A stretch of DNA of 64,000 nucleotides, taken from an uncultured Candidatus Peribacteria bacterium. Lineage in GTDB: Bacteria > Patescibacteriota > Gracilibacteria > UBA1369. Numbering within the stretch: the first letter of the stretch is position 1; every line of letters starts with the position of its first letter. The stretch lies in assembly GCA_964424075.1 (NCBI GenBank), contig CAYRGY010000003.1, forward strand, positions 42,985 to 106,984, in the 5' to 3' direction. The position numbers and the translations under genes were made by a program. Positions 1 through 64,000 of this stretch are shown one piece after another. The notes beneath the pieces are model-generated. The model did not search any database. It was not told where the DNA came from and saw nothing but the letters and a program-made list of their open reading frames with translations.

Positions 1-656
1 TTTAATGTTTTATGCTCACCGGGCTCTATTGTTTCTTTAAACGCTAATGTAGAATCTACAGAACCCTGTTCAATCGGATTCCCTTGCAAACTTCCGTCCT
101 CAGCATCCTTCCAAGTCCCTTCTTTTCCTTGATATTCACTTTTACCGGTAGCAAATTCCGTCAAACCGTCACCACTTTCATCCCACACCCCAAAACACAA
201 AAAATAGCGCTTTTTGCGATAGTGTAACAGAGCATTTATATATGGTTCATACTCTGCTGTATCCTGCATTTTTTCTCCATACATATGAAAATCATTGTTG
301 AAAAAAAGCTTTATCTCACGCTTATGCTCAGCATTATTATGAACCGTGATTCTCCTGATAAAAATATCGTCCGATGTTGAAACTAAATCTTCAAAGTGCA
401 GATCAATCTTCAAATTGGCATTCTTAGCCCAGGAATCTCCAACCAAAGAATCTCGATGATATCTGGTCTCATTATTCCAATCCTTTGTTCCCAGCCAAGA
501 AAAACTATTATCAGTGTAAACCCCAATCTTATGAGTTCGACGATAAGTAGTATGATCCTCCATACCAACATGCGGATAATAGAAATCCGACATTAAAATA
601 TTATAATTAAGATTAACGAGCATTCTCCCGTTGCTAAGCACTAGCGCTTTGGGCAT
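1..656 (-). CDS. GH15-like glycoside hydrolase (glucoamylase/glucodextranase-type N-terminal region); C-terminal part lies outside the window
   Basis: The minus-strand frame is open from nt 1 to the ATG at 656 (alternative ATGs at 623 and 593). It is absent from the ORF track because it has no stop in the window. The translation MPKALVLSNGRMLVNLNYNILMSDFYYPHVGMEDH...REIKLFFNNDFHMYGE...LLHYRKKRYFL resembles the N-terminal beta-sandwich of bacterial/archaeal GH15 enzymes. It overlaps the 3' end of the GH57 gene by 23 nt, which fits the glucan operon context. Confidence 0.55.
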   Translation of the reverse strand, partial: MPKALVLSNGRMLVNLNYNILMSDFYYPHVGMEDHTTYRRTHKIGVYTDNSFSWLGTKDWNNETRYHRDSLVGDSWAKNANLKIDLHFEDLVSTSDDIFIRRITVHNNAEHKREIKLFFNNDFHMYGEKMQDTAEYEPYINALLHYRKKRYFLCFGVWDESGDGLTEFATGKSEYQGKEGTWKDAEDGSLQGNPIEQGSVDSTLAFKETIEPGEHKTL

Positions 657-1959
657 TTTTATTTTTAGTTAAGTTTTTAAAAGCATCCATGATTCTATCT
701 CTAAGACTATTATAGACATTCATATATGCAATATAAGCTTCATATGGTGACTCGAATGGTGAAAAATATTTATGGACATCTCCATCTTCCCAATATTTCA
801 GACACATATAGTAAAAATGATCCGAAGTATGCATAAGTCGCCAATGATGTACTAATTCCAAAATCTCCTTCTTACGGGATTTCTTCAGTGGATGAACAAA
901 TTTCTCCAGAGCAGCTATCGAAGCGATACAACTATCTTGCAATGGATTCCCTGTCCAAGCGGATAGATCCCTTTCCAAATCCGCCCATGACAAATGTGCA
1001 TGGCAATCAATTTCTCCATGCCTTTCATATAGTTTTAAAGTCTCTGATGGGGTGGCAAAACTAATCCCCCGCTTGAGAAGCTCTGCTGGCAAAGCCCTCA
1101 TAAACTCAAAAATTCCCGTATCCTCCCATTGATGTTCACCAAAAGTTTCAAAGTCCATAAATAGATTAATGGTGTCTCCCATAATAGGTTCTAGCCAAGT
1201 AGCAAAACGTCCAACATCCAGCGGATATTCCACCCATGTCCGATCACCGAAACGGAAAGCAATATCATCTGAAAGCTTGTAATCTTTCAAAAGCAATCCA
1301 AAATCTTCTTTATATTTTCCGATGGAGTAGCGCTGAGCAATACGTCGATCGTCCTGATGCAAACCTGATTTCACAGACTCCATTACAAAATGTTGGGTTT
1401 TTCCGGATAGAACCGGATCCCAACCTTCGAGCAGCATTCCCGAGTAGCCCATTTCTTTAATAAAGTTGGCAATTTCATTGTTATAAATAAGCTCGGTATT
1501 TCTGAATACCTTCGGCCATACACCAAATGTTTGATGCATCAATTTACGATGCTTAATTATCTGTTCTGCATAATCTTGTTTAGAAAAAAGAAAAGTTAAT
1601 GAATGGAAATAAGTTTCTGAAAGAATTTCCACTCTGCCGGTTTCAACCAAATCCTGAAAATTTTGTAACACTCGCTTTCCAATCGCTCCATTTTCCAAAC
1701 ATTGCTCAATAAAAATACCGGACATGGAAAAGGAAATTTTCAATTCAGGGTGGCTATGCATCATCTCCAGCAACAAAGCTGTTGTAGGCAAATAGCACTT
1801 CTTGGCAACTTTCTCAAAAATTTCTTGATTAGTTCCACCATCTGGACCACGAAAATAATCTTTATCTTCGCTAAAAAAATTATAATCTCTCAGACGATAA
1901 GGCTGATGAACCTGAAAGTAGAAACAAACTGACTTGTGATGCTTCCTCGCTTTAGACAT
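634..1959 (-). CDS. glycoside hydrolase family 57 (alpha-amylase / alpha-glucan-processing enzyme)
   Basis: 441-aa ORF. The N-terminal FYFQVHQPYRL motif and the overall layout are typical of GH57. It overlaps the upstream glycosyltransferase gene by 8 nt. Confidence 0.85.
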   Translation of the reverse strand: MSKARKHHKSVCFYFQVHQPYRLRDYNFFSEDKDYFRGPDGGTNQEIFEKVAKKCYLPTTALLLEMMHSHPELKISFSMSGIFIEQCLENGAIGKRVLQNFQDLVETGRVEILSETYFHSLTFLFSKQDYAEQIIKHRKLMHQTFGVWPKVFRNTELIYNNEIANFIKEMGYSGMLLEGWDPVLSGKTQHFVMESVKSGLHQDDRRIAQRYSIGKYKEDFGLLLKDYKLSDDIAFRFGDRTWVEYPLDVGRFATWLEPIMGDTINLFMDFETFGEHQWEDTGIFEFMRALPAELLKRGISFATPSETLKLYERHGEIDCHAHLSWADLERDLSAWTGNPLQDSCIASIAALEKFVHPLKKSRKKEILELVHHWRLMHTSDHFYYMCLKYWEDGDVHKYFSPFESPYEAYIAYMNVYNSLRDRIMDAFKNLTKNKNAQSASA

Positions 1960-3193
1960 GTTTTCCGGTTACGGTATGATAAATTTGACGAATTTTTTGC
2001 GCTTGTTGATGCCAAGTCAAATAACGAATTTCCTGACTGGCATGATCAACCAAAGTCTTTCCCAGCACCGGCAAATCAAGTACCGCCATAACCTGATTAG
2101 CCATTTTCTCGATATCCCAAAAATCCGCTCTCAGACAATTTTTAATCACTTCTCCCACTCCAGCAGTTTTGCTCATCAATACAGGAGTTTTAAATTCAGT
2201 AGCTTCCAAAGCTGTTAAACCAAATGGCTCGGATACAGATGGCATAACATATAGATCTGACTCATAAAAAGCCCTATCTAAATCTGCACCTCCCAAAAAT
2301 CCAGCACAAAAAACATTCTCCTGCATATCATAATCAATTATCTTACTAATTATGTGAGGGAGCATATCGCCATTGCCAGCAATAACAAATTTTACATCCT
2401 TACGCTTCTGAAGAACTCTGCGAGCCATTTCAATAAAGTAGTCTGGGCCCTTTTGAATAGTCACCCGTCCCAAAAACAGCACAACTTTGTCACCCTGCTT
2501 GATTTGCTTTTCAGGCAAAGTCTTATGTTCATGCTCTTGAACTACATGAGCGTTATGAACGACTGAAATTTTATTTTCAGGGATATCATAATATTTGATC
2601 AGGATTTTTTTAGTTAATCCGCTAACTACAATAATATGATCAGACTTATAAAAACCCTCCCTCTCAATATTATAAATATACTGATTGGGATGCCCTCCGG
2701 TTCTATCCATTTCTGTTGCATGAACATGAGCAATCAGTGGCTTTTCAGACACATCTTTAACTTTCTCTCCGGCTTTATAAGTCATCCAATCATGCACATG
2801 AATCAAATCATGTGGATTCTCTTTAGCCAACTCTTTAGCTTCTTCCGCAAATTTAGCCAATTCCAGCCAGAATTCCTGCCCGTAAATTTGCTTTGCCTTT
2901 TTACCTGCTGGTAGGTTCTTCCATTCCAATTGTTGACCTGACACTTCAACCAAACCTTGATAAGGGGAGAAAATATACTTTTGATCAACCTTTATCTTCA
3001 AATTTTTAAAACGCTTAGAAACAATTTTTAAATTTCCCTCTTGTGTATCTTCCTCCGAATTTAAATATGAGGGCAAGGCAAACACAACTTTCACACCATC
3101 TCGTTGCAGGCCATCTGCAATTCCTCTACAAGCCACTCCCAGACCTCCTGATTTTATGGGAGCAAACTCCCACCCCAACATGAATACACGCAT
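1952..3193 (-). CDS. glycogen/starch synthase-like GT-B glycosyltransferase
   Basis: 413-aa ORF. It has a KxGGL-type motif (PIKSGGLGV) near the N-terminus and the E-x7-E region SEPFGLTALEA. It is the first gene of the glucan operon. Confidence 0.8.
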   Translation of the reverse strand: MRVFMLGWEFAPIKSGGLGVACRGIADGLQRDGVKVVFALPSYLNSEEDTQEGNLKIVSKRFKNLKIKVDQKYIFSPYQGLVEVSGQQLEWKNLPAGKKAKQIYGQEFWLELAKFAEEAKELAKENPHDLIHVHDWMTYKAGEKVKDVSEKPLIAHVHATEMDRTGGHPNQYIYNIEREGFYKSDHIIVVSGLTKKILIKYYDIPENKISVVHNAHVVQEHEHKTLPEKQIKQGDKVVLFLGRVTIQKGPDYFIEMARRVLQKRKDVKFVIAGNGDMLPHIISKIIDYDMQENVFCAGFLGGADLDRAFYESDLYVMPSVSEPFGLTALEATEFKTPVLMSKTAGVGEVIKNCLRADFWDIEKMANQVMAVLDLPVLGKTLVDHASQEIRYLTWHQQAQKIRQIYHTVTGKHV

Positions 3194-3228
3194 TTATTTT
3201 TGTTTTTGAGAAATCCTTATATTATAGC

Positions 3229-3257
3229 AAAAAATAGACTCTTTTAATAGAGTCTAT
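3229..3257 (-). terminator. Rho-independent terminator after the 205-aa ORF
   Basis: On the minus strand there is a 9-bp perfect stem (ATAGACTCT/AGAGTCTAT) with a 6-nt loop, followed by TTTTTTG. Confidence 0.6.
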
Positions 3258-3290
3258 TTAGCTGCAATCATAATATATTAATTGACAAAT

Positions 3291-3908
3291 TTAAGCTTTA
3301 TTTTTATCAGTAGATGCTCCATCAATGAGAATCTCTATCTGATCTCCAATTTCCAATTGAATCGCAGATAAATCCTCAGGCCAATCTGGTAAATCATCAT
3401 AGGCCACATCCTCTTTTACCAAAAAATACACCAGTCCCGAATCAAGATTACGCTCATCCTTAAAGTTAACTGTGAACACATTTTCATAACCATATTTATC
3501 ATAAAGCTTTCTAATTAAATCCATAGCACCATCCATATCTCCGGCAAAAACATAGTTCACTACTGCATATCCCTGACAACGCATGTCGAAAAGTAAGCTA
3601 GAAGCTGTAATATCCGGAATTATAATCTCGCTAGTGATTAAGCCACTATTAGAAGTTGCCCTAATCAATCTACTGAATGAAGAAGGTGGTGGCATAGTTA
3701 AACTATGTTCCTGACTACTCTCTTCCAGATCGGGGTGTGGCACTGTTTCTCTATCAAAATCAGATTCTTCCTCACGAGCGGGTGGACGACTTGTTAGAAT
3801 CTCGTTTTGGATAAAATCCTTCAGATCCGCAAAAAAATCATCAGCCGGATTATTGAGTTTATTATCCATATATTTGCTTAGGGCGCAAATTATCACACCT
3901 CTATACAT
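3291..3908 (-). CDS. hypothetical acidic protein
   Basis: 205-aa ORF with no recognisable motif. An alternative start at 3869 gives MDNKLNN. A hairpin terminator follows it. Confidence 0.5.
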   Translation of the reverse strand: MYRGVIICALSKYMDNKLNNPADDFFADLKDFIQNEILTSRPPAREEESDFDRETVPHPDLEESSQEHSLTMPPPSSFSRLIRATSNSGLITSEIIIPDITASSLLFDMRCQGYAVVNYVFAGDMDGAMDLIRKLYDKYGYENVFTVNFKDERNLDSGLVYFLVKEDVAYDDLPDWPEDLSAIQLEIGDQIEILIDGASTDKNKA

Positions 3909-3934
3909 ATTGCAAATATATTGCTTTAACTTAT

Positions 3935-5464
3935 TTAAACACCATTCTCACTCAACAAACTTTCCCCAGTCATTTCTTCCGGTTTTTTAAGCTCAAGCAA
4001 TTGACAAATCGTAGGAGCAACATCTGATAATCTACCATCTTTTAACTGCCAGTTTTCCTCAGTCACCAAAATAAATGGAACCGGATTGGAAGTATGCGCT
4101 GTATTTGGCGATCCATCTTCATTTTTTTCATACTCAGCATTTCCATGATCGGCTGTAATCACTAGTGTGTATCCCTGTTTTTGGGCCTCTTCAACCAAAG
4201 CCCCTACACATTTATCCACAGCTGTAGCAGCCTTAACAGTAGCTTGAAAATCCCCCGTATGCCCAACCATATCGGTATTAGCAAAATTCAAACAAATAAA
4301 ATCATGTTTTCGAGTTTGCAAGTCCTTAATTAGTACATCTTTCACTTCAAAAGCACTCATTTCCGGCTTCAAATCATAGGTTGCCACTTTAGGTGATGGA
4401 ATCATAATTCTATCCTCATTATCAAATGGCTCCTCTCTGCCTCCACTGAAGAAAAATGTCACATGTGCATATTTCTCAGTTTCTGCAATTCTCAACTGAT
4501 TTAAGCCATTTTTAGCCACCAATTCTCCCAAAGTATTCTCAATGTTTTCTTTATCAAACAGAATGCCAATATGTTCAAAGCTTCCGTCATATCTGGTCAT
4601 TGTATAATAATTGAGTGGAATGACTTTCATGCCATGATCAGACAAATCCTCCTGCGTCAGTGCAATACTCAATTGTCTCATCCGATCGGTTCTGAAATTA
4701 AAACTTATGACAACGTCACCTTCACTGATTCTACCCACCGGCTGATCAGCTTCAACTTTAACAATTGGCTTGATAAACTCATCCGTAACCTCTTCCGCAT
4801 AGGATTCATCCACTGCCCCAATTAAATCAGTTGCAGTCTTTCCTTTTCCTGTTAGTAACAAGTCATATGCTTCTTTAATCCTTTCCCAACGCTTATCCCT
4901 ATCCATTGCATAATAACGACCGACCACACTAACCAATTCAGCATTCTTATCCTGCAAATAACCCTGCAAATCCTCCAAATAGCCTTTTCCACTATACGGA
5001 TCAGTATCTCGACCATCCATAAAAGCGTGTACATAGACTTTTTCCAATCCGGCCTCCTGAGCGATATCAATTAATGCCTTGAGATGATTTATATGCGAAT
5101 GTACTCCACCATCCGAAACCAGCCCCATCAAATGTAAAGCCTTGCCTTTTGCTTTATTCAAAGCATCTTTCAACACTTCATTCTCCTGCAAACTCCTATC
5201 CTCAATAGCCCTGTTTATTTTTCCAAAATCTTGATAAACAATCCGTCCAGATCCCAAATTCAAATGACCAACTTCCGAATTTCCCATTTGCCCTGCCGGC
5301 AAACCAACATCCTCACCTGAAGCGGACAATTTGGAGTTGGCATAATTCTTTTTCAAATCATCCATATTGGGAGTCGGAGCATTATAAATTGCATTGGAAC
5401 CATTTCCCTTTCCAATACCCCATCCGTCCAAAATAATTAAAAGTACTTGGCGTTTGGTTTCCAT
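3935..5464 (-). CDS. gpmI: 2,3-bisphosphoglycerate-independent phosphoglycerate mutase
   Basis: 509-aa ORF with the iPGM motifs LLIILDGWG, GNSEVGH and ITADHGNAE. Confidence 0.95.
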   Translation of the reverse strand: METKRQVLLIILDGWGIGKGNGSNAIYNAPTPNMDDLKKNYANSKLSASGEDVGLPAGQMGNSEVGHLNLGSGRIVYQDFGKINRAIEDRSLQENEVLKDALNKAKGKALHLMGLVSDGGVHSHINHLKALIDIAQEAGLEKVYVHAFMDGRDTDPYSGKGYLEDLQGYLQDKNAELVSVVGRYYAMDRDKRWERIKEAYDLLLTGKGKTATDLIGAVDESYAEEVTDEFIKPIVKVEADQPVGRISEGDVVISFNFRTDRMRQLSIALTQEDLSDHGMKVIPLNYYTMTRYDGSFEHIGILFDKENIENTLGELVAKNGLNQLRIAETEKYAHVTFFFSGGREEPFDNEDRIMIPSPKVATYDLKPEMSAFEVKDVLIKDLQTRKHDFICLNFANTDMVGHTGDFQATVKAATAVDKCVGALVEEAQKQGYTLVITADHGNAEYEKNEDGSPNTAHTSNPVPFILVTEENWQLKDGRLSDVAPTICQLLELKKPEEMTGESLLSENGV

Positions 5465-5517
5465 TGTGTGTTTTTATATTTATTGGTTATATTATACACT
5501 AACTAAATACAAATAAA

Positions 5518-6285
5518 ATGCAGACTTACAAGTTTTATTCTTGGAATGTAAACGGCATCAGAGCGCAAGAAAAAAAAGGATTTATTCAATGGATGGAAAA
5601 TTTGGACGCAGACTTAATAGGTCTACAGGAAACCAAAGCTCATAAAGATCAATTGTCCGAGCGCCTGCTCAATATCAACGGTTTTGAGAGCTTCTGGAAA
5701 TCAGCTGAACGCAAAGGGTATAGCGGAGTTGCGCTTTATACGAGGTTAAAACCACTCAGAGTAATCACTGAATTTGAAGCGGATATACTAAATCTGGACG
5801 GCAGACTAATTGGCATGGAATTTGAAAAATTTTTCTTATTCAACGGCTATTTCCCCAATGGTGGTCGTGGTATGGAGTGGGTGCAACACAAACTCAATTT
5901 TTATAATGCATTCTATAAAATGATTACCAAACTGAACAAGCCGATCATTTTTTGCGGAGACATTAACACCGCCCATAATGAAATTGATCTGGCTCGTCCA
6001 CTGGAAAATCGCAACACCTCTGGCTTTATGAATATCGAACGTGAATGGCTGCATTTTATAACCAAGCAAGGTTACATCGACACCTTTCGTTATTTTAATC
6101 CCCAGCAAAAAGACCGTTATAGTTGGTGGGACATGAAAACTCGCTCCAGAGACAGAAACATTGGCTGGAGGATTGACTATTTTTTTGCTAGTCCCGACCT
6201 CAAATCAAACTTGAAAAACGCAGAAATTCACGATCAGGTTATGGGGTCAGATCACGCACCAATCAGCCTTACTTTTGAGATTTAG
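5518..6285 (+). CDS. xth: exodeoxyribonuclease III (AP endonuclease)
   Basis: 255-aa ORF with the ExoIII/APE1 motifs SWNVNGIRA, LQETK and GSDHAP. Confidence 0.93.
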   Translation: MQTYKFYSWNVNGIRAQEKKGFIQWMENLDADLIGLQETKAHKDQLSERLLNINGFESFWKSAERKGYSGVALYTRLKPLRVITEFEADILNLDGRLIGMEFEKFFLFNGYFPNGGRGMEWVQHKLNFYNAFYKMITKLNKPIIFCGDINTAHNEIDLARPLENRNTSGFMNIEREWLHFITKQGYIDTFRYFNPQQKDRYSWWDMKTRSRDRNIGWRIDYFFASPDLKSNLKNAEIHDQVMGSDHAPISLTFEI

Positions 6286-6991
6286 TTTTTTTCTTGGCAG
6301 TTGCTTTTTTGGATTTTTTGACGCCCCGAGCTTCAGCCAATTCAATTCGTGACATTTTCTTTTTCTTACTATATTGCTTATCAAATGCTTCAATAACTTT
6401 CATAGCTTCATCATTATTTTTAGCAATATATATATAGTCAAAATCTTTTGGACTTACCAAACCTCTAGGCAAAACGTCTTTCTTCATCCATTCAATCAAT
6501 GATTCCCACATTTCTCCAATCAAAATTATCGGTCGATAATCGACATGTTTAACTTGTAAATGCTGCCACATATAATAAAGCTCCAAAACCGTTCCAATAC
6601 CTCCTTGAGTCACTATCATAACATGGGAAAGCTCCAAGAATGTGTCCAAACGCTTGGAAAACCGTTTAAAAGTCTTACTCAATTCCAAAAATTTATTACC
6701 TTCACTCTCGAATGGAAGCTCGATAATTAATCCAATAGACTCTGCTTTCTTATCTACATCACCAAATTCATGCCCTGCATTAGCCGCTTCCATCATACCA
6801 GGCCCTCCTCCTGTCACAATATCATAACCATTTTCCCCTATTCTACGTGCCAAATCAAATACCTCCCGATATTTAGCATCACCTCTCTTAGTCCTGGCAG
6901 AACCGAAAATCGCTACTCGAAAATTATGATTATCTGCCAATAGTTTCTTCAGATTGAAATTTTTAGCTTTAACATTTGATAATAGTCCCAT
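6269..6991 (-). CDS. LOG family / TIGR00730-type Rossmann protein (nucleotide 5'-monophosphate nucleosidase-like)
   Basis: 240-aa ORF with GGGPGMMEAANAG and TQGGIGTVLE motifs. It has a Lys-rich C-terminal tail (KKSKKATAKKKTKSQK). Confidence 0.85.
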   Translation of the reverse strand: MGLLSNVKAKNFNLKKLLADNHNFRVAIFGSARTKRGDAKYREVFDLARRIGENGYDIVTGGGPGMMEAANAGHEFGDVDKKAESIGLIIELPFESEGNKFLELSKTFKRFSKRLDTFLELSHVMIVTQGGIGTVLELYYMWQHLQVKHVDYRPIILIGEMWESLIEWMKKDVLPRGLVSPKDFDYIYIAKNNDEAMKVIEAFDKQYSKKKKMSRIELAEARGVKKSKKATAKKKTKSQK

Positions 6992-6996
6992 CTTGT

Positions 6997-8907
6997 TTAT
7001 TTTAGTTTTTCTTCAAGATATTTTAACACACTATTGGCAGAAATCCCAGCCTTCTCATACAACTGTTCCGATTTACCTGACAATTGATATTTTTGTACCG
7101 CCAGTGAATCAAAACTATCCACTTTAATACCATGAGTAGTCAAAGCTGCCGCCAACCTGGTCGCCAAACCAGAATGAGGATTGTGATCTTCAAGCGTCAA
7201 CACCTTGCCCGTCTTCTCAATTGAATTAAAAACAGTTTGATCAAATTGCTTGATTGAAGTTACTGCAACAATCTCAACCTTATCAGCATCTGCAAAATCA
7301 GATCTTGCTTTTAGTGCTTCATGCACCATTGGTCCACTGGCAACAATGGTGAGCTCAGTACCAACTCTGATTAAATCAGACTTACCATATTCATATTTAT
7401 AATCGACCCCATAAAACTCATTGCCATCCTCGTCAGTAATAACCGGAAATTTGTGTCGCCCCATTCTAACATAAAAGTTTCCATAGTGGCTGGCAACATA
7501 GCGAATTATTCGATCAGTTTGATTGGGATCCGCAGGTTCGATCACCATAGTTTCAAACATACCCAAAAAAGATCCAGCATCGTCAATAGCTTGGTGGGTT
7601 GGCCCATCTTCACCAACTGAAAGACCGCAATGAGTCGAAACCATTTTCACATTTGCATGATTAATATCATTCACACGAGCTTGGTCCTTGGCTCTACTAC
7701 TCATAAAAGCGCCAAATGTCGAGGCAAAAGGAATGCGATCACACAAACTGAATGCTCCGGCCGTAGACACCATGTGCTGCTCAGCAATTCCACATTCCAC
7801 ATGTCTTTTCGGAAATGCTTGACCCATTTTTTCAGTTTTGCAGGAACCACGCAAATCAGCAATCAAAGCCATTACTTTAGGATTTTTTTCAGCCAATTCA
7901 GCTAATGCATTACCATAGGCACTTCGACAATCCGTAAGCTCATCTTTCTTGTATAATTTTGCCTCCCCTTGATCAATATCCATTTCTGACAGCAATTCCG
8001 GGAAATACGCTTCCTCCGGATGCCACTTAATTTGAGATCCAAATGCGTCAATTATTTGCCTCTCTTCATCTGAAACAATCAATTGCTTCAATGCCTCATC
8101 ACACATCTCCGGATCAGGAGCTTTTCCATGCCAAGTAGCTTTATGCTCAAGACCTTCCTTTTCCATAAAATCTACTCCCTTACCCATAATAGTCTTACCC
8201 AAAAGCATCACCGGTTTATCTTTCACCTGATGCGCATGAGCCAAAACTTCCCACATGTCTTGATAATTATGACCATCAACTTCAATCACTTCCCAACCTG
8301 CTGCTTTAAAAATTCCGGCAATATTAATCGGCATAATTTTATCCAAAGCATCAGTCAATTGAACCTGATTATAATCAACAAATAAGATTAGATTATTCAA
8401 CTTATTTTTTGCCGCAAAATTCATCATCTCGTGCACCTGCCCTTCCTGAGCCTCTCCATCACCCATTACTGCAAACACTTTCTGCTCTGAGTCTCGCATT
8501 TTTTGATCTAACGCAAATGCAGATGCTACCGAAACTCCAATTCCCAGCGGACCTGTGCCGTACCAAATTCCCGGCACATGCCTGGTGACATGACCTTCAT
8601 AAATTGAACCTATTTTTCGAAAAGTCTCAATTACATCTTCTTTAGGAATATACTTAAGCTCAGCCAAAGCACTATATACAGCAGGTGAAATATGACCGTT
8701 GGAAACGACAATTTTCTCTCCGGTTTGACTTAAAATAAACGGATATAGCAAAGTGAAATAGTCAATTGTGGACAAAGAGCCTCCAGGATGTCCACTCTGA
8801 GAATTCTTTAACATTGCTATAATAGAATGACGGCAAGACTTAGAAAAAGCTTGCAGGAATTTTATTTGCTCATCATTGAGCTTTTCTCCTAGTGCTGGAA
8901 TTTGCAT
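6997..8907 (-). CDS. tkt: transketolase
   Basis: 636-aa ORF with GHPGGSLS and the TPP-binding motif GDGEAQEGQ. Both the pyrimidine-binding and C-terminal domains are present in one polypeptide. Confidence 0.95.
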   Translation of the reverse strand: MQIPALGEKLNDEQIKFLQAFSKSCRHSIIAMLKNSQSGHPGGSLSTIDYFTLLYPFILSQTGEKIVVSNGHISPAVYSALAELKYIPKEDVIETFRKIGSIYEGHVTRHVPGIWYGTGPLGIGVSVASAFALDQKMRDSEQKVFAVMGDGEAQEGQVHEMMNFAAKNKLNNLILFVDYNQVQLTDALDKIMPINIAGIFKAAGWEVIEVDGHNYQDMWEVLAHAHQVKDKPVMLLGKTIMGKGVDFMEKEGLEHKATWHGKAPDPEMCDEALKQLIVSDEERQIIDAFGSQIKWHPEEAYFPELLSEMDIDQGEAKLYKKDELTDCRSAYGNALAELAEKNPKVMALIADLRGSCKTEKMGQAFPKRHVECGIAEQHMVSTAGAFSLCDRIPFASTFGAFMSSRAKDQARVNDINHANVKMVSTHCGLSVGEDGPTHQAIDDAGSFLGMFETMVIEPADPNQTDRIIRYVASHYGNFYVRMGRHKFPVITDEDGNEFYGVDYKYEYGKSDLIRVGTELTIVASGPMVHEALKARSDFADADKVEIVAVTSIKQFDQTVFNSIEKTGKVLTLEDHNPHSGLATRLAAALTTHGIKVDSFDSLAVQKYQLSGKSEQLYEKAGISANSVLKYLEEKLK

Positions 8908-8908
8908 A

Positions 8909-10213
8909 TTATTGTTCAGTTAAATATTCTTTTGTTAATTGTTTGGCCAATTCAACACCCGGCTGATCAAAAGCATTGATATTGTAAAACTCTCCCAGAA
9001 AAGCAGTAGCTCCTTCAAATAACATAAATAGTTCCCCTAAATTGTATTCATCTACTTTTTCAACCCACAATTCAACAGAAGGACGATTATACTTAGCCAG
9101 CGCATCAACAGTACCGCGCATTTCAGTTTTTAGTAGCCTATTAAAGCTAACATTTTTTAAATATCCGATACTATCCGCAAATTGATCATCAAAAGGAATA
9201 TCAATATCACGGGCAGATTCATGCGCTGCCAAAAAGATGAAAAATTTATCATTAGGACCTTCATTATAGAGCTGATTTTGCGAATGCTGGTCAGTAGCTC
9301 CCAATGCAAAAACCGGAGTAATTCCCACATTAACAGTCTCTCCATTATTGTTAACCGCCTTACCTATGCTTTCCGCCAACAGTTGCCTGTACCAATCTGA
9401 AAATCTAATTAGTTTTTGAGCATACGAATACATCACATTAATACGCTTGCCCTTTTGTTCCATTAAAAATTGTACTTCCGCCAATCTGAATGGCATATTC
9501 TCCAAAACATTTCTGTTTAGAAATTGATCTCGCATCGCCCGTGCTCCCTCTAAAAGTCCCCTAATATCAACACCCATTAATTTAGCCGGCAAAAGACCCA
9601 CCGCTGTCAGTACCGAGAATCTGCCACCAACATCCTGAGGAACCGGAAAAGTTTTAATGCGCTCATTATTATTGGCAATTTGTCGCAGCAAACCTTTCTC
9701 CGGATCAGTAATGAATACAAATTGATCCTCCAATGTACCTCCGACCTCCAATACTCGTTTCCTAAAATACATAAATTGCGACAGTGTCTCAGGTGTACCA
9801 CCGGATTTAGTCACCACAATAAAAAGCGTCTTTCTTATATCAACGATATCTTCAAATGCAGCTAATAATTCAGGATCAATATTGTCCAAAACATGCAATC
9901 TGGGTCTATTTCTACCAGGTAATTCATTCTCATAAAGATGAGTTAAACTTTGCTGTAGACATATAGTACCCAAAGACGATCCACCAATAGCACACACCGC
10001 AATATCATCAAATTGACCTTCAATCTCTGCGGCATAATCCTCAATATCCTTTACCAAATCCTGATTATCAATAGTTTTATAAAATCCCAAATTTTTTGAC
10101 TCAATACTATCTATATAGCCACCTAATCTGCCATTTAACCCATCAACTTCCGCTCTAGAAATCGAATGTTCAGGAGCAATGTCCTCAAATCCTAAAGTTA
10201 CAAACTTAATCAT
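8909..10213 (-). CDS. pgi: glucose-6-phosphate isomerase
   Basis: 434-aa ORF with SIS-domain PGI motifs (VVTKSGGTPET, GGRFSVLTAVG). There is a 1-nt gap to tkt. Confidence 0.9.
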   Translation of the reverse strand: MIKFVTLGFEDIAPEHSISRAEVDGLNGRLGGYIDSIESKNLGFYKTIDNQDLVKDIEDYAAEIEGQFDDIAVCAIGGSSLGTICLQQSLTHLYENELPGRNRPRLHVLDNIDPELLAAFEDIVDIRKTLFIVVTKSGGTPETLSQFMYFRKRVLEVGGTLEDQFVFITDPEKGLLRQIANNNERIKTFPVPQDVGGRFSVLTAVGLLPAKLMGVDIRGLLEGARAMRDQFLNRNVLENMPFRLAEVQFLMEQKGKRINVMYSYAQKLIRFSDWYRQLLAESIGKAVNNNGETVNVGITPVFALGATDQHSQNQLYNEGPNDKFFIFLAAHESARDIDIPFDDQFADSIGYLKNVSFNRLLKTEMRGTVDALAKYNRPSVELWVEKVDEYNLGELFMLFEGATAFLGEFYNINAFDQPGVELAKQLTKEYLTEQ

Positions 10214-10227
10214 ATATATTATTATAA

Positions 10228-10872
10228 TTACTTATTTTTCTTGGCATCCTCCAAAAATTTTACCAAACCTCTATCTGTCAAAGGATGCTTGAACAGTTTA
10301 TCCAAAACCTCAAATGGAATTGTTGCAATATCTGATCCAATCATAGCTGCCTCCACCACATGTCGAGGATGTCTTACCGATGCAGTCAAAACTTCCGCCT
10401 TATAATCATAATTTGATAGAATAACCACAATTTGCTCAATCAATTCCATTCCCGGCTCAGATATATCATCCAATCTTCCAATAAATGGACTGATGAAAGT
10501 TGCTCCGGCCTTGGCACATAATAGCGCTTGTGACGGTGAAAAAATTAAAGTCATATTAATCGGAATTCCTTCACTGGAAAGTGTATGACAAGCTTTAAGC
10601 CCATCTTCAATCATCGGTAATTTGACATGAACATTTTTGTGCCAGGAAGCCAGTTTACGACCTTCTTCAATCATTCCTTCATAATCAGTAGCCAAAACTT
10701 CTGCTGAAACTGGACCATCGATTATTTCACAAATCTCTTTAATTCTTTGCTCATGCGAAATATTCCCCTCTTTGGCTACCAAAGACGGGTTTGTTGTCAC
10801 ACCATCGACAAATCCAAAATCTGCGTATTTCTTAATTTCCTCCAAATTAGCAGTATCGATAAAAATTTTCAT
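10228..10872 (-). CDS. tal: short-type transaldolase / fructose-6-phosphate aldolase
   Basis: 214-aa ORF with MKIFIDTAN...DGVTTNPSL and the Schiff-base lysine context (VHVKLP). Confidence 0.9.
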
Positions 10873-11032
10873 ATTTATTTTTATTAGATTATATTTCCAT
10901 TGTAACGGATTTTAAGGAAATTAAAATTGAATTTTGTCATACAGAAATCCACAGATATGTTTGACTAAAATATGCCACTCTGTTTGAATAAAAAAAACAT
11001 ACCAACCCTTTAGACGTCCATTTTAGAATACG

Positions 11033-11566
11033 ATGAGCTTGAAATACAAATTACCAGGAGATACTTATCCTCCTTTGCCAACCAAACCCTGCTTGTTTGA
11101 ATCAGGAATTTATAATCAACAAGACGACTCAACACTACTACATAAACCTCAAAATGTTTTGATAGTAGATGATGATCGAATCTATGCCAAAACTCTTAAA
11201 AGAAGATTGCAAAAAATTGCCAATAATCATGTCATAGCCACAGGAAATGCTGATACTGCTTTGTCTGTACTCCCCAATATCAGCCCCGGCTCCACAATAA
11301 TTCTGGACTTACAAATGCCAGATATTGATGGAATCTCTTTGGCTGATATGATAAATGACCAAAGACGCAAAATGGGGCATCTGTTAATCCTGCACAGTGC
11401 AGCGATAGAAATTAATCAATCTGACTTAACCGCATTAAACATTTCTCCTAATTTAATTGAAACATTAATCCGCCAAAAAATTATTGATGCTTTCATTCCC
11501 AAACAAAATTCTTATCCCAAATTGGAAGAATTCATACTTTCACGTTACAACAAAAAAGCCTCCTGA
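11033..11566 (+). CDS. stand-alone response regulator receiver-domain protein
   Basis: 177-aa ORF. Receiver signatures are present: VLIVDDD, the phospho-acceptor context IILDLQMPDIDG and a downstream IPK lysine. No output domain is present, and a ~40-aa N-terminal extension precedes the receiver. Confidence 0.7.
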   Translation: MSLKYKLPGDTYPPLPTKPCLFESGIYNQQDDSTLLHKPQNVLIVDDDRIYAKTLKRRLQKIANNHVIATGNADTALSVLPNISPGSTIILDLQMPDIDGISLADMINDQRRKMGHLLILHSAAIEINQSDLTALNISPNLIETLIRQKIIDAFIPKQNSYPKLEEFILSRYNKKAS

Positions 11567-11582
11567 CTCAGGAGGCTTTTTT
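11552..11582. terminator. bidirectional Rho-independent terminator between the convergent receiver and phosphoketolase genes
   Basis: AAAAAAGCCTCCTGACTCAGGAGGCTTTTTT is a perfect GC-rich palindrome flanked by an A-tract and a T-tract. It overlaps the receiver gene's stop codon. Confidence 0.8.
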
Positions 11583-11595
11583 AATTGACTGCAAA

Positions 11596-14208
11596 TTATT
11601 TTCCCCAGCGCCAGTCTACAACATCCTGGAAATCAACTCCTTCAGCCATAACTTTTTTCTTGTGATCAACCAAGCGTTTTTGATATTTCTTCATTACAGC
11701 CCAAGCTCTCTTGGCAAACTGTTTATCCGGATTAGTAATACCAGCTTTCTGCATCGCTTGAACAATTAATTGGAAACGACTTGTACCGTTCCTAACATGC
11801 ATATCAAACGGTGTAGTAGTAGAACCTTCCTCCTGATAGCCATTCACTACAAATCTTTCCTCCGCATTTGGAACTCCAAACACCAATTTATAAACCAAAT
11901 GAGGATAGCCATGGAAATTGAATATCACCGGTTTATCTTCAGTATAATATTTATAGAAGCCTTTGAGATTATTCCTACCAATTGGTTTAGCTGCTGTTCC
12001 AATCCCATTGGCTGTCATTTCCAACACATTCACAAATCGAATCTTAAAATCAGGGTGTTCATATTTCAACATATCAATTGCCGCCATCATTTCTTCCACC
12101 ATATAATCACCTGCCGCAGAAAAGACAATATGTGGATTGCGGGCAGCACTCTTATCAATCCAATCCCAAGTTGAAATTCCGGTCTTTAATTGCTCACGCG
12201 CTTCTTTCAATGTTTGCCATTGAGGCATTTCTTGTTTACCCGCCTCAATTACATTTACTCGGTTACGTCTTTCTAAGCATTCCTTCATCACCACCATCAA
12301 AGTATTTCCGTCAGGCGGTAAGAACACAGAAGCGAGTTCTCCATGCTTTTCCAAAACAGAACTGACAAAGCTTGGATTTTGATGAGAATAACCGTTGTGT
12401 TCCTGTCGCCATTCCACACTACTTAATATATAGTTCAATGATGGGATTGGTTTTCTGAACGGAATTCTTTGCGCTTGTTTAATAAATTTCAAATGTTGAT
12501 CTACCATAGAGGCGTTAATCATGGCGAAAGCCTCATAAGTTACAAATAAACCATAACGTCCGGACAAGTTGTAACCTTGCAACCAACCTTGCAGTGTATG
12601 CTCTGAGAGCATTTCCAAAACACGACCTTTGGAAACAATAGATTCGTCACCCTTTTTCACCGGCCAAACATATTGACGACCCACTGTGGTTAGCAATTTT
12701 CCGAATTTATTGGAATCAGTTTCGTCAGGACAGAAAAAGCGAAATGACTTGGTAGTTTTGGCATCTTTAACCATCAAATCAGAAAGCCATTCAGCCATAA
12801 TTGCTGTAGTACGTCCTTCAATCTGACCGCGTCCTCCCTTAAACTCATATTTCTCTAATTTAGGCATCCATAGCTTCTTAACCAGATTACCACCATATGC
12901 ATGTTTGGTTTTACCCAAGCGTAAATTACCCTTTGGCAAATATTTAAGAACCTTTGGCAATGGCTTGCCTTTTGCATCAAGCAAATCTTGCACATTATAT
13001 GACTTTAACCATTCCTGTAGAGCTTTAAATTGCTTAGGATCCTTTTTAACATCCTTAAGCGGCACCCCATGTGATCGATAATTATCTTCAACCCTCTTGT
13101 TTCCAATTCGTTTAGTTCCAGTCCATCCTTTCATGGATCGGAAAATTATCATCGGCCAACAAGCTTGTTTTACACATTTTTCTTTGCGAGCTTTCCTTTG
13201 AATCTCTTTAATCATTTGATATGCCTGCTCCATACGATCCGCCATACACTGATGCAATGTCTCAGGCTCATCCACTACGAAAAGTGGTTTATATCCATAT
13301 CCCATAAACATGTTTTCCAATTCCTCATCACTCATAGTAGATAAAATGGACGGACCGGAAATCTTATAACCGTTAACATGAATAATTGGTAAAACTGCAC
13401 CTGATTCTGCAGGGTTTATAAACTTATTACTATGCCAAGCTGTTGCAATTGGGCCTGTTTCAGCTTCACCATCACCTACTATACAAACAGCTAACAGGTC
13501 AGGATTATCCATAATAGCTCCAAAAGCTGTGGATAAAGAATATCCAAGCTCCCCTCCTTCACAAATACTTCCAGGAACATCAGGCGTAACATGACTTGGC
13601 AATGCATATGGCCAACTAAAATCTTTCATCATCTTACCCAAACCTTTCGCATCCCGAGTATACTTTTTGTAATAGTCTGACATGGAACCATCAACAAAAT
13701 TACAAGCCAAATTAGCTGGGGCACCATGACCGGGCCCTGTTATAAATATAGTTTCCTGTTTATGCTTTTCAGCCAAATAACTGGCATGAGCATAAAGAAA
13801 ATTCAAACCAGGCACTGTGCCCCAATGCCCTAAAATTCGATCTTTAATATCACTTTTTTTGAGAGGCTTCTTTAATAAGAAATTGTCTTTTAAATAAAGA
13901 CATCCCGCTCCAATATAGTTAGTCAATGCATGATAATCTTTGAACCATTGGAGAGTTTCAGGATTCAACTGAAAAGTCGAAAACTTGGAGCTACCTTCAG
14001 CAAAACTAATTTTTTTAACTGTTACCGCCTTTTTAATTGGAGCTTTTTTAACTACCGGAGCTTTCTTTTTAGCGGCAGATTCAGTCTTTTTAGCAGGTGC
14101 CTTCTTTTTAGCGGCAGATTCAGTCTTTTTAGCAGGTGCCTTCTTTTTAGCGGCAACTTTTCCAACTGAAGCTTGCTTTTTGGTTGGTGTTTTTTTCTTT
14201 GTTGGCAT
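11596..14208 (-). CDS. xfp: xylulose-5-phosphate/fructose-6-phosphate phosphoketolase with a Lys/Ala/Pro-rich N-terminal extension
   Basis: 870-aa ORF with GHWGTVPGLNF, GDGEAETGP and EHNGYSHQNP motifs. Homology to phosphoketolases starts at about residue 73, and residues 1-70 are low-complexity and basic. Confidence 0.9.
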   Translation of the reverse strand: MPTKKKTPTKKQASVGKVAAKKKAPAKKTESAAKKKAPAKKTESAAKKKAPVVKKAPIKKAVTVKKISFAEGSSKFSTFQLNPETLQWFKDYHALTNYIGAGCLYLKDNFLLKKPLKKSDIKDRILGHWGTVPGLNFLYAHASYLAEKHKQETIFITGPGHGAPANLACNFVDGSMSDYYKKYTRDAKGLGKMMKDFSWPYALPSHVTPDVPGSICEGGELGYSLSTAFGAIMDNPDLLAVCIVGDGEAETGPIATAWHSNKFINPAESGAVLPIIHVNGYKISGPSILSTMSDEELENMFMGYGYKPLFVVDEPETLHQCMADRMEQAYQMIKEIQRKARKEKCVKQACWPMIIFRSMKGWTGTKRIGNKRVEDNYRSHGVPLKDVKKDPKQFKALQEWLKSYNVQDLLDAKGKPLPKVLKYLPKGNLRLGKTKHAYGGNLVKKLWMPKLEKYEFKGGRGQIEGRTTAIMAEWLSDLMVKDAKTTKSFRFFCPDETDSNKFGKLLTTVGRQYVWPVKKGDESIVSKGRVLEMLSEHTLQGWLQGYNLSGRYGLFVTYEAFAMINASMVDQHLKFIKQAQRIPFRKPIPSLNYILSSVEWRQEHNGYSHQNPSFVSSVLEKHGELASVFLPPDGNTLMVVMKECLERRNRVNVIEAGKQEMPQWQTLKEAREQLKTGISTWDWIDKSAARNPHIVFSAAGDYMVEEMMAAIDMLKYEHPDFKIRFVNVLEMTANGIGTAAKPIGRNNLKGFYKYYTEDKPVIFNFHGYPHLVYKLVFGVPNAEERFVVNGYQEEGSTTTPFDMHVRNGTSRFQLIVQAMQKAGITNPDKQFAKRAWAVMKKYQKRLVDHKKKVMAEGVDFQDVVDWRWGK
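14060..14157 (-). repeat. 39-bp tandem repeat inside the phosphoketolase 5' coding region
   Basis: Two perfect 39-bp copies lie at 14071-14109 and 14110-14148 (plus strand AGCGGCAGATTCAGTCTTTTTAGCAGGTGCCTTCTTTTT), with partial copies on each side. They encode AKKKAPAKKTESA twice. Confidence 0.9.
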
Positions 14209-14892
14209 TTATTTTTGGGTTATCAAATTTATTAATAAATTTTTATTTTTTTCTAATTGATTTAAAAGATCATTATAATCCTCGACCAGCATAACAGCTC
14301 CAGCCTCAATTAACAACTCCGGAGCAGTTGTAGTCTTGAGTCCTATACACTTAAGACCTGCTGATGTAGCACTTCTTACTCCCGCAACTGAATCTTCAAA
14401 CACTACAACTTCAGCGAGCCCTAATGACATTCTCTTTAAGATTTCTAGATAGACATCCGGAGCAGGCTTATTATTTTTAACTTCATGAGCAGAAATATAT
14501 TTTTCAATTTTTCCCTTAATGCCAGAAAAATCTAGAATCTTCTCCATCGTCACCAAAGTGGCACCTGAAGCAACTCCCAAACGCCAGCCTTGCCCCTCAA
14601 CATAATCAATAAATTTTTCAATACCTGGCACAGTTTCCACCCCATCCTGCTCATCAATCACTTCCAATAAATATCTATTCTTTTTCTCTAAACAAGATTC
14701 ATAGTCATATTGCTCCTGACCCAGCACGCCCTCCATAATTGCTTTGGCGCCCTGACCAACATACTTTTCAAAATATTCTTCCAATGAAACGGACTTTCCA
14801 AACTCATGAAAAAGCCTATCATAAGCAAGTGCATGCAAATGATTGCTACGAGTTATGGTCCCGTCCATATCCAGTATAATGGCTTTTAGCAT
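14209..14892 (-). CDS. HAD-IA family hydrolase (beta-phosphoglucomutase-like)
   Basis: 227-aa ORF with HAD motif I (ILDMDGT) and motifs III/IV near the C-terminus. Its stop codon abuts the xfp start codon. Confidence 0.8.
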   Translation of the reverse strand: MLKAIILDMDGTITRSNHLHALAYDRLFHEFGKSVSLEEYFEKYVGQGAKAIMEGVLGQEQYDYESCLEKKNRYLLEVIDEQDGVETVPGIEKFIDYVEGQGWRLGVASGATLVTMEKILDFSGIKGKIEKYISAHEVKNNKPAPDVYLEILKRMSLGLAEVVVFEDSVAGVRSATSAGLKCIGLKTTTAPELLIEAGAVMLVEDYNDLLNQLEKNKNLLINLITQK

Positions 14893-14992
14893 TTATTTTT
14901 GTTTTATTACTTATATTGTATGGATTTTTGATAGATTGACAATATCAGATTTTAGATGTTAGAGAATTATTTAAAGAATATCTGGACAAAAT

Positions 14993-16054
14993 ATGGAATA
15001 TGGTTTCTGGAAAAAATTAGCCAAACCCATTATTGGACTTTCTCCAATGGACGGAGTCACTGACGCTGCATTTCGCTATATGGTAGCAAAACATGGCCAG
15101 CCATCAGTAATTTTTACCGAATTCACCAGCGTGGAAGGTCTTAAATATGGAGCTGTAAAAGCTCTGACTAATTTGGAATACAATCAAATTGAAAGGCCAA
15201 TTGTCGCACAGTTTTACGGCAAAGATCCCCAAGCTTTTTATCAAGCCACTATCATCGCGGCGCATCTGGGCTTCGATGGAATTGACATTAATATGGGCTG
15301 CCCTTCAAAAGGTGTAGCCGGCAATGGCGCAGGCGCCGCTCTAATCAGCCAAACTGAGCTCGCTGCAAAAATTATCCAAAATTGTCAAACAGCAGCAATG
15401 GATTGGTACAATGGAGTAAGCATAGACCAAATCGAGTTACACCCCAATATATTAGCAGAAATTTCTCAACATGATGCACCCGCCAAGCGCAATCATCTTC
15501 CTATCTCAGTAAAAACTCGCATCGGCTATCATCAAATTGAAACCGAACAATGGATTAACCAATTGATTCATCACCAACCGGCTCTGATTAGCCTACATGG
15601 CCGCACCTTAAAGCAAATGTATTCCGGATCTTCCAATTGGGAGGAAATTGGCAAAGCCTCTGCACTTGCTCATCAATATGGAATTATGATTTTAGGAAAC
15701 GGTGATATCCGGGATTTGGCTCAAGCTAAAGATAAATGCCAAAAATATAATCTGGACGGCATCTTAATCGGCAGAGCTAGTCTAGGCAATCCCGGAATTT
15801 TTCAAAACTTTGACTTCAAACATAATCAAAAACTGAAATTAGCCATTGAACATAGTCATTACTATCAACAAACTTCAGGCGGACAAAATTTCCCCCCAAT
15901 CAAGAAGCACCTAGGCTGGTATTGCAAAGATTTCCCCAATGCCAAAGAACTCCGACTCAAACTGATGAATGCCGAAAATGCTTCTCAAGTGGAACAACTA
16001 ATTGAAGAACATATTGGCAATCACAGCGAGGATGATAATGTAAAAAGTGTATAG
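14993..16054 (+). CDS. dus: tRNA-dihydrouridine synthase
   Basis: 353-aa ORF with SPMDGVTD, DINMGCP and an FMN TIM-barrel pattern. Confidence 0.9.
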   Translation: MEYGFWKKLAKPIIGLSPMDGVTDAAFRYMVAKHGQPSVIFTEFTSVEGLKYGAVKALTNLEYNQIERPIVAQFYGKDPQAFYQATIIAAHLGFDGIDINMGCPSKGVAGNGAGAALISQTELAAKIIQNCQTAAMDWYNGVSIDQIELHPNILAEISQHDAPAKRNHLPISVKTRIGYHQIETEQWINQLIHHQPALISLHGRTLKQMYSGSSNWEEIGKASALAHQYGIMILGNGDIRDLAQAKDKCQKYNLDGILIGRASLGNPGIFQNFDFKHNQKLKLAIEHSHYYQQTSGGQNFPPIKKHLGWYCKDFPNAKELRLKLMNAENASQVEQLIEEHIGNHSEDDNVKSV

Positions 16055-16405
16055 CCCTAAACAAATAAAAAAGTTGATAAATAGTAACTTTACAACATAG
16101 ATCACCATATCTTCCTGAGCTTCGTCTTGATGGAATCTTTTATCAAACAGATCAGCTCTATTTAATATTTGGGAAAACATTACATAAAATAACAATCCCA
16201 GGAAAACGTAAAATCCTACAGACGCACCCGTCAACATGAAATTAGCCAAATCCTGATTCGGTTTTTCAGTGAAAGCCGCTCTTAAAAATTTAATGGTATT
16301 TGGTACCATTTCAGTGGTAAATCCCAAATAAAGCATTACCAATAAAACTAATAACAATGATGTTACTAAACTGGCAACAATAATCTGCTTCTTTTTCTTG
16401 TCCAT
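15998..16405 (-). CDS. hypothetical multi-pass membrane protein
   Basis: 135-aa ORF with 3-4 hydrophobic helices. Its 3' end overlaps the dus 3' end by 57 nt, and the two genes converge. Confidence 0.45.
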   Translation of the reverse strand: MDKKKKQIIVASLVTSLLLVLLVMLYLGFTTEMVPNTIKFLRAAFTEKPNQDLANFMLTGASVGFYVFLGLLFYVMFSQILNRADLFDKRFHQDEAQEDMVIYVVKLLFINFFICLGLYTFYIIILAVIANMFFN

Positions 16406-16450
16406 TAATCGTAGAATATAGCACTGTTAGCTAAATAGTAAAGCAATATC

Positions 16451-17176
16451 GTGTCTATAAACAAATCCGTACAAATCGGAAATCAGCAATACTCACTATT
16501 GATTCGCAAAAAAAGAAATCTAAAGAATCTTATTCTGAAAGTACGTCAACCATTTTTGATCGAAATTTCCTGCCATCCCCTTACACTAAAAAGCCAAATC
16601 ACAAATTTCATAGCTAAACAGAAGTACTGGATTGAACAACAAAATCACAAAGTACTTGAATCTAAAAATCAACGAACTCTTAGACATCAGGGCAAAGTTT
16701 ACCTTCATGGATCACCGCATCAAATCCATATCACCCTGCATTCCAAAAAACGCACCAATTTTATTATTGACGAAAATTCTCGAATAACAGCGCAGTTATC
16801 TGACAATTTAACTTCTAATCAATTGCAAAGACAGCTCCAAGCTGATTTTGACAAATTGCTCAAAAAACTAACTTTAACGCGCTGCAAAGCAAAGTTATCT
16901 GAACTGCAAAAACAAAATTCCAGAACAATCAATCGCATCTCTATAAAAGATCTTAAATCACGCTGGGGAAGCTGCTCCTCCAATCAAAACCTTAATTTTA
17001 GTCGACGACTTTGCCAATTACCTCAGGCAATTCAGGATTACATTATCATTCATGAATATTGCCATTTATTCCATTTAAATCATTCCCCCGCTTTTTGGGA
17101 AAAGGTTGCAGAATTTGATCCGCATTACCGCCTTCATAAAAAATGGCTACGTGAAAATGAAAACAAATTTATTTAA
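16451..17176 (+). CDS. YgjP-like (DUF45/M48-type) zinc metallohydrolase
   Basis: 241-aa ORF with a GTG start and the motif SRWGSCSS...IIHEYCHLFHLNHSPAFW (HExxH). Confidence 0.75.
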   Translation: MSINKSVQIGNQQYSLLIRKKRNLKNLILKVRQPFLIEISCHPLTLKSQITNFIAKQKYWIEQQNHKVLESKNQRTLRHQGKVYLHGSPHQIHITLHSKKRTNFIIDENSRITAQLSDNLTSNQLQRQLQADFDKLLKKLTLTRCKAKLSELQKQNSRTINRISIKDLKSRWGSCSSNQNLNFSRRLCQLPQAIQDYIIIHEYCHLFHLNHSPAFWEKVAEFDPHYRLHKKWLRENENKFI

Positions 17177-17180
17177 GCAA

Positions 17181-17209
17181 TTGACAAATAAAGCAAGCTC
17201 ATATTAAAT
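17181..17209 (+). promoter_or_regulatory. sigma70-type promoter for the small-basic-protein/ftsQ/sbp unit
   Basis: TTGACA, an exact 17-nt spacer, then TTAAAT, located 25 nt upstream of the ATG at 17234. Confidence 0.5.
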
Positions 17210-17233
17210 AGGGGCACTTTAAGATTACATCCT

Positions 17234-17437
17234 ATGCCAAGTCATCAGCACGGACTGCACACCATGAATGCCACTCGTCCCAAAAGTAAACTACGTAAAA
17301 GAGCAAATAAAGCTAAAGCTCGTGTCAGAAAAGCTGCTCTACTTGAAGATCTGGCCACTGCAAAAGCTGCTAAAGCTAAACCAGCAACCAAATCCACCAA
17401 AACTGCAGCACCAAAAAAAGCACCTAAGTCAGAGTAG
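17234..17437 (+). CDS. small Lys/Ala-rich basic protein (histone-H1-like composition)
   Basis: 67-aa ORF (alternative start at 17264, MNATRPK). The sequence is KAKARVRKAALLEDLATAKAAKAKPATKSTKTAAPKKAPKSE. A consensus promoter lies directly upstream. Confidence 0.45.
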   Translation: MPSHQHGLHTMNATRPKSKLRKRANKAKARVRKAALLEDLATAKAAKAKPATKSTKTAAPKKAPKSE

Positions 17438-17492
17438 AGCTTGTCAGTCGAACCTCATTGCTATATTTTATTAAGGCTTAATTTTACATGCC

Positions 17493-18506
17493 TTGAGGCT
17501 TTTTCGTCGAAAAAAAAGGGCTAAATCACTACGCAAGCTGGAGCAAAAATACCGGCCAGTTCAACAAAACAAGACTAAGCGAAAAACCACCGGCAAAAGC
17601 CAGATTGCCCATAACCGCACTCCATATCATAAATCCGGAACCCCTGGCAAAATGGCCAGGTTCCGCAAAAAAACACCTCGACTTGCCAATACACTTGCCC
17701 CACCCAACAGATTAAAAAGCACCAAAGTTTCCCGCACTAAAAAGATTCTGATTGCAATTCTCATAGCCATCATCATTGCTGGACTCTCAACTTTCATTTT
17801 TCTGACAGACTTCTTCAAAGTTAAAGATTTTCAAATCATCGAGGAAGGAACTATCATCACCACCAATTTACATTTAAATGAAATCATTTCCGGAGAATTA
17901 CAAAATCGCAACTTACTAATTTTCCAAAGTCGCGACTTGCGAGATAAAATTCTCGCCACTTACCCTGAATATGAAAGCATACAAATAGTTCGCCACTACC
18001 CCGATCAACTAGATATTGTGCTGGAAAAATACCCTCTATCTGCCAATATCATCAATGCAATCGTCAGTCCCGATGGCCTGAGAGTACAGAAAAAATACCT
18101 GGTCAACACCAATGGTCTAATTGTTAAAGAAAATGAAGATAATCATGAGCTTCCCTATGTTGAACTTAGCTCTGATCAAGCTTTAGAACTGGGTGACCAG
18201 GCTATGGATGCCGACCATCTTGATTACATTTTAAATACCATCAAACTATTTGAAGAAAAAATAGGCATTCAAGTGATCGATAGCAGCTATTTACGCAAAG
18301 CCCGGGAAGTACATTTGCGCACTGAAAAAGGTTTCACTGTCTGGTTTGACATCAATTACAATACAAGTAAAAACAACATGATTGAGCAAATTGACAAGCT
18401 AAAAAAAGCGTTGCCAAAACTAGATGTTTACAACACACCACTGGAATATATAGACTTAAGAATATCCGGGACCAATGCGGAGAAAGTAATTTTCAAACCA
18501 CTTTAA
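17493..18506 (+). CDS. ftsQ: FtsQ/DivIB-like cell division protein
   Basis: 337-aa ORF with a TTG start (first in-frame ATG at 17652). It has a basic N-terminal tail, a single TM (ILIAILIAIIIAGLSTFIF), and then a POTRA-like and beta domain. The sbp gene follows, as in Firmicutes dcw clusters. Confidence 0.6.
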   Translation: MRLFRRKKRAKSLRKLEQKYRPVQQNKTKRKTTGKSQIAHNRTPYHKSGTPGKMARFRKKTPRLANTLAPPNRLKSTKVSRTKKILIAILIAIIIAGLSTFIFLTDFFKVKDFQIIEEGTIITTNLHLNEIISGELQNRNLLIFQSRDLRDKILATYPEYESIQIVRHYPDQLDIVLEKYPLSANIINAIVSPDGLRVQKKYLVNTNGLIVKENEDNHELPYVELSSDQALELGDQAMDADHLDYILNTIKLFEEKIGIQVIDSSYLRKAREVHLRTEKGFTVWFDINYNTSKNNMIEQIDKLKKALPKLDVYNTPLEYIDLRISGTNAEKVIFKPL

Positions 18507-18507
18507 A

Positions 18508-18864
18508 ATGATTTGGGCTCTACTGGGAATTTTAATCGGTATATTAATCGGTTTCACCGTAAACCTGTCTATTCCCATTGAACTTACCAAATATACGGCA
18601 GTGGTTATCATGGGAACCCTCGACGCGCTTTTTGGAGCAATTAGAGCCGAAGCAACCAATGATAAATTTGATGGCAGCATCTTCATTTCGGGACTACTTT
18701 TCAACATTCTACTCTCAATTCTAATCACTGTACTTGGAGACAAATTAGGTCTAGATCTATATCTGGCGGCCGCATTCGTCTTCACATTCAGAATATTCAC
18801 CAATGTCGGTACTACCCGTCGTTATTTATTGGAGAAGTATCTCGCCAAAAAAAGAAAAGAGTAA
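18508..18864 (+). CDS. sbp: small basic membrane protein (Sbp / DUF1290 family)
   Basis: 118-aa ORF. The layout LTKYTAVVIMGTLDALFGAIRA...GLDLYLAAAFVFTFRIF with a basic C-terminus is characteristic of DUF1290. There is a 1-nt gap after ftsQ. Confidence 0.75.
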   Translation: MIWALLGILIGILIGFTVNLSIPIELTKYTAVVIMGTLDALFGAIRAEATNDKFDGSIFISGLLFNILLSILITVLGDKLGLDLYLAAAFVFTFRIFTNVGTTRRYLLEKYLAKKRKE

Positions 18865-18903
18865 TCTGACAACCCTAAATTTGCTAATTTTGGCCTTGGA
18901 TAA

Positions 18904-18932
18904 TTGTTTTTAGCGCTTTTTTCTGGTATAAT
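18904..18932 (+). promoter_or_regulatory. extended -10 sigma70-type promoter for the 193-aa/pilT/pilin-like operon
   Basis: TTGTTT, a 17-nt spacer ending in TGG, then TATAAT, located 30 nt upstream of the ATG at 18962. Confidence 0.5.
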
Positions 18933-18961
18933 TTAGAAAACAAATACATAAAAATTTAAAA

Positions 18962-19543
18962 ATGTCTCAATCATCAAAAATTGCCCTCCTCAAAGAGATA
19001 CTGGAAAGCGCAGAAGCCTCAATTCGCTCAGCTAAAAACATGCTTAATGAATTGATCAGCGGAAAAGATTCAGGGCCGACCAAAATGGAACAAATGGCCG
19101 AGAAAGTCGGCACACATACAAACACTGGTAAACAGCATATAATCGAAGGTGTCTTTGATGGTCAAAATATGGTCGGACCGGATAAAAAGGTTTATTCTGT
19201 CCCGGCTAACTACGCTTCCAAATCCAAGCTAATTCAAGGCGACGTCCTAAAACTAACCATCACTGAAGACGGCACCTTTCTTTATAAACAAATCGGACCT
19301 GTACAAAGACAAAAAATTGTTGGTGTCCTCACCTATGACGATGGTCAGTATCGTGTAATTGCCAAAGGAAAATCCTTTAAAGTCCTGCTGGCCTCAGTCA
19401 CATACTTTAAAGCTGAAATTGGCGATAGAGTGACAATCATTGTGCCTGAACTGGAAGAAAGTGAATGGGCGGCTATTGAAAATGTGCTTCCCAAGGTAGA
19501 TGGAGATGAAGAATTTCCAGAGGATGAGTTTAGCGAAAGCTAA
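18962..19543 (+). CDS. hypothetical protein (N-terminal helix plus two beta-rich modules), first gene of the pilT operon
   Basis: 193-aa ORF with no recognised family. It has repeated GD-x-(L/V)-x-(L/I) beta-strand motifs (GDVLKLTITEDG and GDRVTIIVPE) and an acidic C-terminus. Confidence 0.6.
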   Translation: MSQSSKIALLKEILESAEASIRSAKNMLNELISGKDSGPTKMEQMAEKVGTHTNTGKQHIIEGVFDGQNMVGPDKKVYSVPANYASKSKLIQGDVLKLTITEDGTFLYKQIGPVQRQKIVGVLTYDDGQYRVIAKGKSFKVLLASVTYFKAEIGDRVTIIVPELEESEWAAIENVLPKVDGDEEFPEDEFSES

Positions 19544-19588
19544 AAATATTCTCCTCAAATCAAAAATCAAAAAATAAAAAACAAAACA

Positions 19589-20641
19589 ATGGCTCAACTA
19601 GATAAAATCTTCCGCACTGCGGTTCAATATAAAGCGTCGGATGTATACATAACCACCGGCTCCAAACCAATTCTTCGTATTAATGGTGACTTAGTCGCTA
19701 TTGAAGAACATGAAATTCTCAACAAAAAAGTAGCTGAAGACTATATTTTGGAAATTCTCAATGACCATCAAAAAGAAGAATTTGCCAATAAGCTGGAACT
19801 AGACATTTCCTACGAATCATCCGGCATCGCCCGATTTCGTGTCAATATCTTCGTTCAACGTAAAGGAATTGCAGCAGCATTCCGTGTTATCCCCGAACAA
19901 GTTATCACTCTTGATGAACTGGGCCTTCCCGAACAGCTCAAAAGAATTTGTAAACAAGCAAATGGACTTGTTCTAGTCACAGGTTCCACCGGTTCAGGTA
20001 AATCAACCACAATGGCAGCCATGATCAACGAAGTAAACGAGAATTCCGCCGAACACATCATTACCATTGAAGATCCGATTGAGTACATTCATGAAAATAA
20101 AAAATCAATAATTGAACAACGTGAAGTTGGATCCCACACACTTGGCTTCACTCCGGCACTACGTTCAGCACTTCGTGAAGACCCGGACGTCATTCTGGTC
20201 GGTGAAATGCGTGACCTGGAAACTATTCAACTTGCCTTAACAGCAGCTGAAACAGGACATTTAGTCTTTGGAACATTGCATACCAACGGCGCAGCCAAAT
20301 CCATCGACCGTATCATTGATGCTTTTCCAACTAATCAGCAAAACCAAATCCGTATGCAGCTTTCTGAAAGTCTCCAAGCTGTCGTATGGCAAACTTTGAT
20401 GAAAACCAAAGATAAAGGAGGTCGTGTCGCCGCTCTGGAAATCATGCTTAATAACAACGCTGTAGCCAATATGATTCGTAAAAACAAAACTCATCAACTC
20501 GGATCAGCAATTGAAACAGGTTATCGTGAAGGCATGCAAACCATGAAACGCTCCATTACTGACTTACTTGAAGCTGGCATCATCGACGAAGAAACCGCGC
20601 TCGCTCATATCCCTGAAGAAATCGAAAATGTTGTGGAATAA
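19589..20641 (+). CDS. pilT: type IV pilus retraction ATPase PilT
   Basis: 350-aa ORF with Walker A (GSTGSGKSTT), the Asp/His boxes, and the C-terminal PilT-specific motif AVANMIRKNKTHQL followed by GMQTM. Confidence 0.9.
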   Translation: MAQLDKIFRTAVQYKASDVYITTGSKPILRINGDLVAIEEHEILNKKVAEDYILEILNDHQKEEFANKLELDISYESSGIARFRVNIFVQRKGIAAAFRVIPEQVITLDELGLPEQLKRICKQANGLVLVTGSTGSGKSTTMAAMINEVNENSAEHIITIEDPIEYIHENKKSIIEQREVGSHTLGFTPALRSALREDPDVILVGEMRDLETIQLALTAAETGHLVFGTLHTNGAAKSIDRIIDAFPTNQQNQIRMQLSESLQAVVWQTLMKTKDKGGRVAALEIMLNNNAVANMIRKNKTHQLGSAIETGYREGMQTMKRSITDLLEAGIIDEETALAHIPEEIENVVE

Positions 20642-21209
20642 ACTAAAACGAGGGGTTGGTGTTTTGCTAGTATTACTAACAATTTTTAGTGTTTCAGATA
20701 TCGTTTTGGCACAAAAGGGAGAGCGGTCATTACAAGATGAACTTGCTACCTATAAATCTGACGATACTGGACAATCCCCAGAAAAAATCGAAAATGACCT
20801 TGAATCCCAAGGAGGAATTGATGAAATGTTGGAAACAGCGGAAAGCGAAGCCGCAGCATTAAGTTCAGCCTCTATTAATGAAGTTGAAAGCTACGAGTCT
20901 ACAAAATTTCCTGTTAATCCACTTCTAAACTACTCGGGGTCGCAAGGTACTCAAAAATCCGAATACTTAGAAGAAAATAAAAATCCCATCGGCGCATTTG
21001 TAGTCCAGATAATCAACTTTTTGACACTTACTTCAGCATCACTCAGTTTCTTAATTGTCATTATAGGCGGCTTCATGATTATGACAGCTACAGGTAATGA
21101 AACTCAAATGAACAAGGGAAAAGAGGTTGTAATGTATGCAATCATTGGCCTCGTAATCAGTCTTTCTGCATTTTTCATAGTTGCCTTCGTTCAAAGCCTC
21201 TTTTTCTAA
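20628..21209 (+). CDS. VirB2/TrbC-like (T4SS-pilin-type) membrane protein, paralog 1
   Basis: The preferred start is the ATG at 20628 (MLWNKLKRGVGVLLVLL signal peptide). The ORF track's start at 20568 would overlap pilT by 74 nt. The C-terminus is a two-helix hairpin (IIGGFMIMTATGNETQMNKGKEVVMYAIIGLVISL). It overlaps the pilT stop by 14 nt. Confidence 0.65.
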   Translation: MLWNKLKRGVGVLLVLLTIFSVSDIVLAQKGERSLQDELATYKSDDTGQSPEKIENDLESQGGIDEMLETAESEAAALSSASINEVESYESTKFPVNPLLNYSGSQGTQKSEYLEENKNPIGAFVVQIINFLTLTSASLSFLIVIIGGFMIMTATGNETQMNKGKEVVMYAIIGLVISLSAFFIVAFVQSLFF

Positions 21210-21210
21210 T

Positions 21211-21909
21211 ATGTTTTTAAAAAGACTTCTACAATTTGTATTAATAACAATAGCTCTAAGCATTATACCTCAATCTGTGAATGCTCAAGATGGGGTTATT
21301 TCTTGCATTCTTCTGAATAACCAAGACTTTGCCGCCGTAGGTTTAGAAGACGTCAAAGAAGAATTGGAAAAAAAATTGATAGTAATAACAGAGGAGGCGA
21401 TCGGCCCTGAAATTAACGATTTTAGTAAGCGTTGTGCAAGAAACATTACTTGTGTGCAGTATAAGAAAAGATCACCTGGTGATGGGGGTCAAAACACCAA
21501 CACTCCATCAGAAATAAAAAAAACTTGCTATACTGAATATGCTGAAACCTGCCCAGCTACAACCAGTCTCACACAAGATCGTATTAATAATCTTGGAACA
21601 GATTATGATTTACAGGGCGAGCCTACAGTCACTTGCGAATTTGTAACAGCTTATGTTGCCAACTCTGGTGCCGATCTTCTCTACCGATTTATCGGCCTAA
21701 TTTACCAATACATGGCCATACTAAGTGGTGTAATTGGCACTTTCACCTTGGTTTTGGGTGGCGTTATGATCACAACAGCCGGTAGCAGCACCGAGCAAGT
21801 CAATAAAGCCCGCGATCTGATCACCAGGTCACTAATTGGATTAACAGTACTGCTTTTATCAGCGCTTATTCTATACGCCATTAATCCTAACTTTTTCATC
21901 ATCACCTAA
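21211..21909 (+). CDS. VirB2/TrbC-like membrane protein, paralog 2 (Cys-rich ectodomain)
   Basis: ATG at 21211, 1 nt after the paralog 1 stop. It has a signal peptide ending VNAQ, 8 Cys in the middle region, and the C-terminal hairpin VLGGVMITTAGSSTEQVNKARDLITRSLIGLTVLL. Confidence 0.65.
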   Translation: MFLKRLLQFVLITIALSIIPQSVNAQDGVISCILLNNQDFAAVGLEDVKEELEKKLIVITEEAIGPEINDFSKRCARNITCVQYKKRSPGDGGQNTNTPSEIKKTCYTEYAETCPATTSLTQDRINNLGTDYDLQGEPTVTCEFVTAYVANSGADLLYRFIGLIYQYMAILSGVIGTFTLVLGGVMITTAGSSTEQVNKARDLITRSLIGLTVLLLSALILYAINPNFFIIT

Positions 21910-21910
21910 A

Positions 21911-22348
21911 ATGAAAAAAATTATCTTCACCATCATTGTCATTTCACTGCTTGCCCAATCATTTATTGAAGATACTGACATAGTCAGAATTGCAACATCA
22001 GGGACTGCTGCTGCAGCTCAACTTGCTCAAGCAGAAGGTGTAACCGTCACCCGCCCTCCGATTTATTCCGAAAAATATGGTGACTTGAAATTACCTTACA
22101 GCGAAACTGCCAGTGGCGAATATCTTCAACAAAGCCTACTCCCCAACATCACTAGCATTATAGTCAGTGTCACCGGTGGCATCTCACTAGTATTTGTTAT
22201 TATCGGGGGCATCATGTTGCTAACATCTTACGGGGATCCAGACAAAGCAAAAAAAGGGCAAGCAACCGTCATGTACGCTTTGGTTGGGATTGTGCTTTCT
22301 GTGCTTTCCTATGCAATTGTTGCTATAATTTCATCTATCAATGTTTAA
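21911..22348 (+). CDS. VirB2/TrbC-like membrane protein, paralog 3
   Basis: 145-aa ORF with a signal peptide and the hairpin IIGGIMLLTSYGDPDKAKKGQATVMYALVGIVLSV. There is a 1-nt gap after paralog 2. Confidence 0.7.
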   Translation: MKKIIFTIIVISLLAQSFIEDTDIVRIATSGTAAAAQLAQAEGVTVTRPPIYSEKYGDLKLPYSETASGEYLQQSLLPNITSIIVSVTGGISLVFVIIGGIMLLTSYGDPDKAKKGQATVMYALVGIVLSVLSYAIVAIISSINV

Positions 22349-22787
22349 GAAAATTATAAAACTAGCTCTGCTGATATCACTGACTTTTACACTTTTCATT
22401 CCATTAGCCTTAGCTGAGAACGGAGATGAGCCCTCAACTAAAACCACAGTCTCATCTCAAGAACTTTTTGACCGCTTTCAAACGAAAGATGGTACTGCAC
22501 CACCCAAAACAGCTGCTGTTGCTGCCCTTCCTAATTCATCTTGGCAAGCAACACTAGCTAGTATAGTAGTCATGTTGCTCAACATTACCGGCGCTTTGGC
22601 ACTGATTTCTTTTACTGTCGGTGGTGTAATGATGGTAGTGGGAGGTCAAAATCCGGACATGCTGGAAAAAGGTAAAAAAATTGTCATGTATTCACTGATC
22701 GGCCTGGTGATTATTGCTGCATCTTATGCTATCGTGCTTGGAGTTTCTCAACTTGAATTCTTTACTACTTCAGTACCAAATGAATAA
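22341..22787 (+). CDS. VirB2/TrbC-like membrane protein, paralog 4
   Basis: 148-aa ORF with a signal peptide ending LALA and the hairpin TVGGVMMVVGGQNPDMLEKGKKIVMYSLIGLVIIA. It overlaps paralog 3 by 8 nt. Confidence 0.7.
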   Translation: MFKKIIKLALLISLTFTLFIPLALAENGDEPSTKTTVSSQELFDRFQTKDGTAPPKTAAVAALPNSSWQATLASIVVMLLNITGALALISFTVGGVMMVVGGQNPDMLEKGKKIVMYSLIGLVIIAASYAIVLGVSQLEFFTTSVPNE

Positions 22788-23217
22788 ACTAAAAACCATC
22801 ATCCTATCTGCATTCCTGCTTCTAATTCCACTCAGCTGTTTTGCCCAAATCGAATTGGATAATAAATTTAAACCTGATTATGCACCGACAGTGCTTATTT
22901 CCGATAAAACAAAAGATAATCCGGCCAATTTTGGTACTGCTGTTTTGCAAACCATCGCTGGGGGTCTGCTATATCTCGCCGCTCCTGTAGCTGTTATCAT
23001 AATCGCCATTGCCGGCCTGATTTACACTGTTTCCCACGGTGATCAAGCCATGATGGATAAAGCTAAAAACACTCTCTTTCGAGCAATTATGGGGCTTTTG
23101 ATTATCATCTTCTCCTGGATCATTATCCGCGCTGTAGTCGACCTAATGTTGGCCACCGACACCGGCGATGCCACTCCACCTGCGGCCGAAGAACAAGCTA
23201 CTGGAGATGGTGGTTAA
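22780..23217 (+). CDS. VirB2/TrbC-like membrane protein, paralog 5 (divergent)
   Basis: The preferred start is the ATG at 22780 (MNKLKTIILSAFLLLIPLSCFAQ); the track start is 22714. It has the hairpin IAIAGLIYTVSHGDQAMMDKAKNTLFRAIMGLLIII and an acidic, Pro-rich tail. It overlaps paralog 4 by 8 nt. Confidence 0.6.
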   Translation: MNKLKTIILSAFLLLIPLSCFAQIELDNKFKPDYAPTVLISDKTKDNPANFGTAVLQTIAGGLLYLAAPVAVIIIAIAGLIYTVSHGDQAMMDKAKNTLFRAIMGLLIIIFSWIIIRAVVDLMLATDTGDATPPAAEEQATGDGG

Positions 23218-23234
23218 CCAGTCATACTTAGCGA

Positions 23235-24716
23235 CTAACTTTCAATCCTGGGAAACAAAATTTCCGGTTTCAGCACTTCACCGCCTTCTTGAAGTCCTCC
23301 CCAATTCAAATTATTCCATTCCTCCTCAACATTAAGCGCTTTAAGCATCTTTCCAGCTGAATCCGGAATCACCGGTAATAGCATCAAAGCCAAATGGCGA
23401 ATCACTTCCAACAAATTATATAGCACTGCCTTCAGCGCTTCCTGATCAGTTTTCGCCAATTCCCAAGGCTTCTTATCTTCAATATACTTGTTAGCTCCAC
23501 AACCTAAATCAATCACAATTTCCATCGCCTTTTTAAAATTAAAATCCTCAAAAGCCTGATGATAGTTTTTCCAACCGTTTTCAATCGCTACTTGCCAACC
23601 ATCATCTTCACCAGGCGCAGAAACTTTTCCCTCAAAATATTTAGCGGTCATGCACGCAACCCGACTAATCAAATTACCGAAAATATTGGCCAACTCTTCA
23701 GTATAAACTATATCAAATCTAGATTGGCTAAAATCTCCATCTCCCAAAGTCGGTATTTCACTAATTAAAAAGAAACGCAGCGCATCCTTCCCATATTTCT
23801 GTATATAGAAAAACGGGTCCTTTACATTACCCAGCGACTTACTCATTTTCTGCCCTTCGGAAGATATAAAACCATGAACCATAATCGTCTTTGGCAACTC
23901 ATATCCTGCCGAAAGCAACATCCCAATCCAATAAATCGCATGAAATTTATGAATATCCTTACCAATCACATGCACATCTGCCGGCCAATAACGATCTCGA
24001 TCCACACCTGACATATAATTTGGCAGTGCATCTACCCAGACATACATCAATTGATCTTCATGCCCGGGCACAGGCACACCCCATTTATAACTCTCTTTAG
24101 AACGTGAAACACTAATATCCTCAATATCTTTAAGCATATTCAAAACCTCTTTTTTTCGAAATTCCGGCACCACCTTAACAGTGTCAGATTGAATCAAATC
24201 ACGAATTTGCTCCCTATATTTCTTCAGTTTAAAAAAGAAGTTCTTCTCGGAGACCTCTTCCGGTTCCCGATTAGGATGAATAGGACACTTACCGTCAATC
24301 AATTCCTTTTTGGTAACAAATTTCTCACATCCAACACAATACAGGCCTTTATATTCAGCCTCATACAAGTCTTCTTTATGTTTCAAGCGATCCCATAAAA
24401 CTCGCACAAATTCCTCATGCTTATCGCTAGTCGTTCTAATAAAATCATCATTGCTCGCTCCGATTTCAGTGGCAAAACGCTCAAACTCAGCCGCATTCTT
24501 GTCACAAAGCTCCTGCGGTGTTAACCCTTGTTCATCTGCAGCTTCGGCAATTTTCACGCCATGCTCATCAGTTCCAGTTAAAAAAAAGGTATTATCCCCA
24601 TTCAAGCGATGATAGCGCGCCAGAACATCCCCCTGTAACATTTCCATCGCAAATCCCACATGCGGTACTGAGTTTACGTATGGTATCGAAGTTGTAACGT
24701 AGAATTTTTTAGACAT
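23235..24716 (-). CDS. metG: methionyl-tRNA synthetase
   Basis: 493-aa ORF with the class I motifs PHVGFA (HIGH-like) and KMSKSLGN, and a CxxC...CP zinc knuckle. Confidence 0.95.
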   Translation of the reverse strand: MSKKFYVTTSIPYVNSVPHVGFAMEMLQGDVLARYHRLNGDNTFFLTGTDEHGVKIAEAADEQGLTPQELCDKNAAEFERFATEIGASNDDFIRTTSDKHEEFVRVLWDRLKHKEDLYEAEYKGLYCVGCEKFVTKKELIDGKCPIHPNREPEEVSEKNFFFKLKKYREQIRDLIQSDTVKVVPEFRKKEVLNMLKDIEDISVSRSKESYKWGVPVPGHEDQLMYVWVDALPNYMSGVDRDRYWPADVHVIGKDIHKFHAIYWIGMLLSAGYELPKTIMVHGFISSEGQKMSKSLGNVKDPFFYIQKYGKDALRFFLISEIPTLGDGDFSQSRFDIVYTEELANIFGNLISRVACMTAKYFEGKVSAPGEDDGWQVAIENGWKNYHQAFEDFNFKKAMEIVIDLGCGANKYIEDKKPWELAKTDQEALKAVLYNLLEVIRHLALMLLPVIPDSAGKMLKALNVEEEWNNLNWGGLQEGGEVLKPEILFPRIES

Positions 24717-24742
24717 GAAAAAAGTTAGGAAGTTGCTTGTCC

Positions 24743-24771
24743 AATTTAGGCTTTTGGTTAATCTAAGTCAA
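24743..24771 (-). promoter_or_regulatory. sigma70-type promoter for metG
   Basis: On the minus strand: TTGACT, an exact 17-nt spacer, then TAAATT, about 27 nt upstream of the metG ATG. Confidence 0.45.
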
Positions 24772-25151
24772 TATCAGACTGCTTAAGTCTGACATTACGA
24801 CAAATAAATATCGTTTTCTAGATTATCCTATCAATTGCTCCTTTTTAGATCTGCCCTCAATTCATCCCCTAAACTTTTATCTTTTATTGCCTCAACATAT
24901 TCAAATTTAAAACTAATTAAACGTCATAAATACCACCTTCAGCGTAAACTCCGCGATGATAACGAACCAAAAAAACTGAAAAACTGACACATTTTGCAAA
25001 TTCTACTTCCGATTGTATTTCCGGCCTTTTCATACTGATTTTTAGAAAGAGCACGATGATTTAGAGTCACCGTGCTCGCTTAAGTACTTTATCCTTGTGG
25101 AGGTGGGTTGGCGAAACAACCGATCAGACATCATGCTCGGGCATGTGAGCG

Positions 25152-25198
25152 AAAATAAAACGACAGTGAGTCAACTAGCGCTGCACCAACTCACGTCA
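25152..25198 (-). terminator. probable Rho-independent terminator of the pilus operon
   Basis: On the minus strand: a GACGUGAGU...ACUCAC(U)GUC stem (9 bp with one bulge and a 17-nt loop) followed by GUUUUAUUUU. It starts about 25 nt after the stop of the 412-aa gene. Confidence 0.5.
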
Positions 25199-25221
25199 CA
25201 AGCTGCCGACATCACCAACTG

Positions 25222-26460
25222 TTACCCACTCTTAGTCTTATACAGAGAAAAATTGAAAACCGGCAAAAAGCTCGGCGCCTTATACTTCACATCCAAACTC
25301 TTCACCACCTGCCCGCCCCGCGCATTACCATTCGCCTTAATCTCCGCAAAATCCTTCACCATATCTTCTTTCGCAATCACCCGATAATAAATATCCGCAT
25401 TCCTCAACTTAAACGGCTGCCGCAGCGGGTCCTGAATGCCCACCAACTGCGGATTGACCATATTGGTCAGGACGAGATAATTGTTATTGTGAGAGCTCAT
25501 AAACGTTGCCATAGAACACTCAAATCCAGGTCCGTTCTCTTCAATGCCTTTAATCTCAACTCCCCCCGTCACCACTTTACCCGCATCAGCCATATAACAC
25601 TCTCTAGCCCCGGAAACTGTTGGATTTGCTCCATTTTCATTTATTTTTATAGCCGGTGCTGTACATCTCCCCAGTTCAAGAGGTTCCTTTTTAAGTCCTA
25701 CATCTGAACCAATACAGAATGGATTTAATTCATCCGCTCTCTCTGATACAGGGTAAAAATCCGATATCGACTCGGTTTTTCCATTATCGCCTTCTGGATT
25801 ACCATAGAGTTTCCATCTTAGAATATCAAAATCAGAAACTTTCAAGTTGCTTAACAAACTGGAATCCTCCAATTCTAACTTATTTTTAAAATAGGGTACA
25901 AAATACTGCACATTAAAATCATTCACATCAACTACCTCCCCATTCTTTCCATAACTATGCAAAGTGATAATATGCGTTTCACTCAGTCCCAAACGCCGAT
26001 AAGTACACTCAGGTCTTTTTCCATACAAGCTTTGCTTTGAATATGGAATAGCAAATGGATCTAGTGCATTGGATATTACACAACGCTCTCCAGCCAATAT
26101 TGATACATAAATAGGCTGATCTTCAGGAAAATACGGGATCATATCAGTTTGATTGGATATGTCGTATTGATAGTCAAATCCCGAATCTTTCAACGACAAT
26201 TCTGAGTAGTAATCAGGCAATTCCGCCCCCTCCTCGTCTTTCGGCTCATACCCGGGAGGATTCATAGACATAGTCAAAAGCGCGTCTTCGACAGCAGCCT
26301 CAGCTGCATAGAAAGCCTTATTGGAATCGACCACCGACTGCGTCAGCGATATTTCCCGAATCACCAAATTGCTGATCCCGACAACAAAAATCATTAACAC
26401 CCCCATCAAAAGCAGTGTCACCAGCAAAGCGGTCCCAGATTGTTTTCCATGTTTAATCAA
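25222..26460 (-). CDS. PilX/GspK-like minor pilin-like protein (large, putative tip subunit)
   Basis: 412-aa ORF. The N-terminus MIKHGKQSGTALLVTLLLMGVLMIFVV lacks Glu5, and ...AFYAAEAAVEDAL is typical of PilX/GspK N-terminal domains. It is the last gene of the pilus operon. Confidence 0.6.
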   Translation of the reverse strand: MIKHGKQSGTALLVTLLLMGVLMIFVVGISNLVIREISLTQSVVDSNKAFYAAEAAVEDALLTMSMNPPGYEPKDEEGAELPDYYSELSLKDSGFDYQYDISNQTDMIPYFPEDQPIYVSILAGERCVISNALDPFAIPYSKQSLYGKRPECTYRRLGLSETHIITLHSYGKNGEVVDVNDFNVQYFVPYFKNKLELEDSSLLSNLKVSDFDILRWKLYGNPEGDNGKTESISDFYPVSERADELNPFCIGSDVGLKKEPLELGRCTAPAIKINENGANPTVSGARECYMADAGKVVTGGVEIKGIEENGPGFECSMATFMSSHNNNYLVLTNMVNPQLVGIQDPLRQPFKLRNADIYYRVIAKEDMVKDFAEIKANGNARGGQVVKSLDVKYKAPSFLPVFNFSLYKTKSG

Positions 26461-27136
26461 AGCTACGCGAGGTTAAAAGTGTTTGAAAATCAATACTGAT
26501 CTGCCGCGGATCATCTTCTTGCAAATCCGCCCTTTGCACCGAAATATTCATCCAGACTGCCGACTGAGTCTGTGTCTCAAACTTATTCAAATCGAATTCT
26601 TTAGTTGGAAACTTCTCAAAACTCAAATCCGTCACTTGCAGTTTTTTAAATTTGTAGGGGATGAAACCATCAGATTTGTTGCTCCATTGACCAGTATCAT
26701 TATCCTGTTCCTCAGCGAATCTCTGGATTTTAACCGCATCATCATACTTTATAATTATGCTTGCTGTCTCATCCTTGGAAACAATCATTAAGTTGTCTGG
26801 CCCTAGAATTTCTAATGAGTCATCACAACGAGTTCGCCAATTAAAATCATTTTCTTTCACTGAAGCATCAGACCAACGACCAGTCTGTAGAACTGCATCT
26901 TTCCAAAAATAACAATCCTGATCCACCTTGCCATTGCGCATCTCGGCATTTACGAAATCCACAAAATCCCTTAGCTCTGAATACATCAAGCGCATTTCAT
27001 TGGCTTCGCGCTGAGCTCGTACAATGGTGACATAGGAATTGGTCGCCACAATCAAGATAATCATAAAAACCATAATCGCCACCAGCAGCTCCAGCAAAGT
27101 AAATCCTTTCTGATTTTTCTTAAAACAATTTTTCAT
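26453..27136 (-). CDS. prepilin-type N-terminal cleavage/methylation domain protein (PilW/GspJ-like minor pilin)
   Basis: 227-aa ORF with the class III signal MKNCFKKNQKG/FTLLELLVAIMVF. Confidence 0.7.
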   Translation of the reverse strand: MKNCFKKNQKGFTLLELLVAIMVFMIILIVATNSYVTIVRAQREANEMRLMYSELRDFVDFVNAEMRNGKVDQDCYFWKDAVLQTGRWSDASVKENDFNWRTRCDDSLEILGPDNLMIVSKDETASIIIKYDDAVKIQRFAEEQDNDTGQWSNKSDGFIPYKFKKLQVTDLSFEKFPTKEFDLNKFETQTQSAVWMNISVQRADLQEDDPRQISIDFQTLLTSRSFD

Positions 27137-27780
27137 TATGATTTCCAGTCAGTTAATTCGGTCGTCAAAACCACCCGCTTGGGGCTATCCGCATTCCCCC
27201 ACTCCACCACCGATTCAATCAATAGTTTATTTACTTCTGAACCTTGATCTCCCCTATTTGAATCTTGCTTAATCGGAGTCACCTTTATGTAGCGACTGAA
27301 TTTTGTTTCTATAATAAAATTACTCGTATCATTCTGAGAGTATTGATTGCCATCATTCTTGAAGATGCGATTACTCGTTGTATCTCCTTCCTTCCATTCC
27401 TCAAGCTTCAGTGGAAAACACTCACCTAGATTATCATCACATGGAACTGGATTTTTCACCCTCTGTAACAAAAATAACTTCGACTCGTCTTGATCATCAT
27501 CATAAATTTTTTCCCCCCAAGGCTTACGTTCATTTCCATCATCACTAACCCAACCATCCAACCCAATCCCCAATTCCCAATTGGTATCACGAATATAGCG
27601 CATGGCTTCAATGCCTTCCTGCGCCAGACCATAGGCAACAATTCGATCTACGTTGTCAGCATTGGAGCGCATCACCGAAACAACCACCGACGTTGCGGCC
27701 GCGATTACAGTCACTAAAATCCCGATGGAAACAATCACTTCCGGCAGTGTAAAACCTTTCTGGGCGCGCCTCTTTTTCAC
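27136..27780 (-). CDS. prepilin-type N-terminal cleavage/methylation domain protein (PilV/GspI-like minor pilin)
   Basis: 214-aa ORF with the class III signal MKKRRAQKG/FTLPEVIVSIGIL. It has a TAATG overlap with the next gene. Confidence 0.7.
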   Translation of the reverse strand: MKKRRAQKGFTLPEVIVSIGILVTVIAAATSVVVSVMRSNADNVDRIVAYGLAQEGIEAMRYIRDTNWELGIGLDGWVSDDGNERKPWGEKIYDDDQDESKLFLLQRVKNPVPCDDNLGECFPLKLEEWKEGDTTSNRIFKNDGNQYSQNDTSNFIIETKFSRYIKVTPIKQDSNRGDQGSEVNKLLIESVVEWGNADSPKRVVLTTELTDWKS

Positions 27781-27841
27781 TTCAAAATAAAGTTATAATT
27801 TATCTAAGTATTATAACAGATTTTAGGCTTATAATAAAGCT

Positions 27842-28468
27842 CTACTCTTTATAAACATCACCGGTCGCCGTGCTATAAATTACTGTCCTTTGATCTTCAA
27901 TTGAGTCATCCTGATAAGTAATTGTAATCACATATTCTTCATCTAGTGCTTGATTTAAAGAATCAAACACCTTCCCAAAAGGAGGTTTAAAAGCCAAAAC
28001 CAGCTCAGAAACTGAATTCCTATTTCCATTAATCCCCAACTTAAAAGTTTCACTCAGCAATTCCCGCTCGCGCCATTTATTTACACCAACATCCTCACAA
28101 AAATCCGCCTTTTGATCTTTCACCCCAATATAGTCAGTCTCAGCGGTACTAACGCTATCCGTATCAATTGATAGCCAAAAACACTTGGTCACGTCGCTTT
28201 TTGTTTGCTCACCTGACCGAGCCAAAATCGCCTGCTCCTTGATCAAGGAAACCAGAGTGTCAGCGGCAAAATTCAGGCGGGCCCGGCGAATCACTCCGCC
28301 ATAACTGCCAACAGCAATCAGCGTTAATATCATCACAATTGCCAGGACTATCATTAATTCAACTAAAGTGAAACCAAAACGGCGATTATCTGAAGTACTG
28401 GCACTGAAAAAACGTCTGGACCACCCTTTTCTCGCTCCCCGACTTCTTTTGAATAACCACCACAACAT
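27842..28468 (-). CDS. prepilin-type protein (FimU/GspH-like) with an unusually long basic leader
   Basis: 208-aa ORF with ...DNRRFG/FTLVELMIVLAIVMILTLIAVGSYGGVIRRARL. The leader before the G/F site is 32 aa, and no later in-frame start is available. Confidence 0.7.
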   Translation of the reverse strand: MLWWLFKRSRGARKGWSRRFFSASTSDNRRFGFTLVELMIVLAIVMILTLIAVGSYGGVIRRARLNFAADTLVSLIKEQAILARSGEQTKSDVTKCFWLSIDTDSVSTAETDYIGVKDQKADFCEDVGVNKWRERELLSETFKLGINGNRNSVSELVLAFKPPFGKVFDSLNQALDEEYVITITYQDDSIEDQRTVIYSTATGDVYKE

Positions 28469-28478
28469 AGACTAAATC

Positions 28479-29675
28479 TTAAGCGACTACAGAAGAAAGC
28501 TGAAATACCGGCATCAAAATTGCCAAAGCCAATAAAGCAACCAAAATTCCAATAGTCAGAATCATAATCGGCTCAAAAAGTCCGGTAACGCGCTTCAAAG
28601 TATGATCAATTTCCTGATCATAATGGGCAGAAATCTTCATAGCAATTTTGTTGATAGACGCAGTTTTTTCACCTACGCTCATCATTCTGGTAACAGTATC
28701 GTCGAATAAAAATGGCGTATCTTTCAATGAATCGGAAATCTTTTCACCATTTTTGACCCTACTTATAACTTCCCAGGTCTTGAGGGCATAAACTCCGGAA
28801 CTCATACTTGTCGCGACAATCTCCAGCGCCTTGATTACCGGCAAGCCGGATTCAAGTAGCAGTCCTAGCGTCGAAACAAAGCGCAAAACATACACTTTAC
28901 GCACCATTTCGCCAACAACGGGAATATTCATTTTGAAAAGATCCCATGAATAACGACCTTCTTCTGTATTTTTCCAATAAGACCAGGCAAAATAAACAAT
29001 TGCACCAATCGCCACAACCAGCCACCACCAATTTAACATAAAATTAGAAACTCCAATTAAAATCTTGGTCATTAAAGGAAAATCTTCTTCCTGTAATCCG
29101 CCTTCAGTCAACAGATTCATTAATTCAGGGATAACAAATATTAGCATTCCGGCAGAAACTAACAGCATCACCACAATTACAAATATCGGGTAAATTGAAG
29201 CTGTCACTAATTTAATCTGTAATTCATTAGCTTTATCCAAATCCTCAGCCAATTTCATCAACATTTGATCCAGATTTCCGGCGGCTTCTCCGGATTTAAT
29301 CACACCAATTTCCTTTTCTTTAAACACATTCGGAAAACGAGAAATAGCCTTGGAAAGGGAAATACCTTGGCGTAAATTATATTCAATTGTGTCTAAAATT
29401 CTGCTTAAACGTTCATTTTTTTGTTGATTGGCCAAAGTTTCAATCGATTCAATCATCGACATACCGGAATCGATCATTACCGCCAATAGATGAAAAAAGT
29501 AAGCCTTATCTTTTAAAGAAATAGGCGTATTGTCTATGAAAAAATCATTCAGCCTGGTAAATAAAGGCTTTCCTCGATTGTCATAAATTCCATACACAAC
29601 TTTCTCCCTGGTCTGACCGCGTTTTTGACCTAAAAGTTTCTCTAATTTTGATTGTTCGTTAGATTTGTGTGGCAT
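28479..29675 (-). CDS. pilC: type IV pilus platform protein PilC (GspF family)
   Basis: 398-aa ORF with two T2SS-F repeats and three TM segments in the typical layout. Confidence 0.9.
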   Translation of the reverse strand: MPHKSNEQSKLEKLLGQKRGQTREKVVYGIYDNRGKPLFTRLNDFFIDNTPISLKDKAYFFHLLAVMIDSGMSMIESIETLANQQKNERLSRILDTIEYNLRQGISLSKAISRFPNVFKEKEIGVIKSGEAAGNLDQMLMKLAEDLDKANELQIKLVTASIYPIFVIVVMLLVSAGMLIFVIPELMNLLTEGGLQEEDFPLMTKILIGVSNFMLNWWWLVVAIGAIVYFAWSYWKNTEEGRYSWDLFKMNIPVVGEMVRKVYVLRFVSTLGLLLESGLPVIKALEIVATSMSSGVYALKTWEVISRVKNGEKISDSLKDTPFLFDDTVTRMMSVGEKTASINKIAMKISAHYDQEIDHTLKRVTGLFEPIMILTIGILVALLALAILMPVFQLSSVVA

Positions 29676-29684
29676 ACCAAAAGA

Positions 29685-30230
29685 TTAAATACCTTCTTGG
29701 AAATATGTTTCCATTGAAAGATTAAAGTTTATACGCTCAATTCCTTCCACTTCGCCATATTGTACAGTAATAGAATTCACTACTAGTTTACGAGTATTTG
29801 TTTCGATATCAGCAAGAAAAGTTAACAAGTCCTGCTTTTCAGCCGATAGCGAAAGATTCACCGTTGAGGTCTTTATTCCATCTTGAGAATTAATTGGAAT
29901 CCCGAAACTGACACTATTAATTGTCACCTGATGATCATCGGCAATTTCATAGAGTTGTTTAATCAATTCATCTTGTTCCATTCTTAAGGGAATGGTGTCC
30001 AGCACTCTGGATCTTTGAATTTCAGTAGCTCCGCTTAAATCACCTTCAGCCCCTTTCAATTCATTCAATCGCTCTTGCAAATCTGTCTTTTCTGCTATAC
30101 GAGCATTCAAATCCTCTCTTTCACTACTGATCTCTCCTTGCACCGGCATAGTCCAACCGAAAAGCACAGCCAGGAGAATTACTGTCAGGACCAGATTAAT
30201 CAACGCATTTTTTCTTTTATTATTATCCAT
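29685..30230 (-). CDS. PilO-like pilus assembly protein
   Basis: 181-aa ORF with a short cytoplasmic N-terminus, one TM, a coiled coil and a small alpha/beta domain. Its position between the PilN-like gene and pilC supports the call. Confidence 0.5.
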   Translation of the reverse strand: MDNNKRKNALINLVLTVILLAVLFGWTMPVQGEISSEREDLNARIAEKTDLQERLNELKGAEGDLSGATEIQRSRVLDTIPLRMEQDELIKQLYEIADDHQVTINSVSFGIPINSQDGIKTSTVNLSLSAEKQDLLTFLADIETNTRKLVVNSITVQYGEVEGIERINFNLSMETYFQEGI

Positions 30231-30238
30231 GTTTAGAA

Positions 30239-30916
30239 TTAATTATTTTGTACTTTAACTCTAGGAGCTGGCGCATCTTCTCCCGATGCTCCTACAGAAG
30301 CCGTATTACCTAATTCCGGCTCATCATATGTCAAATTAAAAACGAAAGACATTAGCTCTCTTCCTGACTCATCAACTCCGGTAGATAATGAAGGAATATA
30401 GGCATCTTTGAATAACACACTATTATTAAAGTCTGATAATAAACGGGCAACATCCACATAGGGAGGACTGACTTTAGCCAATGTAGAAACACTCAAAGCA
30501 ATTCTACCTTCAGCTGAACCACTATAAGAAAGTACAACTATTGACGGTTGTCCATTAGGCTCTTTAGGAATTAAATTATCTACCGCTTTAATAATGGCGG
30601 ACCATTTAAGCTCTTCCGCTTCAATTACTTTGAGAGCGGTCAATGCATCGGCGCTGGCTCCTACCTTATCGCCTTCATAAGCCGAAATTTCATTTTTCAA
30701 CTCTGCAATTTCATCCGCGACCTGACTTTGTTTATCCAAAACCCCTCCTTTACTAAATACCAAATAAATGGTAACTAACACTAGAACTATCAGTGCTGCT
30801 CCGAGAATTTTAGTTATCAGCATACTTTTATTAGCCAATTTCTTGGTCACAGTCTGCTTTTCCTCACCTTCATCAGGCTTGAAATGATGAGGAGGATGGT
30901 GTAACTGCTGTTCCAT
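30239..30916 (-). CDS. PilN-like pilus assembly protein
   Basis: The preferred start is the ATG at 30916 (MEQQLHHPP...). The longer track ORF reaching 31132 would overlap the plus-strand RNHCP gene and the promoter. The protein has one TM (ILGAALIVLVLVTIYLVF), a coiled coil and a C-terminal domain. Confidence 0.5.
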   Translation of the reverse strand: MEQQLHHPPHHFKPDEGEEKQTVTKKLANKSMLITKILGAALIVLVLVTIYLVFSKGGVLDKQSQVADEIAELKNEISAYEGDKVGASADALTALKVIEAEELKWSAIIKAVDNLIPKEPNGQPSIVVLSYSGSAEGRIALSVSTLAKVSPPYVDVARLLSDFNNSVLFKDAYIPSLSTGVDESGRELMSFVFNLTYDEPELGNTASVGASGEDAPAPRVKVQNN

Positions 30917-30944
30917 ATTGCAATCATTAAAATTTAATCTTAAT

Positions 30945-30973
30945 ATTTTACCATATTTACTCCCCTTTTTCAA
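30945..30973 (-). promoter_or_regulatory. extended -10 sigma70-type promoter for the pilus operon
   Basis: On the minus strand: TTGAAA, a 17-nt spacer ending in TGG, then TAAAAT, 29 nt upstream of the ATG at 30916. The -35 element abuts the divergent RNHCP start codon. Confidence 0.5.
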
Positions 30974-31291
30974 ATGGCTCAGCCCGTCAAAATCAATCAG
31001 GAGTTCGAATGTCAGCAATGTGGACATCTGGTACCACCTGCTGATCGGACTTGCCGCAATCACTGCACCAAATGTCTCTATTCTCTGCACGTCGATCAAA
31101 CAGTTCCCGGCGACCGCGCATCCACTTGCCACGGACTAATGGAACCAATCGCCATTGAATATTCAGGTAAAAAAGGTTATCAAATTATTCACCGCTGCAT
31201 TAAATGCCAGCATCAACAAATCAACAAAAGTGCCCAAGATGATGACTTGGAGGCAATACTCCAAATAATGCATAAATCTCAATTAAGCTAA
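30974..31291 (+). CDS. RNHCP domain zinc-ribbon protein
   Basis: 105-aa ORF with CQQCGH...CRNHCTKCLYSLHVD...CIKC, the RNHCP signature. It has a TAATG junction with tilS. Confidence 0.7.
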   Translation: MAQPVKINQEFECQQCGHLVPPADRTCRNHCTKCLYSLHVDQTVPGDRASTCHGLMEPIAIEYSGKKGYQIIHRCIKCQHQQINKSAQDDDLEAILQIMHKSQLS

Positions 31292-32223
31292 TGAATCAAT
31301 ATTTTGACCAAATCAAGCCAAACTCTACCATCATTCTCGCCTTTTCCAGCGGCCCCGATTCGGTTTATCTACTTCATCAGCTCCTGAAACTCTCATCCAA
31401 ACATCAAATCATCCTGGCACATGTTAATCATCAGACTCGCGGTCAGGAAAATATGAAAGACCAAAAATTTGCCGAAAAAATTGCCGCCAAACACAATCTG
31501 CGAATTGAAATAGCCACTAAACCAATTTCCTCAAGCGGAAATTTTGAAGATAAAGCTCGTCAATTTCGCTACAAATTTTTCGAAAACACTCGCCAAAAAT
31601 TTAATGCCGATTGGATTCTCACCGCTCATCACCTCAATGATCAATTCGAGACTTTCCTTTTTAACTTGGTAAGAGGAGCTTCACTGGAAGGTTTTAAAGG
31701 AATTGCTGCAGCCAATAACAAAAAGCACCTGCTCCGTCCACTCCTGCAAACCACCAAAGCGGAAATACTGGACTATCTAAAAAAACATCAGCTTAAATTC
31801 CGTAATGATAAATCCAATCATGACCTAAAATATTCGCGCAATTACATGCGCCACAAAATCGTACCGCTTTTTGAAAGAATTAACTCAAAATACATCCACA
31901 ACTTTTGTAATGCGCTTGATAATCTAAGCGCCAATCTTAACCTGGTCACCCAACTCACGGAAAAATGGATTAAACAAAATGTCCGCCGCCGGGTCTTTAA
32001 CCTAGATAAGTTTCTCTCCCAACCGGCAATTATGCAAGAGCACATCCTACAAAAACTCTGTCCTAATGCTCTTACCAAAAAACAACTTCAGGAAATTCTC
32101 AAAACTTTGCAGCAAAAAAAATCCAATCGCAAAAAAGAGTTTGGCCATAATTCCATTTTAAAAATAGTTAAAAACAACCAAAACGGGCAAAGAGAAGTTG
32201 AGATCGTGCTTGTTATCAATTAA
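31291..32223 (+). CDS. tilS: tRNA(Ile)-lysidine synthase
   Basis: 310-aa ORF with the PP-loop SSGPDS and a TilS N-terminal ATPase pattern. Confidence 0.9.
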   Translation: MNQYFDQIKPNSTIILAFSSGPDSVYLLHQLLKLSSKHQIILAHVNHQTRGQENMKDQKFAEKIAAKHNLRIEIATKPISSSGNFEDKARQFRYKFFENTRQKFNADWILTAHHLNDQFETFLFNLVRGASLEGFKGIAAANNKKHLLRPLLQTTKAEILDYLKKHQLKFRNDKSNHDLKYSRNYMRHKIVPLFERINSKYIHNFCNALDNLSANLNLVTQLTEKWIKQNVRRRVFNLDKFLSQPAIMQEHILQKLCPNALTKKQLQEILKTLQQKKSNRKKEFGHNSILKIVKNNQNGQREVEIVLVIN

Positions 32224-32257
32224 AATACCTGCATATTAAACTCAAGTATTTTGTTAT

Positions 32258-34126
32258 ATGCCTAAATTAACCAACCCAAACAAGAGTCCGAAATCGAATA
32301 GCTTCACTATTTTACTCTTTCTAGCCATGGCTATTGCTGCAGTCATGATTATTTTCAATTCCAGCAATACTAGTGTAGAGAGAGTTTCTTTGAATCAATT
32401 CATCGAAGACGTTCAAGCTGGTGAAGTAGTCAAAATTGTCGTCAATACAGAAAGTAATCGATTGGATATTACCAAAGTTGATAACAGTCAGATTTATACC
32501 CATAAAGAACCATCCATCACTTTAGATGAATTACTGACGAATATCCCCGAAAATGTTGTCAAAGACATCGAAACAGAAGTTTTACCACCCGGAAATAATA
32601 CTTTTTGGTTAAATATTTTCATTGGCATAATTCCAATTCTAATCTTAATTGGCTTTTTCTATTTCATGATGCGACAGGCACAAAGCAGTAATAATCAAGC
32701 TATGTCTTTCGGAAAAAGTAGCGCCAAACTATTTGATGCTCAAAAGAAAAAAACTCGATTTAAAGACGTTGCTGGGGCAGTTGAAGCTAAAGAAGAATTG
32801 ATTGAAATAGTCGACTTCCTCAAAAACCCTATCAAATATTCACAAATTGGTGCAAAAATCCCCAAAGGAGTACTACTCGTTGGCGCGCCAGGGACAGGTA
32901 AAACCCTTCTAGCTCGCGCAGTAGCCGGCGAAGCCAGTGTCCCCTTCTTCAGCATTTCCGGTTCGGAATTTGTGGAAATGTTTGTTGGTGTTGGAGCATC
33001 TCGCGTTCGTGATCTATTCAAAAAAGCGAAGAAAAATGCGCCATGTATAATTTTTATAGATGAAATTGATGCCGTAGGACGCCAACGCGGTACTGGACTC
33101 GGAGGCGGACATGATGAAAGAGAGCAAACCCTCAATCAAATTTTGACAGAAATGGATGGTTTTGAGGGTGATACAGGCGTAATAGTAATGGCTGCTACCA
33201 ATCGTCCTGATGTGCTTGACCCGGCTTTACTTCGCCCTGGTCGCTTCGACCGCCGTATCATGGTTGACATGCCGGACATTAAAGATCGAGAGCAAATATT
33301 GCATGTACACGGACGCAATAAACCACTAGAAAAATCCACCAACCTGTCACAGATTGCCAAACATACTCCTGGATTCTCAGGAGCAGATCTGGAAAATCTA
33401 ATGAATGAAGCTGCTATTCTGGCCGCGAAAGAAAACCGCAAAACTGTCACACAGGACGACCTACAAAAATCTGTAGAAAAAGTTTTGATGGGCCCCGAGC
33501 GCAAATCCCGCATCCTCAGTCCGGATGAGAAAAAACGAACCGCCTATCATGAAGTCGGTCACGCTGTTGTCGGACATTTAAGTAAGAATTGCGATCCGAT
33601 TCACAAAATCTCCATTGTTTCTCACGGCATGGCCTTGGGAGTTACCTGGTTTCTGCCGAATGAAGACAAACACCTTTATACCAAAAGCAAATTCTTCGAT
33701 GAAATTTGTTCACTACTGGGTGGGTATTGTTCTGAAATGGAATTCTTCGGTGAAATGTCCACTGGGGCATCCAATGACTTGGAGAAAGCTACCAATATGG
33801 CCCGTAAAATGGTTACGCAATATGGAATGAGTACTCTGGGGCCAATACAATACGGAGAACAGAATCACGAAGTTTTCATTGGTCGAGACTTGGGACATAT
33901 TAAGAATTATTCTGAGGATACCGCTAGATTAATCGACCAGGAAGTTAAGAAAATCATACAAGATGCCTTTAAAACCACACAGGAAACAATCAAGAATAAT
34001 AAAAAATTAATTGATAAAATATCTACTGACTTAATCAAACAAGAAGCTATCTCAAGAGAAGAGTTTTTGGAATACTTTCCTAAATCCCAAAAAAAGAGTA
34101 CAACTAAGAAGAAAGTAAAGAAATAA
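32258..34126 (+). CDS. ftsH: ATP-dependent zinc metalloprotease FtsH
   Basis: 622-aa ORF with two N-terminal TMs, AAA+ Walker A (GAPGTGKT), SRH, and the HEVGHAV zinc site. The C-terminal tail is Lys-rich. Confidence 0.97.
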
Positions 34127-34128
34127 AT

Positions 34129-34518
34129 ATGTCAGAAAATCAAGGCGGTAAAACTGAAATCATTGAAAGCAACATAACAGAAAAAGATGAAGGACAGTTG
34201 AGTCTGGATGTTTATGAAACTCCCAAAGAGCTGATTATTATTTCTCCTGTTGCGGGAATTAAGTTGGACGATATTAATCTGACTATTACTGAAGATGTCC
34301 TGACAATTAAAGGCGAACGCCATTTCGATTTCACTATCCCTGAAGATGATTATGTTATTCAAGAATGCTTTTGGGGGAGTTTTTCAAGAAGTATTGTTTT
34401 ACCTGATAATGTTGATTCAGCTAAAATTAATGCGAGTTTTAAAAATGGAGTTTTGAAAATCACTATCCCCAAAACTTCAGGTTCTAAAACCAAACTGATC
34501 AAAATTAAAGCCGTATAA
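34129..34518 (+). CDS. Hsp20/alpha-crystallin small heat-shock protein
   Basis: 129-aa ORF with an alpha-crystallin domain (ASFKNGVLKITIPK). Confidence 0.9.
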   Translation: MSENQGGKTEIIESNITEKDEGQLSLDVYETPKELIIISPVAGIKLDDINLTITEDVLTIKGERHFDFTIPEDDYVIQECFWGSFSRSIVLPDNVDSAKINASFKNGVLKITIPKTSGSKTKLIKIKAV

Positions 34519-34531
34519 TTTAATCCACAAT

Positions 34532-35401
34532 ATGCCGAAAATACATAAAGCGATCTTTCCAGTTGCAGGATTTGGTACTCGATTTCTCCCGGCCACCAAA
34601 GCACAACCAAAAGAAATGCTACCCATCGTTGATAAGCCTGTTATTCAATACCTAGTTGAGGAAGCTGTCCAAGCAGGAATTAAACAGATTGTAATGGTAA
34701 CTGGTCGCGGCAAACGCGCCATCGAAGACCATTTCGACACATCTTTTGAACTTGAACACACTTTAGTTGAAAAAGCTAAAATTGACCTGTTGGATGAAAT
34801 TAAACATTTGCCCGACATGGCAGATTTTATCTATGTTCGACAACCTAAACCACGAGGTGACGGACATGCCATTCTTTGTGCGGAAAACGTAGTCGGCAAA
34901 GACCCCTGCGCCATTATGTATGGCGATGACATAATTGATAATGAAAATTACCCTGCTATTCAACAATTGATGGAAGTATACGATCGATTTGAACGCTCTG
35001 TCATCGGAATCAAAGAAGTGGATCCCAAAGATACTCATCACTACGGGATTGTTAAAGGTCGGGAAATTGAACCGGGCTTATATGAAGTCGAAGACCTGGT
35101 GGAAAAACCTAAACCGGAAGAAGCTCCCTCCAATTTAGCCATTGTCGGAAAATACATCATCACACCTGAAGTATTTCCTGCCATCAGGGCATCACAAGGA
35201 TCAGCCGATGGAGAATTACGCCTAATCGACGGCTACAAATATCTACTCCCCAAGCAAAAGATCTATGCTCGGATTTTGGAAGGAGAACGTTTTGATACTG
35301 GCAACAAATTTGGCCTAGTTTCAGCAACTGTGCACTATGCAATGAAGAATCCAAAGCTAGCACCTGCGCTTAAAGAATTCCTGAAGCGCTATTCAGATTA
35401 G
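34532..35401 (+). CDS. galU: UTP-glucose-1-phosphate uridylyltransferase
   Basis: 289-aa ORF with the GalU motifs AIFPVAGFGTRFLPATKAQPKEMLP and VEKP. Confidence 0.92.
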   Translation: MPKIHKAIFPVAGFGTRFLPATKAQPKEMLPIVDKPVIQYLVEEAVQAGIKQIVMVTGRGKRAIEDHFDTSFELEHTLVEKAKIDLLDEIKHLPDMADFIYVRQPKPRGDGHAILCAENVVGKDPCAIMYGDDIIDNENYPAIQQLMEVYDRFERSVIGIKEVDPKDTHHYGIVKGREIEPGLYEVEDLVEKPKPEEAPSNLAIVGKYIITPEVFPAIRASQGSADGELRLIDGYKYLLPKQKIYARILEGERFDTGNKFGLVSATVHYAMKNPKLAPALKEFLKRYSD

Positions 35402-35402
35402 C

Positions 35403-36368
35403 TCAGTCTTCATCACTGGTATCCACAAGATAACCAAACATACCATCTTCTGAGGTAAACTGATCGGTCATTTGCACCCAAAATTTGGCTTCCTCACCCA
35501 TTGGCTCATCACTCATTTCAGTCACATCATCCGCAGGATATGGTGTAACATCTTCATTATAAAAATACTCAATATACTCTAATTGGGTTAGTCGACGAAC
35601 ATACTCATAATAACTAGCTATTTCCTCATCATCTTTCAATACTCTATCAGTTTCAGTATACATGGGGAAATGCATATCAACTTTTTTCATATATTTTAGT
35701 CCCTCTCCCAAATTTAGCTCTACTGATTTTCTCACAGGCTGTACTTCAGTCAAAATCATCCCTGTTTGCCGTATAATTCTGTAAAGAGCATGTCGAACCT
35801 CCTGCGCATAAAATCGATCATATCTGGTATCAAAACCTAACTTACCTCGACAAACAGGACTTGAACCAGATGAAGTATAATCCTGCCAACGCCATGATTG
35901 AGGCTCATCCATGTCAAATGGAGTAACCCACCATAATCCTCCTCGAGTATAAACCGCATCGTATTTCTCATCTAAATCCATCAAATCACCTTCATATAAA
36001 TTGATATCTTTTCCTAGCTTTTTTTCAGCAATATCAAGTAAAGCCGGTGATGTTTCAATAGCTTCGACTTGATAACCCTTTTCTAATAATCGTTTCGCTA
36101 ATTCGCCTGTACTTACACAAATTTCTAAAATCTTCTTCACCGGAGTTTCATCATATTTAAGAATTTTATCTATGCTATTTGCCATAGCATCATAGTTTAC
36201 ACCCTGAGCTTCTTGAATCCGATCATAATATTGAGCATATTCAGGAGTATAATTAAAAGGCGTCCTACCCCAAGCAGCTGGTCGAACCGCTGAAGTTTCG
36301 CTAAGTTTAATTCTCATATGAAAAAGGTTAAGTCGAATAAAATATAGCAAATTTTCTGCGTATGTCAA
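35403..36368 (-). CDS. class I SAM-dependent methyltransferase-like protein with a C-terminal acidic extension
   Basis: 321-aa ORF (alternative start at 36317, MRIKLSE). It has a Rossmann-like motif I region (ILEICVSTGELAKRLLEKGYQVEAIETSP) and DLMDL...YDAVY. Motif I is atypical, with C-V-S-T-G instead of G-x-G-x-G. Confidence 0.6.
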   Translation of the reverse strand: MTYAENLLYFIRLNLFHMRIKLSETSAVRPAAWGRTPFNYTPEYAQYYDRIQEAQGVNYDAMANSIDKILKYDETPVKKILEICVSTGELAKRLLEKGYQVEAIETSPALLDIAEKKLGKDINLYEGDLMDLDEKYDAVYTRGGLWWVTPFDMDEPQSWRWQDYTSSGSSPVCRGKLGFDTRYDRFYAQEVRHALYRIIRQTGMILTEVQPVRKSVELNLGEGLKYMKKVDMHFPMYTETDRVLKDDEEIASYYEYVRRLTQLEYIEYFYNEDVTPYPADDVTEMSDEPMGEEAKFWVQMTDQFTSEDGMFGYLVDTSDED

Positions 36369-36413
36369 TAAACGAGCCTTATATATATAGTATCAAATCT
36401 CGGCTATGGATCC

Positions 36414-36442
36414 TTGAATCCTTATGTTTTTTTTGCTATAAT
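36414..36442 (+). promoter_or_regulatory. extended -10 sigma70-type promoter for the TPR gene
   Basis: TTGAAT, a 17-nt spacer ending in TGC, then TATAAT, 28 nt upstream of the ATG at 36470. Confidence 0.5.
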
Positions 36443-36469
36443 AATTAGATATCAAAAATAAAAACAAAA

Positions 36470-37078
36470 ATGATTCAGGAAGATTCCAATATTAATTATC
36501 TCCTTGAGGAAGCTGATCAAAGTAAAATCAAAGGAGAGCACCAACAAGCAATTAAGACTTGTGAAAGAGTTTTAACGCAAGATTTAGATTGTCAGGAAGC
36601 TTATGAAGAAATTGGCGACAATTATCTAAGTTTGAAGCTTTATGATAAAGCTGAAAAAGCCCTTTTGCAGTCACTTCGCATTAATCCCCTGTCTGCTAAT
36701 GCACATTATCTTTATGGTTTCACAAAATCTGCCCTTGGAGAATGGGCAGAATCAATTGATCACCTGGAAAAAGCTGATGAAATTCAGCCAAATCACCCCG
36801 AAATCCTTCGCTGCCTAGGCTGGTCAATTTTCCATTCTGGAAAACGCAAACAAGGACTAGTAATTCTGGAAAGATCACTCAATCTAAGCCCTCAAGATCC
36901 GCTAATCTTAAGCGATCTTGGAGTTTGTTACTTAAATGACAAGAATTTCGACCGAGCAAAATTCCTGTTTAAGCAAGTTCTAGACCTTGAACCTGAAAAT
37001 GAAAAGGTCAAAGAATGCCTTTATGCAGTCGAATTCTTTAAAAAAGAGTTCAAGAAGTTCCGCGAACAGAATAAGTAA
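36470..37078 (+). CDS. tetratricopeptide repeat protein
   Basis: 202-aa ORF with 4-5 recognisable 34-aa TPR units (A-x3-Y/F...A...P pattern). Confidence 0.8.
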   Translation: MIQEDSNINYLLEEADQSKIKGEHQQAIKTCERVLTQDLDCQEAYEEIGDNYLSLKLYDKAEKALLQSLRINPLSANAHYLYGFTKSALGEWAESIDHLEKADEIQPNHPEILRCLGWSIFHSGKRKQGLVILERSLNLSPQDPLILSDLGVCYLNDKNFDRAKFLFKQVLDLEPENEKVKECLYAVEFFKKEFKKFREQNK

Positions 37079-37158
37079 TACTCACGAACGAAGTAAGTGA
37101 GCGGCGAGCGAATATATCGCGAGCCAATAGCAATTCGAAGAATTGACTGATTTTCTAT

Positions 37159-37187
37159 TTGCCAAAAAGCGCGGTTGATATTAAAAT
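37159..37187 (+). promoter_or_regulatory. sigma70-type promoter for RNase P RNA
   Basis: TTGCCA, an exact 17-nt spacer, then TAAAAT. It ends about 8-10 nt upstream of the predicted P1 5' strand. Confidence 0.5.
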
Positions 37188-37196
37188 ACCAGCCAT

Positions 37197-37572
37197 GATT
37201 CCTATTAGTGAGCAATCACTGTGATCTTTAAGAACACAGAGGAAAGTCCGAGCACCACAGAGAAAGGTAACAGCTAACGGCTGTGGCTCTACCCTCATAA
37301 GGCAGAGTACGGAAAGTGCCACAGAGACAATACTAGCCAGCATTTGCTGGTGAAAGGTGAAAAGGCTCGCTCAGCGGGCAAAAGCTGGTAAAAACAGCAT
37401 TTCGGTAAACCCTACCCGGTGCAAAGTGGGATGGGAGAAGAAGGCAAAAGCTTACTCTCTGAAGCTCTTTACTCCCCACTGCAAGAGGCAATTGGCGACA
37501 ATTGTCCCAGATAGATGATTGCAATCATGCCTTGGCATGATACAGAACTCGGCTTATGATCTAATAGGTATC
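37197..37572 (+). ncRNA. rnpB: RNase P RNA (bacterial type A)
   Basis: Universally conserved P4 strands are present: GAGGAAAGUCCGAGC at ~37239 and ACAGAACUCGGCUUA at ~37542. Also present are AGUGCCACAGAGA and GGUAAACCCUACCCGGUGCAA. P1 pairs CCUAUUAG (37201) with CUAAUAGG (37561), P2 pairs GCAAUCA with UGAUUGC, and P3 is the hairpin CUGUG...CACAG. The ends are approximate, within about 5 nt. Confidence 0.9.
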
Positions 37573-37589
37573 AACTCTTATTATAAGGC

Positions 37590-39032
37590 ATGAAACCTAT
37601 TGAAATCATTTTTGGTCTAATTCGCATTCCGATAGATTATTTGATTACAATAGGTTCATTCATGCTGGCTTATTATCTGCGCTCCACCACCGACTTAATT
37701 CCCGGAGTGCAGCTTCCGGTAACCATTTCCGAATTTCCAACATTTCAGGAACACCTCCTTTTTAGCAGCATAGTAGCAGCTGTTTTAATTGCCATCATGG
37801 CCGCCAGCGGACTGTTTCAACTACGACAACAACTCAAATTATCCAAGCAATTCAGCCATATTTTAGTTTCCACCACTATTTGGCTTTTTGTTATCATATC
37901 CTATTATTTTATCATTAGAGCATTCCCCTATTCCCGTCTGGCTCTCTTCCACACCTGGTGGATGACCATTCTTCTGATCAGTCTGGCACATTGGATACTG
38001 CATCTCATCCAACAAAAAATGTACATTTCCGGGAAAATTCAGACCCGAGTCTTACTTGTTGGAATCAACAAAATTACCGAAGATTTCGCTAATCTTTATT
38101 TTAAGAATCCCCAACTTCAATGTGTCGGCTATTTAAATAATACAGAGCAGGACATACCCAAAATAAAATATCTGGGAACTCTTGCTAACTTGGAGCAAAC
38201 AGTCAAAAAAAAGCGCATAGAAAAAATTATTCAAATTTCCTCTAAGCTCTCCGAATCACAGGAAACCAACCTACTGGATTTCTGCCGCGAACATCATCTG
38301 GACTATAGCTTTATTCCTGATCAACTTGAGGTACAGCGCTCTAATATCGAAATTGAAACCTTCAATGGTATTCCGATGATCAACCTCAAACCAACACCTC
38401 TGGATGGCTGGGGTCGAGTAATCAAACGACTGTTTGATCTTATTGCAAGCTTATTTTTACTAGTAGCACTATCACCCATCATGTTAATTGTCGCAATTGC
38501 TATAAAACTTGAAGATCCAAAATCCCCTATCCTATTTATTAAAAATCCCGACGGCGCCAGAGTTAAGAGAGTCGGTCAGAAAGGTAAACTGTTCCACTTT
38601 TTTAAATTCCGCTCCATGATCCCCAATGCGCATAGTCTTAGGGACAAATATGCACAGCAAAATACTCGTAAAGACTCTCCTTTGGTCAAAATTAAGAATG
38701 ACCCCCGTATTACAAGGGTTGGTAAATTCATTCGTAAAACCTCACTGGATGAATTGCCACAACTTTGGAGCGTTCTTAAAGGAGATATGTCACTTGTCGG
38801 TCCACGACCGCATTTGCCAGAGGAAGTCGCCAAATATCAAAAACATCACAAATTTGTTTTAACCATCAAACCAGGTATCACCGGTTTGGCCCAAATCAGT
38901 GGACGTAGTGATTTGGACTTTGAAACTGAAGTTAAACTTGATACATATTATATAGAGAACTGGAGTTTATGGTTAGACATTAAAATCCTCTTCCAGACAA
39001 TCTTTGTAGTCTTCAAAAAATACGAAGAATAG
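37590..39032 (+). CDS. polyprenyl-phosphate glycosyl-1-phosphate transferase (WbaP/bacterial sugar transferase family)
   Basis: 480-aa ORF with N-terminal TM segments, a central Rossmann-like domain, and a C-terminal catalytic domain with DELPQLWSVLKGDMSLVGPRP. Confidence 0.85.
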   Translation: MKPIEIIFGLIRIPIDYLITIGSFMLAYYLRSTTDLIPGVQLPVTISEFPTFQEHLLFSSIVAAVLIAIMAASGLFQLRQQLKLSKQFSHILVSTTIWLFVIISYYFIIRAFPYSRLALFHTWWMTILLISLAHWILHLIQQKMYISGKIQTRVLLVGINKITEDFANLYFKNPQLQCVGYLNNTEQDIPKIKYLGTLANLEQTVKKKRIEKIIQISSKLSESQETNLLDFCREHHLDYSFIPDQLEVQRSNIEIETFNGIPMINLKPTPLDGWGRVIKRLFDLIASLFLLVALSPIMLIVAIAIKLEDPKSPILFIKNPDGARVKRVGQKGKLFHFFKFRSMIPNAHSLRDKYAQQNTRKDSPLVKIKNDPRITRVGKFIRKTSLDELPQLWSVLKGDMSLVGPRPHLPEEVAKYQKHHKFVLTIKPGITGLAQISGRSDLDFETEVKLDTYYIENWSLWLDIKILFQTIFVVFKKYEE

Positions 39033-39061
39033 CCTAGAATCCCTAAAATTCACACCCACAC

Positions 39062-41824
39062 ATGATTAAAAAAGCAATAGAGAAATTACTTGGTGATCCC
39101 AATCTAAAACAAATCAAGAAACTTCAACCACTGGTAGCACAAATCAATCAAATTGAAGAACAGTTTCAACAAGAAATAACGACAGATGATGCGATTAAAG
39201 CCAAAACCGAAGAATTTAAGTCACGCATTGCTAAAGGCGAAACTTTAGATGATTTATTACCTGAAGCTTTTGCTTTAGTCAAAACCGCCTGCCGACATTT
39301 AGACGGACGCCAATTCAAATTAACCAAATTATTTGAGAAAGACACTAATCAATCCGGTGATTCTGACAAGCCCAATTACACCTGGGAAATGATCCCTTTT
39401 GATGTGCAACTTTTGGGAGGAATTATCCTACATCAGGGTAAGATTGCAGAAATGAAAACCGGTGAAGGAAAAACTCTGGTTTGTACCATGCCGCTATACC
39501 TCAATGCACTAACCGGCAAAGGGGCTTTCCTTGTGACAGTAAACGAATATTTAGCTCAAAGAGATGCTGAATGGATGGGAATACTCTTCAACTTACTTGG
39601 CTTGACCGTAGGAGTTAACCTCTCCGGAATGAGCTTAGAACAAAAGAAAGAAGCCTATACCAATGACATTGTCTATGGCACCAACGGTGAATTCGGATTC
39701 GACTATCTGCGAGATAATATGGCCACCAGTTCTGAAAATTTAGTTCAAAAAACTCAAAATTTTGCCATTGTGGATGAAGTCGATTCGATTCTAATTGATG
39801 AAGCCAGAACTCCTTTGATTATTTCCGCTCCGGCCGAAGAATCCACTGAAAAATATCAACGCTACAATTCTTACATCAACAAATTGGTTGCCGACGAAGA
39901 CTACGAAATTGACGAAAAAATGAAAACCGCAACCTTAACCGAAAAAGGAATTGCCCGCATGGAAGAGATTCTGGGCATTGATAATATTTATACTGATGCC
40001 GGATTTGAAGAGGTTCATCACATCGAACAAGCTCTCAAAGCCAACACGATTTTTAACCTCGACACAGAATATGTAGTCAAAGACGGAGAAATCATTATCG
40101 TTGATGAATTCACCGGACGTCTTATGCCTGGCCGTAGATTTTCCGATGGTTTGCATCAAGCTTTGGAAGCTAAAGAAAATGTCGAAGTTAAACGCGAAAG
40201 TAAGACTCTTGCCACAATAACCTTCCAAAATTATTTTCGTCTTTTCCAAAAATTGGCAGGTATGACAGGTACAGCAAAAACTGAGGAAGAAGAATTCGAA
40301 CAAATTTATGGTTTAAGTGTTCTGATTGTTCCTACCAACAAACCAGTCGTTCGAAAAGATCAGTCCGATGTAATTTTTAAAAATGTTAGAGGGAAATTCA
40401 TCGCCATTGCCACCAGAGTTAAACAAGCCCATCAAATTGGTCAACCTGTCTTAATCGGCACGGTATCCATCGAAAAATCTGAGGCACTCAGTAAAGTGTT
40501 GGCAGATCGCAGCATTCCTCACAGCGTTTTAAATGCCAAATTCCATGAACAAGAAGCGGAAATTGTTGCGGGAGCCGGCGAAAAAGGTGCTGTCACCATT
40601 GCCACCAATATGGCCGGTCGAGGTACTGATATTAAAATGACAGAGGAAGTCAAAGGTTTAGGCGGACTCCTAGTCATCGGTACGGAAAGACATGAATCCC
40701 GTCGTATCGACAATCAGCTTCGCGGTCGTTCCGGTCGTCAAGGTGACCCGGGTGAAAGTCAGTTTTTCATTTCCATGGAAGATGAATTAATGCGCCTGTT
40801 CGGAGGTGAAAAAATTCGTTCCATGATGGAAAGACTAAATTTACCTGATGAAACCCCCGTGCAAAATCCACTAATCAGCAATTCCATTGAAAGCGCTCAG
40901 AAAAAAGTGGAAGGTCGTAATTTTGATATTAGAAAACATGTCGTGGAATATGATGATGTTATTAATAAACACCGAGAAATTGTTTACAAAATACGCCAAA
41001 AAATTCTCCATAATGAAAGTATCAAGAATGAAATTCTGCTAATCATAGCCAAACAAGCCGAAAGAATTGTTCTAAGCAACACTCTTCCAGACAAAAGACT
41101 TTATGATTATGATGAAATAGTAAATCAATTGGAATTACTGGACTCCTCAGTACGCTCAAAATTAGAACGTAAATTGCTGGAAGACTTGGTTGATAATGAA
41201 GCTTTAATTGATCATATAAAGACTTATCTGCAAGAGGTGTATGGCAACAAAGAAGATCAATTGACCGACCCAGAAGTACTTAGACAAATTGAAACCAATG
41301 TTTACCTCCGGACTATAGATCGACTCTGGATGGATCATATCGATCAAATGCAGGGATTACGAGAAAGCGTAGCATTACGTGGCTATGCACAACGCAATCC
41401 ACTAATTGAATATAAAGAGCAAGCCTTTACCAAATTCCAACAATTACTGGGAAATATTCAATTCAACACTTTGAATACACTGTTTAAGCTTGATCTTAAC
41501 CACCTACCCCCTCACCTCCTGAAAAGACCACCTTCCATATTGGAGACACTTCGCACCAATGCTGATCAAATTGAGGGAGGACTTCAATCTGCCATCAAAA
41601 AACACACCACCAGCTCTAACTGGAATTTACCCCAAGCAGACGATAAACCTCAACCATTTGGCACCACACCAAACACTCCCACTGCTGACAATGGTATCAG
41701 AGTAGTCAAAGCAGATAATGATCAAGCTGTTGATCCAAATTCACTTCCTTGCGCCAAATTGGGTCGCAATGAGATTTGTCCTGAATGCGGAGTCAAAGCT
41801 AAAAAATGTCCTAAACAAAAATAG
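39062..41824 (+). CDS. secA: preprotein translocase ATPase SecA
   Basis: 920-aa ORF with DEAD-motor motifs (MKTGEGKTL, DEVDSILIDEARTPLIIS, TNMAGRGTDI) and a Cys-containing C-terminal tail. Confidence 0.97.
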   Translation: MIKKAIEKLLGDPNLKQIKKLQPLVAQINQIEEQFQQEITTDDAIKAKTEEFKSRIAKGETLDDLLPEAFALVKTACRHLDGRQFKLTKLFEKDTNQSGDSDKPNYTWEMIPFDVQLLGGIILHQGKIAEMKTGEGKTLVCTMPLYLNALTGKGAFLVTVNEYLAQRDAEWMGILFNLLGLTVGVNLSGMSLEQKKEAYTNDIVYGTNGEFGFDYLRDNMATSSENLVQKTQNFAIVDEVDSILIDEARTPLIISAPAEESTEKYQRYNSYINKLVADEDYEIDEKMKTATLTEKGIARMEEILGIDNIYTDAGFEEVHHIEQALKANTIFNLDTEYVVKDGEIIIVDEFTGRLMPGRRFSDGLHQALEAKENVEVKRESKTLATITFQNYFRLFQKLAGMTGTAKTEEEEFEQIYGLSVLIVPTNKPVVRKDQSDVIFKNVRGKFIAIATRVKQAHQIGQPVLIGTVSIEKSEALSKVLADRSIPHSVLNAKFHEQEAEIVAGAGEKGAVTIATNMAGRGTDIKMTEEVKGLGGLLVIGTERHESRRIDNQLRGRSGRQGDPGESQFFISMEDELMRLFGGEKIRSMMERLNLPDETPVQNPLISNSIESAQKKVEGRNFDIRKHVVEYDDVINKHREIVYKIRQKILHNESIKNEILLIIAKQAERIVLSNTLPDKRLYDYDEIVNQLELLDSSVRSKLERKLLEDLVDNEALIDHIKTYLQEVYGNKEDQLTDPEVLRQIETNVYLRTIDRLWMDHIDQMQGLRESVALRGYAQRNPLIEYKEQAFTKFQQLLGNIQFNTLNTLFKLDLNHLPPHLLKRPPSILETLRTNADQIEGGLQSAIKKHTTSSNWNLPQADDKPQPFGTTPNTPTADNGIRVVKADNDQAVDPNSLPCAKLGRNEICPECGVKAKKCPKQK

Positions 41825-41825
41825 T

Positions 41826-42116
41826 ATGCTCAAAAAAGCCAATAGTATTTTAACCAATATTAGCAATTTCATTATTGGTTTTCTGGCAGGATCATTTATT
41901 TTTTTGTTATTAGTAAAATATTCCCTGGTCGGCAGCATACTATTCACTTTGGCTATTGGCTTCACGATAAATTACCTACTGGCAAGAAATAAAGATAAAA
42001 AGCCCCATCTGAAATGGATTAATCAGGGACTGTTTTACTTCAACATTACTCTGGCATTGCTATCAGTGGTCAGCTTCATACTAATAGCTGTACTCGCGAA
42101 TCATTCACTCAGCTAA
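41826..42116 (+). CDS. small hypothetical membrane protein
   Basis: The preferred start is the ATG at 41826, 2 nt after the secA stop; the track ORF from 41718 overlaps secA. The protein is 96 aa with three hydrophobic helices. Confidence 0.5.
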   Translation: MLKKANSILTNISNFIIGFLAGSFIFLLLVKYSLVGSILFTLAIGFTINYLLARNKDKKPHLKWINQGLFYFNITLALLSVVSFILIAVLANHSLS

Positions 42117-44554
42117 TCTACATAAATTTCACGTGGCTTAGCTCCATTAACAGGGCCAATCGCACCATTGTCTTCCATCAAATCTAAAAGCCTGGCCGCT
42201 CGGGCATAGCCAATTTTCAGGCGACGCTGCAACAGTGAAGCAGACGCTTTACGCTGTTCCATAACTACCTGCAATGCTTGTTCATACATTGCATCCACAT
42301 CAGAGGCATCGGAGTTAATCCCGGAATTGGGTAAACCTTGCACAGACTCTTTTAAAACTTTGGGAGAAACAATATCTACATGATAAACGGGATCGCCATG
42401 CAATTTAACATTATTTACCACCCGTTCAATTTCCTTAGATGAAACAAAGATACCCTGAATACGTGATAATTTACTGGTTCCACCAGGCAAATAAAGCATA
42501 TCACCTTTTCCAAGCAAATCCTCAGCGCCACCTCCATCAATGATGGTACGGGAGTCAACCTGAGAAGACACCGCAAAGGCAATTCTAGCAGGAATATTCG
42601 CTTTGATCAGACCGGTTATCACATCAACCGATGGTCTTTGAGTTGCTATCACCAAATGTAAACCTACAGCTCGAGCCATTTGCGCTATACGACAAATAGA
42701 TGCTTCAACTTCCTTTCCGGAAGCCATCATTAAATCTGCCAATTCATCAATAATAATAACAATTTTAGGCATTTTCTGTAAATCTCCACATTGTCCTTCA
42801 ATTGAAGTTTGCACTTCCTCATCATCCACTCTCTGCACAAATCCCTGCCCGTCTGACAAATCCATATCTGCAGCTTCCTCAATCAAATCTCCGCCTCCAT
42901 TTTTATTAGCCTTTTCAGCACATAAAGTATTATAGTCTTTAATATTTCGGCATCCCAATTCAGCAAATAATTGATAGCGCCGATTCATTTCTGACACAGC
43001 CCAACGCAAAGCAATAGCAGCCTTCTCCGGATCAGTAATCACCGGAGTCAATAAATGCGGTAATCCATTATAACCGGTTAATTCAACCCGTTTGGGATCA
43101 ACCAAAATCATGCGCAAATCCGCCGGTGAGTTTTGATATAGTAGCGACAAAATAAATGTATTCATACCCACAGATTTTCCTGATCCGGTAGCACCCGCTA
43201 TCAAAATATGAGGCATAGCACCCAGATCACCCACAATTGGTTTACCGGAAACATCCCTACCTAGTGGGAAGCGCAAATTGGAATCAAGTTCACTATATTC
43301 CTTGCTTTCCATAATTTCACGCAAATGCACCACTGAACGATTTTCATTTGGCACCTCAATCCCCACTAGTCCCCGCCCCGGAATAGGAGCTTCAATTCTA
43401 ATAGCATGAGCTGCTAATGCTAGGGCCAAATCATTTTTCAAAGTAGTAATTTTGGACAACTTAATACCTTCATGAGGTTTTAAAGTATACTGAATGACAG
43501 TTGGTCCAACATGAACATCATGCATAGAAACATCAATGCCGAATTGTTGTAATTTTTCCTGAATCTTTAAAGCATTGTCCGCCAACATTTCATCATCTAA
43601 AGCAATATCCGGAACCGCTGGTGATAGCAAATCCAAACTGGGTGCTTTCCAGTCAGAGGCAATATTGCCATCCCCTGAAGTTAATGCTTCATCTTCACTT
43701 TTGATCGGAATCTGTTTGGTTCTGTCATCTTTGCCGTCTTCAGAAACTTCCGGATCACTGGAAATATTCGCCCTCTTAATTTTAATTGTCGGTTCATCTT
43801 CATAATTTGCCGGCATCCCGAAATCACTGTCCGGCATTTTTTCAATATGCTTGATCACTTCTCTCGGATCAAAATCTTCTAATTCATCATCCTCTTCAAC
43901 TAATTCTTTCTGAGCCTTTCGTCTAGGAACTTCTTCCAAATCATCAACTCGATTGATTTTTACAAAATCAAAACTGGGTTTAAAAAAGTTAACTAAATCA
44001 ATTATCGAAATTTCAAAAGTCATCAAAATGCCAACTACAAATACTATAAAAAACACGACTGCTGACCCCAACGCTCCCATTTTAAACACTTCCAAAAACA
44101 AGAAATTCGTTACAAATCCGACATATCCACCATATTCTCCGGCTTGTGCAGAACTGTAAATTGCATCCATTGGTACATACAAATGCAATACAGACAATAC
44201 AGCCAAAGTCATCAGCACCATTCCAATCAGCTTAGAAACTGCCAAAGCAATTTTTTTAGATAAAAAGTAGTAAAGTGATATCGCGATTAACACGAATGGA
44301 AAAACATACACTCCCCAACCTAAAATCGGGCCAATGAATTCAAGCCAATATTCTCCTACTATACCAAAACTATTGTAAAAACTCAGTATAGTAAAAACAC
44401 CAACCGACAAATAAGCTATTCCATAGATATCCCTCAAAACAGAGCTTTTTAGATTCAATTCTAAAACAGGCTTCTGCTTTCGAGTAGTAATTCGACGACG
44501 CTTTCTGGTTGTTGCCGTCGAGCGAGTAGTTCGACGTTTCTTTTTTCTTGGCAT
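42113..44554 (-). CDS. ftsK: DNA translocase FtsK/SpoIIIE
   Basis: 813-aa ORF with an Arg/Lys-rich N-terminus, 4-5 TMs, an acidic linker, a motor domain with GATGSGKS, and a C-terminal gamma winged-helix domain. Confidence 0.95.
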   Translation of the reverse strand: MPRKKKRRTTRSTATTRKRRRITTRKQKPVLELNLKSSVLRDIYGIAYLSVGVFTILSFYNSFGIVGEYWLEFIGPILGWGVYVFPFVLIAISLYYFLSKKIALAVSKLIGMVLMTLAVLSVLHLYVPMDAIYSSAQAGEYGGYVGFVTNFLFLEVFKMGALGSAVVFFIVFVVGILMTFEISIIDLVNFFKPSFDFVKINRVDDLEEVPRRKAQKELVEEDDELEDFDPREVIKHIEKMPDSDFGMPANYEDEPTIKIKRANISSDPEVSEDGKDDRTKQIPIKSEDEALTSGDGNIASDWKAPSLDLLSPAVPDIALDDEMLADNALKIQEKLQQFGIDVSMHDVHVGPTVIQYTLKPHEGIKLSKITTLKNDLALALAAHAIRIEAPIPGRGLVGIEVPNENRSVVHLREIMESKEYSELDSNLRFPLGRDVSGKPIVGDLGAMPHILIAGATGSGKSVGMNTFILSLLYQNSPADLRMILVDPKRVELTGYNGLPHLLTPVITDPEKAAIALRWAVSEMNRRYQLFAELGCRNIKDYNTLCAEKANKNGGGDLIEEAADMDLSDGQGFVQRVDDEEVQTSIEGQCGDLQKMPKIVIIIDELADLMMASGKEVEASICRIAQMARAVGLHLVIATQRPSVDVITGLIKANIPARIAFAVSSQVDSRTIIDGGGAEDLLGKGDMLYLPGGTSKLSRIQGIFVSSKEIERVVNNVKLHGDPVYHVDIVSPKVLKESVQGLPNSGINSDASDVDAMYEQALQVVMEQRKASASLLQRRLKIGYARAARLLDLMEDNGAIGPVNGAKPREIYVD

Positions 44555-44608
44555 ATGGATTTTTGTTTAACGTGATAAATATAGCAAAAACCATGATGGA
44601 AGCCAAGA

Positions 44609-44925
44609 CTAGCGCAACTTATCACGTAAACAACTAATTTGATTGACCATGCACTGCTTATAATCTCGATCTGCTTCAGCAGCAGGCTTCTTTCCATTGG
44701 TAGCATTTTTAGTATGACAATCCTGGAAAATTTGCTCACAATCTGTTAAAGCATCATGCTGCCTATCCCCTTTAATAGCTCAGTAACAGCTTGCGAAGCT
44801 TCTGTGCGCATAATTATCAACTCTGACATTTTCATATCAACAGTAGGCTCTTCATCTTTCAATAAATCACAACCCTGTGATAAACTTGCGCACGACGCCA
44901 CAAATACTAAGTCTCTTAATTTCAT
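44609..44925 (-). pseudogene. small Cys-rich lipoprotein gene split by a frameshift (or a 59-aa lipoprotein plus a startless 3' fragment)
   Basis: The ATG at 44925 gives MKLRDLVFVASCASLSQGC... (lipobox LSQGC), 59 aa, with a stop at 44746-44748; it falls below the track cutoff. A different frame stays open from ~44790 to the stop at 44609-44611, encoding ...HDALTDCEQIFQDCHTKNATNGKKPAAEADRDYKQCMVNQISCLRDKLR with no start codon. The frames overlap around the run AAAGGGG. Confidence 0.4.
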
Positions 44926-44965
44926 AATAATTGTTAGAACTCGAATAATAACTAAATTTAAATAA

Positions 44966-46579
44966 ATGTCAAACTCTCAGATAATTACTCGATTTGCCCC
45001 TTCTCCAACAGGTTTTGTTCATATTGGCAGCCTCCGCACCTGCTTATATAATTATCTTTACTCTAAAAAACACCATGGTAAATGCATTCTCAGACTGGAA
45101 GACACCGACCAAACGCGACTAGTGGAAGGAGCAGCTGAAAACATGGTAAAGGTTTTTCAAGATTTGGGTATCGAATTTGACGAAGGCCCAGTCAAAATCG
45201 CTCCCAATTCCGATCTAAAATACAATCTTGAACAAATCGGCGCAAATGGCCCCTATATACAATCAGAGCGAACTGAAATCTATCAAAAATACGCTCAACA
45301 ATTAATTGAATCCGGCCATGCATACTATTGTTTTACGACTCCGGAAGAACTTGACCAAATGCGCAAAGAACAACAAGAAGCTGGACTTGCCCCCATGTAT
45401 GACCGACGAGCCCTCAAACTTACACCTGAAGAAATTCAAGCTAATTTGGCTGCAGAAAAACCACATGTAATCAGACTGAAAATGCCACGTGATCAGAAAA
45501 TTGAATTTCAAGACAAAATCAGAGGCAAAGTTTCCTTCATGGGCAATCAAATTGATGACCAGGTTTTGATAAAATCTGACGGCATGCCTACCTATCACCT
45601 AGCCTGCGTTGTCGATGATCATTTAATGGGAGTTACCGATGTTATTCGCGGTGAAGATTGGCTGGCTTCCACCCCCAAACACATAGTCATGTTCAGAGCT
45701 TTCGGTTGGGAAACACCCAGATTTGCCCATATTCCTCTAATTCTCAATGCCGATAAATCAAAACTATCCAAACGACAAAATGATGTCTCAGTGGAAAGTT
45801 ATTTGCAAAAAGGCTATCTCAAGGAAGCACTATTAAATTATATGGCACTGTTGGGATGGCATCCAGGTAAAGGAGTTGAAACTGAAATCTTCAGCCTTGA
45901 TGAATTAATTGAATTCTTTTCTTTGGAAGGAGTACACAAAGGAGGTGCAATTTTTGATTTGGAAAAACTAAATTGGTTCAACTGGCAGTGGCAAAAAAGA
46001 AAGTTTTATGGAGCTCTTGATCAAGTTGCTACTGAAATTGATCCTCAAGTTCACATCGAAACTGATAAACGTGATAATAGGATTTACAACTTCGAAAATC
46101 CTGCAAATAAAGACCAATTCCAGCAAAAAAGAGCTGAAATGTTATTTGAGCAAGTAAAACCTTATTTAGAATCGAAATATTCATCTGATCAAGCCAAACT
46201 ACACAAAGCACTACTGGTCAACGAAGAAAAAATTATCAAATCTCCTCAACTAATTAATGATTTAATTTTTTATTTTTATGAACCAAAAGAATTAGACACC
46301 GAACTTTTGACTAATCAAAAAATGGGTGTTGATAGTGCTGAAAAAGCCAAAGATTCTTTATCATTTTGCAGTAATGTTTTGTCTTCAATTGAGTTTAATA
46401 ATCTAGAAGAAATTAAAAGCTCTTTGATTGCAAAAATTGCTGAAGCAGGTCGCAAAAACGGTGAAGTACTTTGGCCCCTAAGAGCTGCGCTAACTCATGA
46501 GCAATTCTCAGTCGGAGCTTTTGAAACCGCCTGGGTAATAGGAAAAACTGAAACACTAAAAAGACTTGCCGAAATCTAG
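44966..46579 (+). CDS. gltX: glutamyl-tRNA synthetase
   Basis: 537-aa ORF with class I motifs (HIGSLRT, KLSKR) and RFAPSPTG. Confidence 0.95.
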   Translation: MSNSQIITRFAPSPTGFVHIGSLRTCLYNYLYSKKHHGKCILRLEDTDQTRLVEGAAENMVKVFQDLGIEFDEGPVKIAPNSDLKYNLEQIGANGPYIQSERTEIYQKYAQQLIESGHAYYCFTTPEELDQMRKEQQEAGLAPMYDRRALKLTPEEIQANLAAEKPHVIRLKMPRDQKIEFQDKIRGKVSFMGNQIDDQVLIKSDGMPTYHLACVVDDHLMGVTDVIRGEDWLASTPKHIVMFRAFGWETPRFAHIPLILNADKSKLSKRQNDVSVESYLQKGYLKEALLNYMALLGWHPGKGVETEIFSLDELIEFFSLEGVHKGGAIFDLEKLNWFNWQWQKRKFYGALDQVATEIDPQVHIETDKRDNRIYNFENPANKDQFQQKRAEMLFEQVKPYLESKYSSDQAKLHKALLVNEEKIIKSPQLINDLIFYFYEPKELDTELLTNQKMGVDSAEKAKDSLSFCSNVLSSIEFNNLEEIKSSLIAKIAEAGRKNGEVLWPLRAALTHEQFSVGAFETAWVIGKTETLKRLAEI

Positions 46580-46618
46580 ATAAAAGTGCAAAATGTTCCC
46601 TGTTTATTAATACTTCAA

Positions 46619-46993
46619 ATGAACTTCAACGAGTTACAACAAATAGTTAAGTACATCAGAAAATCCATGCCTTGTCCTAATTGCAAAAAAACCTATTACA
46701 GCCAGGATATTGAAGTGCTGTCAACTTTTGACGATCAAGGCCTCTATCATCTCAATTGTCACAATTGCCAAAATCAATTACTTGTACATGTTACAGTCAG
46801 TGAGCAAGAAACTAAATTAGAAGAAAAAGGTTCACCAAAACAACAAATTGAGGCTAAACCGGCTATGCTAGAGCGCAAGCATCACTCAATCATATCAACT
46901 AAAAAAGATGTCTCTCTCAACGATGTCATTGATGTTCATCAGTTTTTAAACAGCTTTGATGGAGACTTCAAAACATTATTTTCCAAAAAATAA
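46619..46993 (+). CDS. hypothetical zinc-ribbon protein
   Basis: The preferred start is the ATG at 46619 (MNFNELQQ); the track uses a GTG at 46586. The cysteine pattern CPNC...CHNC indicates a zinc ribbon. No family was recognised. Confidence 0.5.
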   Translation: MNFNELQQIVKYIRKSMPCPNCKKTYYSQDIEVLSTFDDQGLYHLNCHNCQNQLLVHVTVSEQETKLEEKGSPKQQIEAKPAMLERKHHSIISTKKDVSLNDVIDVHQFLNSFDGDFKTLFSKK

Positions 46994-46997
46994 AACT

Positions 46998-47300
46998 ATG
47001 AAAAAGGTCTTTCTTTTTAGCTTACTCATAGCAACTGTCGGCGTTTTTTTAGTAGGATGCCAAGAAATACAGCAAACCCGAGATCAGGTTCGATCAGAGT
47101 TCGATAAAGGTGTTCAAAAAGCATCAGAAGTAAAACAAAGCGTTCAAGATACCACTACAGGCGTAAAAGACTCACTGGATAAAACCAAAAACACAGTTTA
47201 TGAAAAAATTGACCAAGTCAATAAGGCAAAAGACAAAGTAAATAATGCCATGGAAGCAGTTGGAGAAGCTCAAAAAGCCGTATCCAACGTAACAAATTAA
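46998..47300 (+). CDS. small lipoprotein (helical, Lys/Gln/Val-rich)
   Basis: The preferred start is the ATG at 46998 (MKKVFLFSLLIATVGVFLVGC, lipobox LVGC); the track start at 46956 overlaps the previous gene. The repeated (K/Q)xVxD(T/K) heptad-like pattern resembles LEA/YtxH-type stress proteins. Confidence 0.6.
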   Translation: MKKVFLFSLLIATVGVFLVGCQEIQQTRDQVRSEFDKGVQKASEVKQSVQDTTTGVKDSLDKTKNTVYEKIDQVNKAKDKVNNAMEAVGEAQKAVSNVTN

Positions 47301-48140
47301 ATGAGCTCCGACTTCATCAAAAAATTACAAACAAACAAGTCCCCAAAAACAATCCTATTTCCTGAATACACAGATCAGAGAATTAAAGCTGCCTTGAAAG
47401 TTTTACAAGACCAAGGAATTTGTCGGCCGGCAATAATTGCTTCAAAAAATCACTCGCAATTTCTGACTTTCACTAGAAATCCTCAAACAGATCTGCACAT
47501 GCAAGCAGCACTTTTACTCAAAGCAGGCAAAGTTGATGCTGTAATTTCTGGCTCTTGCTCAAAAACCGCGGACACTTTAAGACCGGCACTGCAATTGATT
47601 GGTACTAAAAAACCTAAACAAAGAGCCTCCGGCTGCATGATTATGACCTTCCAAAAAAAGACTCTTTTTTTTGCTGACTGTGTTCTAAACATACAACCGA
47701 CCCCATCTGAGTTAGCCAATATAGCCGCTGACACAGCAGATACTGCAAAAAAACTTAATATCAAACCGGTTATCGCCATGCTTTCTTTCTCCACTCATCA
47801 ATCAGCAAAGCACCCTGAAGTGGAAAAAATCAGAAAAGCTACCAAAATTCTGCAAAAAAAACGCCCCGACCTGATTGTAGACGGTGAAATACAAGTAGAT
47901 GCCGCCCTCGATCCCATTGTTGCTAAAAAGAAAGCAAGCCGGCTCAAAGGTAATGCTAATGTACTGATTTTCCCGGACTTAAATTCAGCCAATATCGGTT
48001 ATAAATTAGTGGAAAGACTGGGAGCATATACTGCCATCGGCTCAATCACTCAAGGTTTAAAAAAGCCCTATCACGATCTCTCCCGAGGTTGTTCGATTAA
48101 TGATATAATTAATTTAAGTATAATTACCTGTCAGCTTTAA
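47301..48140 (+). CDS. pta: phosphate acetyltransferase (short PTA_PTB-only form)
   Basis: 279-aa ORF. The C-terminal region (VLIFPDLNSANIGYKLVERLG...AIGSITQGLKKPYHDLSRGCS) is typical of Pta. It has a TAATG junction with ackA. Confidence 0.85.
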   Translation: MSSDFIKKLQTNKSPKTILFPEYTDQRIKAALKVLQDQGICRPAIIASKNHSQFLTFTRNPQTDLHMQAALLLKAGKVDAVISGSCSKTADTLRPALQLIGTKKPKQRASGCMIMTFQKKTLFFADCVLNIQPTPSELANIAADTADTAKKLNIKPVIAMLSFSTHQSAKHPEVEKIRKATKILQKKRPDLIVDGEIQVDAALDPIVAKKKASRLKGNANVLIFPDLNSANIGYKLVERLGAYTAIGSITQGLKKPYHDLSRGCSINDIINLSIITCQL

Positions 48141-49324
48141 TGTTTGTCCTAACTGTAAATTGCGGCTCATCTTCTGTAAAACTCCAATTGTTTGAACAAC
48201 GAAAACAAGAGTTGCAACCGGTTTTCAAATGTCTGGTCGAAGCTATTGGCCTAAAAAATGCTTTGATAATTACAACAATCAATGATCGACATCAAAAGCA
48301 TCATTTAGCCACTAAAACTCATGCACAAGGTTTGTCACACGCGCTTAAACTAGCTCTTCAAGCCGGTGCCATCAAAGATCTATCTCAAATAAGAATTGTC
48401 GGTCATCGTGTTGTACATGGTGGCACTTTTTATCAACAGGCAACTAAAATCGATCAAAGAGTTATCGAAAAAATTAAACAGACTACTGAGTTTGCGCCTT
48501 TGCACAATCCTGCCAATCTACAGGGAATTAATAGTTGTCTCAAGCTACTCCCGCAAGCCAAACAAATCGCGGTATTTGACACAGCTTTTCATCAAACCAT
48601 GCCGGAAAAAGCTTATCTTTATGGCCTTCCCGAGCAGATAACCAAAAAATACAATATAAGGCGCTATGGATTTCATGGAACAAGTCACAAATATGTCAGC
48701 CAACAAGCGACCAAATATTTGAAACAGCAAGAAGCTTCCGCCTCCAAAATGATCACTTGCCATCTTGGTAATGGTGTCTCAATCACCGCTGTTAAAAATG
48801 GTAAGTCTGTAGATACCAGCATGGGCTTCACACCATTGGAAGGAGTCATCATGGGCACTCGTAGCGGAAATATTGATCCATCAATCCCCCTTTATCTGCA
48901 GAAAAAATTACGTAAAACTCCTGATCAAATTAATGATATTCTCAATAAACAATCCGGTTTGCTGGGAATGACAAAAATCAGTTCCGATTGGCGCCCTATT
49001 CAAAAATCAGCTTTCAAAAAAAATGAAAATGCCTTGCGGGTTGTTGAAGTTTATTGCTATCGAATAGCACAGACCATTGCTGCCTACACAGCCAGCCTTA
49101 ATGGACTGGATGCATTAGTTTTCACTGCCGGGATTGGTCAACACTCTTATTTTGCCCGACAAGAAATCTGCAAAAATTTGGAACACTTAAACATAAAACT
49201 GGACCGCAAAAAAAATATTGATAATGAATATACAATTCACAGCAAATCAAGCAAAGTTAAAGTATTAGTTATTCCAACTGACGAAGAACTTGCTATTGCT
49301 CAAGAAGCACTTAAACACAAATAA
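48140..49324 (+). CDS. ackA: acetate kinase
   Basis: 394-aa ORF with VNCGSSSVK, GHRVVHGG, FHGTSH and the C-terminal IPTDEELAIA. Confidence 0.95.
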   Translation: MFVLTVNCGSSSVKLQLFEQRKQELQPVFKCLVEAIGLKNALIITTINDRHQKHHLATKTHAQGLSHALKLALQAGAIKDLSQIRIVGHRVVHGGTFYQQATKIDQRVIEKIKQTTEFAPLHNPANLQGINSCLKLLPQAKQIAVFDTAFHQTMPEKAYLYGLPEQITKKYNIRRYGFHGTSHKYVSQQATKYLKQQEASASKMITCHLGNGVSITAVKNGKSVDTSMGFTPLEGVIMGTRSGNIDPSIPLYLQKKLRKTPDQINDILNKQSGLLGMTKISSDWRPIQKSAFKKNENALRVVEVYCYRIAQTIAAYTASLNGLDALVFTAGIGQHSYFARQEICKNLEHLNIKLDRKKNIDNEYTIHSKSSKVKVLVIPTDEELAIAQEALKHK

Positions 49325-50760
49325 TGCAAAGCCATCATAATACAAGCATTTATAAAACGGCCGTAGATTTATACAAACAGATAAATCGAATTTGCCATCA
49401 CAAAATTAATTTACCTCTCTTTTTCCAGCTTGAATCAGAAGCCATTAATTTAACTACAGATATTGCCTTAAGCATTGATCAGGATTCTAAAAAAGAGCAG
49501 GATACAAAACTCCAAAAAAGTCTTGCTCATTTTAATCGTATCTCCCAGCTTATTCAATTAGCTCTGGAACAAAAGCAAATATCCCAACATGACAGCGAAA
49601 AAATTGCCGCTTCAATTACTGTGTTTAGAAATCAGGTAGATTATTTTATTAATCACCGACCAACAATATTAATACTCAGTTCTATTTTTGGACAAGGTCA
49701 CATGAGCGCGGCCAAAGCAATTAAAGAAGGTTTTGAAAATTTATATGGCAAAAACTACAACGTTGTCATCATAGATTTTGTTGAAGAAATTGGTACATTC
49801 CTTAATAAAACCACACTTTCTGCCTACGAAAATTCCACCAAATACGCCCCACAGTTTTATAAAGCCTTTTTCGATTCCACTGACAGCCAGTGGCAAGTAA
49901 AGCTTTTTAATATCCTCAACTATCCGCTCAGCGCCAAAAAACTCGAAAAGCTTTTTCAATCTTATAATCCGACACTGACAATTTCCACTTTTCCGGTTTG
50001 GGATTATTTAGCCTCCATGGTGCTTAAAACATGTGATAATCAAAAATTCATTTCTATCGTTACTGATTCGATATCCATTCACAGCGTTTGGATGACAGGT
50101 AATCCGGATTATCACATTGTCGCCAACCAAGAAACAGCGGAATCTCTATACAAATTGGGTGCTCGAACTGAAAAAGTTCAAGTGCTTGGTTTCCCGGTTA
50201 AACTAAGTTTTGCTGAAAAACCTAAGCGTCAGGAAATTCTTAAATCGCTAAATTTAGATCCCAAGAAATTTACCGTGCTCTATTTGCCTGCGAGTAAACC
50301 TTTGTCGACTTCAAGAAGAATTAAAGAAATCCAAAAAATGCACCCTGACATCAATCTGATTGTCGTCTGCGGACGGAATAAAGAGCTTTTGCCTAAACTG
50401 CGAAAATTCAAAAACGAAAAGAATATCTGCATTCTGGGCTGGACCAATCAATTGCCTGAAATCATGAAAAGTTCCGATGTGGTAGTCACCAAAGCCGGCG
50501 GCGCCACTGTAATGGAGTGTATAGCAGCTAAAAAACCTATGGTAATAACTCAGGTAATACCTGGGCAAGAACTGGGAAATGCCGAATTAATTGAAATTCA
50601 CAAATTGGGAATAATCAAAAAAAGAGCACGCAAATCTATTGCCGAATGCATCGAAATCATCAAAAAACATCAGCATTCCTATCAAAGACATCTCAAGAGA
50701 ATTTCCAAACCGCAAGCAGCACTAGCCATCGCCAAATTTATTCAATCGCAGATCGACTAA
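49324..50760 (+). CDS. GT28 lipid glycosyltransferase (MGDG synthase/UgtP-like) with a ~110-aa N-terminal four-helix-bundle-like extension
   Basis: 478-aa ORF. The GT core starts at about residue 115 (ILILSSIFGQGHMSAAKAIKEGF) and includes ...TKAGGATVMECIAAKKPMVI. No start codon lies near the core boundary. It has a TAATG junction with ackA. Confidence 0.8.
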   Translation: MQSHHNTSIYKTAVDLYKQINRICHHKINLPLFFQLESEAINLTTDIALSIDQDSKKEQDTKLQKSLAHFNRISQLIQLALEQKQISQHDSEKIAASITVFRNQVDYFINHRPTILILSSIFGQGHMSAAKAIKEGFENLYGKNYNVVIIDFVEEIGTFLNKTTLSAYENSTKYAPQFYKAFFDSTDSQWQVKLFNILNYPLSAKKLEKLFQSYNPTLTISTFPVWDYLASMVLKTCDNQKFISIVTDSISIHSVWMTGNPDYHIVANQETAESLYKLGARTEKVQVLGFPVKLSFAEKPKRQEILKSLNLDPKKFTVLYLPASKPLSTSRRIKEIQKMHPDINLIVVCGRNKELLPKLRKFKNEKNICILGWTNQLPEIMKSSDVVVTKAGGATVMECIAAKKPMVITQVIPGQELGNAELIEIHKLGIIKKRARKSIAECIEIIKKHQHSYQRHLKRISKPQAALAIAKFIQSQID

Positions 50761-52766
50761 AGCATCGTACGATGAATGGCATTGTTGGTTAACAAGTACA
50801 ATGTATTGGTATCCACATCAACCACCAAGTCTTTTAGATTTTGCAGTTCATCAAAGATATACTGACCAGTATAAACCGCTCCTCCAGTTCGATCATCTTT
50901 CAAGTAAATCAGTACTCGATTTTCATTCGGCTCCAAAACATAAATCTGATCCATCTCAGGCTCTGTATAAATCTTAGTAGGCTTCACAACTTCCTTAACA
51001 GGCTGATTCTTGATTGGGAAATCCTCTTTGTTGCCTCTAAACAATCTGGTGATATATCCGTCATCATGAAGAATGTATATATTTCCATCAATCGCTAAAT
51101 CAATAGCATTGCTTAGATCAGCTCCTACAGCATAAGCTTCAGCAGCATCGAATCTGTCTCTGGTACGGGTATACCTCCACAACTGATTCCCTTCAGGATC
51201 CAACAAATAAATCTTATTGCTATAAGCGTTAATTGCTACACCATCTTTAAATGTTTCGTCAGAAGTAGATAAGAAATTCATTCGATCATCAGCATATTCG
51301 ATAACTTTGTCCGAATCGGTAAAAAACAGAATAGAATCCCGATCATCATAATTAATTCCGACAATTACTTGCTCATTATCATCAATGGTCAGTGGATCAG
51401 ATACTTTGTCACCTACAACCGGATACAGAGCATTATATTCATATGCAAATAACTCATCATTCAATCTTAACATACCCAAAGCATCAACATTATCTCTTTT
51501 GTCAGCCAAATTAGCGATCATTTGAGTTTCAGGTCTGATTACACCATCCAAACTATCCCGAGTCTCCATAATTTTATCTAATAGAATACCAGCTTTCTCA
51601 TTGTGATAATCTGTATTATAAACTTCAATCGCCAAAGATTCGGCGTTAATTAAAATTTCGCCAGCTCTTTCCTTATCAAATTGACCTGTAGTTATAGCTG
51701 AATCAATTTGTTGTTGAACTTCAATCAATTGATTAGATAAATCAACTACTTTTTGATCTTGCTGCTCTTTAGCACGCAACCACCAAACTCCTGCTGTCAG
51801 AATTATTATCAATGCAATAATCGCCAATAAAATCTTCTCTTTACCTAAATTCATTAAATTAAACCCACCCTCACTTCCTGTTTCAAATCTTTGCATAGAC
51901 TTTCGGGAAGACAAATCTGTAACGGATTTTTTAATTCTCTGATAATACTCATTCGCCTTAGCTTTAATTTGCTTACCAGTTAAGCTCGGGTTCAATTTCC
52001 CGGGAATTGCCCTTTGATCTTGTAAATCCTGTTCAGATACATCTTTATATGACTCTTCTTTTTCATGATAAGTGACTACTCCTGCTGAAGCAGTGTCTTG
52101 TAACCCCTGCTTACCGGCAGATGAATGAATACCTACTAGCCCGATCTTATTCAGAACTTCAGCTTGTAATTCGGTTTTTAGTGAACTCATGGTTTCATCC
52201 AATCTTCCTGATATCAACTTAATCAAATCAGTCTTAGCTATATATCTTAATAGTCTAGTTGTACTAAACAATAGGAAATCATTATTCTCAATTGCACCGG
52301 AAGCAATATTAGTAAACACCTCTCGATCATTACCTTCATCAAGTCCTTCACTAATTGTAGTTAAAAATCGCTTGCGAATCAGATAGGCTTCAGCTTCTCC
52401 TGTTTGAGTTAAATAAACAGTATCATTGACCACTGCAGCTAATATTACATTTAATTGACCCAAAAATTCATTATCACGCTCGCCCTTATAAACACTTAAC
52501 GCCTTATTAACTTCTTTTAACGCCTCCTCAAATCTTTCATAAGGATCAATATCCAAATCAGCAAAGAAAACCCTACGCATATTATCAAAAATGATTTCTC
52601 CTACCTTTTCAGCATCGAAAGCATTTTGTTCAATATTTAAATTAACAAAAATTTTGCCACTATTTTCCCCTCCCTCACCTAAGTCGTATGCATAATTCTC
52701 AACAAAACCTCCTTCGTCTCTGCCGATAAACAGGAATTCATATTGAGTACGTAAATTTTTAGACAT
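50757..52766 (-). CDS. hypothetical membrane protein: degenerate PP2C-like N-domain, one TM, C-terminal beta-propeller-like repeats
   Basis: 669-aa ORF. The N-terminal region has a PP2C-like strand pattern (LNVILAAVVNDTVYLTQTGEAEAYLIR...DFLLFSTTRL) but lacks the metal-binding Asp motifs. The TM is ILLAIIALIIILTAGVWWL. The C-terminal region carries 5 repeats of the type KIYLLDPEGNQLWRY, NIYILHDDGYITRLF and QIYVLEPNENRVLIY. Confidence 0.6.
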   Translation of the reverse strand: MSKNLRTQYEFLFIGRDEGGFVENYAYDLGEGGENSGKIFVNLNIEQNAFDAEKVGEIIFDNMRRVFFADLDIDPYERFEEALKEVNKALSVYKGERDNEFLGQLNVILAAVVNDTVYLTQTGEAEAYLIRKRFLTTISEGLDEGNDREVFTNIASGAIENNDFLLFSTTRLLRYIAKTDLIKLISGRLDETMSSLKTELQAEVLNKIGLVGIHSSAGKQGLQDTASAGVVTYHEKEESYKDVSEQDLQDQRAIPGKLNPSLTGKQIKAKANEYYQRIKKSVTDLSSRKSMQRFETGSEGGFNLMNLGKEKILLAIIALIIILTAGVWWLRAKEQQDQKVVDLSNQLIEVQQQIDSAITTGQFDKERAGEILINAESLAIEVYNTDYHNEKAGILLDKIMETRDSLDGVIRPETQMIANLADKRDNVDALGMLRLNDELFAYEYNALYPVVGDKVSDPLTIDDNEQVIVGINYDDRDSILFFTDSDKVIEYADDRMNFLSTSDETFKDGVAINAYSNKIYLLDPEGNQLWRYTRTRDRFDAAEAYAVGADLSNAIDLAIDGNIYILHDDGYITRLFRGNKEDFPIKNQPVKEVVKPTKIYTEPEMDQIYVLEPNENRVLIYLKDDRTGGAVYTGQYIFDELQNLKDLVVDVDTNTLYLLTNNAIHRTML

Positions 52767-52853
52767 ATTTTTTGTTTTTTAGCTTTTTTATCAACGAAAA
52801 TCTCACTCAGACTACCTGAAAAAATCTGAAAGTTCAAGTGACTAAAGATAAAG

Positions 52854-52882
52854 TTGACAGTATAGCAACTTAAAGCTATCTT
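52854..52882 (+). promoter_or_regulatory. sigma70-type promoter for the rpmH-rnpA-yidC-jag operon
   Basis: TTGACA, an exact 17-nt spacer, then TATCTT, 29 nt upstream of the rpmH ATG. Confidence 0.5.
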
Positions 52883-52910
52883 CATCGCGCAATTATCTTA
52901 AGAACCAACG

Positions 52911-53051
52911 ATGCAAGGCAAACAAAAAAGACGACAACACTTGAAAGAACATGGTTTCAGATCAAGATCCAAGACTAATGGAGGTAAAAAAGTGCTGGCT
53001 GCTCGTCGCAATAAAGGGAGAAAACAACTTACTGTCAGCGATAAGTTTTAG
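52911..53051 (+). CDS. rpmH: 50S ribosomal protein L34
   Basis: 46-aa ORF below the track cutoff: [46 protein letters not shown]. It matches the L34 pattern (HGFR.R....G.KVL..RR.KGRK.LTV), and rnpA follows immediately. Confidence 0.9.
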
Positions 53052-53053
53052 TA

Positions 53054-53389
53054 ATGCTACCAAAATCCAGGCGCCTAGTAAAAAACAGGGTGTTACACAT
53101 ACTCAAGAAAGGCTCTAAATTCTCTAATGAATTTTTAACTGTTAGGTACCTGCTAAGCAATCTTAACTTTAATCGTTATAGTGTTATAATCAGTAAGAAA
53201 GTTTTGCCCCAGGCAACTGATCGCAATAGAATTCGCAGACAGGTTTATAATGCTTGCAACGACCAAAACAGCATCCCACAAAAACACTTGGATTTAGTTC
53301 TTACCGTTAAGCCTCACCTCTGTGCACTCCCCCATGCTGAGCTTAAACAGCTACTAGTTACAACCATAGCTTCAATCAATGCAAAATAA
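53054..53389 (+). CDS. rnpA: ribonuclease P protein component
   Basis: 111-aa basic ORF starting MLPKSRRL. It has the canonical position between rpmH and yidC and the RNR-type motif (DRNRIRRQV). Confidence 0.85.
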   Translation: MLPKSRRLVKNRVLHILKKGSKFSNEFLTVRYLLSNLNFNRYSVIISKKVLPQATDRNRIRRQVYNACNDQNSIPQKHLDLVLTVKPHLCALPHAELKQLLVTTIASINAK

Positions 53390-54686
53390 AACACTACAAA
53401 ATATCATCAGAAATGTACTTACATTCCTTATCATTTTTCTGGTGGTCAATTTCATTTACAACTCCTTTTTCAGCAATGATGATCAACCGGAACCGCGCTT
53501 CGGAATTTTAATCAATACAACTGCCAAAAATTTTGCCCTTCATGACATTGTTGAAGTGGAAATCCAGAATAATACTGCTAATGATTTGACTATTGCTGAC
53601 ACTTGCCCGGAACAACCTCTCCCGGTTCAGTTTTTCAATAATGGAGTTTGGGAAGATCGTACAACTTCATCCAAAATCGATTGTACCGAAAGCTCTGACA
53701 TTGTAATTAAACCTACCGAAACCAGAATTATCAGTTTCGATCAATGGAATGATGAATTATTCAATGAACTGGGATCATATAAAATTCTACTTCGAGCTGA
53801 AGATCAAACTCTGGAAACCAATCAATTTGAAATTAAGCCCCAATCCACTTTTCTTTGGTTATGGACAGTTGCTCTTTATCAACCTATTTATAATGCCTTA
53901 ATTTTTGCCGCCAGTTCCCTACCGGGATATGACTTCGGTTTTGCAATTATCTTGTTGACTATCCTTATCAGAACCTTGCTGCTAATACCCAATCAGAAAG
54001 CGCTAAAATCCCAGAAGAAAATGCAGGAAATTCAGCCCAAGATTGCTGAATTAAAAGAAAAGCACGGAGACAACAAAGAAAAAATTGCCATGGAAACCAT
54101 GGCTATCTATAAAGAACATAAAGTCAATCCTTTCGGTAGCTGCCTGCCTCTAATTATCCAATTACCGATCTTAATTGCTCTTTTCCAAGTTATTCAGTCC
54201 GGACTAAGCACGCACAATCAATATTTACTCTATGGCAACTTGAGCGAATTTGATATTAGCCTGATCAACACTAATTTCCTGGGTATTCTGGAACTGACTG
54301 AAATCAACTTCATCGTCTTGCCGATTGTTGTAGGTCTATTGCAATTCGGTCAAATGAAACTGGCTATGTCACGCAGCAAAAAGAATCAAGATCCTAAGAA
54401 GAAAGCAGGTTCAGAAATGGAAATCGCTAGCCGTATGATGACTACTGTTATGCCAATTATGATTGCCATCTTCACTGCCTCAGTACCTGCAGGTGTCGGT
54501 TTATATTGGGCTTTTTCAACCATATACGGTATTGGACAACAATTAGTCATTAATAAACAAGTTGACAAGGATTTTACAAAGATTAAAGTAGTAGACACTT
54601 CCAAACGTTCCAAGAACAAACAAAAAAAGCAAGAATACTTACAGAAAAATAAAGAAAAAAAGCAAGATGTCGCAGAAGATAAATAG
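53379..54686 (+). CDS. yidC: membrane protein insertase YidC with a periplasmic N-domain and a Lys-rich tail
   Basis: 435-aa ORF. The conserved core includes ILLTILIRTLLLIPNQKALKSQKKMQEIQP...GSCLPLIIQLPILIALF. The C-terminus is basic. Confidence 0.9.
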   Translation: MQNKTLQNIIRNVLTFLIIFLVVNFIYNSFFSNDDQPEPRFGILINTTAKNFALHDIVEVEIQNNTANDLTIADTCPEQPLPVQFFNNGVWEDRTTSSKIDCTESSDIVIKPTETRIISFDQWNDELFNELGSYKILLRAEDQTLETNQFEIKPQSTFLWLWTVALYQPIYNALIFAASSLPGYDFGFAIILLTILIRTLLLIPNQKALKSQKKMQEIQPKIAELKEKHGDNKEKIAMETMAIYKEHKVNPFGSCLPLIIQLPILIALFQVIQSGLSTHNQYLLYGNLSEFDISLINTNFLGILELTEINFIVLPIVVGLLQFGQMKLAMSRSKKNQDPKKKAGSEMEIASRMMTTVMPIMIAIFTASVPAGVGLYWAFSTIYGIGQQLVINKQVDKDFTKIKVVDTSKRSKNKQKKQEYLQKNKEKKQDVAEDK

Positions 54687-54724
54687 CATTCTGCAAACTA
54701 TGTGCTTAACACTAATTAATTTCA

Positions 54725-55186
54725 ATGGAAAACCAGATTCAAGAACTACTTCATGAGATTTTGACTAAACTTCAATGTTCTTTTAATAAGATCAGAGTTG
54801 AAAACAAGAATGACACGTGCCGCATTAATATAGAAACCAACGAGCCCAACTTGATGATCGGACATCACGGTGAAAATATTAATGCTTTACAACATTTGTT
54901 AAAACTAATCCTTTGGAAAAGGTATCCTGAACAGGAAACCGATATCAATCTAGATATTGATAATTATAAAAAACGCCAAGAAGATAATGTCATTAAAATT
55001 GCTGAAAAGAAGGTGGATTTAGTTCGCAAACTTTCATCACCGCAAGATCTGCCAGCCATGTCCCCTTATTTCCGTCGCATCGTACATACTCATCTGGCCA
55101 CTGAAAATTATGGTGACATTCGTACAGAAAGCTATGGAGAAGGAGAACAACGATATATAGTGATTAAACCTCAACTAATTATCTAA
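54725..55186 (+). CDS. jag: Jag/KhpB-like RNA-binding protein (KH plus R3H domains)
   Basis: 153-aa ORF with a KH-like region (MIGHHGENINALQHLLKLIL) and R3H (SPYFRRIVHTHL). It sits downstream of yidC as usual. Confidence 0.85.
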   Translation: MENQIQELLHEILTKLQCSFNKIRVENKNDTCRINIETNEPNLMIGHHGENINALQHLLKLILWKRYPEQETDINLDIDNYKKRQEDNVIKIAEKKVDLVRKLSSPQDLPAMSPYFRRIVHTHLATENYGDIRTESYGEGEQRYIVIKPQLII

Positions 55187-55187
55187 A

Positions 55188-56228
55188 ATGCTGCCATCAG
55201 GCAAAATAATGCTCTTTTCACTACTGGGATTAATCCCCTTAACTACCTTTGCTCAGTCTGAAATCACTAGTGATGGTATTCCACTCGATCAGGAAATTAT
55301 CCAAGAAGACCAAATAACAACTGAAGTTATCGAAGCGGTCCCGGACATTTTCCCCGATATTATTGAAGGCAGTGATTACTATGTAGCTGTCGGCTACCTC
55401 AAAGCTGAAGGTCTGGTGGAGGGTTATCCGGACGGTCTTTTCCGAGCAGATCAAGCCATCAACAGAGCAGAAGCCTTAAAAGTACTGAATCTCGCTATCC
55501 CTTTCGATTCATTAAATCCCGTCGAAAAACCGCTAAGCTCCCAAATCGCCGAATCTGACTTCTCAGATTTTAATTGCGATTTCCCTGACATTCACAATAC
55601 TGACTGGTTTTTCCCCTATGTTTGCGACGCTTATGATAACGGAATAGTTGAAGGCTACCCTGATGGAACATTTAAACCTGGTCAAACCATCAATTTAGTT
55701 GAAGCCTTGAAAATTGTAATTATTCACAGTGGAATCAATTTGCCTGAATCCACAGAAAATTTTGGCAATGTAAACTCTAATGATTGGTTTGCGCCTTACA
55801 CAGCATTTGCCAAATCCACAACTATTATTCCTACCAACAAAAGTAATCAAATAGATGCTGCATCTAAGCTAACTCGAGGTGATTTTTCCTTGCTAATCTA
55901 CCGCTTTATACAAAATCGGGCCTACCAAAACACTTATGGAATTGCTTCTTATTATGGACCGGGATTTAATGGACGCGGAACTGCTTCAGGAGATGTATTC
56001 AATTCCACTTTAATGACTGCAGCTCACCGAACCCTTCCTTTCGGAACAATTGTCGAAGTAACCAATTTACGCAATGGCAAAAGCATTCAAGTAAAAATTA
56101 ATGATCGAGGTCCTTATGTCGAAAGCCATATAATCGATTTATCCACTGCTGCATTTGAAGAAATTGCCAGATTAAGCTCCGGTTTGGCTCCTGTGGAAAT
56201 ACAAGTAATTAGTGACAATGGTATCTGA
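55188..56228 (+). CDS. SLH-domain protein fused to an RlpA-like double-psi beta-barrel (lytic transglycosylase-like) domain
   Basis: 346-aa ORF with a signal peptide and three SLH-like repeats (for example DYYVAVGYLKAEGLVEGYPDGLFRADQAINRAEALKVL). The C-terminal region GIASYYGPGFNGRGTASGDVF...LPFGTIVEVTNLRNGKSIQVKINDRGPY is typical of RlpA. Confidence 0.8.
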   Translation: MLPSGKIMLFSLLGLIPLTTFAQSEITSDGIPLDQEIIQEDQITTEVIEAVPDIFPDIIEGSDYYVAVGYLKAEGLVEGYPDGLFRADQAINRAEALKVLNLAIPFDSLNPVEKPLSSQIAESDFSDFNCDFPDIHNTDWFFPYVCDAYDNGIVEGYPDGTFKPGQTINLVEALKIVIIHSGINLPESTENFGNVNSNDWFAPYTAFAKSTTIIPTNKSNQIDAASKLTRGDFSLLIYRFIQNRAYQNTYGIASYYGPGFNGRGTASGDVFNSTLMTAAHRTLPFGTIVEVTNLRNGKSIQVKINDRGPYVESHIIDLSTAAFEEIARLSSGLAPVEIQVISDNGI

Positions 56229-56547
56229 AGAAATCATCAAAAGAAGAGGTAAAACCATCCCCAATAAAAAACCTCTCTCCGTTGAGGTTCGTAAAAGCAT
56301 TTACATGCTAATATTCACTTTGCTCACTATCATCATTTTGGTCAGTATCGTATATTTGTTAAATAGCAGCCAGCATAGCCAACTTGGGCACGCTTTGATT
56401 CAGGAAAAAATAATCAAGGATAATCTCAACGAAGAAGAACAAGACCTAGTAGAAAAAACTATCCGCTCCCAAGCTTATTCCAAAATTCAAGAAATAGCCG
56501 AGAATAAAAACATGATCAAACCGGAAGAAGTTATGTATGTTGATTGA
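56212..56547 (+). CDS. hypothetical bitopic membrane protein (FtsL/FtsB-like topology)
   Basis: 111-aa ORF with a basic N-terminus, one TM (IYMLIFTLLTIIILVSIVYLL) and a helical, acidic ectodomain. It overlaps the upstream gene by 17 nt. The family assignment is only topological. Confidence 0.45.
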   Translation: MTMVSEEIIKRRGKTIPNKKPLSVEVRKSIYMLIFTLLTIIILVSIVYLLNSSQHSQLGHALIQEKIIKDNLNEEEQDLVEKTIRSQAYSKIQEIAENKNMIKPEEVMYVD

Positions 56548-56548
56548 A

Positions 56549-56623
56549 TGGTAGCGATACGGGGAATCGAACCCCGGTTTCAAGGATGAAAACCTTGCGT
56601 CCTAACCACTAGACGATATCGCC
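56549..56623 (-). tRNA. tRNA-Glu (anticodon UUC), CCA encoded
   Basis: The reverse complement GGCGATATCGTCTAGTGGTTAGGACGCAAGGTTTTCATCCTTGAAACCGGGGTTCGATTCCCCGTATCGCTACCA folds into a cloverleaf. It has a 7-bp acceptor stem (first pair G-U), D arm GTCT/GGAC, anticodon stem CAAGG/CCTTG with loop TTTTCAT, and T arm CGGGG-TTCGATT-CCCCG. Confidence 0.93.
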
Positions 56624-57082
56624 ATATTGGTCTACCTGTAGGTAGTTATTCAGATCTGTCGGCCAGTTGCACGGCCAACTAGCGAAAGCATTATAGGTAA
56701 AAAGAGCCTAAAGTCAAATGGAATTCACAGCATCTATCTCTACTAACTTAGGTATAATTCTTAGAATATACCTATAATCTATCCTTGATCCTCAGAAAAT
56801 TGCTCATCTATAATTTTTTTCAATACGTTTCAAAACAACATCATCATTCACCTTAACCAGAACCTCTTTCAATCCAAAAATCCTGGCAAGTCTTATCGAA
56901 CAAAGAGGTACTTCAAAAAGCTTAGTAGAGTTAAAAGTCATGTTAGCTATTTGGTTAAAGTATGAGAATTAATTAAACTCACAAACTGTTAATAGTATAT
57001 TATAAACTACAAGTTGCATCTATATTAGATATTTGACACTTAGGCTTATCAGTATTAACTTTTAGCCAATATAATTCAAAAC

Positions 57083-57571
57083 ATGAACACCCCCGACAGC
57101 TATCAGATTAAGGATGCGAATATTCAAGGACGACTCATTGTGAGTCACCCAGAATCCGGCAAAAACTATAAACTGGATGCGATAGACACAGAGATTAATG
57201 TTATCGAATCAGAACTCATCGAATTTGATCCCGAAAAAGAGCACCCGATTTTAGACTATTTTCGTGTTCAAACCAGTTTTTTAAATGAAATGCTCAGACA
57301 AATCGATGTAGAAATGACTGAGGGAAACGTAAAAAAATTCGCTTATCTCTTGGCAATAGTCTGTCAATATCGTCTAATCGACGGTCGCATCGAATGGGGA
57401 GATCACGACACTCGGGCTAAAACCAAAAATGCTAAGTTTAGAATTGAAAAAAACTTCCCTAAGTACGCTGAAGCGTTGGGAATTGAAAAATCACTGTTCA
57501 CGCTGGCCGATCGCTTCATTGAAACCCGCTTTCAAGTGGAAAGCGTACTTAATCAAATAGCCGGAGAATAA
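57083..57571 (+). CDS. hypothetical protein (orphan ORF in an AT-rich low-density region)
   Basis: 162-aa ORF with no recognisable motif. It is flanked by 460 and 285 nt of non-coding DNA. Confidence 0.5.
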   Translation: MNTPDSYQIKDANIQGRLIVSHPESGKNYKLDAIDTEINVIESELIEFDPEKEHPILDYFRVQTSFLNEMLRQIDVEMTEGNVKKFAYLLAIVCQYRLIDGRIEWGDHDTRAKTKNAKFRIEKNFPKYAEALGIEKSLFTLADRFIETRFQVESVLNQIAGE

Positions 57572-57856
57572 CTAGCAAACTTATGTCCATCTCACCACAA
57601 TGCGATCTATGCACAAAATAAATTTTACCATTACCGAAATAGACGTTGATGACGCCTGCATACCCTGGGAAGCTCCTCATGCAATTGCCTATCCCTAAAC
57701 TAATTAATATCGCTTATGAAACAAAAAGACACCGGTTTAAAACCAGAGCGGCATAGCGCTTGCACCCTTCTGATCTAGCTGTATTGCAACAATTTGCACC
57801 GGATAAAGTGCTAGCCAGAAGGATTGGAATTGAATATCAAGACTAAGAAATAGTCA

Positions 57857-58837
57857 CTAAGAAGCCTCCAACTCATCAATAATTTCCCTGGCCCGATCTT
57901 TGATATGCCTGGCAATCGGTTGTGTTTCATTATTTGCCTCCCAAGCTTCGGTTGCTTTTTCAATTGTTTGATTAGCCCAATCCAATGCCTGATCGGAATC
58001 ATTCTGTAAAGCACTGATATAGGCATTAACCAAATAGTCATAAGCTCTGGCAATCTTTGCCGCCCCCAAGACTACATTGTTTTCCGGCATATTAGAATAC
58101 GCCTGCTGAGTTAAATCCACACCCAGTTCAGCAGCACGTTTGGCACTAACAATGTCATTTGAAGCAATATATATTTCGATTTGAGCCATTTGCGCTTCAG
58201 ATTCATCAATTAAAAATTGAGTGTTTTTTCCATTCAAAATTACAATCATTAAATACAGAATTTCTGAAACCTCCGCTCTGGAAAGTTGCTTCCCCGGCTC
58301 CAGATTATTCTCCTCAGACGGCGTAATTAAACCGGCCTTACCCGCATAATTCATATATGGAGTAAACCACTCCTGCTCAGGCACATCTTCATATAGCTTT
58401 TGATTCTCCCATTGCTCATTCTTAAAACCAATACTATTCAAAAGAATTTTCAAAAACTCACTGCGCGCCACGGAACGATCCGGAGCATAAGTCCCATCAG
58501 GATTGCCATTAATCACACCTTTTTCTTTCCCATAAGCAACATATTTGGCAAACCAAGCATCTTCCGGGACATCAGAAAACAAATCGGCTGTCTCCAAATT
58601 CTCATCGATTTCTATGGTCAGCCCTTCAAAAATAATTTTGAGAGCTTCCGCACGATTAACTAGTTTATCAGGCTGAAATGTCCCATCTTCATAACCTTGC
58701 AACACTGCTTTCTCACTAAGATAATTAATTGCAACATAATGAGGATCAGTATTGGTAACATCGGAATAGGCAAAAGCCAGACCATTAAAAGTCATAATTC
58801 CGACAGTCAGCACCAACAATTTAGCTAGAGTTTTCAT
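57857..58837 (-). CDS. S-layer homology (SLH) domain protein with a C-terminal helical domain
   Basis: 326-aa ORF with a signal peptide (LAFA/YS) and three SLH repeats: YSDVTNTDPHYVAINYL...VNRAEALKII, FSDVPEDAWFAKYVAYG...VARSEFLKIL and YEDVPEQEWFTPYMNYA...LSRAEVSEIL. A ~130-aa alpha-helical region follows. Confidence 0.8.
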   Translation of the reverse strand: MKTLAKLLVLTVGIMTFNGLAFAYSDVTNTDPHYVAINYLSEKAVLQGYEDGTFQPDKLVNRAEALKIIFEGLTIEIDENLETADLFSDVPEDAWFAKYVAYGKEKGVINGNPDGTYAPDRSVARSEFLKILLNSIGFKNEQWENQKLYEDVPEQEWFTPYMNYAGKAGLITPSEENNLEPGKQLSRAEVSEILYLMIVILNGKNTQFLIDESEAQMAQIEIYIASNDIVSAKRAAELGVDLTQQAYSNMPENNVVLGAAKIARAYDYLVNAYISALQNDSDQALDWANQTIEKATEAWEANNETQPIARHIKDRAREIIDELEAS

Positions 58838-58889
58838 TTTTTTGTTTTATTATTGCAATAATTTTAGACTAAATCTCGAATTTTCACAA

Positions 58890-58926
58890 CAAAAAAGCGC
58901 TCTCCCTTATACCAAGGAAAAGCGCT
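58890..58926 (-). terminator. strong Rho-independent terminator after the 543-aa surface protein gene
   Basis: On the minus strand: a 13-bp stem AGCGCUUUUCCUU-GGUAU-AAGGGAGAGCGCU (two G-U pairs) followed by UUUUUUG. It starts 15 nt after the stop codon. Confidence 0.8.
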
Positions 58927-58940
58927 TCGAAAATCTAATC

Positions 58941-60572
58941 TTAATTACTGTAGTTCAATTTCAATTGCCCAATATTTGCTTCACCATCATTAGGATTATC
59001 ATCAGCCATTAATGTTACCACAAACTCTGCAATTTCTCCTGCTGTCAGGGTACAAGCACCCACTGCAGTTGATCCGTTGTTAACCCATACACCTCCTGTC
59101 ACACTGGCAAGTTGTCCTGAATCGCCACAAGAAGTTCCACCAATATCATCCAACAGTTGAACTTGCACCCAGTTATCAGTAGTACCTGCAACAGCAGTCA
59201 TATATTCATATTCAAAAGTTGAAGCCGTAGAATAGTCACTAGGAACAGGGAAACTAAATCTTAATTGAATTTGTTGTGGATTATTCCTATTGGTTGTCCA
59301 TCGATAATAATTTCCATCAGTAGTGTCATAAAGAGCATCCAAACGACCACGACTATTTGCCCCATTGTTTTGATATACAACTGTATCGGGATATTCAGGA
59401 TCGAAAACCAACACATCATTTTCAGCGCTAAGAGCAGTATTCAAATCTCCAATTTCACTATCAATGGATTCCAATGCGTCTTGAAGATCAGTTACAGTTC
59501 CAACAGGATCAATATTTTCCAGATTTGCACCTGTATCTTCCACACCGACTAAAGAAGCACCTTCACCATTGGCAGTTGAAACGAATTGATTGATAGCATC
59601 TAAAATACCAATTGCGCCAAATGTCACATCCAATCCGTCATCTCCTGTAGAAAGGGAAACCGGAGAAGTCATATCATCATCTTGGAAAGTAATATCACCG
59701 GTTGTCAATACATCAAATGTTGCAGCATTGAAATCAATATTGTTTACATTTGTATAGTTAAGATTACCAGTACCTCCCAAATCATAAGTGATGCTTCCTC
59801 CACTAGTATCGAATGTACCATCATCATTGGCATAAATATCCTCAAAGTCAGGACCAATCCAAGCTGATCCGGCAGCATTACATGAATAAAGCTGATCAGA
59901 TGTTTGATCAAAATAGATTGAACCAGGAGTACATGGTGTACCTGGAAGACCGACACCAGTAGGAATAACTAAAGTACCTGCAGAAGCATCCACAGTTCCA
60001 GTTCCATCAATAGTAAGAGTTCCACCTTGATAAGTATCAGAAGTATCACTTCTCAAGAATTGTGTGGAATCCAATCCATCCAGAAGATCTGCATTACCTG
60101 AAACAGCAGTCCAAGTATCGGTTGCTGTATCCGTACAAAGATACAATTGTTCACTGGCGGGTCCGATATCAACAGCTAATTCGCCATCTGTTGTACAAGC
60201 CGGTGCATTTCCCACTCCTGTAAACACTCCTCCAAAATCTACTTCCCTTATTCTCATACTATCAGCAGCAGAAAAATTTACATTTCCATCTGCTTCGACA
60301 TCGCCGGAAATATCCAGATTTCCAGTAACATCAACTGTACTATTGATTAGGAACTCACTTAGACCATTATCCCAGATAATAGTACCGTCTGTTCCATCAT
60401 TACCCATTTGCAAGGTAACATCGACATCTCCTCCAGAATAGTCAGAATCAATCAACAGACCTTCGGAAAGAATGTCATGGAAATCGTCATCCTGGAAAAG
60501 GATAGCTGCATTAGCAGTAGCTGACATTGTCAATAAACTGACTGCCGCAAGTGTACTAATAAGTTTTTTCAT
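58941..60572 (-). CDS. secreted Thr/Gly/Asp/Asn-rich fibre-like surface protein (tail-fibre-like motifs), paralog A
   Basis: 543-aa ORF with a signal peptide (TANA/A) and almost no Lys/Arg. Motifs include LLDGLDSTQFLRSD, two Cys-bracketed repeats (CTTDGELAVD..EQLYLC......W and CTPGSIYFD..DQLYSC......W), and a C-terminal ~155-aa domain shared with the upstream paralog. Confidence 0.7.
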   Translation of the reverse strand: MKKLISTLAAVSLLTMSATANAAILFQDDDFHDILSEGLLIDSDYSGGDVDVTLQMGNDGTDGTIIWDNGLSEFLINSTVDVTGNLDISGDVEADGNVNFSAADSMRIREVDFGGVFTGVGNAPACTTDGELAVDIGPASEQLYLCTDTATDTWTAVSGNADLLDGLDSTQFLRSDTSDTYQGGTLTIDGTGTVDASAGTLVIPTGVGLPGTPCTPGSIYFDQTSDQLYSCNAAGSAWIGPDFEDIYANDDGTFDTSGGSITYDLGGTGNLNYTNVNNIDFNAATFDVLTTGDITFQDDDMTSPVSLSTGDDGLDVTFGAIGILDAINQFVSTANGEGASLVGVEDTGANLENIDPVGTVTDLQDALESIDSEIGDLNTALSAENDVLVFDPEYPDTVVYQNNGANSRGRLDALYDTTDGNYYRWTTNRNNPQQIQLRFSFPVPSDYSTASTFEYEYMTAVAGTTDNWVQVQLLDDIGGTSCGDSGQLASVTGGVWVNNGSTAVGACTLTAGEIAEFVVTLMADDNPNDGEANIGQLKLNYSN

Positions 60573-60613
60573 TTTGATTTTGGTTATTAAATCTTAATAT
60601 TATAACATAAATT

Positions 60614-61876
60614 TTATGATCCAACAAAGTTCAATTTCATTTTTCCGGCAAATGCTGCCCCTGAACTGTTGGCTGAGAGCTTAACTTTGATAGTTATCGA
60701 CTCCCCTGCAGTAATAGTAGGAACGCCTACAAAACCAATTGTAGTGGAAGTCCAACTTGAAGAAACCAAACCAGACGCACCGGTTAAACCTACACTAGCT
60801 CCTAAAGTATCTTCCATTTCAATATCAAGCTGATTGTTAACAACATCCCCATCCAAAGTCCTGTACTCAAATTCAATAGGAGACACACTGTCAAAAGCTA
60901 CAAATCCTTCAGGGATTTTAAATCTTAATACTAAATCCGTATCTTGCTTGACGCCGTTCCTGGTAGTCCATTGATAATAGTTTTTATTATCATTCCCCGG
61001 CACGCCGTCATTATCAACAAAGAATACTTCCATCTTACCCCGGTTGTCAGACCCATCCCCATTGATAACCGTATCAGCATAAACCGGTTCATAAACTATG
61101 CTTTGCGCATATGGACCGACCGGAGCGCCATTAACAGTTAAGTCACCTTCAATATTAACTGAATCATTAAAATTGAAATAACCCATATCCAAATCATATT
61201 CTAAAATTTTGCCTAAAGTTCTGCCAAATTGAAGAATAATTGACCCTGTTCCAGCAATCTCGACAGAATTGTCCTGATCTAAAACAAAAGCTTCTTGATT
61301 TACTCCATCCGGTAGAATTGAGAAATCCAGGATTCCACTTCCATCCAAAATCGGAATTTCAAATGGACCAAAACCCACATCATAATTATCAACTGTGTCA
61401 GCATTTATAGTATAAGGCACAGACGTAATCGGTTTTCGATCCTCAGCATTATCTATTCCATCAGGATCAAGCACTTCAAAAGCGCCACCACCACTTGGTC
61501 TGACTTCCACCTGCAAATATAAATCCTCAGCCAAAGTAAAATTGGGTAAAGTCATTTGACTACCTAATTGAACTGTAAAAATTCCTTCAACATTGGGAGT
61601 TACGGTATAAGTTTCCTCCCATGAAGTAAATCCGGCGGCACCTGGATCAATTAACGTTCCACTAAAATCAGTCGGGTCAACATCCGCATCAGTCCAGATA
61701 CTAAAACGAATATCATGAGGCGTCTTTATCGAATCTCCAAGTGAATCATTAAGCTTGGCTGTATAGGTCATGGTATATGGAGCAGTTGTCACTCCCGGAG
61801 GAGGCGCTGCTATAACAGATGTATATAAGAGCAATACTCCAACTACTATAATCAGATTTTTCAAAATTTTTTTCAT
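60614..61876 (-). CDS. secreted fibre-like surface protein, paralog B
   Basis: The preferred start is the ATG at 61876 (MKKILKNLIIVVGVLLLYTSVIAAPPPG signal); the track start is 61921. The C-terminal domain is alignable to paralog A: YEPVYADTV vs FDPEYPDTV, NRGKM vs SRGRL, YYQWTTR vs YYRWTTN, LRFKIP vs LRFSFP, FEYRT vs FEYEY, TAGESI vs TAGEIA, and GKMKLNF vs GQLKLNY. Confidence 0.7.
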   Translation of the reverse strand: MKKILKNLIIVVGVLLLYTSVIAAPPPGVTTAPYTMTYTAKLNDSLGDSIKTPHDIRFSIWTDADVDPTDFSGTLIDPGAAGFTSWEETYTVTPNVEGIFTVQLGSQMTLPNFTLAEDLYLQVEVRPSGGGAFEVLDPDGIDNAEDRKPITSVPYTINADTVDNYDVGFGPFEIPILDGSGILDFSILPDGVNQEAFVLDQDNSVEIAGTGSIILQFGRTLGKILEYDLDMGYFNFNDSVNIEGDLTVNGAPVGPYAQSIVYEPVYADTVINGDGSDNRGKMEVFFVDNDGVPGNDNKNYYQWTTRNGVKQDTDLVLRFKIPEGFVAFDSVSPIEFEYRTLDGDVVNNQLDIEMEDTLGASVGLTGASGLVSSSWTSTTIGFVGVPTITAGESITIKVKLSANSSGAAFAGKMKLNFVGS

Positions 61877-61909
61877 TTTCGCTTTTGGCACACTTTGAAT
61901 TATCCAATT

Positions 61910-61938
61910 ATTATAACACAATTGTTAAATCGACTCAA
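61910..61938 (-). promoter_or_regulatory. extended -10 sigma70-type promoter for the surface-fibre operon
   Basis: On the minus strand: TTGAGT, a 17-nt spacer ending in TGT, then TATAAT, 34 nt upstream of the ATG at 61876. Confidence 0.5.
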
Positions 61939-62012
61939 TGGATTTGACTGCAGGATTATTTACTTATTCTACTGATTTTCGTATGTTCTTTATCTAACAA
62001 TTACAAATAAAA

Positions 62013-62258
62013 ATGCTTATTCAAGTAGATAGAAATCTTTGTATCGGAGCTGCTCCTTGCGTAGCAATTGCCGGAGACGTTTTTCAACTCGATGATGAAG
62101 GAAAAGCAATTGTGATCGGCCCCAGCACAGATGATCAAAACACCAGATTAGCAGCAGAAGCTTGTCCCGTTCGAGCCATTTTTCTATATGAAGATGATAA
62201 AACTCAAATTTTCCCTCCTCCCGAAGAAATAAGCCAACCCTATCAGGGAAACAACTAA
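62013..62258 (+). CDS. small ferredoxin (single Fe-S cluster type)
   Basis: 81-aa ORF with DRNLCIGAAPC...EACPVRAI, the pattern of single-cluster ferredoxins. Confidence 0.85.
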   Translation: MLIQVDRNLCIGAAPCVAIAGDVFQLDDEGKAIVIGPSTDDQNTRLAAEACPVRAIFLYEDDKTQIFPPPEEISQPYQGNN

Positions 62259-62261
62259 TCC

Positions 62262-63227
62262 ATGGGCAAAAACCAAATTCTTCCCTATCAAAGAATCTGG
62301 AATCACATCAGTCAGGCTAACAATATTGTCATCATCTCTCATCGCAGCCCTGACCCTGATTCTATAGGTAGTAATTTGTCTCTCAAACAAGCAATTCAAC
62401 TTCAAAATCCAGCTTGTAAAGTGCTCTCCGTTTGCATTGATCCTGTACCTAACAATTGCCTTTTTTTGCATCAAGCAGATAAATTTCAGCCCAATCTACC
62501 CGACATTAAACCCGACCTTTTCATCACTGTTGATTGCAGTAATCAATCTCAAGCTGCTTTTCCTCAAAATTACCCGAAAGCATTTCAAGATATTGACCTG
62601 ATCAACATAGATCATCATGAAAGCAATGACTTTTTTGGTAATTTTCACCTAGTAGATAGCAAATTATCCTCAACTTGTGAGCTATTAACTAGCATGCTAA
62701 TCAACCTAAATCTAAACATAAACCGGCAGATGGCAACCTGCCTATTGATGGGAATTTACTATGACACTGGAAGTTTTATGCACACCAATATAACTGATAA
62801 TACTTTTAAAATAGCAGAATATCTTGTCAAAAAAGGTGCTGATCATCAACAAATCGTGCAAAAACTTTTTCGCAATTTCACTCTTTCCAAATTTCACCTC
62901 TGGGGCAAAATTCTCGACTCCAGCAAATTAACCTCAAAACGCCATTTAATTTCAGTAATTTCCAATGATGAATTGGAAAATTCTCCCTCTGAAGACTTGA
63001 GCGGTGTCATTGACTACCTTTGTTCAGCCAAAGAGTGTGATTTAAGCATGCTACTGACAGAAAAAGATAATCAGCAATTGAAAGGATCTATTCGCACCAA
63101 TCAAAATAATCTTAACGTTGCCAAAATCGCCAAAAAATTTGGCGGTGGAGGCCATACCAAGGCTGCAGGTTTTACCATAAATGGCAAAGTCGAAAAACAA
63201 ACTGTTTGGAGAATCAAACCCGCATAG
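62262..63227 (+). CDS. nrnA: DHH/DHHA1 phosphoesterase (NrnA-like oligoribonuclease/pAp phosphatase)
   Basis: 321-aa ORF with ISHRSPDPDSIGS, NIDHH, and the C-terminal GGGGHTKAAG. Confidence 0.85.
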   Translation: MGKNQILPYQRIWNHISQANNIVIISHRSPDPDSIGSNLSLKQAIQLQNPACKVLSVCIDPVPNNCLFLHQADKFQPNLPDIKPDLFITVDCSNQSQAAFPQNYPKAFQDIDLINIDHHESNDFFGNFHLVDSKLSSTCELLTSMLINLNLNINRQMATCLLMGIYYDTGSFMHTNITDNTFKIAEYLVKKGADHQQIVQKLFRNFTLSKFHLWGKILDSSKLTSKRHLISVISNDELENSPSEDLSGVIDYLCSAKECDLSMLLTEKDNQQLKGSIRTNQNNLNVAKIAKKFGGGGHTKAAGFTINGKVEKQTVWRIKPA

Positions 63228-63229
63228 AT

Positions 63230-63520
63230 TTAATCCTTCTCATCCATAAAAGGAGGGATTCTTTCTTCGGTATCATTTAAATCGCCGTTTTGACTACCCA
63301 TCATTTCACTTAGAACATAATACACTGCACTTTTAGTCCCCAAAGATACATTAAGATCATCTAAACTTCTGGAATTATTATCATTAAGCAGCTTCAATAT
63401 CAATCCCTTAACTTCATGCTCACTAATCCCAAAATGTTTTGATGTCATAAATTTTTCTTCCACTACTTGTAATTCAGTAGGCATACTTAGATCTGCTTTT
63501 TTACATTCCAGTTTTGACAT
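63230..63520 (-). CDS. hypothetical small protein
   Basis: 96-aa ORF converging on nrnA with a 2-nt gap. It may contain a helix-turn-helix-like core (GISEHEVKGLILKLLNDNNSRSLDDL), which is unverified. Confidence 0.4.
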   Translation of the reverse strand: MSKLECKKADLSMPTELQVVEEKFMTSKHFGISEHEVKGLILKLLNDNNSRSLDDLNVSLGTKSAVYYVLSEMMGSQNGDLNDTEERIPPFMDEKD

Positions 63521-63692
63521 AATTAAAATTTAGACTTTGCCATTGTCTATAAACTTTTTCTTCAAATCAAGAGCAATTTGATCTTTTTCCAGTATTTCAA
63601 TTTATGAGTCAATGCAGATACAATAAATAGTCTTTTCAAATCAAAACCCTATCGTTACTATTCAGCTACTATATCTATGGTATCTAGTTTGA

Positions 63693-64000
63693 ATGACTAC
63701 TATAAAACAAATCAAGAAAAGCACCGGTGAACTAAACGAATTCCAACTAGCTAAAGTAGTAAACTCCATTGCCCAAGCCAAAGTAGAGGACAATTTGAAT
63801 CCTCAACAACTGGCAGATAAAGCTATTGGCTTCTTGAATGTATTAAATAGTAGTCCCGAAAGCACATTCACAACTCAACAATTAAAAGCTCTCATCATCA
63901 GATTACTGGAAGAAGAAGACTTTCCTCAGACAGCGCTGAAGTACCAACAATTTCATAAAGAAGCTGATCAATTTTCAAATTCAACCTATAATTCCAAGCA
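63693..64000 (+). CDS. ATP-cone domain protein, N-terminal fragment (probably a ribonucleotide reductase or its regulator); continues beyond the window
   Basis: The ATG at 63693 opens a frame that stays open to the window end. MTTIKQIKKSTGELNEFQLAKVVNSIAQA...TTQQLKALIIRLLEEEDFPQTALKYQQFHKE matches the ATP-cone pattern (IKR.G....F...KI..SI......T...I...V...L......A..Y..Y). Confidence 0.55.
   Translation, partial: MTTIKQIKKSTGELNEFQLAKVVNSIAQAKVEDNLNPQQLADKAIGFLNVLNSSPESTFTTQQLKALIIRLLEEEDFPQTALKYQQFHKEADQFSNSTYNSK

What the first reader, a model, noticed from the sequence alone, without database searches (positions are those of the whole stretch)
18904..23217. PilT retraction ATPase translationally coupled to five tandem VirB2/TrbC-like pilin paralogs: a locus not assignable to a described pilus or secretion system
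Seen in the sequence: one near-consensus extended -10 promoter (18904-18932) precedes seven same-strand genes. The junctions are 45, -14, 1, 1, -8 and -8 nt. The genes are a 193-aa unknown, a bona fide PilT (Walker A GSTGSGKSTT and the PilT-specific C-terminal AVANMIRKNKTHQL), and five ORFs of 193, 232, 145, 148 and 145 aa. Each of the five has a Sec-type signal peptide, a non-conserved middle region and a conserved C-terminal hydrophobic helix-loop-helix with a short basic loop (for example IIGGFMIMTATGNETQMNKGKEVVMYAIIGLVISL). None of them carries a prepilin G/FTLxE site.

Established knowledge: that hairpin design is the VirB2/TrbC (type IV secretion pilin) architecture, which is normally assembled by VirB4/VirB6/VirB11 machinery. 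PilT is the type IV pilus retraction motor and belongs to the same secretion-ATPase superfamily as VirB11.

Inference: no VirB4, VirB6 or VirD4 gene lies in these 64 kb, yet a T4P motor gene overlaps the first T4SS-type pilin gene. This could be a hybrid retractile filament or a membrane platform used for host contact or DNA uptake by a reduced-genome symbiont. I cannot map it onto a described system.
Basis: partly seen in the sequence, partly recalled or inferred. Interest (0 to 1): 0.78.

Follow-up and report, generated by a model that had tools for sequence, protein, structure and literature searches.

The report
Patescibacterial VirB2-like pilin array beside pilT
The five small genes after pilT are a conserved set of conjugation-type (VirB2-like) pilins already described in ultra-small Patescibacteria; here they share an operon with an ordinary type IV pilus retraction motor, whose own pilus genes lie next door.

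Summary
In detail: the promoter, seven same-strand genes, junctions of 45/-14/1/1/-8/-8 nt, a true PilT, and five Sec-signal plus C-terminal hairpin proteins with no prepilin motif.

The "unassignable" interpretation does not hold.
- All five match Pfam PF18895 (T4SS_pilin), four of them above the curated cut-off.
- All 108 orthologues in relatives match PF18895, and 16 also match TrbC/VirB2.
- Tandem arrays of 2-11 divergent VirB2-like pilins are published for Patescibacteria. About 42% of pilin-carrying, VirB4-positive assemblies have no pilin gene near virB4.
- The window is Peribacteria-like (CPR).
- A type IV pilus cluster (PilX-like, three GFTLxE pseudopilins, PilC, PilO) lies 2 kb downstream, giving PilT its usual partners.

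New detail:
- The five paralogues are ancient, with strict 1:1 orthologues in the same order in 23/23 related loci.
- pilT lies upstream in 18/18 loci. It abuts the array in only 5. Elsewhere there is a spacer or inserted genes, and usually a separate TGGTATAAT promoter.
- Arrays in other lineages have no PilT nearby.

I could not test whether this genome has VirB4.

Verdict: a new member of a known kind, with a lineage-specific context. Interest is low to moderate.

The parts
18905..18932 (+). Promoter: weak -35 (TTGTTT, 18905-18910), 17-nt spacer counted to the TATAAT hexamer, and a perfect extended -10 (TGGTATAAT, 18924-18932)
   Evidence: Sequence and TGnTATAAT scan. TATAAT or TGnTATAAT is conserved upstream of the orthologous gene in 8 of 10 relatives. 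Not listed by the consensus scanner because the -35 matches only 3 of 6 positions.
18962..19543 (+). Conserved 193-aa cytoplasmic protein of unknown function. Predicted N-terminal long helix plus two OB/S1-like beta-barrels. First gene of the operon.
   Evidence: No Pfam or NCBIfam hit. At least 8,000 homologues, 64-81% identical in the top 120. AF2 pLDDT 79. Best Foldseek hit is RNase R, E 9e-4. Directly upstream of pilT in most relatives; in L002 two genes intervene.
19589..20641 (+). pilT, the type IVa pilus retraction ATPase
   Evidence: T2SSE 1.9e-49. TIGR01420 468.7 bits against a cut-off of 319; VirB11 60 bits against 250; DotB 167 against 463. Motifs confirmed. 68-81% identical to Peribacteria-like relatives and about 55% to non-CPR PilT.
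20628..21209 (+). p1: VirB2-like T4SS_pilin paralogue 1 (193 aa); its start overlaps the pilT stop by 14 nt
   Evidence: PF18895 at 6.7e-5, 23.3 bits, just below the gathering score of 26.6. Signal segment plus two transmembrane segments. Same-position orthologue in 23/23 loci.
21211..21909 (+). p2: T4SS_pilin paralogue 2 (232 aa) with a 6-Cys N-terminal ectodomain
   Evidence: PF18895 27.0 bits, above the gathering score. Cysteine count and transmembrane segments. Orthologues.
21911..22348 (+). p3: T4SS_pilin paralogue 3 (145 aa)
   Evidence: PF18895 27.9 bits.
22341..22787 (+). p4: T4SS_pilin paralogue 4 (148 aa)
   Evidence: PF18895 34.3 bits. The AF2 model has a hairpin of helices 68-103 and 105-142 with pLDDT 83-95. 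Orthologues.
22780..23217 (+). p5: T4SS_pilin paralogue 5 (145 aa), last gene of the unit, convergent with metG
   Evidence: PF18895 29.9 bits and TrbC/VirB2 PF04956 at 6.2e-4.
23235..24716 (-). metG (methionyl-tRNA synthetase). Convergent boundary gene and part of the conserved syntenic block.
   Evidence: Pfam tRNA-synt_1g at 9e-97. Conserved directly downstream of p5, or one gene further in L129, in relatives whose contig extends that far.
25222..31132 (-). Type IV pilus gene cluster, the likely working partners of PilT: PilX_N-like protein (25222-26460), three GFTLxE pseudopilins (26453-27136, 27136-27780, 27842-28468), PilC (28479-29675), PilO (29685-30230) and a 297-aa single-transmembrane unknown (30239-31132)
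   Evidence: Pfam PilX_N (0.0026, 18.1 bits, below the 25.5-bit cut-off), N_methyl three times, T2SSF, PilO. Prepilin motifs. The cluster is conserved in relatives.

Best explanation
The window comes from a Peribacteria-like member of the Patescibacteria (CPR).

Genes p1-p5 are a fixed, ancient set of five VirB2/TrbC-like pilins of the patescibacterial T4SS_pilin family (PF18895). Each is exported by Sec and its signal peptide is cleaved by signal peptidase I. Each then sits in the membrane as a two-helix hairpin joined by a short Lys-containing loop, with a variable N-terminal ectodomain facing outward. By analogy with other Patescibacteria, they are then drawn into a conjugative-type filament or surface structure by a VirB4-based, Gram-positive-like type IV secretion system encoded elsewhere in the genome.

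PilT is the ordinary retraction ATPase of the type IV pilus, whose other genes lie 2-10 kb downstream.

In this genome the pilin array has no promoter of its own. It is read through from the extended -10 promoter at 18924, together with the 193-aa OB-fold protein and pilT. The two host-contact machines are therefore co-expressed but mechanically separate.

Shown: family membership, topology, orthology, synteny and promoter layout. Inferred: assembly by a T4SS elsewhere, filament formation, and co-transcription.
For: Family:
- All five match PF18895, four above the gathering score.
- In relatives 108/108 orthologues match PF18895 (best 2e-13) and 16/108 match TrbC/VirB2 (best 7.5e-7). No other family is hit by more than 2 members.

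Topology:
- A signal-like segment plus two transmembrane segments.
- The AF2 model shows a helical hairpin with pLDDT 83-95.
- A Gly in helix 1 (98%) and a Lys in the loop (93%) are almost invariant.
- The five are not T4P substrates: none has a GFTLxE motif, whereas the neighbouring pseudopilins do.

Known kind:
- Published arrays of divergent VirB2-like pilins in Patescibacteria are often not near virB4. In class Gracilibacteria the T4SS parts are dispersed (PMC12102498).
- The Southlakia pilin array is essential (PMC10633639 and PMC12857230).

PilT and its partners:
- PilT scores above the TIGR01420 cut-off and far below the VirB11, DotB and TraJ cut-offs.
- A T4P cluster is adjacent.

Separability:
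- In 13 of 18 loci pilT and p1 are 190-1,774 nt apart. Opposite-strand genes intervene in L001, L081 and L084/L085.
- A TGGTATAAT-type box lies just upstream of p1 in about 15 of 17 non-abutting loci and in none of the 5 abutting loci.
- Arrays in about 8 other lineages (13 loci) have no PilT or prepilin gene within the retrieved flanks of up to 10 kb.
Against: - No VirB4, VirB6 or VirD4 was found in the 64-kb window, nor in about 6.5 kb of sequence that appears to continue past its right end on a second assembly (L131) carrying an identical protein. I could not search the rest of the genome or any Peribacteria genome for VirB4, so the proposed assembly machine is inferred from the literature on other classes.
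- pilT lies upstream of the array in 18 of 18 related loci. A single-gene NJ tree places the abutting arrangement in the three earliest branches, so the tight junction may be ancestral.
- The structural search gave no significant VirB2 match. The best conjugation-pilus hit is 8dfu at E 1.2.
- The published explanation for such arrays (antigenic or host-range variation) fits poorly with the strict 1:1 conservation of five distinct paralogues.
Confidence: 0.6

Rival explanations
1. PilT, or the type IV pilus machine as a whole, works directly with the VirB2-like proteins. In this hybrid-filament reading, PilT acts as a VirB11-like ATPase that powers assembly or retraction of a VirB2-type filament in a lineage whose Gram-positive-type T4SS has no VirB11.
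For: - pilT is upstream of the array, on the same strand and within 1.8 kb, in 18/18 lineage loci. The array is flanked on the other side by the T4P cluster.
- The abutting state is probably ancestral.
- PilT and VirB11 belong to one ATPase superfamily (established knowledge).
- VirB6 is undetectable in class Gracilibacteria, and T4SS parts are dispersed there (PMC12102498).
- VirB4 was not found in the window.
Against: - PilT is a canonical TIGR01420 member (468 bits) with a VirB11 score far below cut-off. Its usual partners are next door.
- The five proteins lack the prepilin-peptidase motif and the single N-terminal helix that T4P machinery handles (established T4P biology).
- A derived clade split the genes, inserted opposite-strand genes and gave the array its own promoter without losing either part.
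- FtsQ, DUF1290 and MetRS are equally conserved in the same block, so synteny here is not specific to function.
- Arrays in other lineages have no PilT nearby.
Confidence: 0.12
2. The five proteins do not form a filament. They are membrane-resident hairpin anchors that display five different ectodomains on the cell surface, or small integral subunits of a membrane complex, and share only the VirB2-like fold.
For: - The mature proteins carry long, poorly conserved N-terminal regions before the hairpin, roughly 40-140 residues; in p2 this region includes a 6-Cys domain. Classical mature VirB2 is about 70 residues (VirB2 size is established knowledge).
- Strict retention of five distinct paralogues in fixed order suggests non-redundant subunits rather than interchangeable major pilins.
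- No pilus has been imaged for this family. PMC12857230 speaks only of a 'potential to elaborate conjugative pili'.
- Foldseek cannot distinguish the hairpin from other helical hairpins.
Against: - There is direct profile similarity to TrbC/VirB2 in 16/108 orthologues.
- A conserved Gly in helix 1 and a basic loop residue are features of lipid-binding conjugative pilins (established from F- and T-pilus structures; an inference here).
- In Saccharibacteria the homologous arrays sit inside the T4SS cluster and are essential.
Confidence: 0.2
3. The adjacency is pure syntenic inertia in a slowly rearranging small genome and has no regulatory meaning. Co-transcription in this genome is an accident of intergenic loss.
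For: - The whole block FtsQ-DUF1290-unk193-PilT-(x)-p1..p5-MetRS-T4P is conserved, housekeeping genes included.
- The spacer is variable and tolerates inserted genes.
Against: - The abutting or overlapping junction is kept in three separate early branches.
- Both machines are surface, host-contact systems and both are essential in Southlakia, so co-expression is plausible.
Confidence: 0.08

Closest known systems
VirB2-like pilin arrays of the patescibacterial T4SS (Pfam PF18895 T4SS_pilin): Ca. Southlakia epibionticum ML1 (Wang et al. 2023, PMC10633639), the 'Sec-secreted array' of TM7x, and the survey by Quinonero-Coronel et al. 2025 (PMC12102498)
   Same: - Same Pfam family.
- Tandem array of sequence-divergent paralogues: 23-36% identical here, against a published mean of 25%.
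- Sec signal peptide followed by a hydrophobic hairpin.
- Chromosomal, with no relaxase context.
- Array size (5) lies within the published range of 2-11.
- A position away from virB4 is published as common.
   Different: - Here the array is fused to a pilT operon and lies between pilT and a T4P cluster, which none of the papers read here mention (full-text search for Patescibacteria + VirB2 + PilT).
- The five paralogues are 1:1 conserved in order across the lineage (23/23 loci). That argues for fixed, non-redundant roles rather than the proposed antigenic or host-range variation.
- The Southlakia array is inside the T4SS cluster, whereas no T4SS core gene is seen within 64 kb here.
Classical VirB2/TrbC conjugative pilins (Pfam PF04956; A. 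tumefaciens VirB2, RP4 TrbC)
   Same: - Signal peptide, two hydrophobic helices and a short basic loop.
- Weak but direct profile hits: p5 at 6e-4, and 16/108 orthologues with a best E-value of 7.5e-7.
   Different: - Scores are mostly below the PF04956 gathering cut-off.
- The mature proteins have roughly 40-140 extra N-terminal residues.
- The host is a monoderm.
- No adjacent VirB3, VirB4, VirB5, VirB6 or VirB11.
- Five co-conserved paralogues instead of one major pilin.
PilT/PilU type IVa pilus retraction ATPase (TIGR01420)
   Same: - Full-length match at 468.7 bits against a cut-off of 319.
- Walker A motif and an AIRNLIRE-like C-terminal motif.
- T4P genes (PilC, PilO, pseudopilins) lie nearby.
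   Different: - Nothing is unusual in the protein itself.
- Only its downstream neighbours are atypical.
Tandem VirB2 paralogues of Bartonella and Anaplasma T4SS (cited in PMC12102498)
   Same: Multiple divergent VirB2 copies in tandem in a host-dependent bacterium.
   Different: - Those are thought to provide antigenic or host-range variation and differ between strains.
- Here each of the five copies has a stable orthologue across the lineage.

Membership tests
Patescibacterial T4SS_pilin (PF18895) / VirB2-like pilin | Significant match to the family profile | tested here: met
   Four of five score above the gathering cut-off of 26.6 bits. p1 scores 23.3 bits, E 6.7e-5. All 108 lineage orthologues match at E<=0.01, best 2e-13.
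Patescibacterial T4SS_pilin (PF18895) / VirB2-like pilin | Cleavable Sec-type signal peptide followed by two hydrophobic helices joined by a short hydrophilic, basic loop | tested here: met
   Hydropathy shows one N-terminal and two C-terminal hydrophobic segments in all five. The AF2 hairpin spans residues 68-103 and 105-142 with pLDDT 83-95. The loop Lys is 93% conserved. Cleavage itself was not tested.
Patescibacterial T4SS_pilin (PF18895) / VirB2-like pilin | Occurs as a tandem array of divergent paralogues | tested here: met
   Five adjacent genes, 23-36% identical over the shared module. This matches the published description.
Patescibacterial T4SS_pilin (PF18895) / VirB2-like pilin | The genome encodes a VirB4-based T4SS (VirB4, VirB3/PrgI, TrsD, VirB6) | not testable with these tools
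   None is present in the 64-kb window or in about 6.5 kb that appears to continue past its right end on a second assembly, L131. The literature reports VirB4 in 2,417 of 3,035 assemblies.
Classical TrbC/VirB2 (PF04956) | Match above the Pfam gathering score | tested here: inconclusive
   p5 scores 20.4 bits against a cut-off of 27.9. 16/108 orthologues hit at E<=0.01, best 7.5e-7. A PDB profile search found no VirB2.
Classical TrbC/VirB2 (PF04956) | Fold match to solved conjugative pilins | tested here: inconclusive
   Foldseek gave no hit at E<0.8. The A. pernix conjugation pilus 8dfu ranked third (E 1.2, probability 0.72, TM 0.58). Helical hairpins are not discriminating.
Type IV pilin / pseudopilin (T4P substrate) | N-terminal prepilin-peptidase motif G-F/M-T/S-L-x-E (Pfam N_methyl) | tested here: not met
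   No N_methyl hit at E<=1 and no regex match in any of the five. The three neighbouring pseudopilins all match.
PilT/PilU retraction ATPase (TIGR01420) | Full-length match above the curated cut-off, Walker A, and the PilT C-terminal AIRNLIRE-type motif | tested here: met
   468.7 bits against a cut-off of 319.1, over residues 4-341. Motifs at residues 132 and 291.
VirB11 / DotB / TraJ (T4SS secretion ATPases) | Match above the family cut-off | tested here: not met
   VirB11 60.5 bits against 250; DotB 167.5 against 463; TraJ 168.7 against 368.

The most novel reading that the evidence does not exclude
In Peribacteria the five-member VirB2-like set may have become a dedicated partner of the type IV pilus system. 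PilT could act as a VirB11-like motor, or the hairpin proteins could form a membrane platform for the T4P. This would be a hybrid host-contact or DNA-uptake machine that needs no VirB4. My evidence does not exclude it: pilT-array linkage is lineage-wide and probably ancestral, the array lies between pilT and the T4P operon, no T4SS core gene was seen, and VirB4 status in the lineage is unknown.
Probability: 0.1. Interest if true: 0.8.

Novelty: new member of a known kind. Interest (0 to 1): 0.3.

Why it matters
T4SS and T4P are the two envelope machines shown to be essential for the epibiotic lifestyle of cultivated Patescibacteria. What the VirB2-like pilin arrays do is still unknown.

This locus adds two usable facts:
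- In the Peribacteria lineage the array is a fixed set of five non-interchangeable paralogues. That argues against simple antigenic variation.
- The array is co-expressed with, or at least permanently parked beside, the T4P retraction motor.

If complete Peribacteria genomes turn out to lack VirB4, these proteins would need a different assembly route. That would be a real surprise. Otherwise this is a lineage-specific gene-order detail of a described system.

Tried and rejected
1. Finding VirB4 in this genome or lineage.
- Two look-ups with the genes nearest the window ends failed, because no gene with exactly those products is on record. A third, with a left-end gene whose start is promoter-supported, also failed.
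- One look-up succeeded and showed about 6.5 kb beyond the right end: ribonucleotide reductase, a methyltransferase and ComEC, but no VirB4.
- The supplement of PMC12102498 as stored contains no Peribacteria rows.
- Full-text searches for Peregrinibacteria + VirB4 or 'type IV secretion' gave nothing usable.

2. Structural proof of a VirB2 fold.
- Foldseek against the PDB gave no significant hit.
- An HMM profile search of PDB sequences gave only designed coiled coils.

It was redone with p4 orthologues only.

4. VirB4 next to arrays of other lineages.
- Ten large flanking ORFs were SpoIID-like, SLT_3, DNA ligase, a solute-binding protein, DUF4012 or without any Pfam hit. None was VirB4.

5. 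Horizontal-transfer island: rejected. GC content (39-42%) and gene content are like the rest of the window.

6. The consensus promoter scanner neither found the claimed promoter nor exceeded its shuffled controls. The promoter call rests on the extended -10 box and its conserved spacing to the start codon instead.

Full report
OBSERVATION

- ORF listing gives a 193-aa ORF (18962-19543), pilT (19589-20641) and five ORFs at 20628-21209, 21211-21909, 21911-22348, 22341-22787 and 22780-23217.
- The junctions are 45, -14, 1, 1, -8 and -8 nt.
- Upstream lies a perfect extended -10 box, TGGTATAAT, at 18924-18932. Its -35 element (TTGTTT) is weak, which is why the consensus scanner did not list it.
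- The box ends 30 nt before the start codon. Five other TGnTATAAT boxes in the window keep the same 27-31 nt spacing to a start codon, so this looks like the organism's usual promoter type.
- PilT carries GSTGSGKSTT and AVANMIRKNKTHQL.
- Each of the five small proteins has an N-terminal signal-like hydrophobic segment and two C-terminal transmembrane segments. None has a prepilin G-F-T-L-x-E motif, whereas the three true pseudopilins 4-5 kb downstream do.

WHAT THE GENES ARE

The five small proteins:
- All five match Pfam PF18895, 'Type IV secretion system pilin'. Four score above the gathering cut-off. p5 also hits TrbC/VirB2 PF04956 at 6e-4.
- I collected orthologues from 22 related loci and scanned 108 proteins, the window's own five included. 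All 108 matched PF18895 (best 2e-13) and 16 matched TrbC/VirB2 (best 7.5e-7). No other family was hit by more than two.
- An AlphaFold model of p4 shows a signal helix, a poorly ordered middle region and a confident helix-loop-helix hairpin with pLDDT 83-95.
- Foldseek against the PDB gave no significant match. An archaeal conjugation pilus (8dfu) ranked third at E 1.2. The fold test is therefore consistent with VirB2 but not discriminating.
- A Gly in helix 1 (98%) and a Lys in the loop (93%) are almost invariant across the 108 sequences.

PilT and the first gene:
- PilT scores 468.7 bits on TIGR01420 (cut-off 319). It scores far below the cut-offs for VirB11, DotB and TraJ.
- The 193-aa first gene has no family match but is very conserved, with at least 8,000 homologues that are 64-81% identical among the top hits.
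- Its model shows a long helix followed by two OB/S1-like barrels. The best Foldseek hit is RNase R at E 9e-4.

SURROUNDINGS

The window is an ordinary chromosomal stretch of a CPR bacterium.
- Pfam annotation shows Dus, YgjP, FtsQ and DUF1290 upstream. MetRS lies convergent immediately downstream.
- A type IV pilus cluster follows on the minus strand: a weak PilX_N-like protein (below the Pfam cut-off), three N_methyl pseudopilins, PilC, PilO and a single-transmembrane unknown, at 25222-31132.
- The rest is housekeeping: glycolysis and pentose-phosphate enzymes, phosphoketolase, Pta-AckA, SecA, FtsK, FtsH, rnpA-yidC-jag and SLH-domain proteins.
- Among the ORFs of 110 aa or more that were scanned, none matched VirB4, VirB6, VirD4 or VirB11. 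None of the eight family-less ORFs checked is polytopic.
- About 6.5 kb that appears to continue past the right end, seen on a second assembly carrying an identical 543-aa protein, holds ribonucleotide reductase, a methyltransferase and ComEC.
- GC content is uniform.
- The closest PilT relatives are Candidatus Peribacteria MAGs at 73% and 68% identity. The next hits are non-CPR PilTs at about 55%.

COMPARATIVE EVIDENCE

Related loci came from the genome scan, exact-protein look-ups and a metagenome scan with p4 orthologues.

Within the Peribacteria-like lineage:
- The block FtsQ-DUF1290-unk193-PilT-(x)-p1-p2-p3-p4-p5-MetRS(-)-T4P cluster(-) is conserved.
- In 23 of 23 loci each pilin gene best matches the window paralogue at the same position, at roughly twice the score of the next paralogue. 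The five are therefore ancient, distinct and kept in fixed order.
- pilT is upstream on the same strand in 18 of 18 loci that reach that far, but the junction varies. It is -14 to +13 nt in 5 loci, 190-575 nt in 5, and 1.1-1.8 kb in 8. The large gaps hold inserted genes: an opposite-strand Na/Ca exchanger in L081 and L084/L085, and two genes, one on the opposite strand, in L001.
- Where pilT does not abut p1, a TGGTATAAT-type box lies just upstream of p1, or of its over-extended ORF call, in about 15 of 17 loci. About 0.2 would be expected by chance. None of the 5 abutting loci has such a box. The array is thus an independent transcription unit in most relatives and is read through from the pilT operon in the rest, this genome included.
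- A neighbour-joining PilT tree places the abutting state in the three earliest branches and the spaced state in one derived clade. This is a single gene without support values, so it is only a hint that the tight junction is ancestral.

Outside the lineage:
- Thirteen loci from about eight other lineages carry one to twelve PF18895 genes (mostly arrays of five to twelve). None has a PilT homologue or a prepilin-motif ORF within the retrieved flanks of up to 10 kb.
- Ten large flanking ORFs were SpoIID-like, SLT_3, DNA ligase, a solute-binding protein, DUF4012 or without any Pfam hit. None was VirB4.

LITERATURE
- Quinonero-Coronel et al. 2025 (PMC12102498) searched 3,035 Patescibacteria genomes with PF04956 and PF18895.
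  - VirB4 is present in 2,417 assemblies.
  - VirB2-like pilins occur in 1,948 VirB4-positive assemblies, but near virB4 in only 1,135.
  - There are 441 arrays of 2-11 pilin genes, with a mean of 25% identity within an array.
  - In class Gracilibacteria the T4SS parts are mostly not clustered with virB4, and VirB6 is undetectable.
- Wang et al. 2023 (PMC10633639) showed that a series of predicted pilins encoded inside the Southlakia T4SS cluster is essential. A 2025 T4SS review describes it as six VirB2-like pilins (PMC12857230).
- A full-text search for Patescibacteria + VirB2 + PilT found only a TM7x transcriptome paper that treats the two systems separately.

MECHANISM (best explanation, confidence about 0.6)
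- p1-p5 are Sec-exported VirB2-like hairpin pilins of the patescibacterial T4SS family.
- They are assembled by a VirB4-based machine encoded elsewhere. This step is inferred and was not tested.
- PilT serves the neighbouring T4P system.
- In this genome the two systems share one promoter, and therefore expression, but not mechanics.

Rivals:
- A true PilT/T4P-pilin hybrid (about 0.12). For: the lineage-wide, possibly ancestral linkage, and the absence of T4SS genes in view. Against: the canonical PilT, the missing prepilin motif, separability in a derived clade, and the equal conservation of unrelated housekeeping neighbours.
- Non-filament membrane anchors or complex subunits (about 0.2). 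For: the long variable ectodomains, and five non-redundant paralogues.
- Meaningless syntenic inertia (about 0.08).

NOVELTY AND SCORE
- The kind of element is published, so 'not assignable to a described system' is not supported.
- Three details appear to be new: the fixed five-paralogue set with 1:1 orthology, which fits poorly with the published antigenic-variation idea; its permanent position between pilT and the T4P operon in Peribacteria; and the alternation between operon fusion and an autonomous promoter.
- These are modest, lineage-specific findings. I classify this as a new member of a known kind, with interest 0.3.
- The reading that would raise interest is a VirB4-independent, T4P-linked use of VirB2-like proteins. 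I give it about 10%. A T4SS HMM scan of complete Peribacteria genomes, which I could not run, would settle it.

Noticed in passing
window 18962-19543 (+): The first gene of the operon is an uncharacterised but extremely conserved protein. It has at least 8,000 homologues, 64-81% identical among the top hits, and no Pfam or NCBIfam match. The model shows a long N-terminal helix plus two OB/S1-like barrels; the best PDB fold hit is RNase R at E 9e-4. It sits directly upstream of pilT in most of the related loci that reach that far; in L002 two genes intervene. It may be a nucleic-acid-binding partner of the pilus or competence system.
   Followed up: partly
window 3229(-), 18924(+), 27818(-), 36434(+), 48101(+), 60607(-): TGnTATAAT extended -10 boxes end 27-31 nt before start codons at six genes. 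This suggests a uniform promoter and short-leader architecture. The total count (10 on both strands) barely exceeds the chance expectation of about 6, so the signal is in the position of the boxes, not their number.
   Followed up: partly
window 22321-22329 (+): Another TGnTATAAT box lies inside the 3' end of p3, only 12 nt before the p4 start codon. That spacing is atypical. It could be a chance match or an internal promoter giving a near-leaderless p4-p5 transcript.
   Followed up: no
L108:597-2351(-) and 10233-14495(+); L112:3166-4932(-); L115:10971-13283(+): In other lineages PF18895 pilin arrays are flanked by SpoIID-like peptidoglycan-remodelling proteins. One locus has a 1,420-aa protein with an SLT_3 lysozyme-like domain (PF18896). 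This hints at a VirB1-like cell-wall-opening function travelling with the arrays rather than with virB4.
   Followed up: partly
L131:1328-2836 (roughly 6 kb beyond the window's right end, on a second assembly carrying an identical 543-aa protein): A ComEC homologue (DUF4131 + Competence domains) lies just outside the window, together with a ribonucleotide reductase large subunit. The DNA-uptake channel is thus roughly 45 kb from the pilT/T4P region.
   Followed up: no
window 53054-55186 (+): rnpA-yidC-jag, genes that usually lie near the replication origin, are about 30 kb from the pilin array. PMC12102498 reports that patescibacterial T4SS genes often lie near dnaA. No dnaA or GC-skew switch is seen in the window.
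   Followed up: no
window 55188-56228 (+) and 57857-58837 (-): Two SLH (S-layer homology) domain proteins are present, one of them fused to a DPBB lytic-transglycosylase-like domain. Next to them are three large secreted or single-transmembrane proteins with no family match, at 50757-52766, 58941-60572 and 60614-61921. These are possible S-layer or cell-surface proteins of this CPR organism.
   Followed up: no
L081:7360-8364(-), L084:6704-7714(-), L085:1209-2219(-): A Na/Ca exchanger gene is inserted on the opposite strand between pilT and p1. Gaps of similar size (about 1.1 kb) occur in three further members of the same derived clade (L090, L100, L106). It may be a useful synapomorphy for that clade.
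   Followed up: partly

Follow-up and report, generated by a model that had tools for sequence, protein, structure and literature searches.

A conserved gene trio for putative surface-fibre proteins and an SLH protein in a Peregrinibacteria-lineage genome

S-layers have been reported on ultra-small cells belonging to the candidate phyla radiation (CPR), and in BclA, collectins and phage fibres, the distal heads are laid out as a jelly-roll that comes after a coiled-coil-like neck. S-layer genes were mentioned but not identified in the Peribacteria genome paper (PMC4736985), and a bioRxiv preprint reports the identification of S-layer proteins within Patescibacteria (10.1101/2024.05.28.596244). 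Here, we examined a window of 64,000 nucleotides (the whole stretch of DNA that was analysed) from an uncultivated and probably host-dependent bacterium, a member of the Peregrinibacteria lineage, with respect to three genes designated A, B and C (Table 1). An original prediction made from the letters alone had placed three genes here, and the open reading frames were confirmed, all of them on the minus strand. It had also regarded them as a surface-fibre or S-layer-associated module, which we retain in a qualified form: the anatomy of exported surface proteins, a conserved linkage to an SLH gene and some support for fibres speak for it, and the carbohydrate-binding-module (CBM) fold and lineage-wide spread of the shared C-terminal domain (CTD) qualify it. 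Judged from sequence, the trio is probably part of the cell surface or attachment machinery. We consider it fairly likely that A, B and C represent a lineage-specific surface-fibre and anchor module of the cell envelope in the Peregrinibacteria/Gracilibacteria branch of the CPR.

Table 1. Positions of genes, domains and transcription signals at the A/B/C locus, in window coordinates
Feature	Position	Strand	Description
Promoter of gene A	61910-61938	minus	TTGAGT, 17-nt spacer, TG-extended TATAAT
Gene A	60614-61876	minus	420 aa counted from ATG; signal peptide, AN (N-terminal beta domain), AM (fibre-repeat segment), CTD (jelly-roll)
Signal peptide of A	61808-61876	minus	Residues 1-23, cleavage after VIA; read from sequence
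AN domain of A	61430-61789	minus	Beta-rich, ~120 aa; own HMM, E 1.8e-47
AM segment of A	61124-61429	minus	Fibre-repeat or neck region, own HMM; ...LQFG...L.(Y/W)D....F.F...V.I.G.L...G
CTD of A	60620-61108	minus	Shared C-terminal jelly-roll; own HMM; pLDDT >90 over most
Second extended -10, TGTTATAAT	60599-60607	minus	A-B spacer, 26 nt upstream of B start codon; read from sequence
Gene B	58941-60572	minus	543 aa; signal peptide, N-terminal peptide AILFQDD..., AM-like unit, mosaic fibre region, CTD
AM-like unit of B	60291-60452	minus	Residues 41-94, homologous to middle of A
First Cys-knob module of B	60111-60197	minus	C126...C146...W154; pLDDT 77-86
Tail-fibre-type motif of B, GNADLLDGLDSTQFLRSDTSDT	60033-60098	minus	Residues 159-180
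Second Cys-knob module of B	59859-59933	minus	C214...C231...W238; pLDDT 83-89
Short helix before CTD of B	59448-59486	minus	AlphaFold2 helix 363-375, heptad spacing, L/I at 3-4 spacing
CTD of B	58944-59423	minus	Shared jelly-roll, own HMM; Cys pair typical of B-type copies
Intrinsic terminator after B	58894-58928	minus	16-pair hairpin (G-T counted), then T-run
Promoter-like site for gene C, weak	58861-58889	minus	TTGTGA-17-TAAAAT, 9/12 positions (consensus scan)
Gene C	57857-58837	minus	326 aa; signal peptide, three SLH repeats (58241-58771), HEL domain (57863-58240)

The extended -10 promoter that had been proposed upstream of A was the best of 21 matches in a consensus scan (14.3 +/- 3.6 expected from shuffles), with 10/12 consensus positions and the upstream TG. 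At loci L003, L008-L011 and L013, the region upstream of the A orthologue again contains an extended -10, here TGTTA(T/A)AAT, in sequence that is otherwise unalignable. The hairpin terminator after B, likewise part of the earlier reading, has counterparts (hairpin plus T-run, with differing sequences) downstream of B in L003, L006, L007, L013 and L015; both signals are thus found again at orthologous loci where the surrounding sequence is not conserved. The idea of one operon needed correction. The 41-nt spacer between A and B contains an extended -10 of B's own, so that a strict single-promoter A-B operon is not established, and C, lying beyond the terminator and behind its own weaker promoter-like site, forms a separate transcription unit. 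The site in the spacer did not appear in the list of the consensus scan because no good -35 is located at 16-18 nt. The mechanical open reading frame of gene A begins at a TTG (61921). The genes around the trio are core chromosomal genes, including those for SecA, FtsK, GltX, YidC and Jag, and the synteny with housekeeping genes is kept in L003.

All three proteins begin with Sec-type signal peptides that can be read from the sequence, as had been predicted for A and B, and are thus expected to be exported: the mature parts start at APPPG after MKKILKNLIIVVGVLLLYTSVIA in A, at AILFQ after MKKLISTLAAVSLLTMSATANA in B and at YSDV after ...GLAFA in C. The signal peptide of A shows a basic n-region, a hydrophobic core and an A-x-A site, and AlphaFold2 modelled residues 2-18 as a helix. 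The skewed composition with few Lys and Arg was also confirmed, both proteins having a pI of 4.05; K+R amounts to 5.5% in A, which lacks Cys, and to 2.0% in B, in which D+E reaches 15.7% and T+S+G+N+D 49%. When the sequences of A and B were read by eye, no LPXTG motif, lipobox or C-terminal membrane helix was seen, and a Pfam search of the two proteins found no SLH domain.

Homologues of A (n=92, identity 32-58%) are near full length in about three quarters of cases, and those with a named source all belong to Peregrinibacteria, Gracilibacteria or Patescibacteria. The AlphaFold2 monomer of A had a mean pLDDT of 80. Its most conserved part is AN (57% mean pairwise identity), which was modelled with pLDDT >90 across residues 40-150 and had no match among PDB sequences in a profile search. 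The AM segment was modelled with low monomer confidence (pLDDT 45-65); according to our own HMM, its unit occurs many times over in large neighbouring proteins. B is more variable, its homologues (n=34) ranging from 400 to 930 aa and differing by large indels in their central part, and confidence in its AlphaFold2 model is confined to small knobs and the CTD. Conservation in the B alignment extends to the first Cys-knob, which also occurs as an insert in many A orthologues, and the second knob has a pattern that matches it, as read from the sequence. Between the knobs, the motif GNADxLDGLDSxQFLRSD corresponds to five distinct repeats of the tail-fibre-type protein P0033, which is 930 aa long and contains Pfam PF13884 (Peptidase_S74). 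The fibre character of A and B, presumed to reflect an oligomeric state, receives some support from this S74-fibre motif, from viral structure matches (tail fibres and minor tail proteins in BFVD) and from the low confidence of the middle regions, the non-terminal parts of both proteins being poorly modelled as monomers.

The similarity between A and B that had originally been noticed is that of their C-terminal domains (~160 aa), and it was reproduced by BLASTP (A 260-417 vs B 388-541, 30% identity, E 1e-17), with HMM bounds within a few codons of those first proposed. A second, weaker similarity had been overlooked: residues 41-94 of B matched an HMM built from A orthologues over AM (17.9 bits, E 1.6e-7 when searched against a single sequence), and most orthologous loci show the AM match at the N-terminal end of their B-type genes (own HMM). 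No sequence family in Pfam, NCBIfam, PHROG or PDB was matched by A or B, in line with the earlier reading, which had not recognised the CTD as any named family. AlphaFold2 modelled the CTD of both proteins as a confident jelly-roll. In Foldseek searches, the nearest structures were CBM61, CBM6, CBM35, CBM4 and CBM11 together with C-terminal domains of phage tailspikes (CBM61 TM 0.54-0.66); the matches of A included CBM61, CBM35, CBM11 and tailspike C-terminal domains, and those of B the K2-2 tailspike (E 8e-7), CBM61 (TM 0.66, rmsd 3.8 A), CBM6 (TM 0.62) and CBM35 (TM 0.57). The modelled likeness to CBMs is generic and confined to the fold (TM 0.5-0.66 against small CBMs, identity 8-17%). A match to a known enzyme or carbohydrate-binding family with an ordinary role had been named as a finding that would speak against a surface module; no enzyme is attached, and the CBM-type jelly-roll goes half way towards such a match.

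The CTD is not private to the two paralogues, and the sequence searches describe it as a lineage-wide C-terminal module. A profile search collected 2,167 clusters at 50% identity, and in all of the best 150, from which the architecture counts were taken, the domain ended within 8 residues of the C-terminus. These 150 comprise 27 A-type clusters, 48 B-type clusters and 28 with a long N-terminal extension before a complete AN-AM-CTD unit; such extensions often bear Cys-rich DUF4215 repeats. The N-terminal AILFQDD... peptide, nearly invariant in the B family, is carried by 48 of the same 150. Partner domains were of adhesin or fibre types (DUF4215, Big_6, Mtd_N, beta-helix), and no catalytic domain was found on 40 long CTD proteins. 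An arrangement in which the C-terminal unit stays constant and the parts ahead of it vary is what characterises a retention or assembly module.

The three SLH repeats described for C were recovered by Pfam (E 3.9e-31). Of the helical domain that had been proposed beside them, a conserved C-terminal domain (HEL) was verified; it is probably helical, and its FliS-like match was weak (E 0.043 in PDB, 0.11 in Pfam). Orthologues of C share full-length identity, HEL included, of 67% (L003), 56% (L001) and 38% (L005). Among GTDB species genomes, the A family was found at 57 loci, 52 of which are labelled Peregrinibacteria, Peribacteria, Gracilibacteria, Altimarinota or Patescibacteria, and the other five merely 'bacterium' or 'uncultured bacterium'; each of the six complete chromosomes matched gave one A locus. 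Of 32 well-flanked loci, 30 have another gene with the CTD no more than 4.5 kb downstream of A. The linkage to an SLH gene, suggested earlier as a point to check, was borne out: at 20 of the 32, an SLH+HEL orthologue of C is no further than 7 kb from A. The four different gene arrangements observed speak for selection on the linkage rather than frozen synteny. On the other hand, no C orthologue was located within 7 kb at 12 of the 32 loci, and A and B may therefore be independent of C.

Based on these data, A and B would be Sec-exported, acidic, beta-rich fibre-type proteins with a fibre-repeat unit and a 160-aa jelly-roll CTD in common, the latter serving as the standard C-terminal module of the surface proteins of this lineage. 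C might bind the wall polymer through its three SLH repeats and present its helical domain. A, being conserved, usually single-copy and strongly promoted, may act as the constant structural subunit, and B, mosaic and variable in length, as the variable fibre. Both could be retained non-covalently at the wall by docking on C, by binding of the CTD to wall glycan or by both, and the assembled proteins would mediate contact with other cells. We lean slightly towards the CTD as a cell-proximal retention module rather than a distal head. This polarity would be reversed if the neck and jelly-roll of B correspond to the layout of known distal heads, or if the conserved AILFQDD... peptide is the true anchor.

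Such an opposite orientation, in which A and B are anchored N-terminally (through AN and AILFQDD..., respectively), possibly by docking to C's helical domain, and the CTD is a distal lectin head for host glycans, is possible but rather unlikely. It would resemble phage tail fibres, Bdellovibrio MAT fibres and BclA, and it agrees with the lectin/CBM-type fold of the CTD, whose best matches include receptor-binding tailspike domains, with the near-invariance and spread of the N-terminal peptide of B, and with the short heptad helix ahead of its CTD, possibly a coiled-coil neck but weak as evidence, only ~11 residues being conserved family-wide. However, what stays constant in this family is the CTD, although the tip is normally the variable part of a host-recognition fibre, and the long Cys-rich adhesin-like extensions of 28 clusters would then sit beside the wall.

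We find it doubtful that A is an S-layer lattice protein for which C provides the SLH anchor or stalk, with B and longer paralogues joining the lattice via the shared module, an arrangement comparable to SlaA/SlaB and the two SlpA subunits of Clostridioides difficile. An acidic, Cys-free protein with predicted export, strong and conserved promoter and terminator, a single locus per complete chromosome and linkage to an SLH protein would be suitable for this role. Nevertheless, A is small (~400 aa when mature) with about a quarter of it at low monomer confidence, fibre-like more than tile-like, its SLH partner is a separate polypeptide, and sequence motifs and viral structure matches indicate fibres.

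It is improbable that A and B, as soluble secreted proteins, bind glycans in order to capture or scavenge substrates, with an ordinary CBM role and an incidental SLH neighbour. The CBM-like fold, the lack of an anchor motif in both proteins and the 12 loci without a nearby C are in line with this explanation, but the 40 long CTD proteins showed no catalytic domain, the partner domains are those of adhesins or fibres, the architecture is mosaic and rich in repeats, and the SLH+HEL linkage persists across its different arrangements. That A and B are the remnant of a prophage or tailocin whose tail-fibre genes were captured by the chromosome is largely refuted and very improbable: although B shares its motif with an S74 tail-fibre-type protein and the CTD resembles tailspike domains, with BFVD matches to tail fibres, both proteins have Sec signal peptides, their genes are surrounded by core genes and not by phage genes, housekeeping synteny is conserved in L003, no relatives were found in 50,697 phage records (tblastn) or in IMG/VR (pattern scans, then tblastn), and Pfam found no S74 domain in A or B.

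The conservation of A across a deep lineage (40-58% identity) is unusual for an exposed surface protein, and hints at a role more constrained than adhesion.

The locus consists of three minus-strand genes, of which A and B encode secreted fibre-like paralogues and C encodes an SLH protein. At the start of each product, the sequence shows a Sec signal peptide with a terminal A-x-A site, and N-terminal helices are present in the AlphaFold2 predictions. A and B have the same pI of 4.05; in B, K and R make up only 2.0% of residues, and T, S, G, N and D 49%. Both expression signals named in the original prediction, a promoter for A and a terminator after B, were recovered as the top sites of their kind, and both have counterparts at orthologous loci in genomes of relatives (L003 and the like below). 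An extended -10 element, TGTTA(T/A)AAT, lies 5' of A in L003, L008, L009, L010, L011 and L013 within otherwise unalignable DNA, and hairpins with a T-run, differing in sequence, follow B in L003, L006, L007, L013 and L015. The expression signals of A-B are strong and conserved, and A is probably highly expressed. C sits past the terminator, with a weaker promoter-like site of its own.

Features of the A-B-C locus, its surroundings and orthologous loci (positions are those of the sequence named in the second column)
Feature	Sequence	Position	Strand	Details
Locus of A, B and C	Window	57857-61938	minus	
Gene A	Window	60614-61876	minus	420 aa counted from ATG
Gene B	Window	58941-60572	minus	543 aa
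Gene C	Window	57857-58837	minus	326 aa
Promoter-like site	Window	61938-61910	minus	TTGAGT-17-TATAAT with upstream TG; best such site in region
Second extended -10	Window	60599-60607	minus	TGTTATAAT; within 41-nt A-B spacer; read from sequence
Terminator-like hairpin	Window	58928-58894	minus	16 pairs and T-run; best such site in region
Variable stretch	Window	56624-57856		between C and the tRNA-Glu/SLH-DPBB block
162-aa ORF	Window	57083-57571		in the variable stretch
tRNA-Glu(UUC)	Window	56549-56623	minus	single
SLH-DPBB gene	Window	55188-56228	plus	1.6 kb from C
669-aa ORF	Window	50757-52766	minus	
RNase P RNA, class A	Window	37201-37572	plus	198 bits
368-aa gene	L001	6787-7893	plus	between SLH+HEL gene and A
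YafQ/RelB pair and three small ORFs	L003	12121-14233		spot equivalent to the variable stretch
Flanks of A and SLH gene	L005	1-6872	minus	
Flanks of A and SLH gene	L005	12081-14675	minus	
SLH+HEL gene and second SLH gene	L011	13655-15230		
SLH+HEL gene, tandem duplicate	L012	7234-9134		
SLH+HEL gene and second SLH gene	L013	10459-11987		
Third AN+AM gene	L021/L022	~13020-14680		AN internal
Third AN+AM gene	L027	7315-7902		AN internal
Third AN+AM gene	L058	13003-14475		AN internal

It had been proposed that A and B have a C-terminal domain in common (about 160 aa, here called CTD), and BLASTP confirmed it, aligning A 260-417 with B 388-541 at 30% identity (E 1e-17). An HMM of AM, the fibre-repeat segment in the middle of A orthologues, matches B residues 41-94 (18 bits, E 1.6e-7). 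In most orthologous loci, B-type genes show this match at their N-terminus, and large neighbouring proteins show it repeatedly; AM is therefore better regarded as a fibre-repeat unit than as a unique neck. A small Cys-knob module, found twice in B, sits between AM and CTD in many A orthologues. A and B therefore follow one plan: in A a signal peptide, an N-terminal beta domain (AN), AM and CTD, and in B a signal peptide, a conserved and nearly invariant N-terminal peptide (AILFQDDDFHDILSEG), AM, a variable region and CTD. The AlphaFold2 model of A (mean pLDDT 80) is confident for the N-terminal beta domain (residues ~33-150, ~120 aa) and the C-terminal beta-sandwich (256-420), and of low confidence in the middle (150-250). 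The model of B (mean pLDDT 66) is confident only at the two Cys knobs, a short helix (363-375) and CTD (385-543). Modelled as monomers, both proteins have pLDDT 45-65 in their middle regions. Within CTD, pLDDT is above 90 in A and 80-92 in B.

Neither A nor B gave anything usable against Pfam, NCBIfam and PHROGs (E up to 1) or in phmmer searches of PDB sequences; marginal G5, VacA2 and phrog matches were at chance level and were discarded. A CTD profile matched PDB sequences only at E >= 0.067 (Photorhabdus lectins and a protocadherin), which we took as noise. The AN profile had no matches among PDB sequences, and a word-indexed protein search with the AN alignment, meant to connect A with MAT or S74 fibres beyond the CPR, returned 17 proteins, mostly fragments, with no informative domain. 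With no sequence match in Pfam, NCBIfam, PHROGs or the PDB, the claim that CTD lacks a named family was borne out.

The fold of CTD, on the other hand, proved to be of a familiar carbohydrate-binding type. Foldseek searches of the PDB, in which the queries were whole-protein models and CTD dominated the matches, placed CTD among jelly-roll carbohydrate-binding modules, including CBM61 2xom (TM 0.54 for A and 0.66 for B), CBM6 (TM 0.62), CBM35 (TM 0.51-0.57), CBM4 and CBM11, with target-normalised TM of ~0.51-0.66 and rmsd of 3.8-6 Å for the group. C-terminal domains of phage tailspikes were also matched (Klebsiella K2-2 TSP 8iq9, CBA120 TSP4 5w6h and Kp7 gp52 7xyc; E 8e-7 to 3e-5, rmsd 4-5 Å over ~160 columns, identity 10-14%), and the top matches among viral models were minor tail proteins, S74-domain proteins, tail fibres and collagen-repeat proteins. 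As sequence identity in the Foldseek matches is 8-18%, the likeness is at the level of fold only. The CTD models have the beta-sandwich jelly-roll of the CBM6/35/36/61 type, and no CBM family model was among the Pfam matches of CTD even at E <= 1. To our knowledge, the conserved CTD motifs PEYPD, DGxxNxG, NYYxWTT and LPxDF also differ from those of the CBM61, 6, 35, 36, 4 and 11 families. Judging from the predicted structures, CTD is nearest to the CBM6/35/61 group, yet by sequence it belongs to none of these families.

A further likeness concerns the variable region of B, in which residues 156-186 (GNADLLDGLDSTQFLRSDTSDT) match five separate repeats of P0033, a 930-aa protein carrying PF13884 (Peptidase_S74), at 42-69% identity (pairwise E 2e-7 to 4e-5). 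B contains the S74 fibre-stalk motif (A/G)NADxLDGxDSxQFLRSD, and A only a weak form of the tail-fibre motif, INADTVDNYD (E 0.04). The C-terminal chaperone domain of PF13884, with its SDxxxK motif, had no match in A or B, both of which end in CTD.

As for gene C, the three SLH repeats originally read in it were recovered by Pfam as three stretches of PF00395 (107.2 bits against a cut-off of 20.8, E 3.9e-31). C is a typical SLH-family protein whose C-terminal domain of ~127 aa (HEL) is undescribed and is conserved in C orthologues (38-67% overall identity). Its composition and weak all-alpha matches suggest that HEL is helical; a FliS-like match (E 0.043 in PDB, 0.11 in Pfam) was too weak, being at chance level. 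The SLH+HEL gene, as we call the orthologue of C, is duplicated in tandem in L012 and followed by a second SLH gene in L011 and L013. In the window, the SLH-DPBB gene directly 3' of the Jag/KhpB gene, an arrangement kept in L003, codes for a protein in which a signal peptide and two SLH repeats precede a DPBB domain (RlpA-like lytic transglycosylase) at the C-terminus, so that at least two unrelated wall proteins here use SLH anchoring. The variable stretch beyond C holds a 162-aa ORF with no family match, and the equivalent spot in L003 holds a toxin-antitoxin pair.

To survey gene linkage, all fetched loci were mapped with our own HMMs, and counts refer to the 32 that have sufficient flanking sequence. 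Of these, 30 have another CTD gene no more than 4.5 kb downstream of A, and 20 have an SLH+HEL gene no more than 7 kb from A (17 within 5 kb), so the expected linkage to an SLH gene is conserved. The SLH+HEL gene occurs on either side of A: downstream it is co-oriented or convergent, upstream it is co-oriented or divergent, and a linkage that outlasts such rearrangement suggests a functional tie. L003, from a close relative, shows full synteny, with ferredoxin, DHH, A, B and C followed at some distance by SLH-DPBB and Jag. More distant contexts include SLH, a 368-aa gene, A and B; A followed directly by SLH, beside type IV pilus genes; and A, then genes for 626, 1188 and 281 aa, then SLH.

Some of these loci contain additional genes. 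The 368-aa protein of L001, a more distant relative, combines a helix of signal or membrane type with STNY(D/N)L repeats, an extended PEPP/PSQP-type stretch rich in Pro and a membrane segment at the C-terminus. In that lineage it may be a further part of the module that spans the envelope. The flanks of L005, in which A is followed directly by SLH, encode a 5,845-aa protein with faint SLH, Big_1, FG-GAP and TSP3 matches, as well as a pilin-like N_methyl gene and T2SSE/T2SSF genes of type IV pili. According to the HMM map, L020, L023, L024 and L026 show the same pattern of A, SLH+HEL and a reverse-strand CTD as L005. In L021/L022, L027 and L058, a third gene with AN and AM (an extended A-type) lies downstream of A and B, which indicates that paralogues of the module build up in tandem arrays.

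For A, 92 homologues share 32-58% identity with it; some three quarters are nearly full-length, and those with a name are from Peregrinibacteria, Gracilibacteria, Altimarinota or Patescibacteria. Scanning one genome per GTDB species with the A-family alignment gave 57 loci, of which 52 are labelled as from the Peregrinibacteria/Gracilibacteria branch and five only as 'bacterium' or 'uncultured bacterium'; these labels describe the range of A-bearing genomes. Each of the six complete chromosomes matched, which include OZ246407.1, OY970195.1 and OY782391.1, gave one A locus. The 34 homologues in the B family are 400-930 aa long and differ by large central insertions and deletions.

A CTD profile built from 34 CTDs and scored against 1.84 billion representative proteins matched 2,167 clusters at E <= 1e-3 (1,800 at E <= 1e-10). 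Among the best 150 of the 2,167 clusters, the distance from the end of CTD to the C-terminus has a median of 1 residue and a maximum of 8. The same 150 include 27 clusters of A-type and 48 of B-type architecture, 28 with an N-terminal extension of ~160-800 residues (mostly >300) ahead of a complete AN-AM-CTD, 20 with other N-termini and 27 fragments. Enzyme domains were found on none of 40 long CTD proteins, and cluster look-ups for ten such proteins gave no useful names. Pfam DUF4215 Cys-rich repeats occur in 12 of the 40 and connect CTD with the large extracellular proteins, rich in Cys, that were pointed out in the first Peribacteria genomes (PMC4736985). Four of the 40 also match transposase-type HTH domains (HTH_32, HTH_28, HTH_29 and HTH_23), which may be gene-call fusions with an adjacent insertion sequence and not real architectures. 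We found no paper describing the A/B/CTD family, and a metaproteomic paper on BD1-5 Gracilibacteria contained nothing about it.

The module thus comprises two proteins with export signals on one modular plan, a lineage-wide CTD of CBM fold and a conserved SLH-HEL partner. Most likely, A and B would assemble at the cell surface into fibres that are oligomers, probably trimers. As neither carries a recognised anchor, they would be retained there non-covalently, either via C, via glycan binding by CTD, or both, and their variable parts may be displayed for cell-cell contact. The original prediction is partly supported: the surface module, its SLH linkage and the lack of a named family for CTD stand, the fold turned out to be a known one, and host attachment is a possible role.

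With regard to which end of A and B faces the cell, we lean slightly towards CTD as a constant, cell-proximal module for retention or assembly rather than a distal head, because it is the invariant element behind very diverse N-terminal parts, including adhesin-like Cys-rich extensions. The reverse polarity, with CTD as the distal head, is slightly less favoured. It would agree with the short heptad helix ahead of the jelly-roll in B and with the near invariance of the N-terminal peptide of B, and phage fibres, the MAT fibres of Bdellovibrio and BclA all put such heads distally.

A may also have an S-layer role, with C as the stalk. SLH-anchored or two-component surface layers include Sulfolobus SlaA/SlaB, the SlpA subunits of C. 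difficile and Deinococcus SlpA with HPI. As these systems do, the locus would pair the gene for a wall- or membrane-bound stalk with that for an exported acidic structural protein, and its expression signals are strong. However, A and B resemble fibres and not tiles, and HEL has only ~127 aa.

If CTD is indeed a cell-proximal retention module, its counterparts would be the non-covalent C-terminal wall-retention modules, such as WxL (enterococci and lactobacilli), CWB2 and the C-terminal domains of T9SS. In each case a single C-terminal domain is found on many otherwise unrelated exported proteins of one lineage, and the genes cluster with those for anchor-type proteins. CTD differs in having no Pfam or NCBIfam relation to these modules and a CBM-like fold, and its retention function is one that we infer. 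A T9SS-type sorting domain was rejected, since no T9SS C-terminal-domain model was among the Pfam/NCBIfam matches of A and B and since T9SS, which carries cargo across the outer membrane, requires such a membrane, assumed absent from an SLH-anchoring wall.

By analogy, the functionally nearest systems to A and B appear to be the MAT fibres of Bdellovibrio (PMC10769870) and phage receptor-binding fibres. MATs of Bdellovibrio bacteriovorus are mosaic adhesive trimer fibres in which a signal peptide is followed by a conserved beta-rich N-terminal domain of ~130 aa, and the fibres are intertwined trimeric beta-prisms (Caulton et al. 2024; PMC10769870). They share with A and B the mosaic fibre region, a C-terminal beta-sandwich domain, kinship with S74 tail-fibre proteins (through the motif in B) and a producer that lives, presumably so in the case of A and B, on other bacteria. 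On the other hand, the C-terminal tip is variable and swappable in MATs, whereas CTD is constant across ~2,170 clusters; A and B lack the S74 chaperone domain, and they belong to a CPR bacterium with SLH wall anchoring and not to a Gram-negative predator. Phage tailspikes likewise have a jelly-roll domain at the end of a fibre-type protein, but A and B have signal peptides and no beta-helix depolymerase body or virion-attachment domain. With CBM61/6/35/36/4/11, which are galactose-binding-domain-like beta-sandwiches, CTD shares the fold, but it stands outside their sequence families and has no attached enzyme.

A prophage remnant is very unlikely: the window is core chromosome (SecA, FtsK, GltX, Pta-AckA, YidC, Jag, RNase P RNA and tRNA-Glu), the neighbours of the locus (YidC, Jag, the SLH-DPBB protein, ferredoxin and a DHH phosphoesterase) are not a phage structural block, GenBank phages contain no tblastn match to A or B, and alignment patterns of A, B and CTD found no confirmed relative on IMG/VR viral contigs, although these patterns are short conserved stretches that distant viral relatives could escape.

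Peregrinibacteria and their relatives are uncultivated, have reduced genomes and presumably spend their lives attached to other cells; as far as we know, hardly anything is established about the proteins of their surface or those used for attachment. The A-B-C locus provides candidate surface parts, namely a conserved A, a mosaic B and a predicted wall anchor C. From sequence and models, A-B-C would be an uncharacterised, lineage-wide surface-protein system made of familiar building blocks (SLH repeats, a CBM-like jelly-roll and tail-fibre-like repeats), which offers testable handles on the cell surface of uncultivated episymbionts and does not contradict current understanding. CTD tags ~2,000 clusters of surface proteins, among them the large Cys-rich proteins of the first Peribacteria genomes, and its profile could be used to catalogue the surface proteins encoded by any given genome of this lineage, to choose antigens for labelling cells in enrichments and to read cryo-ET densities. 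Much more tentatively, CTD might be an undescribed retention/assembly domain for surface proteins, specific to the Peregrinibacteria/Gracilibacteria branch of the CPR, with A and C as an S-layer-like base into which all CTD proteins plug, an idea that we consider rather doubtful. If true, A and C would be a constant two-component scaffold of the cell surface, and the proteins plugged into it would include the B fibres with their mosaic build and the giant Cys-rich proteins, for which a role in host attachment has long been suspected. Such a base would amount to the system by which these episymbionts display their entire adhesin repertoire.

Several minor features of the window were also observed. 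The RNase P RNA and the tRNA-Glu gene are the sole Rfam/ARAGORN matches in the 64 kb. The 669-aa ORF, which has no Pfam match at E <= 1e-5, adjoins an MGDG-synthase-like glycosyltransferase and Pta-AckA. G+C is 36-42% across the whole window, with no compositional island at the A-B-C locus. GC skew is below zero in all 2-kb bins of positions 1-64000 (-0.02 to -0.28), and negative skew peaks where the genes are on the minus strand.
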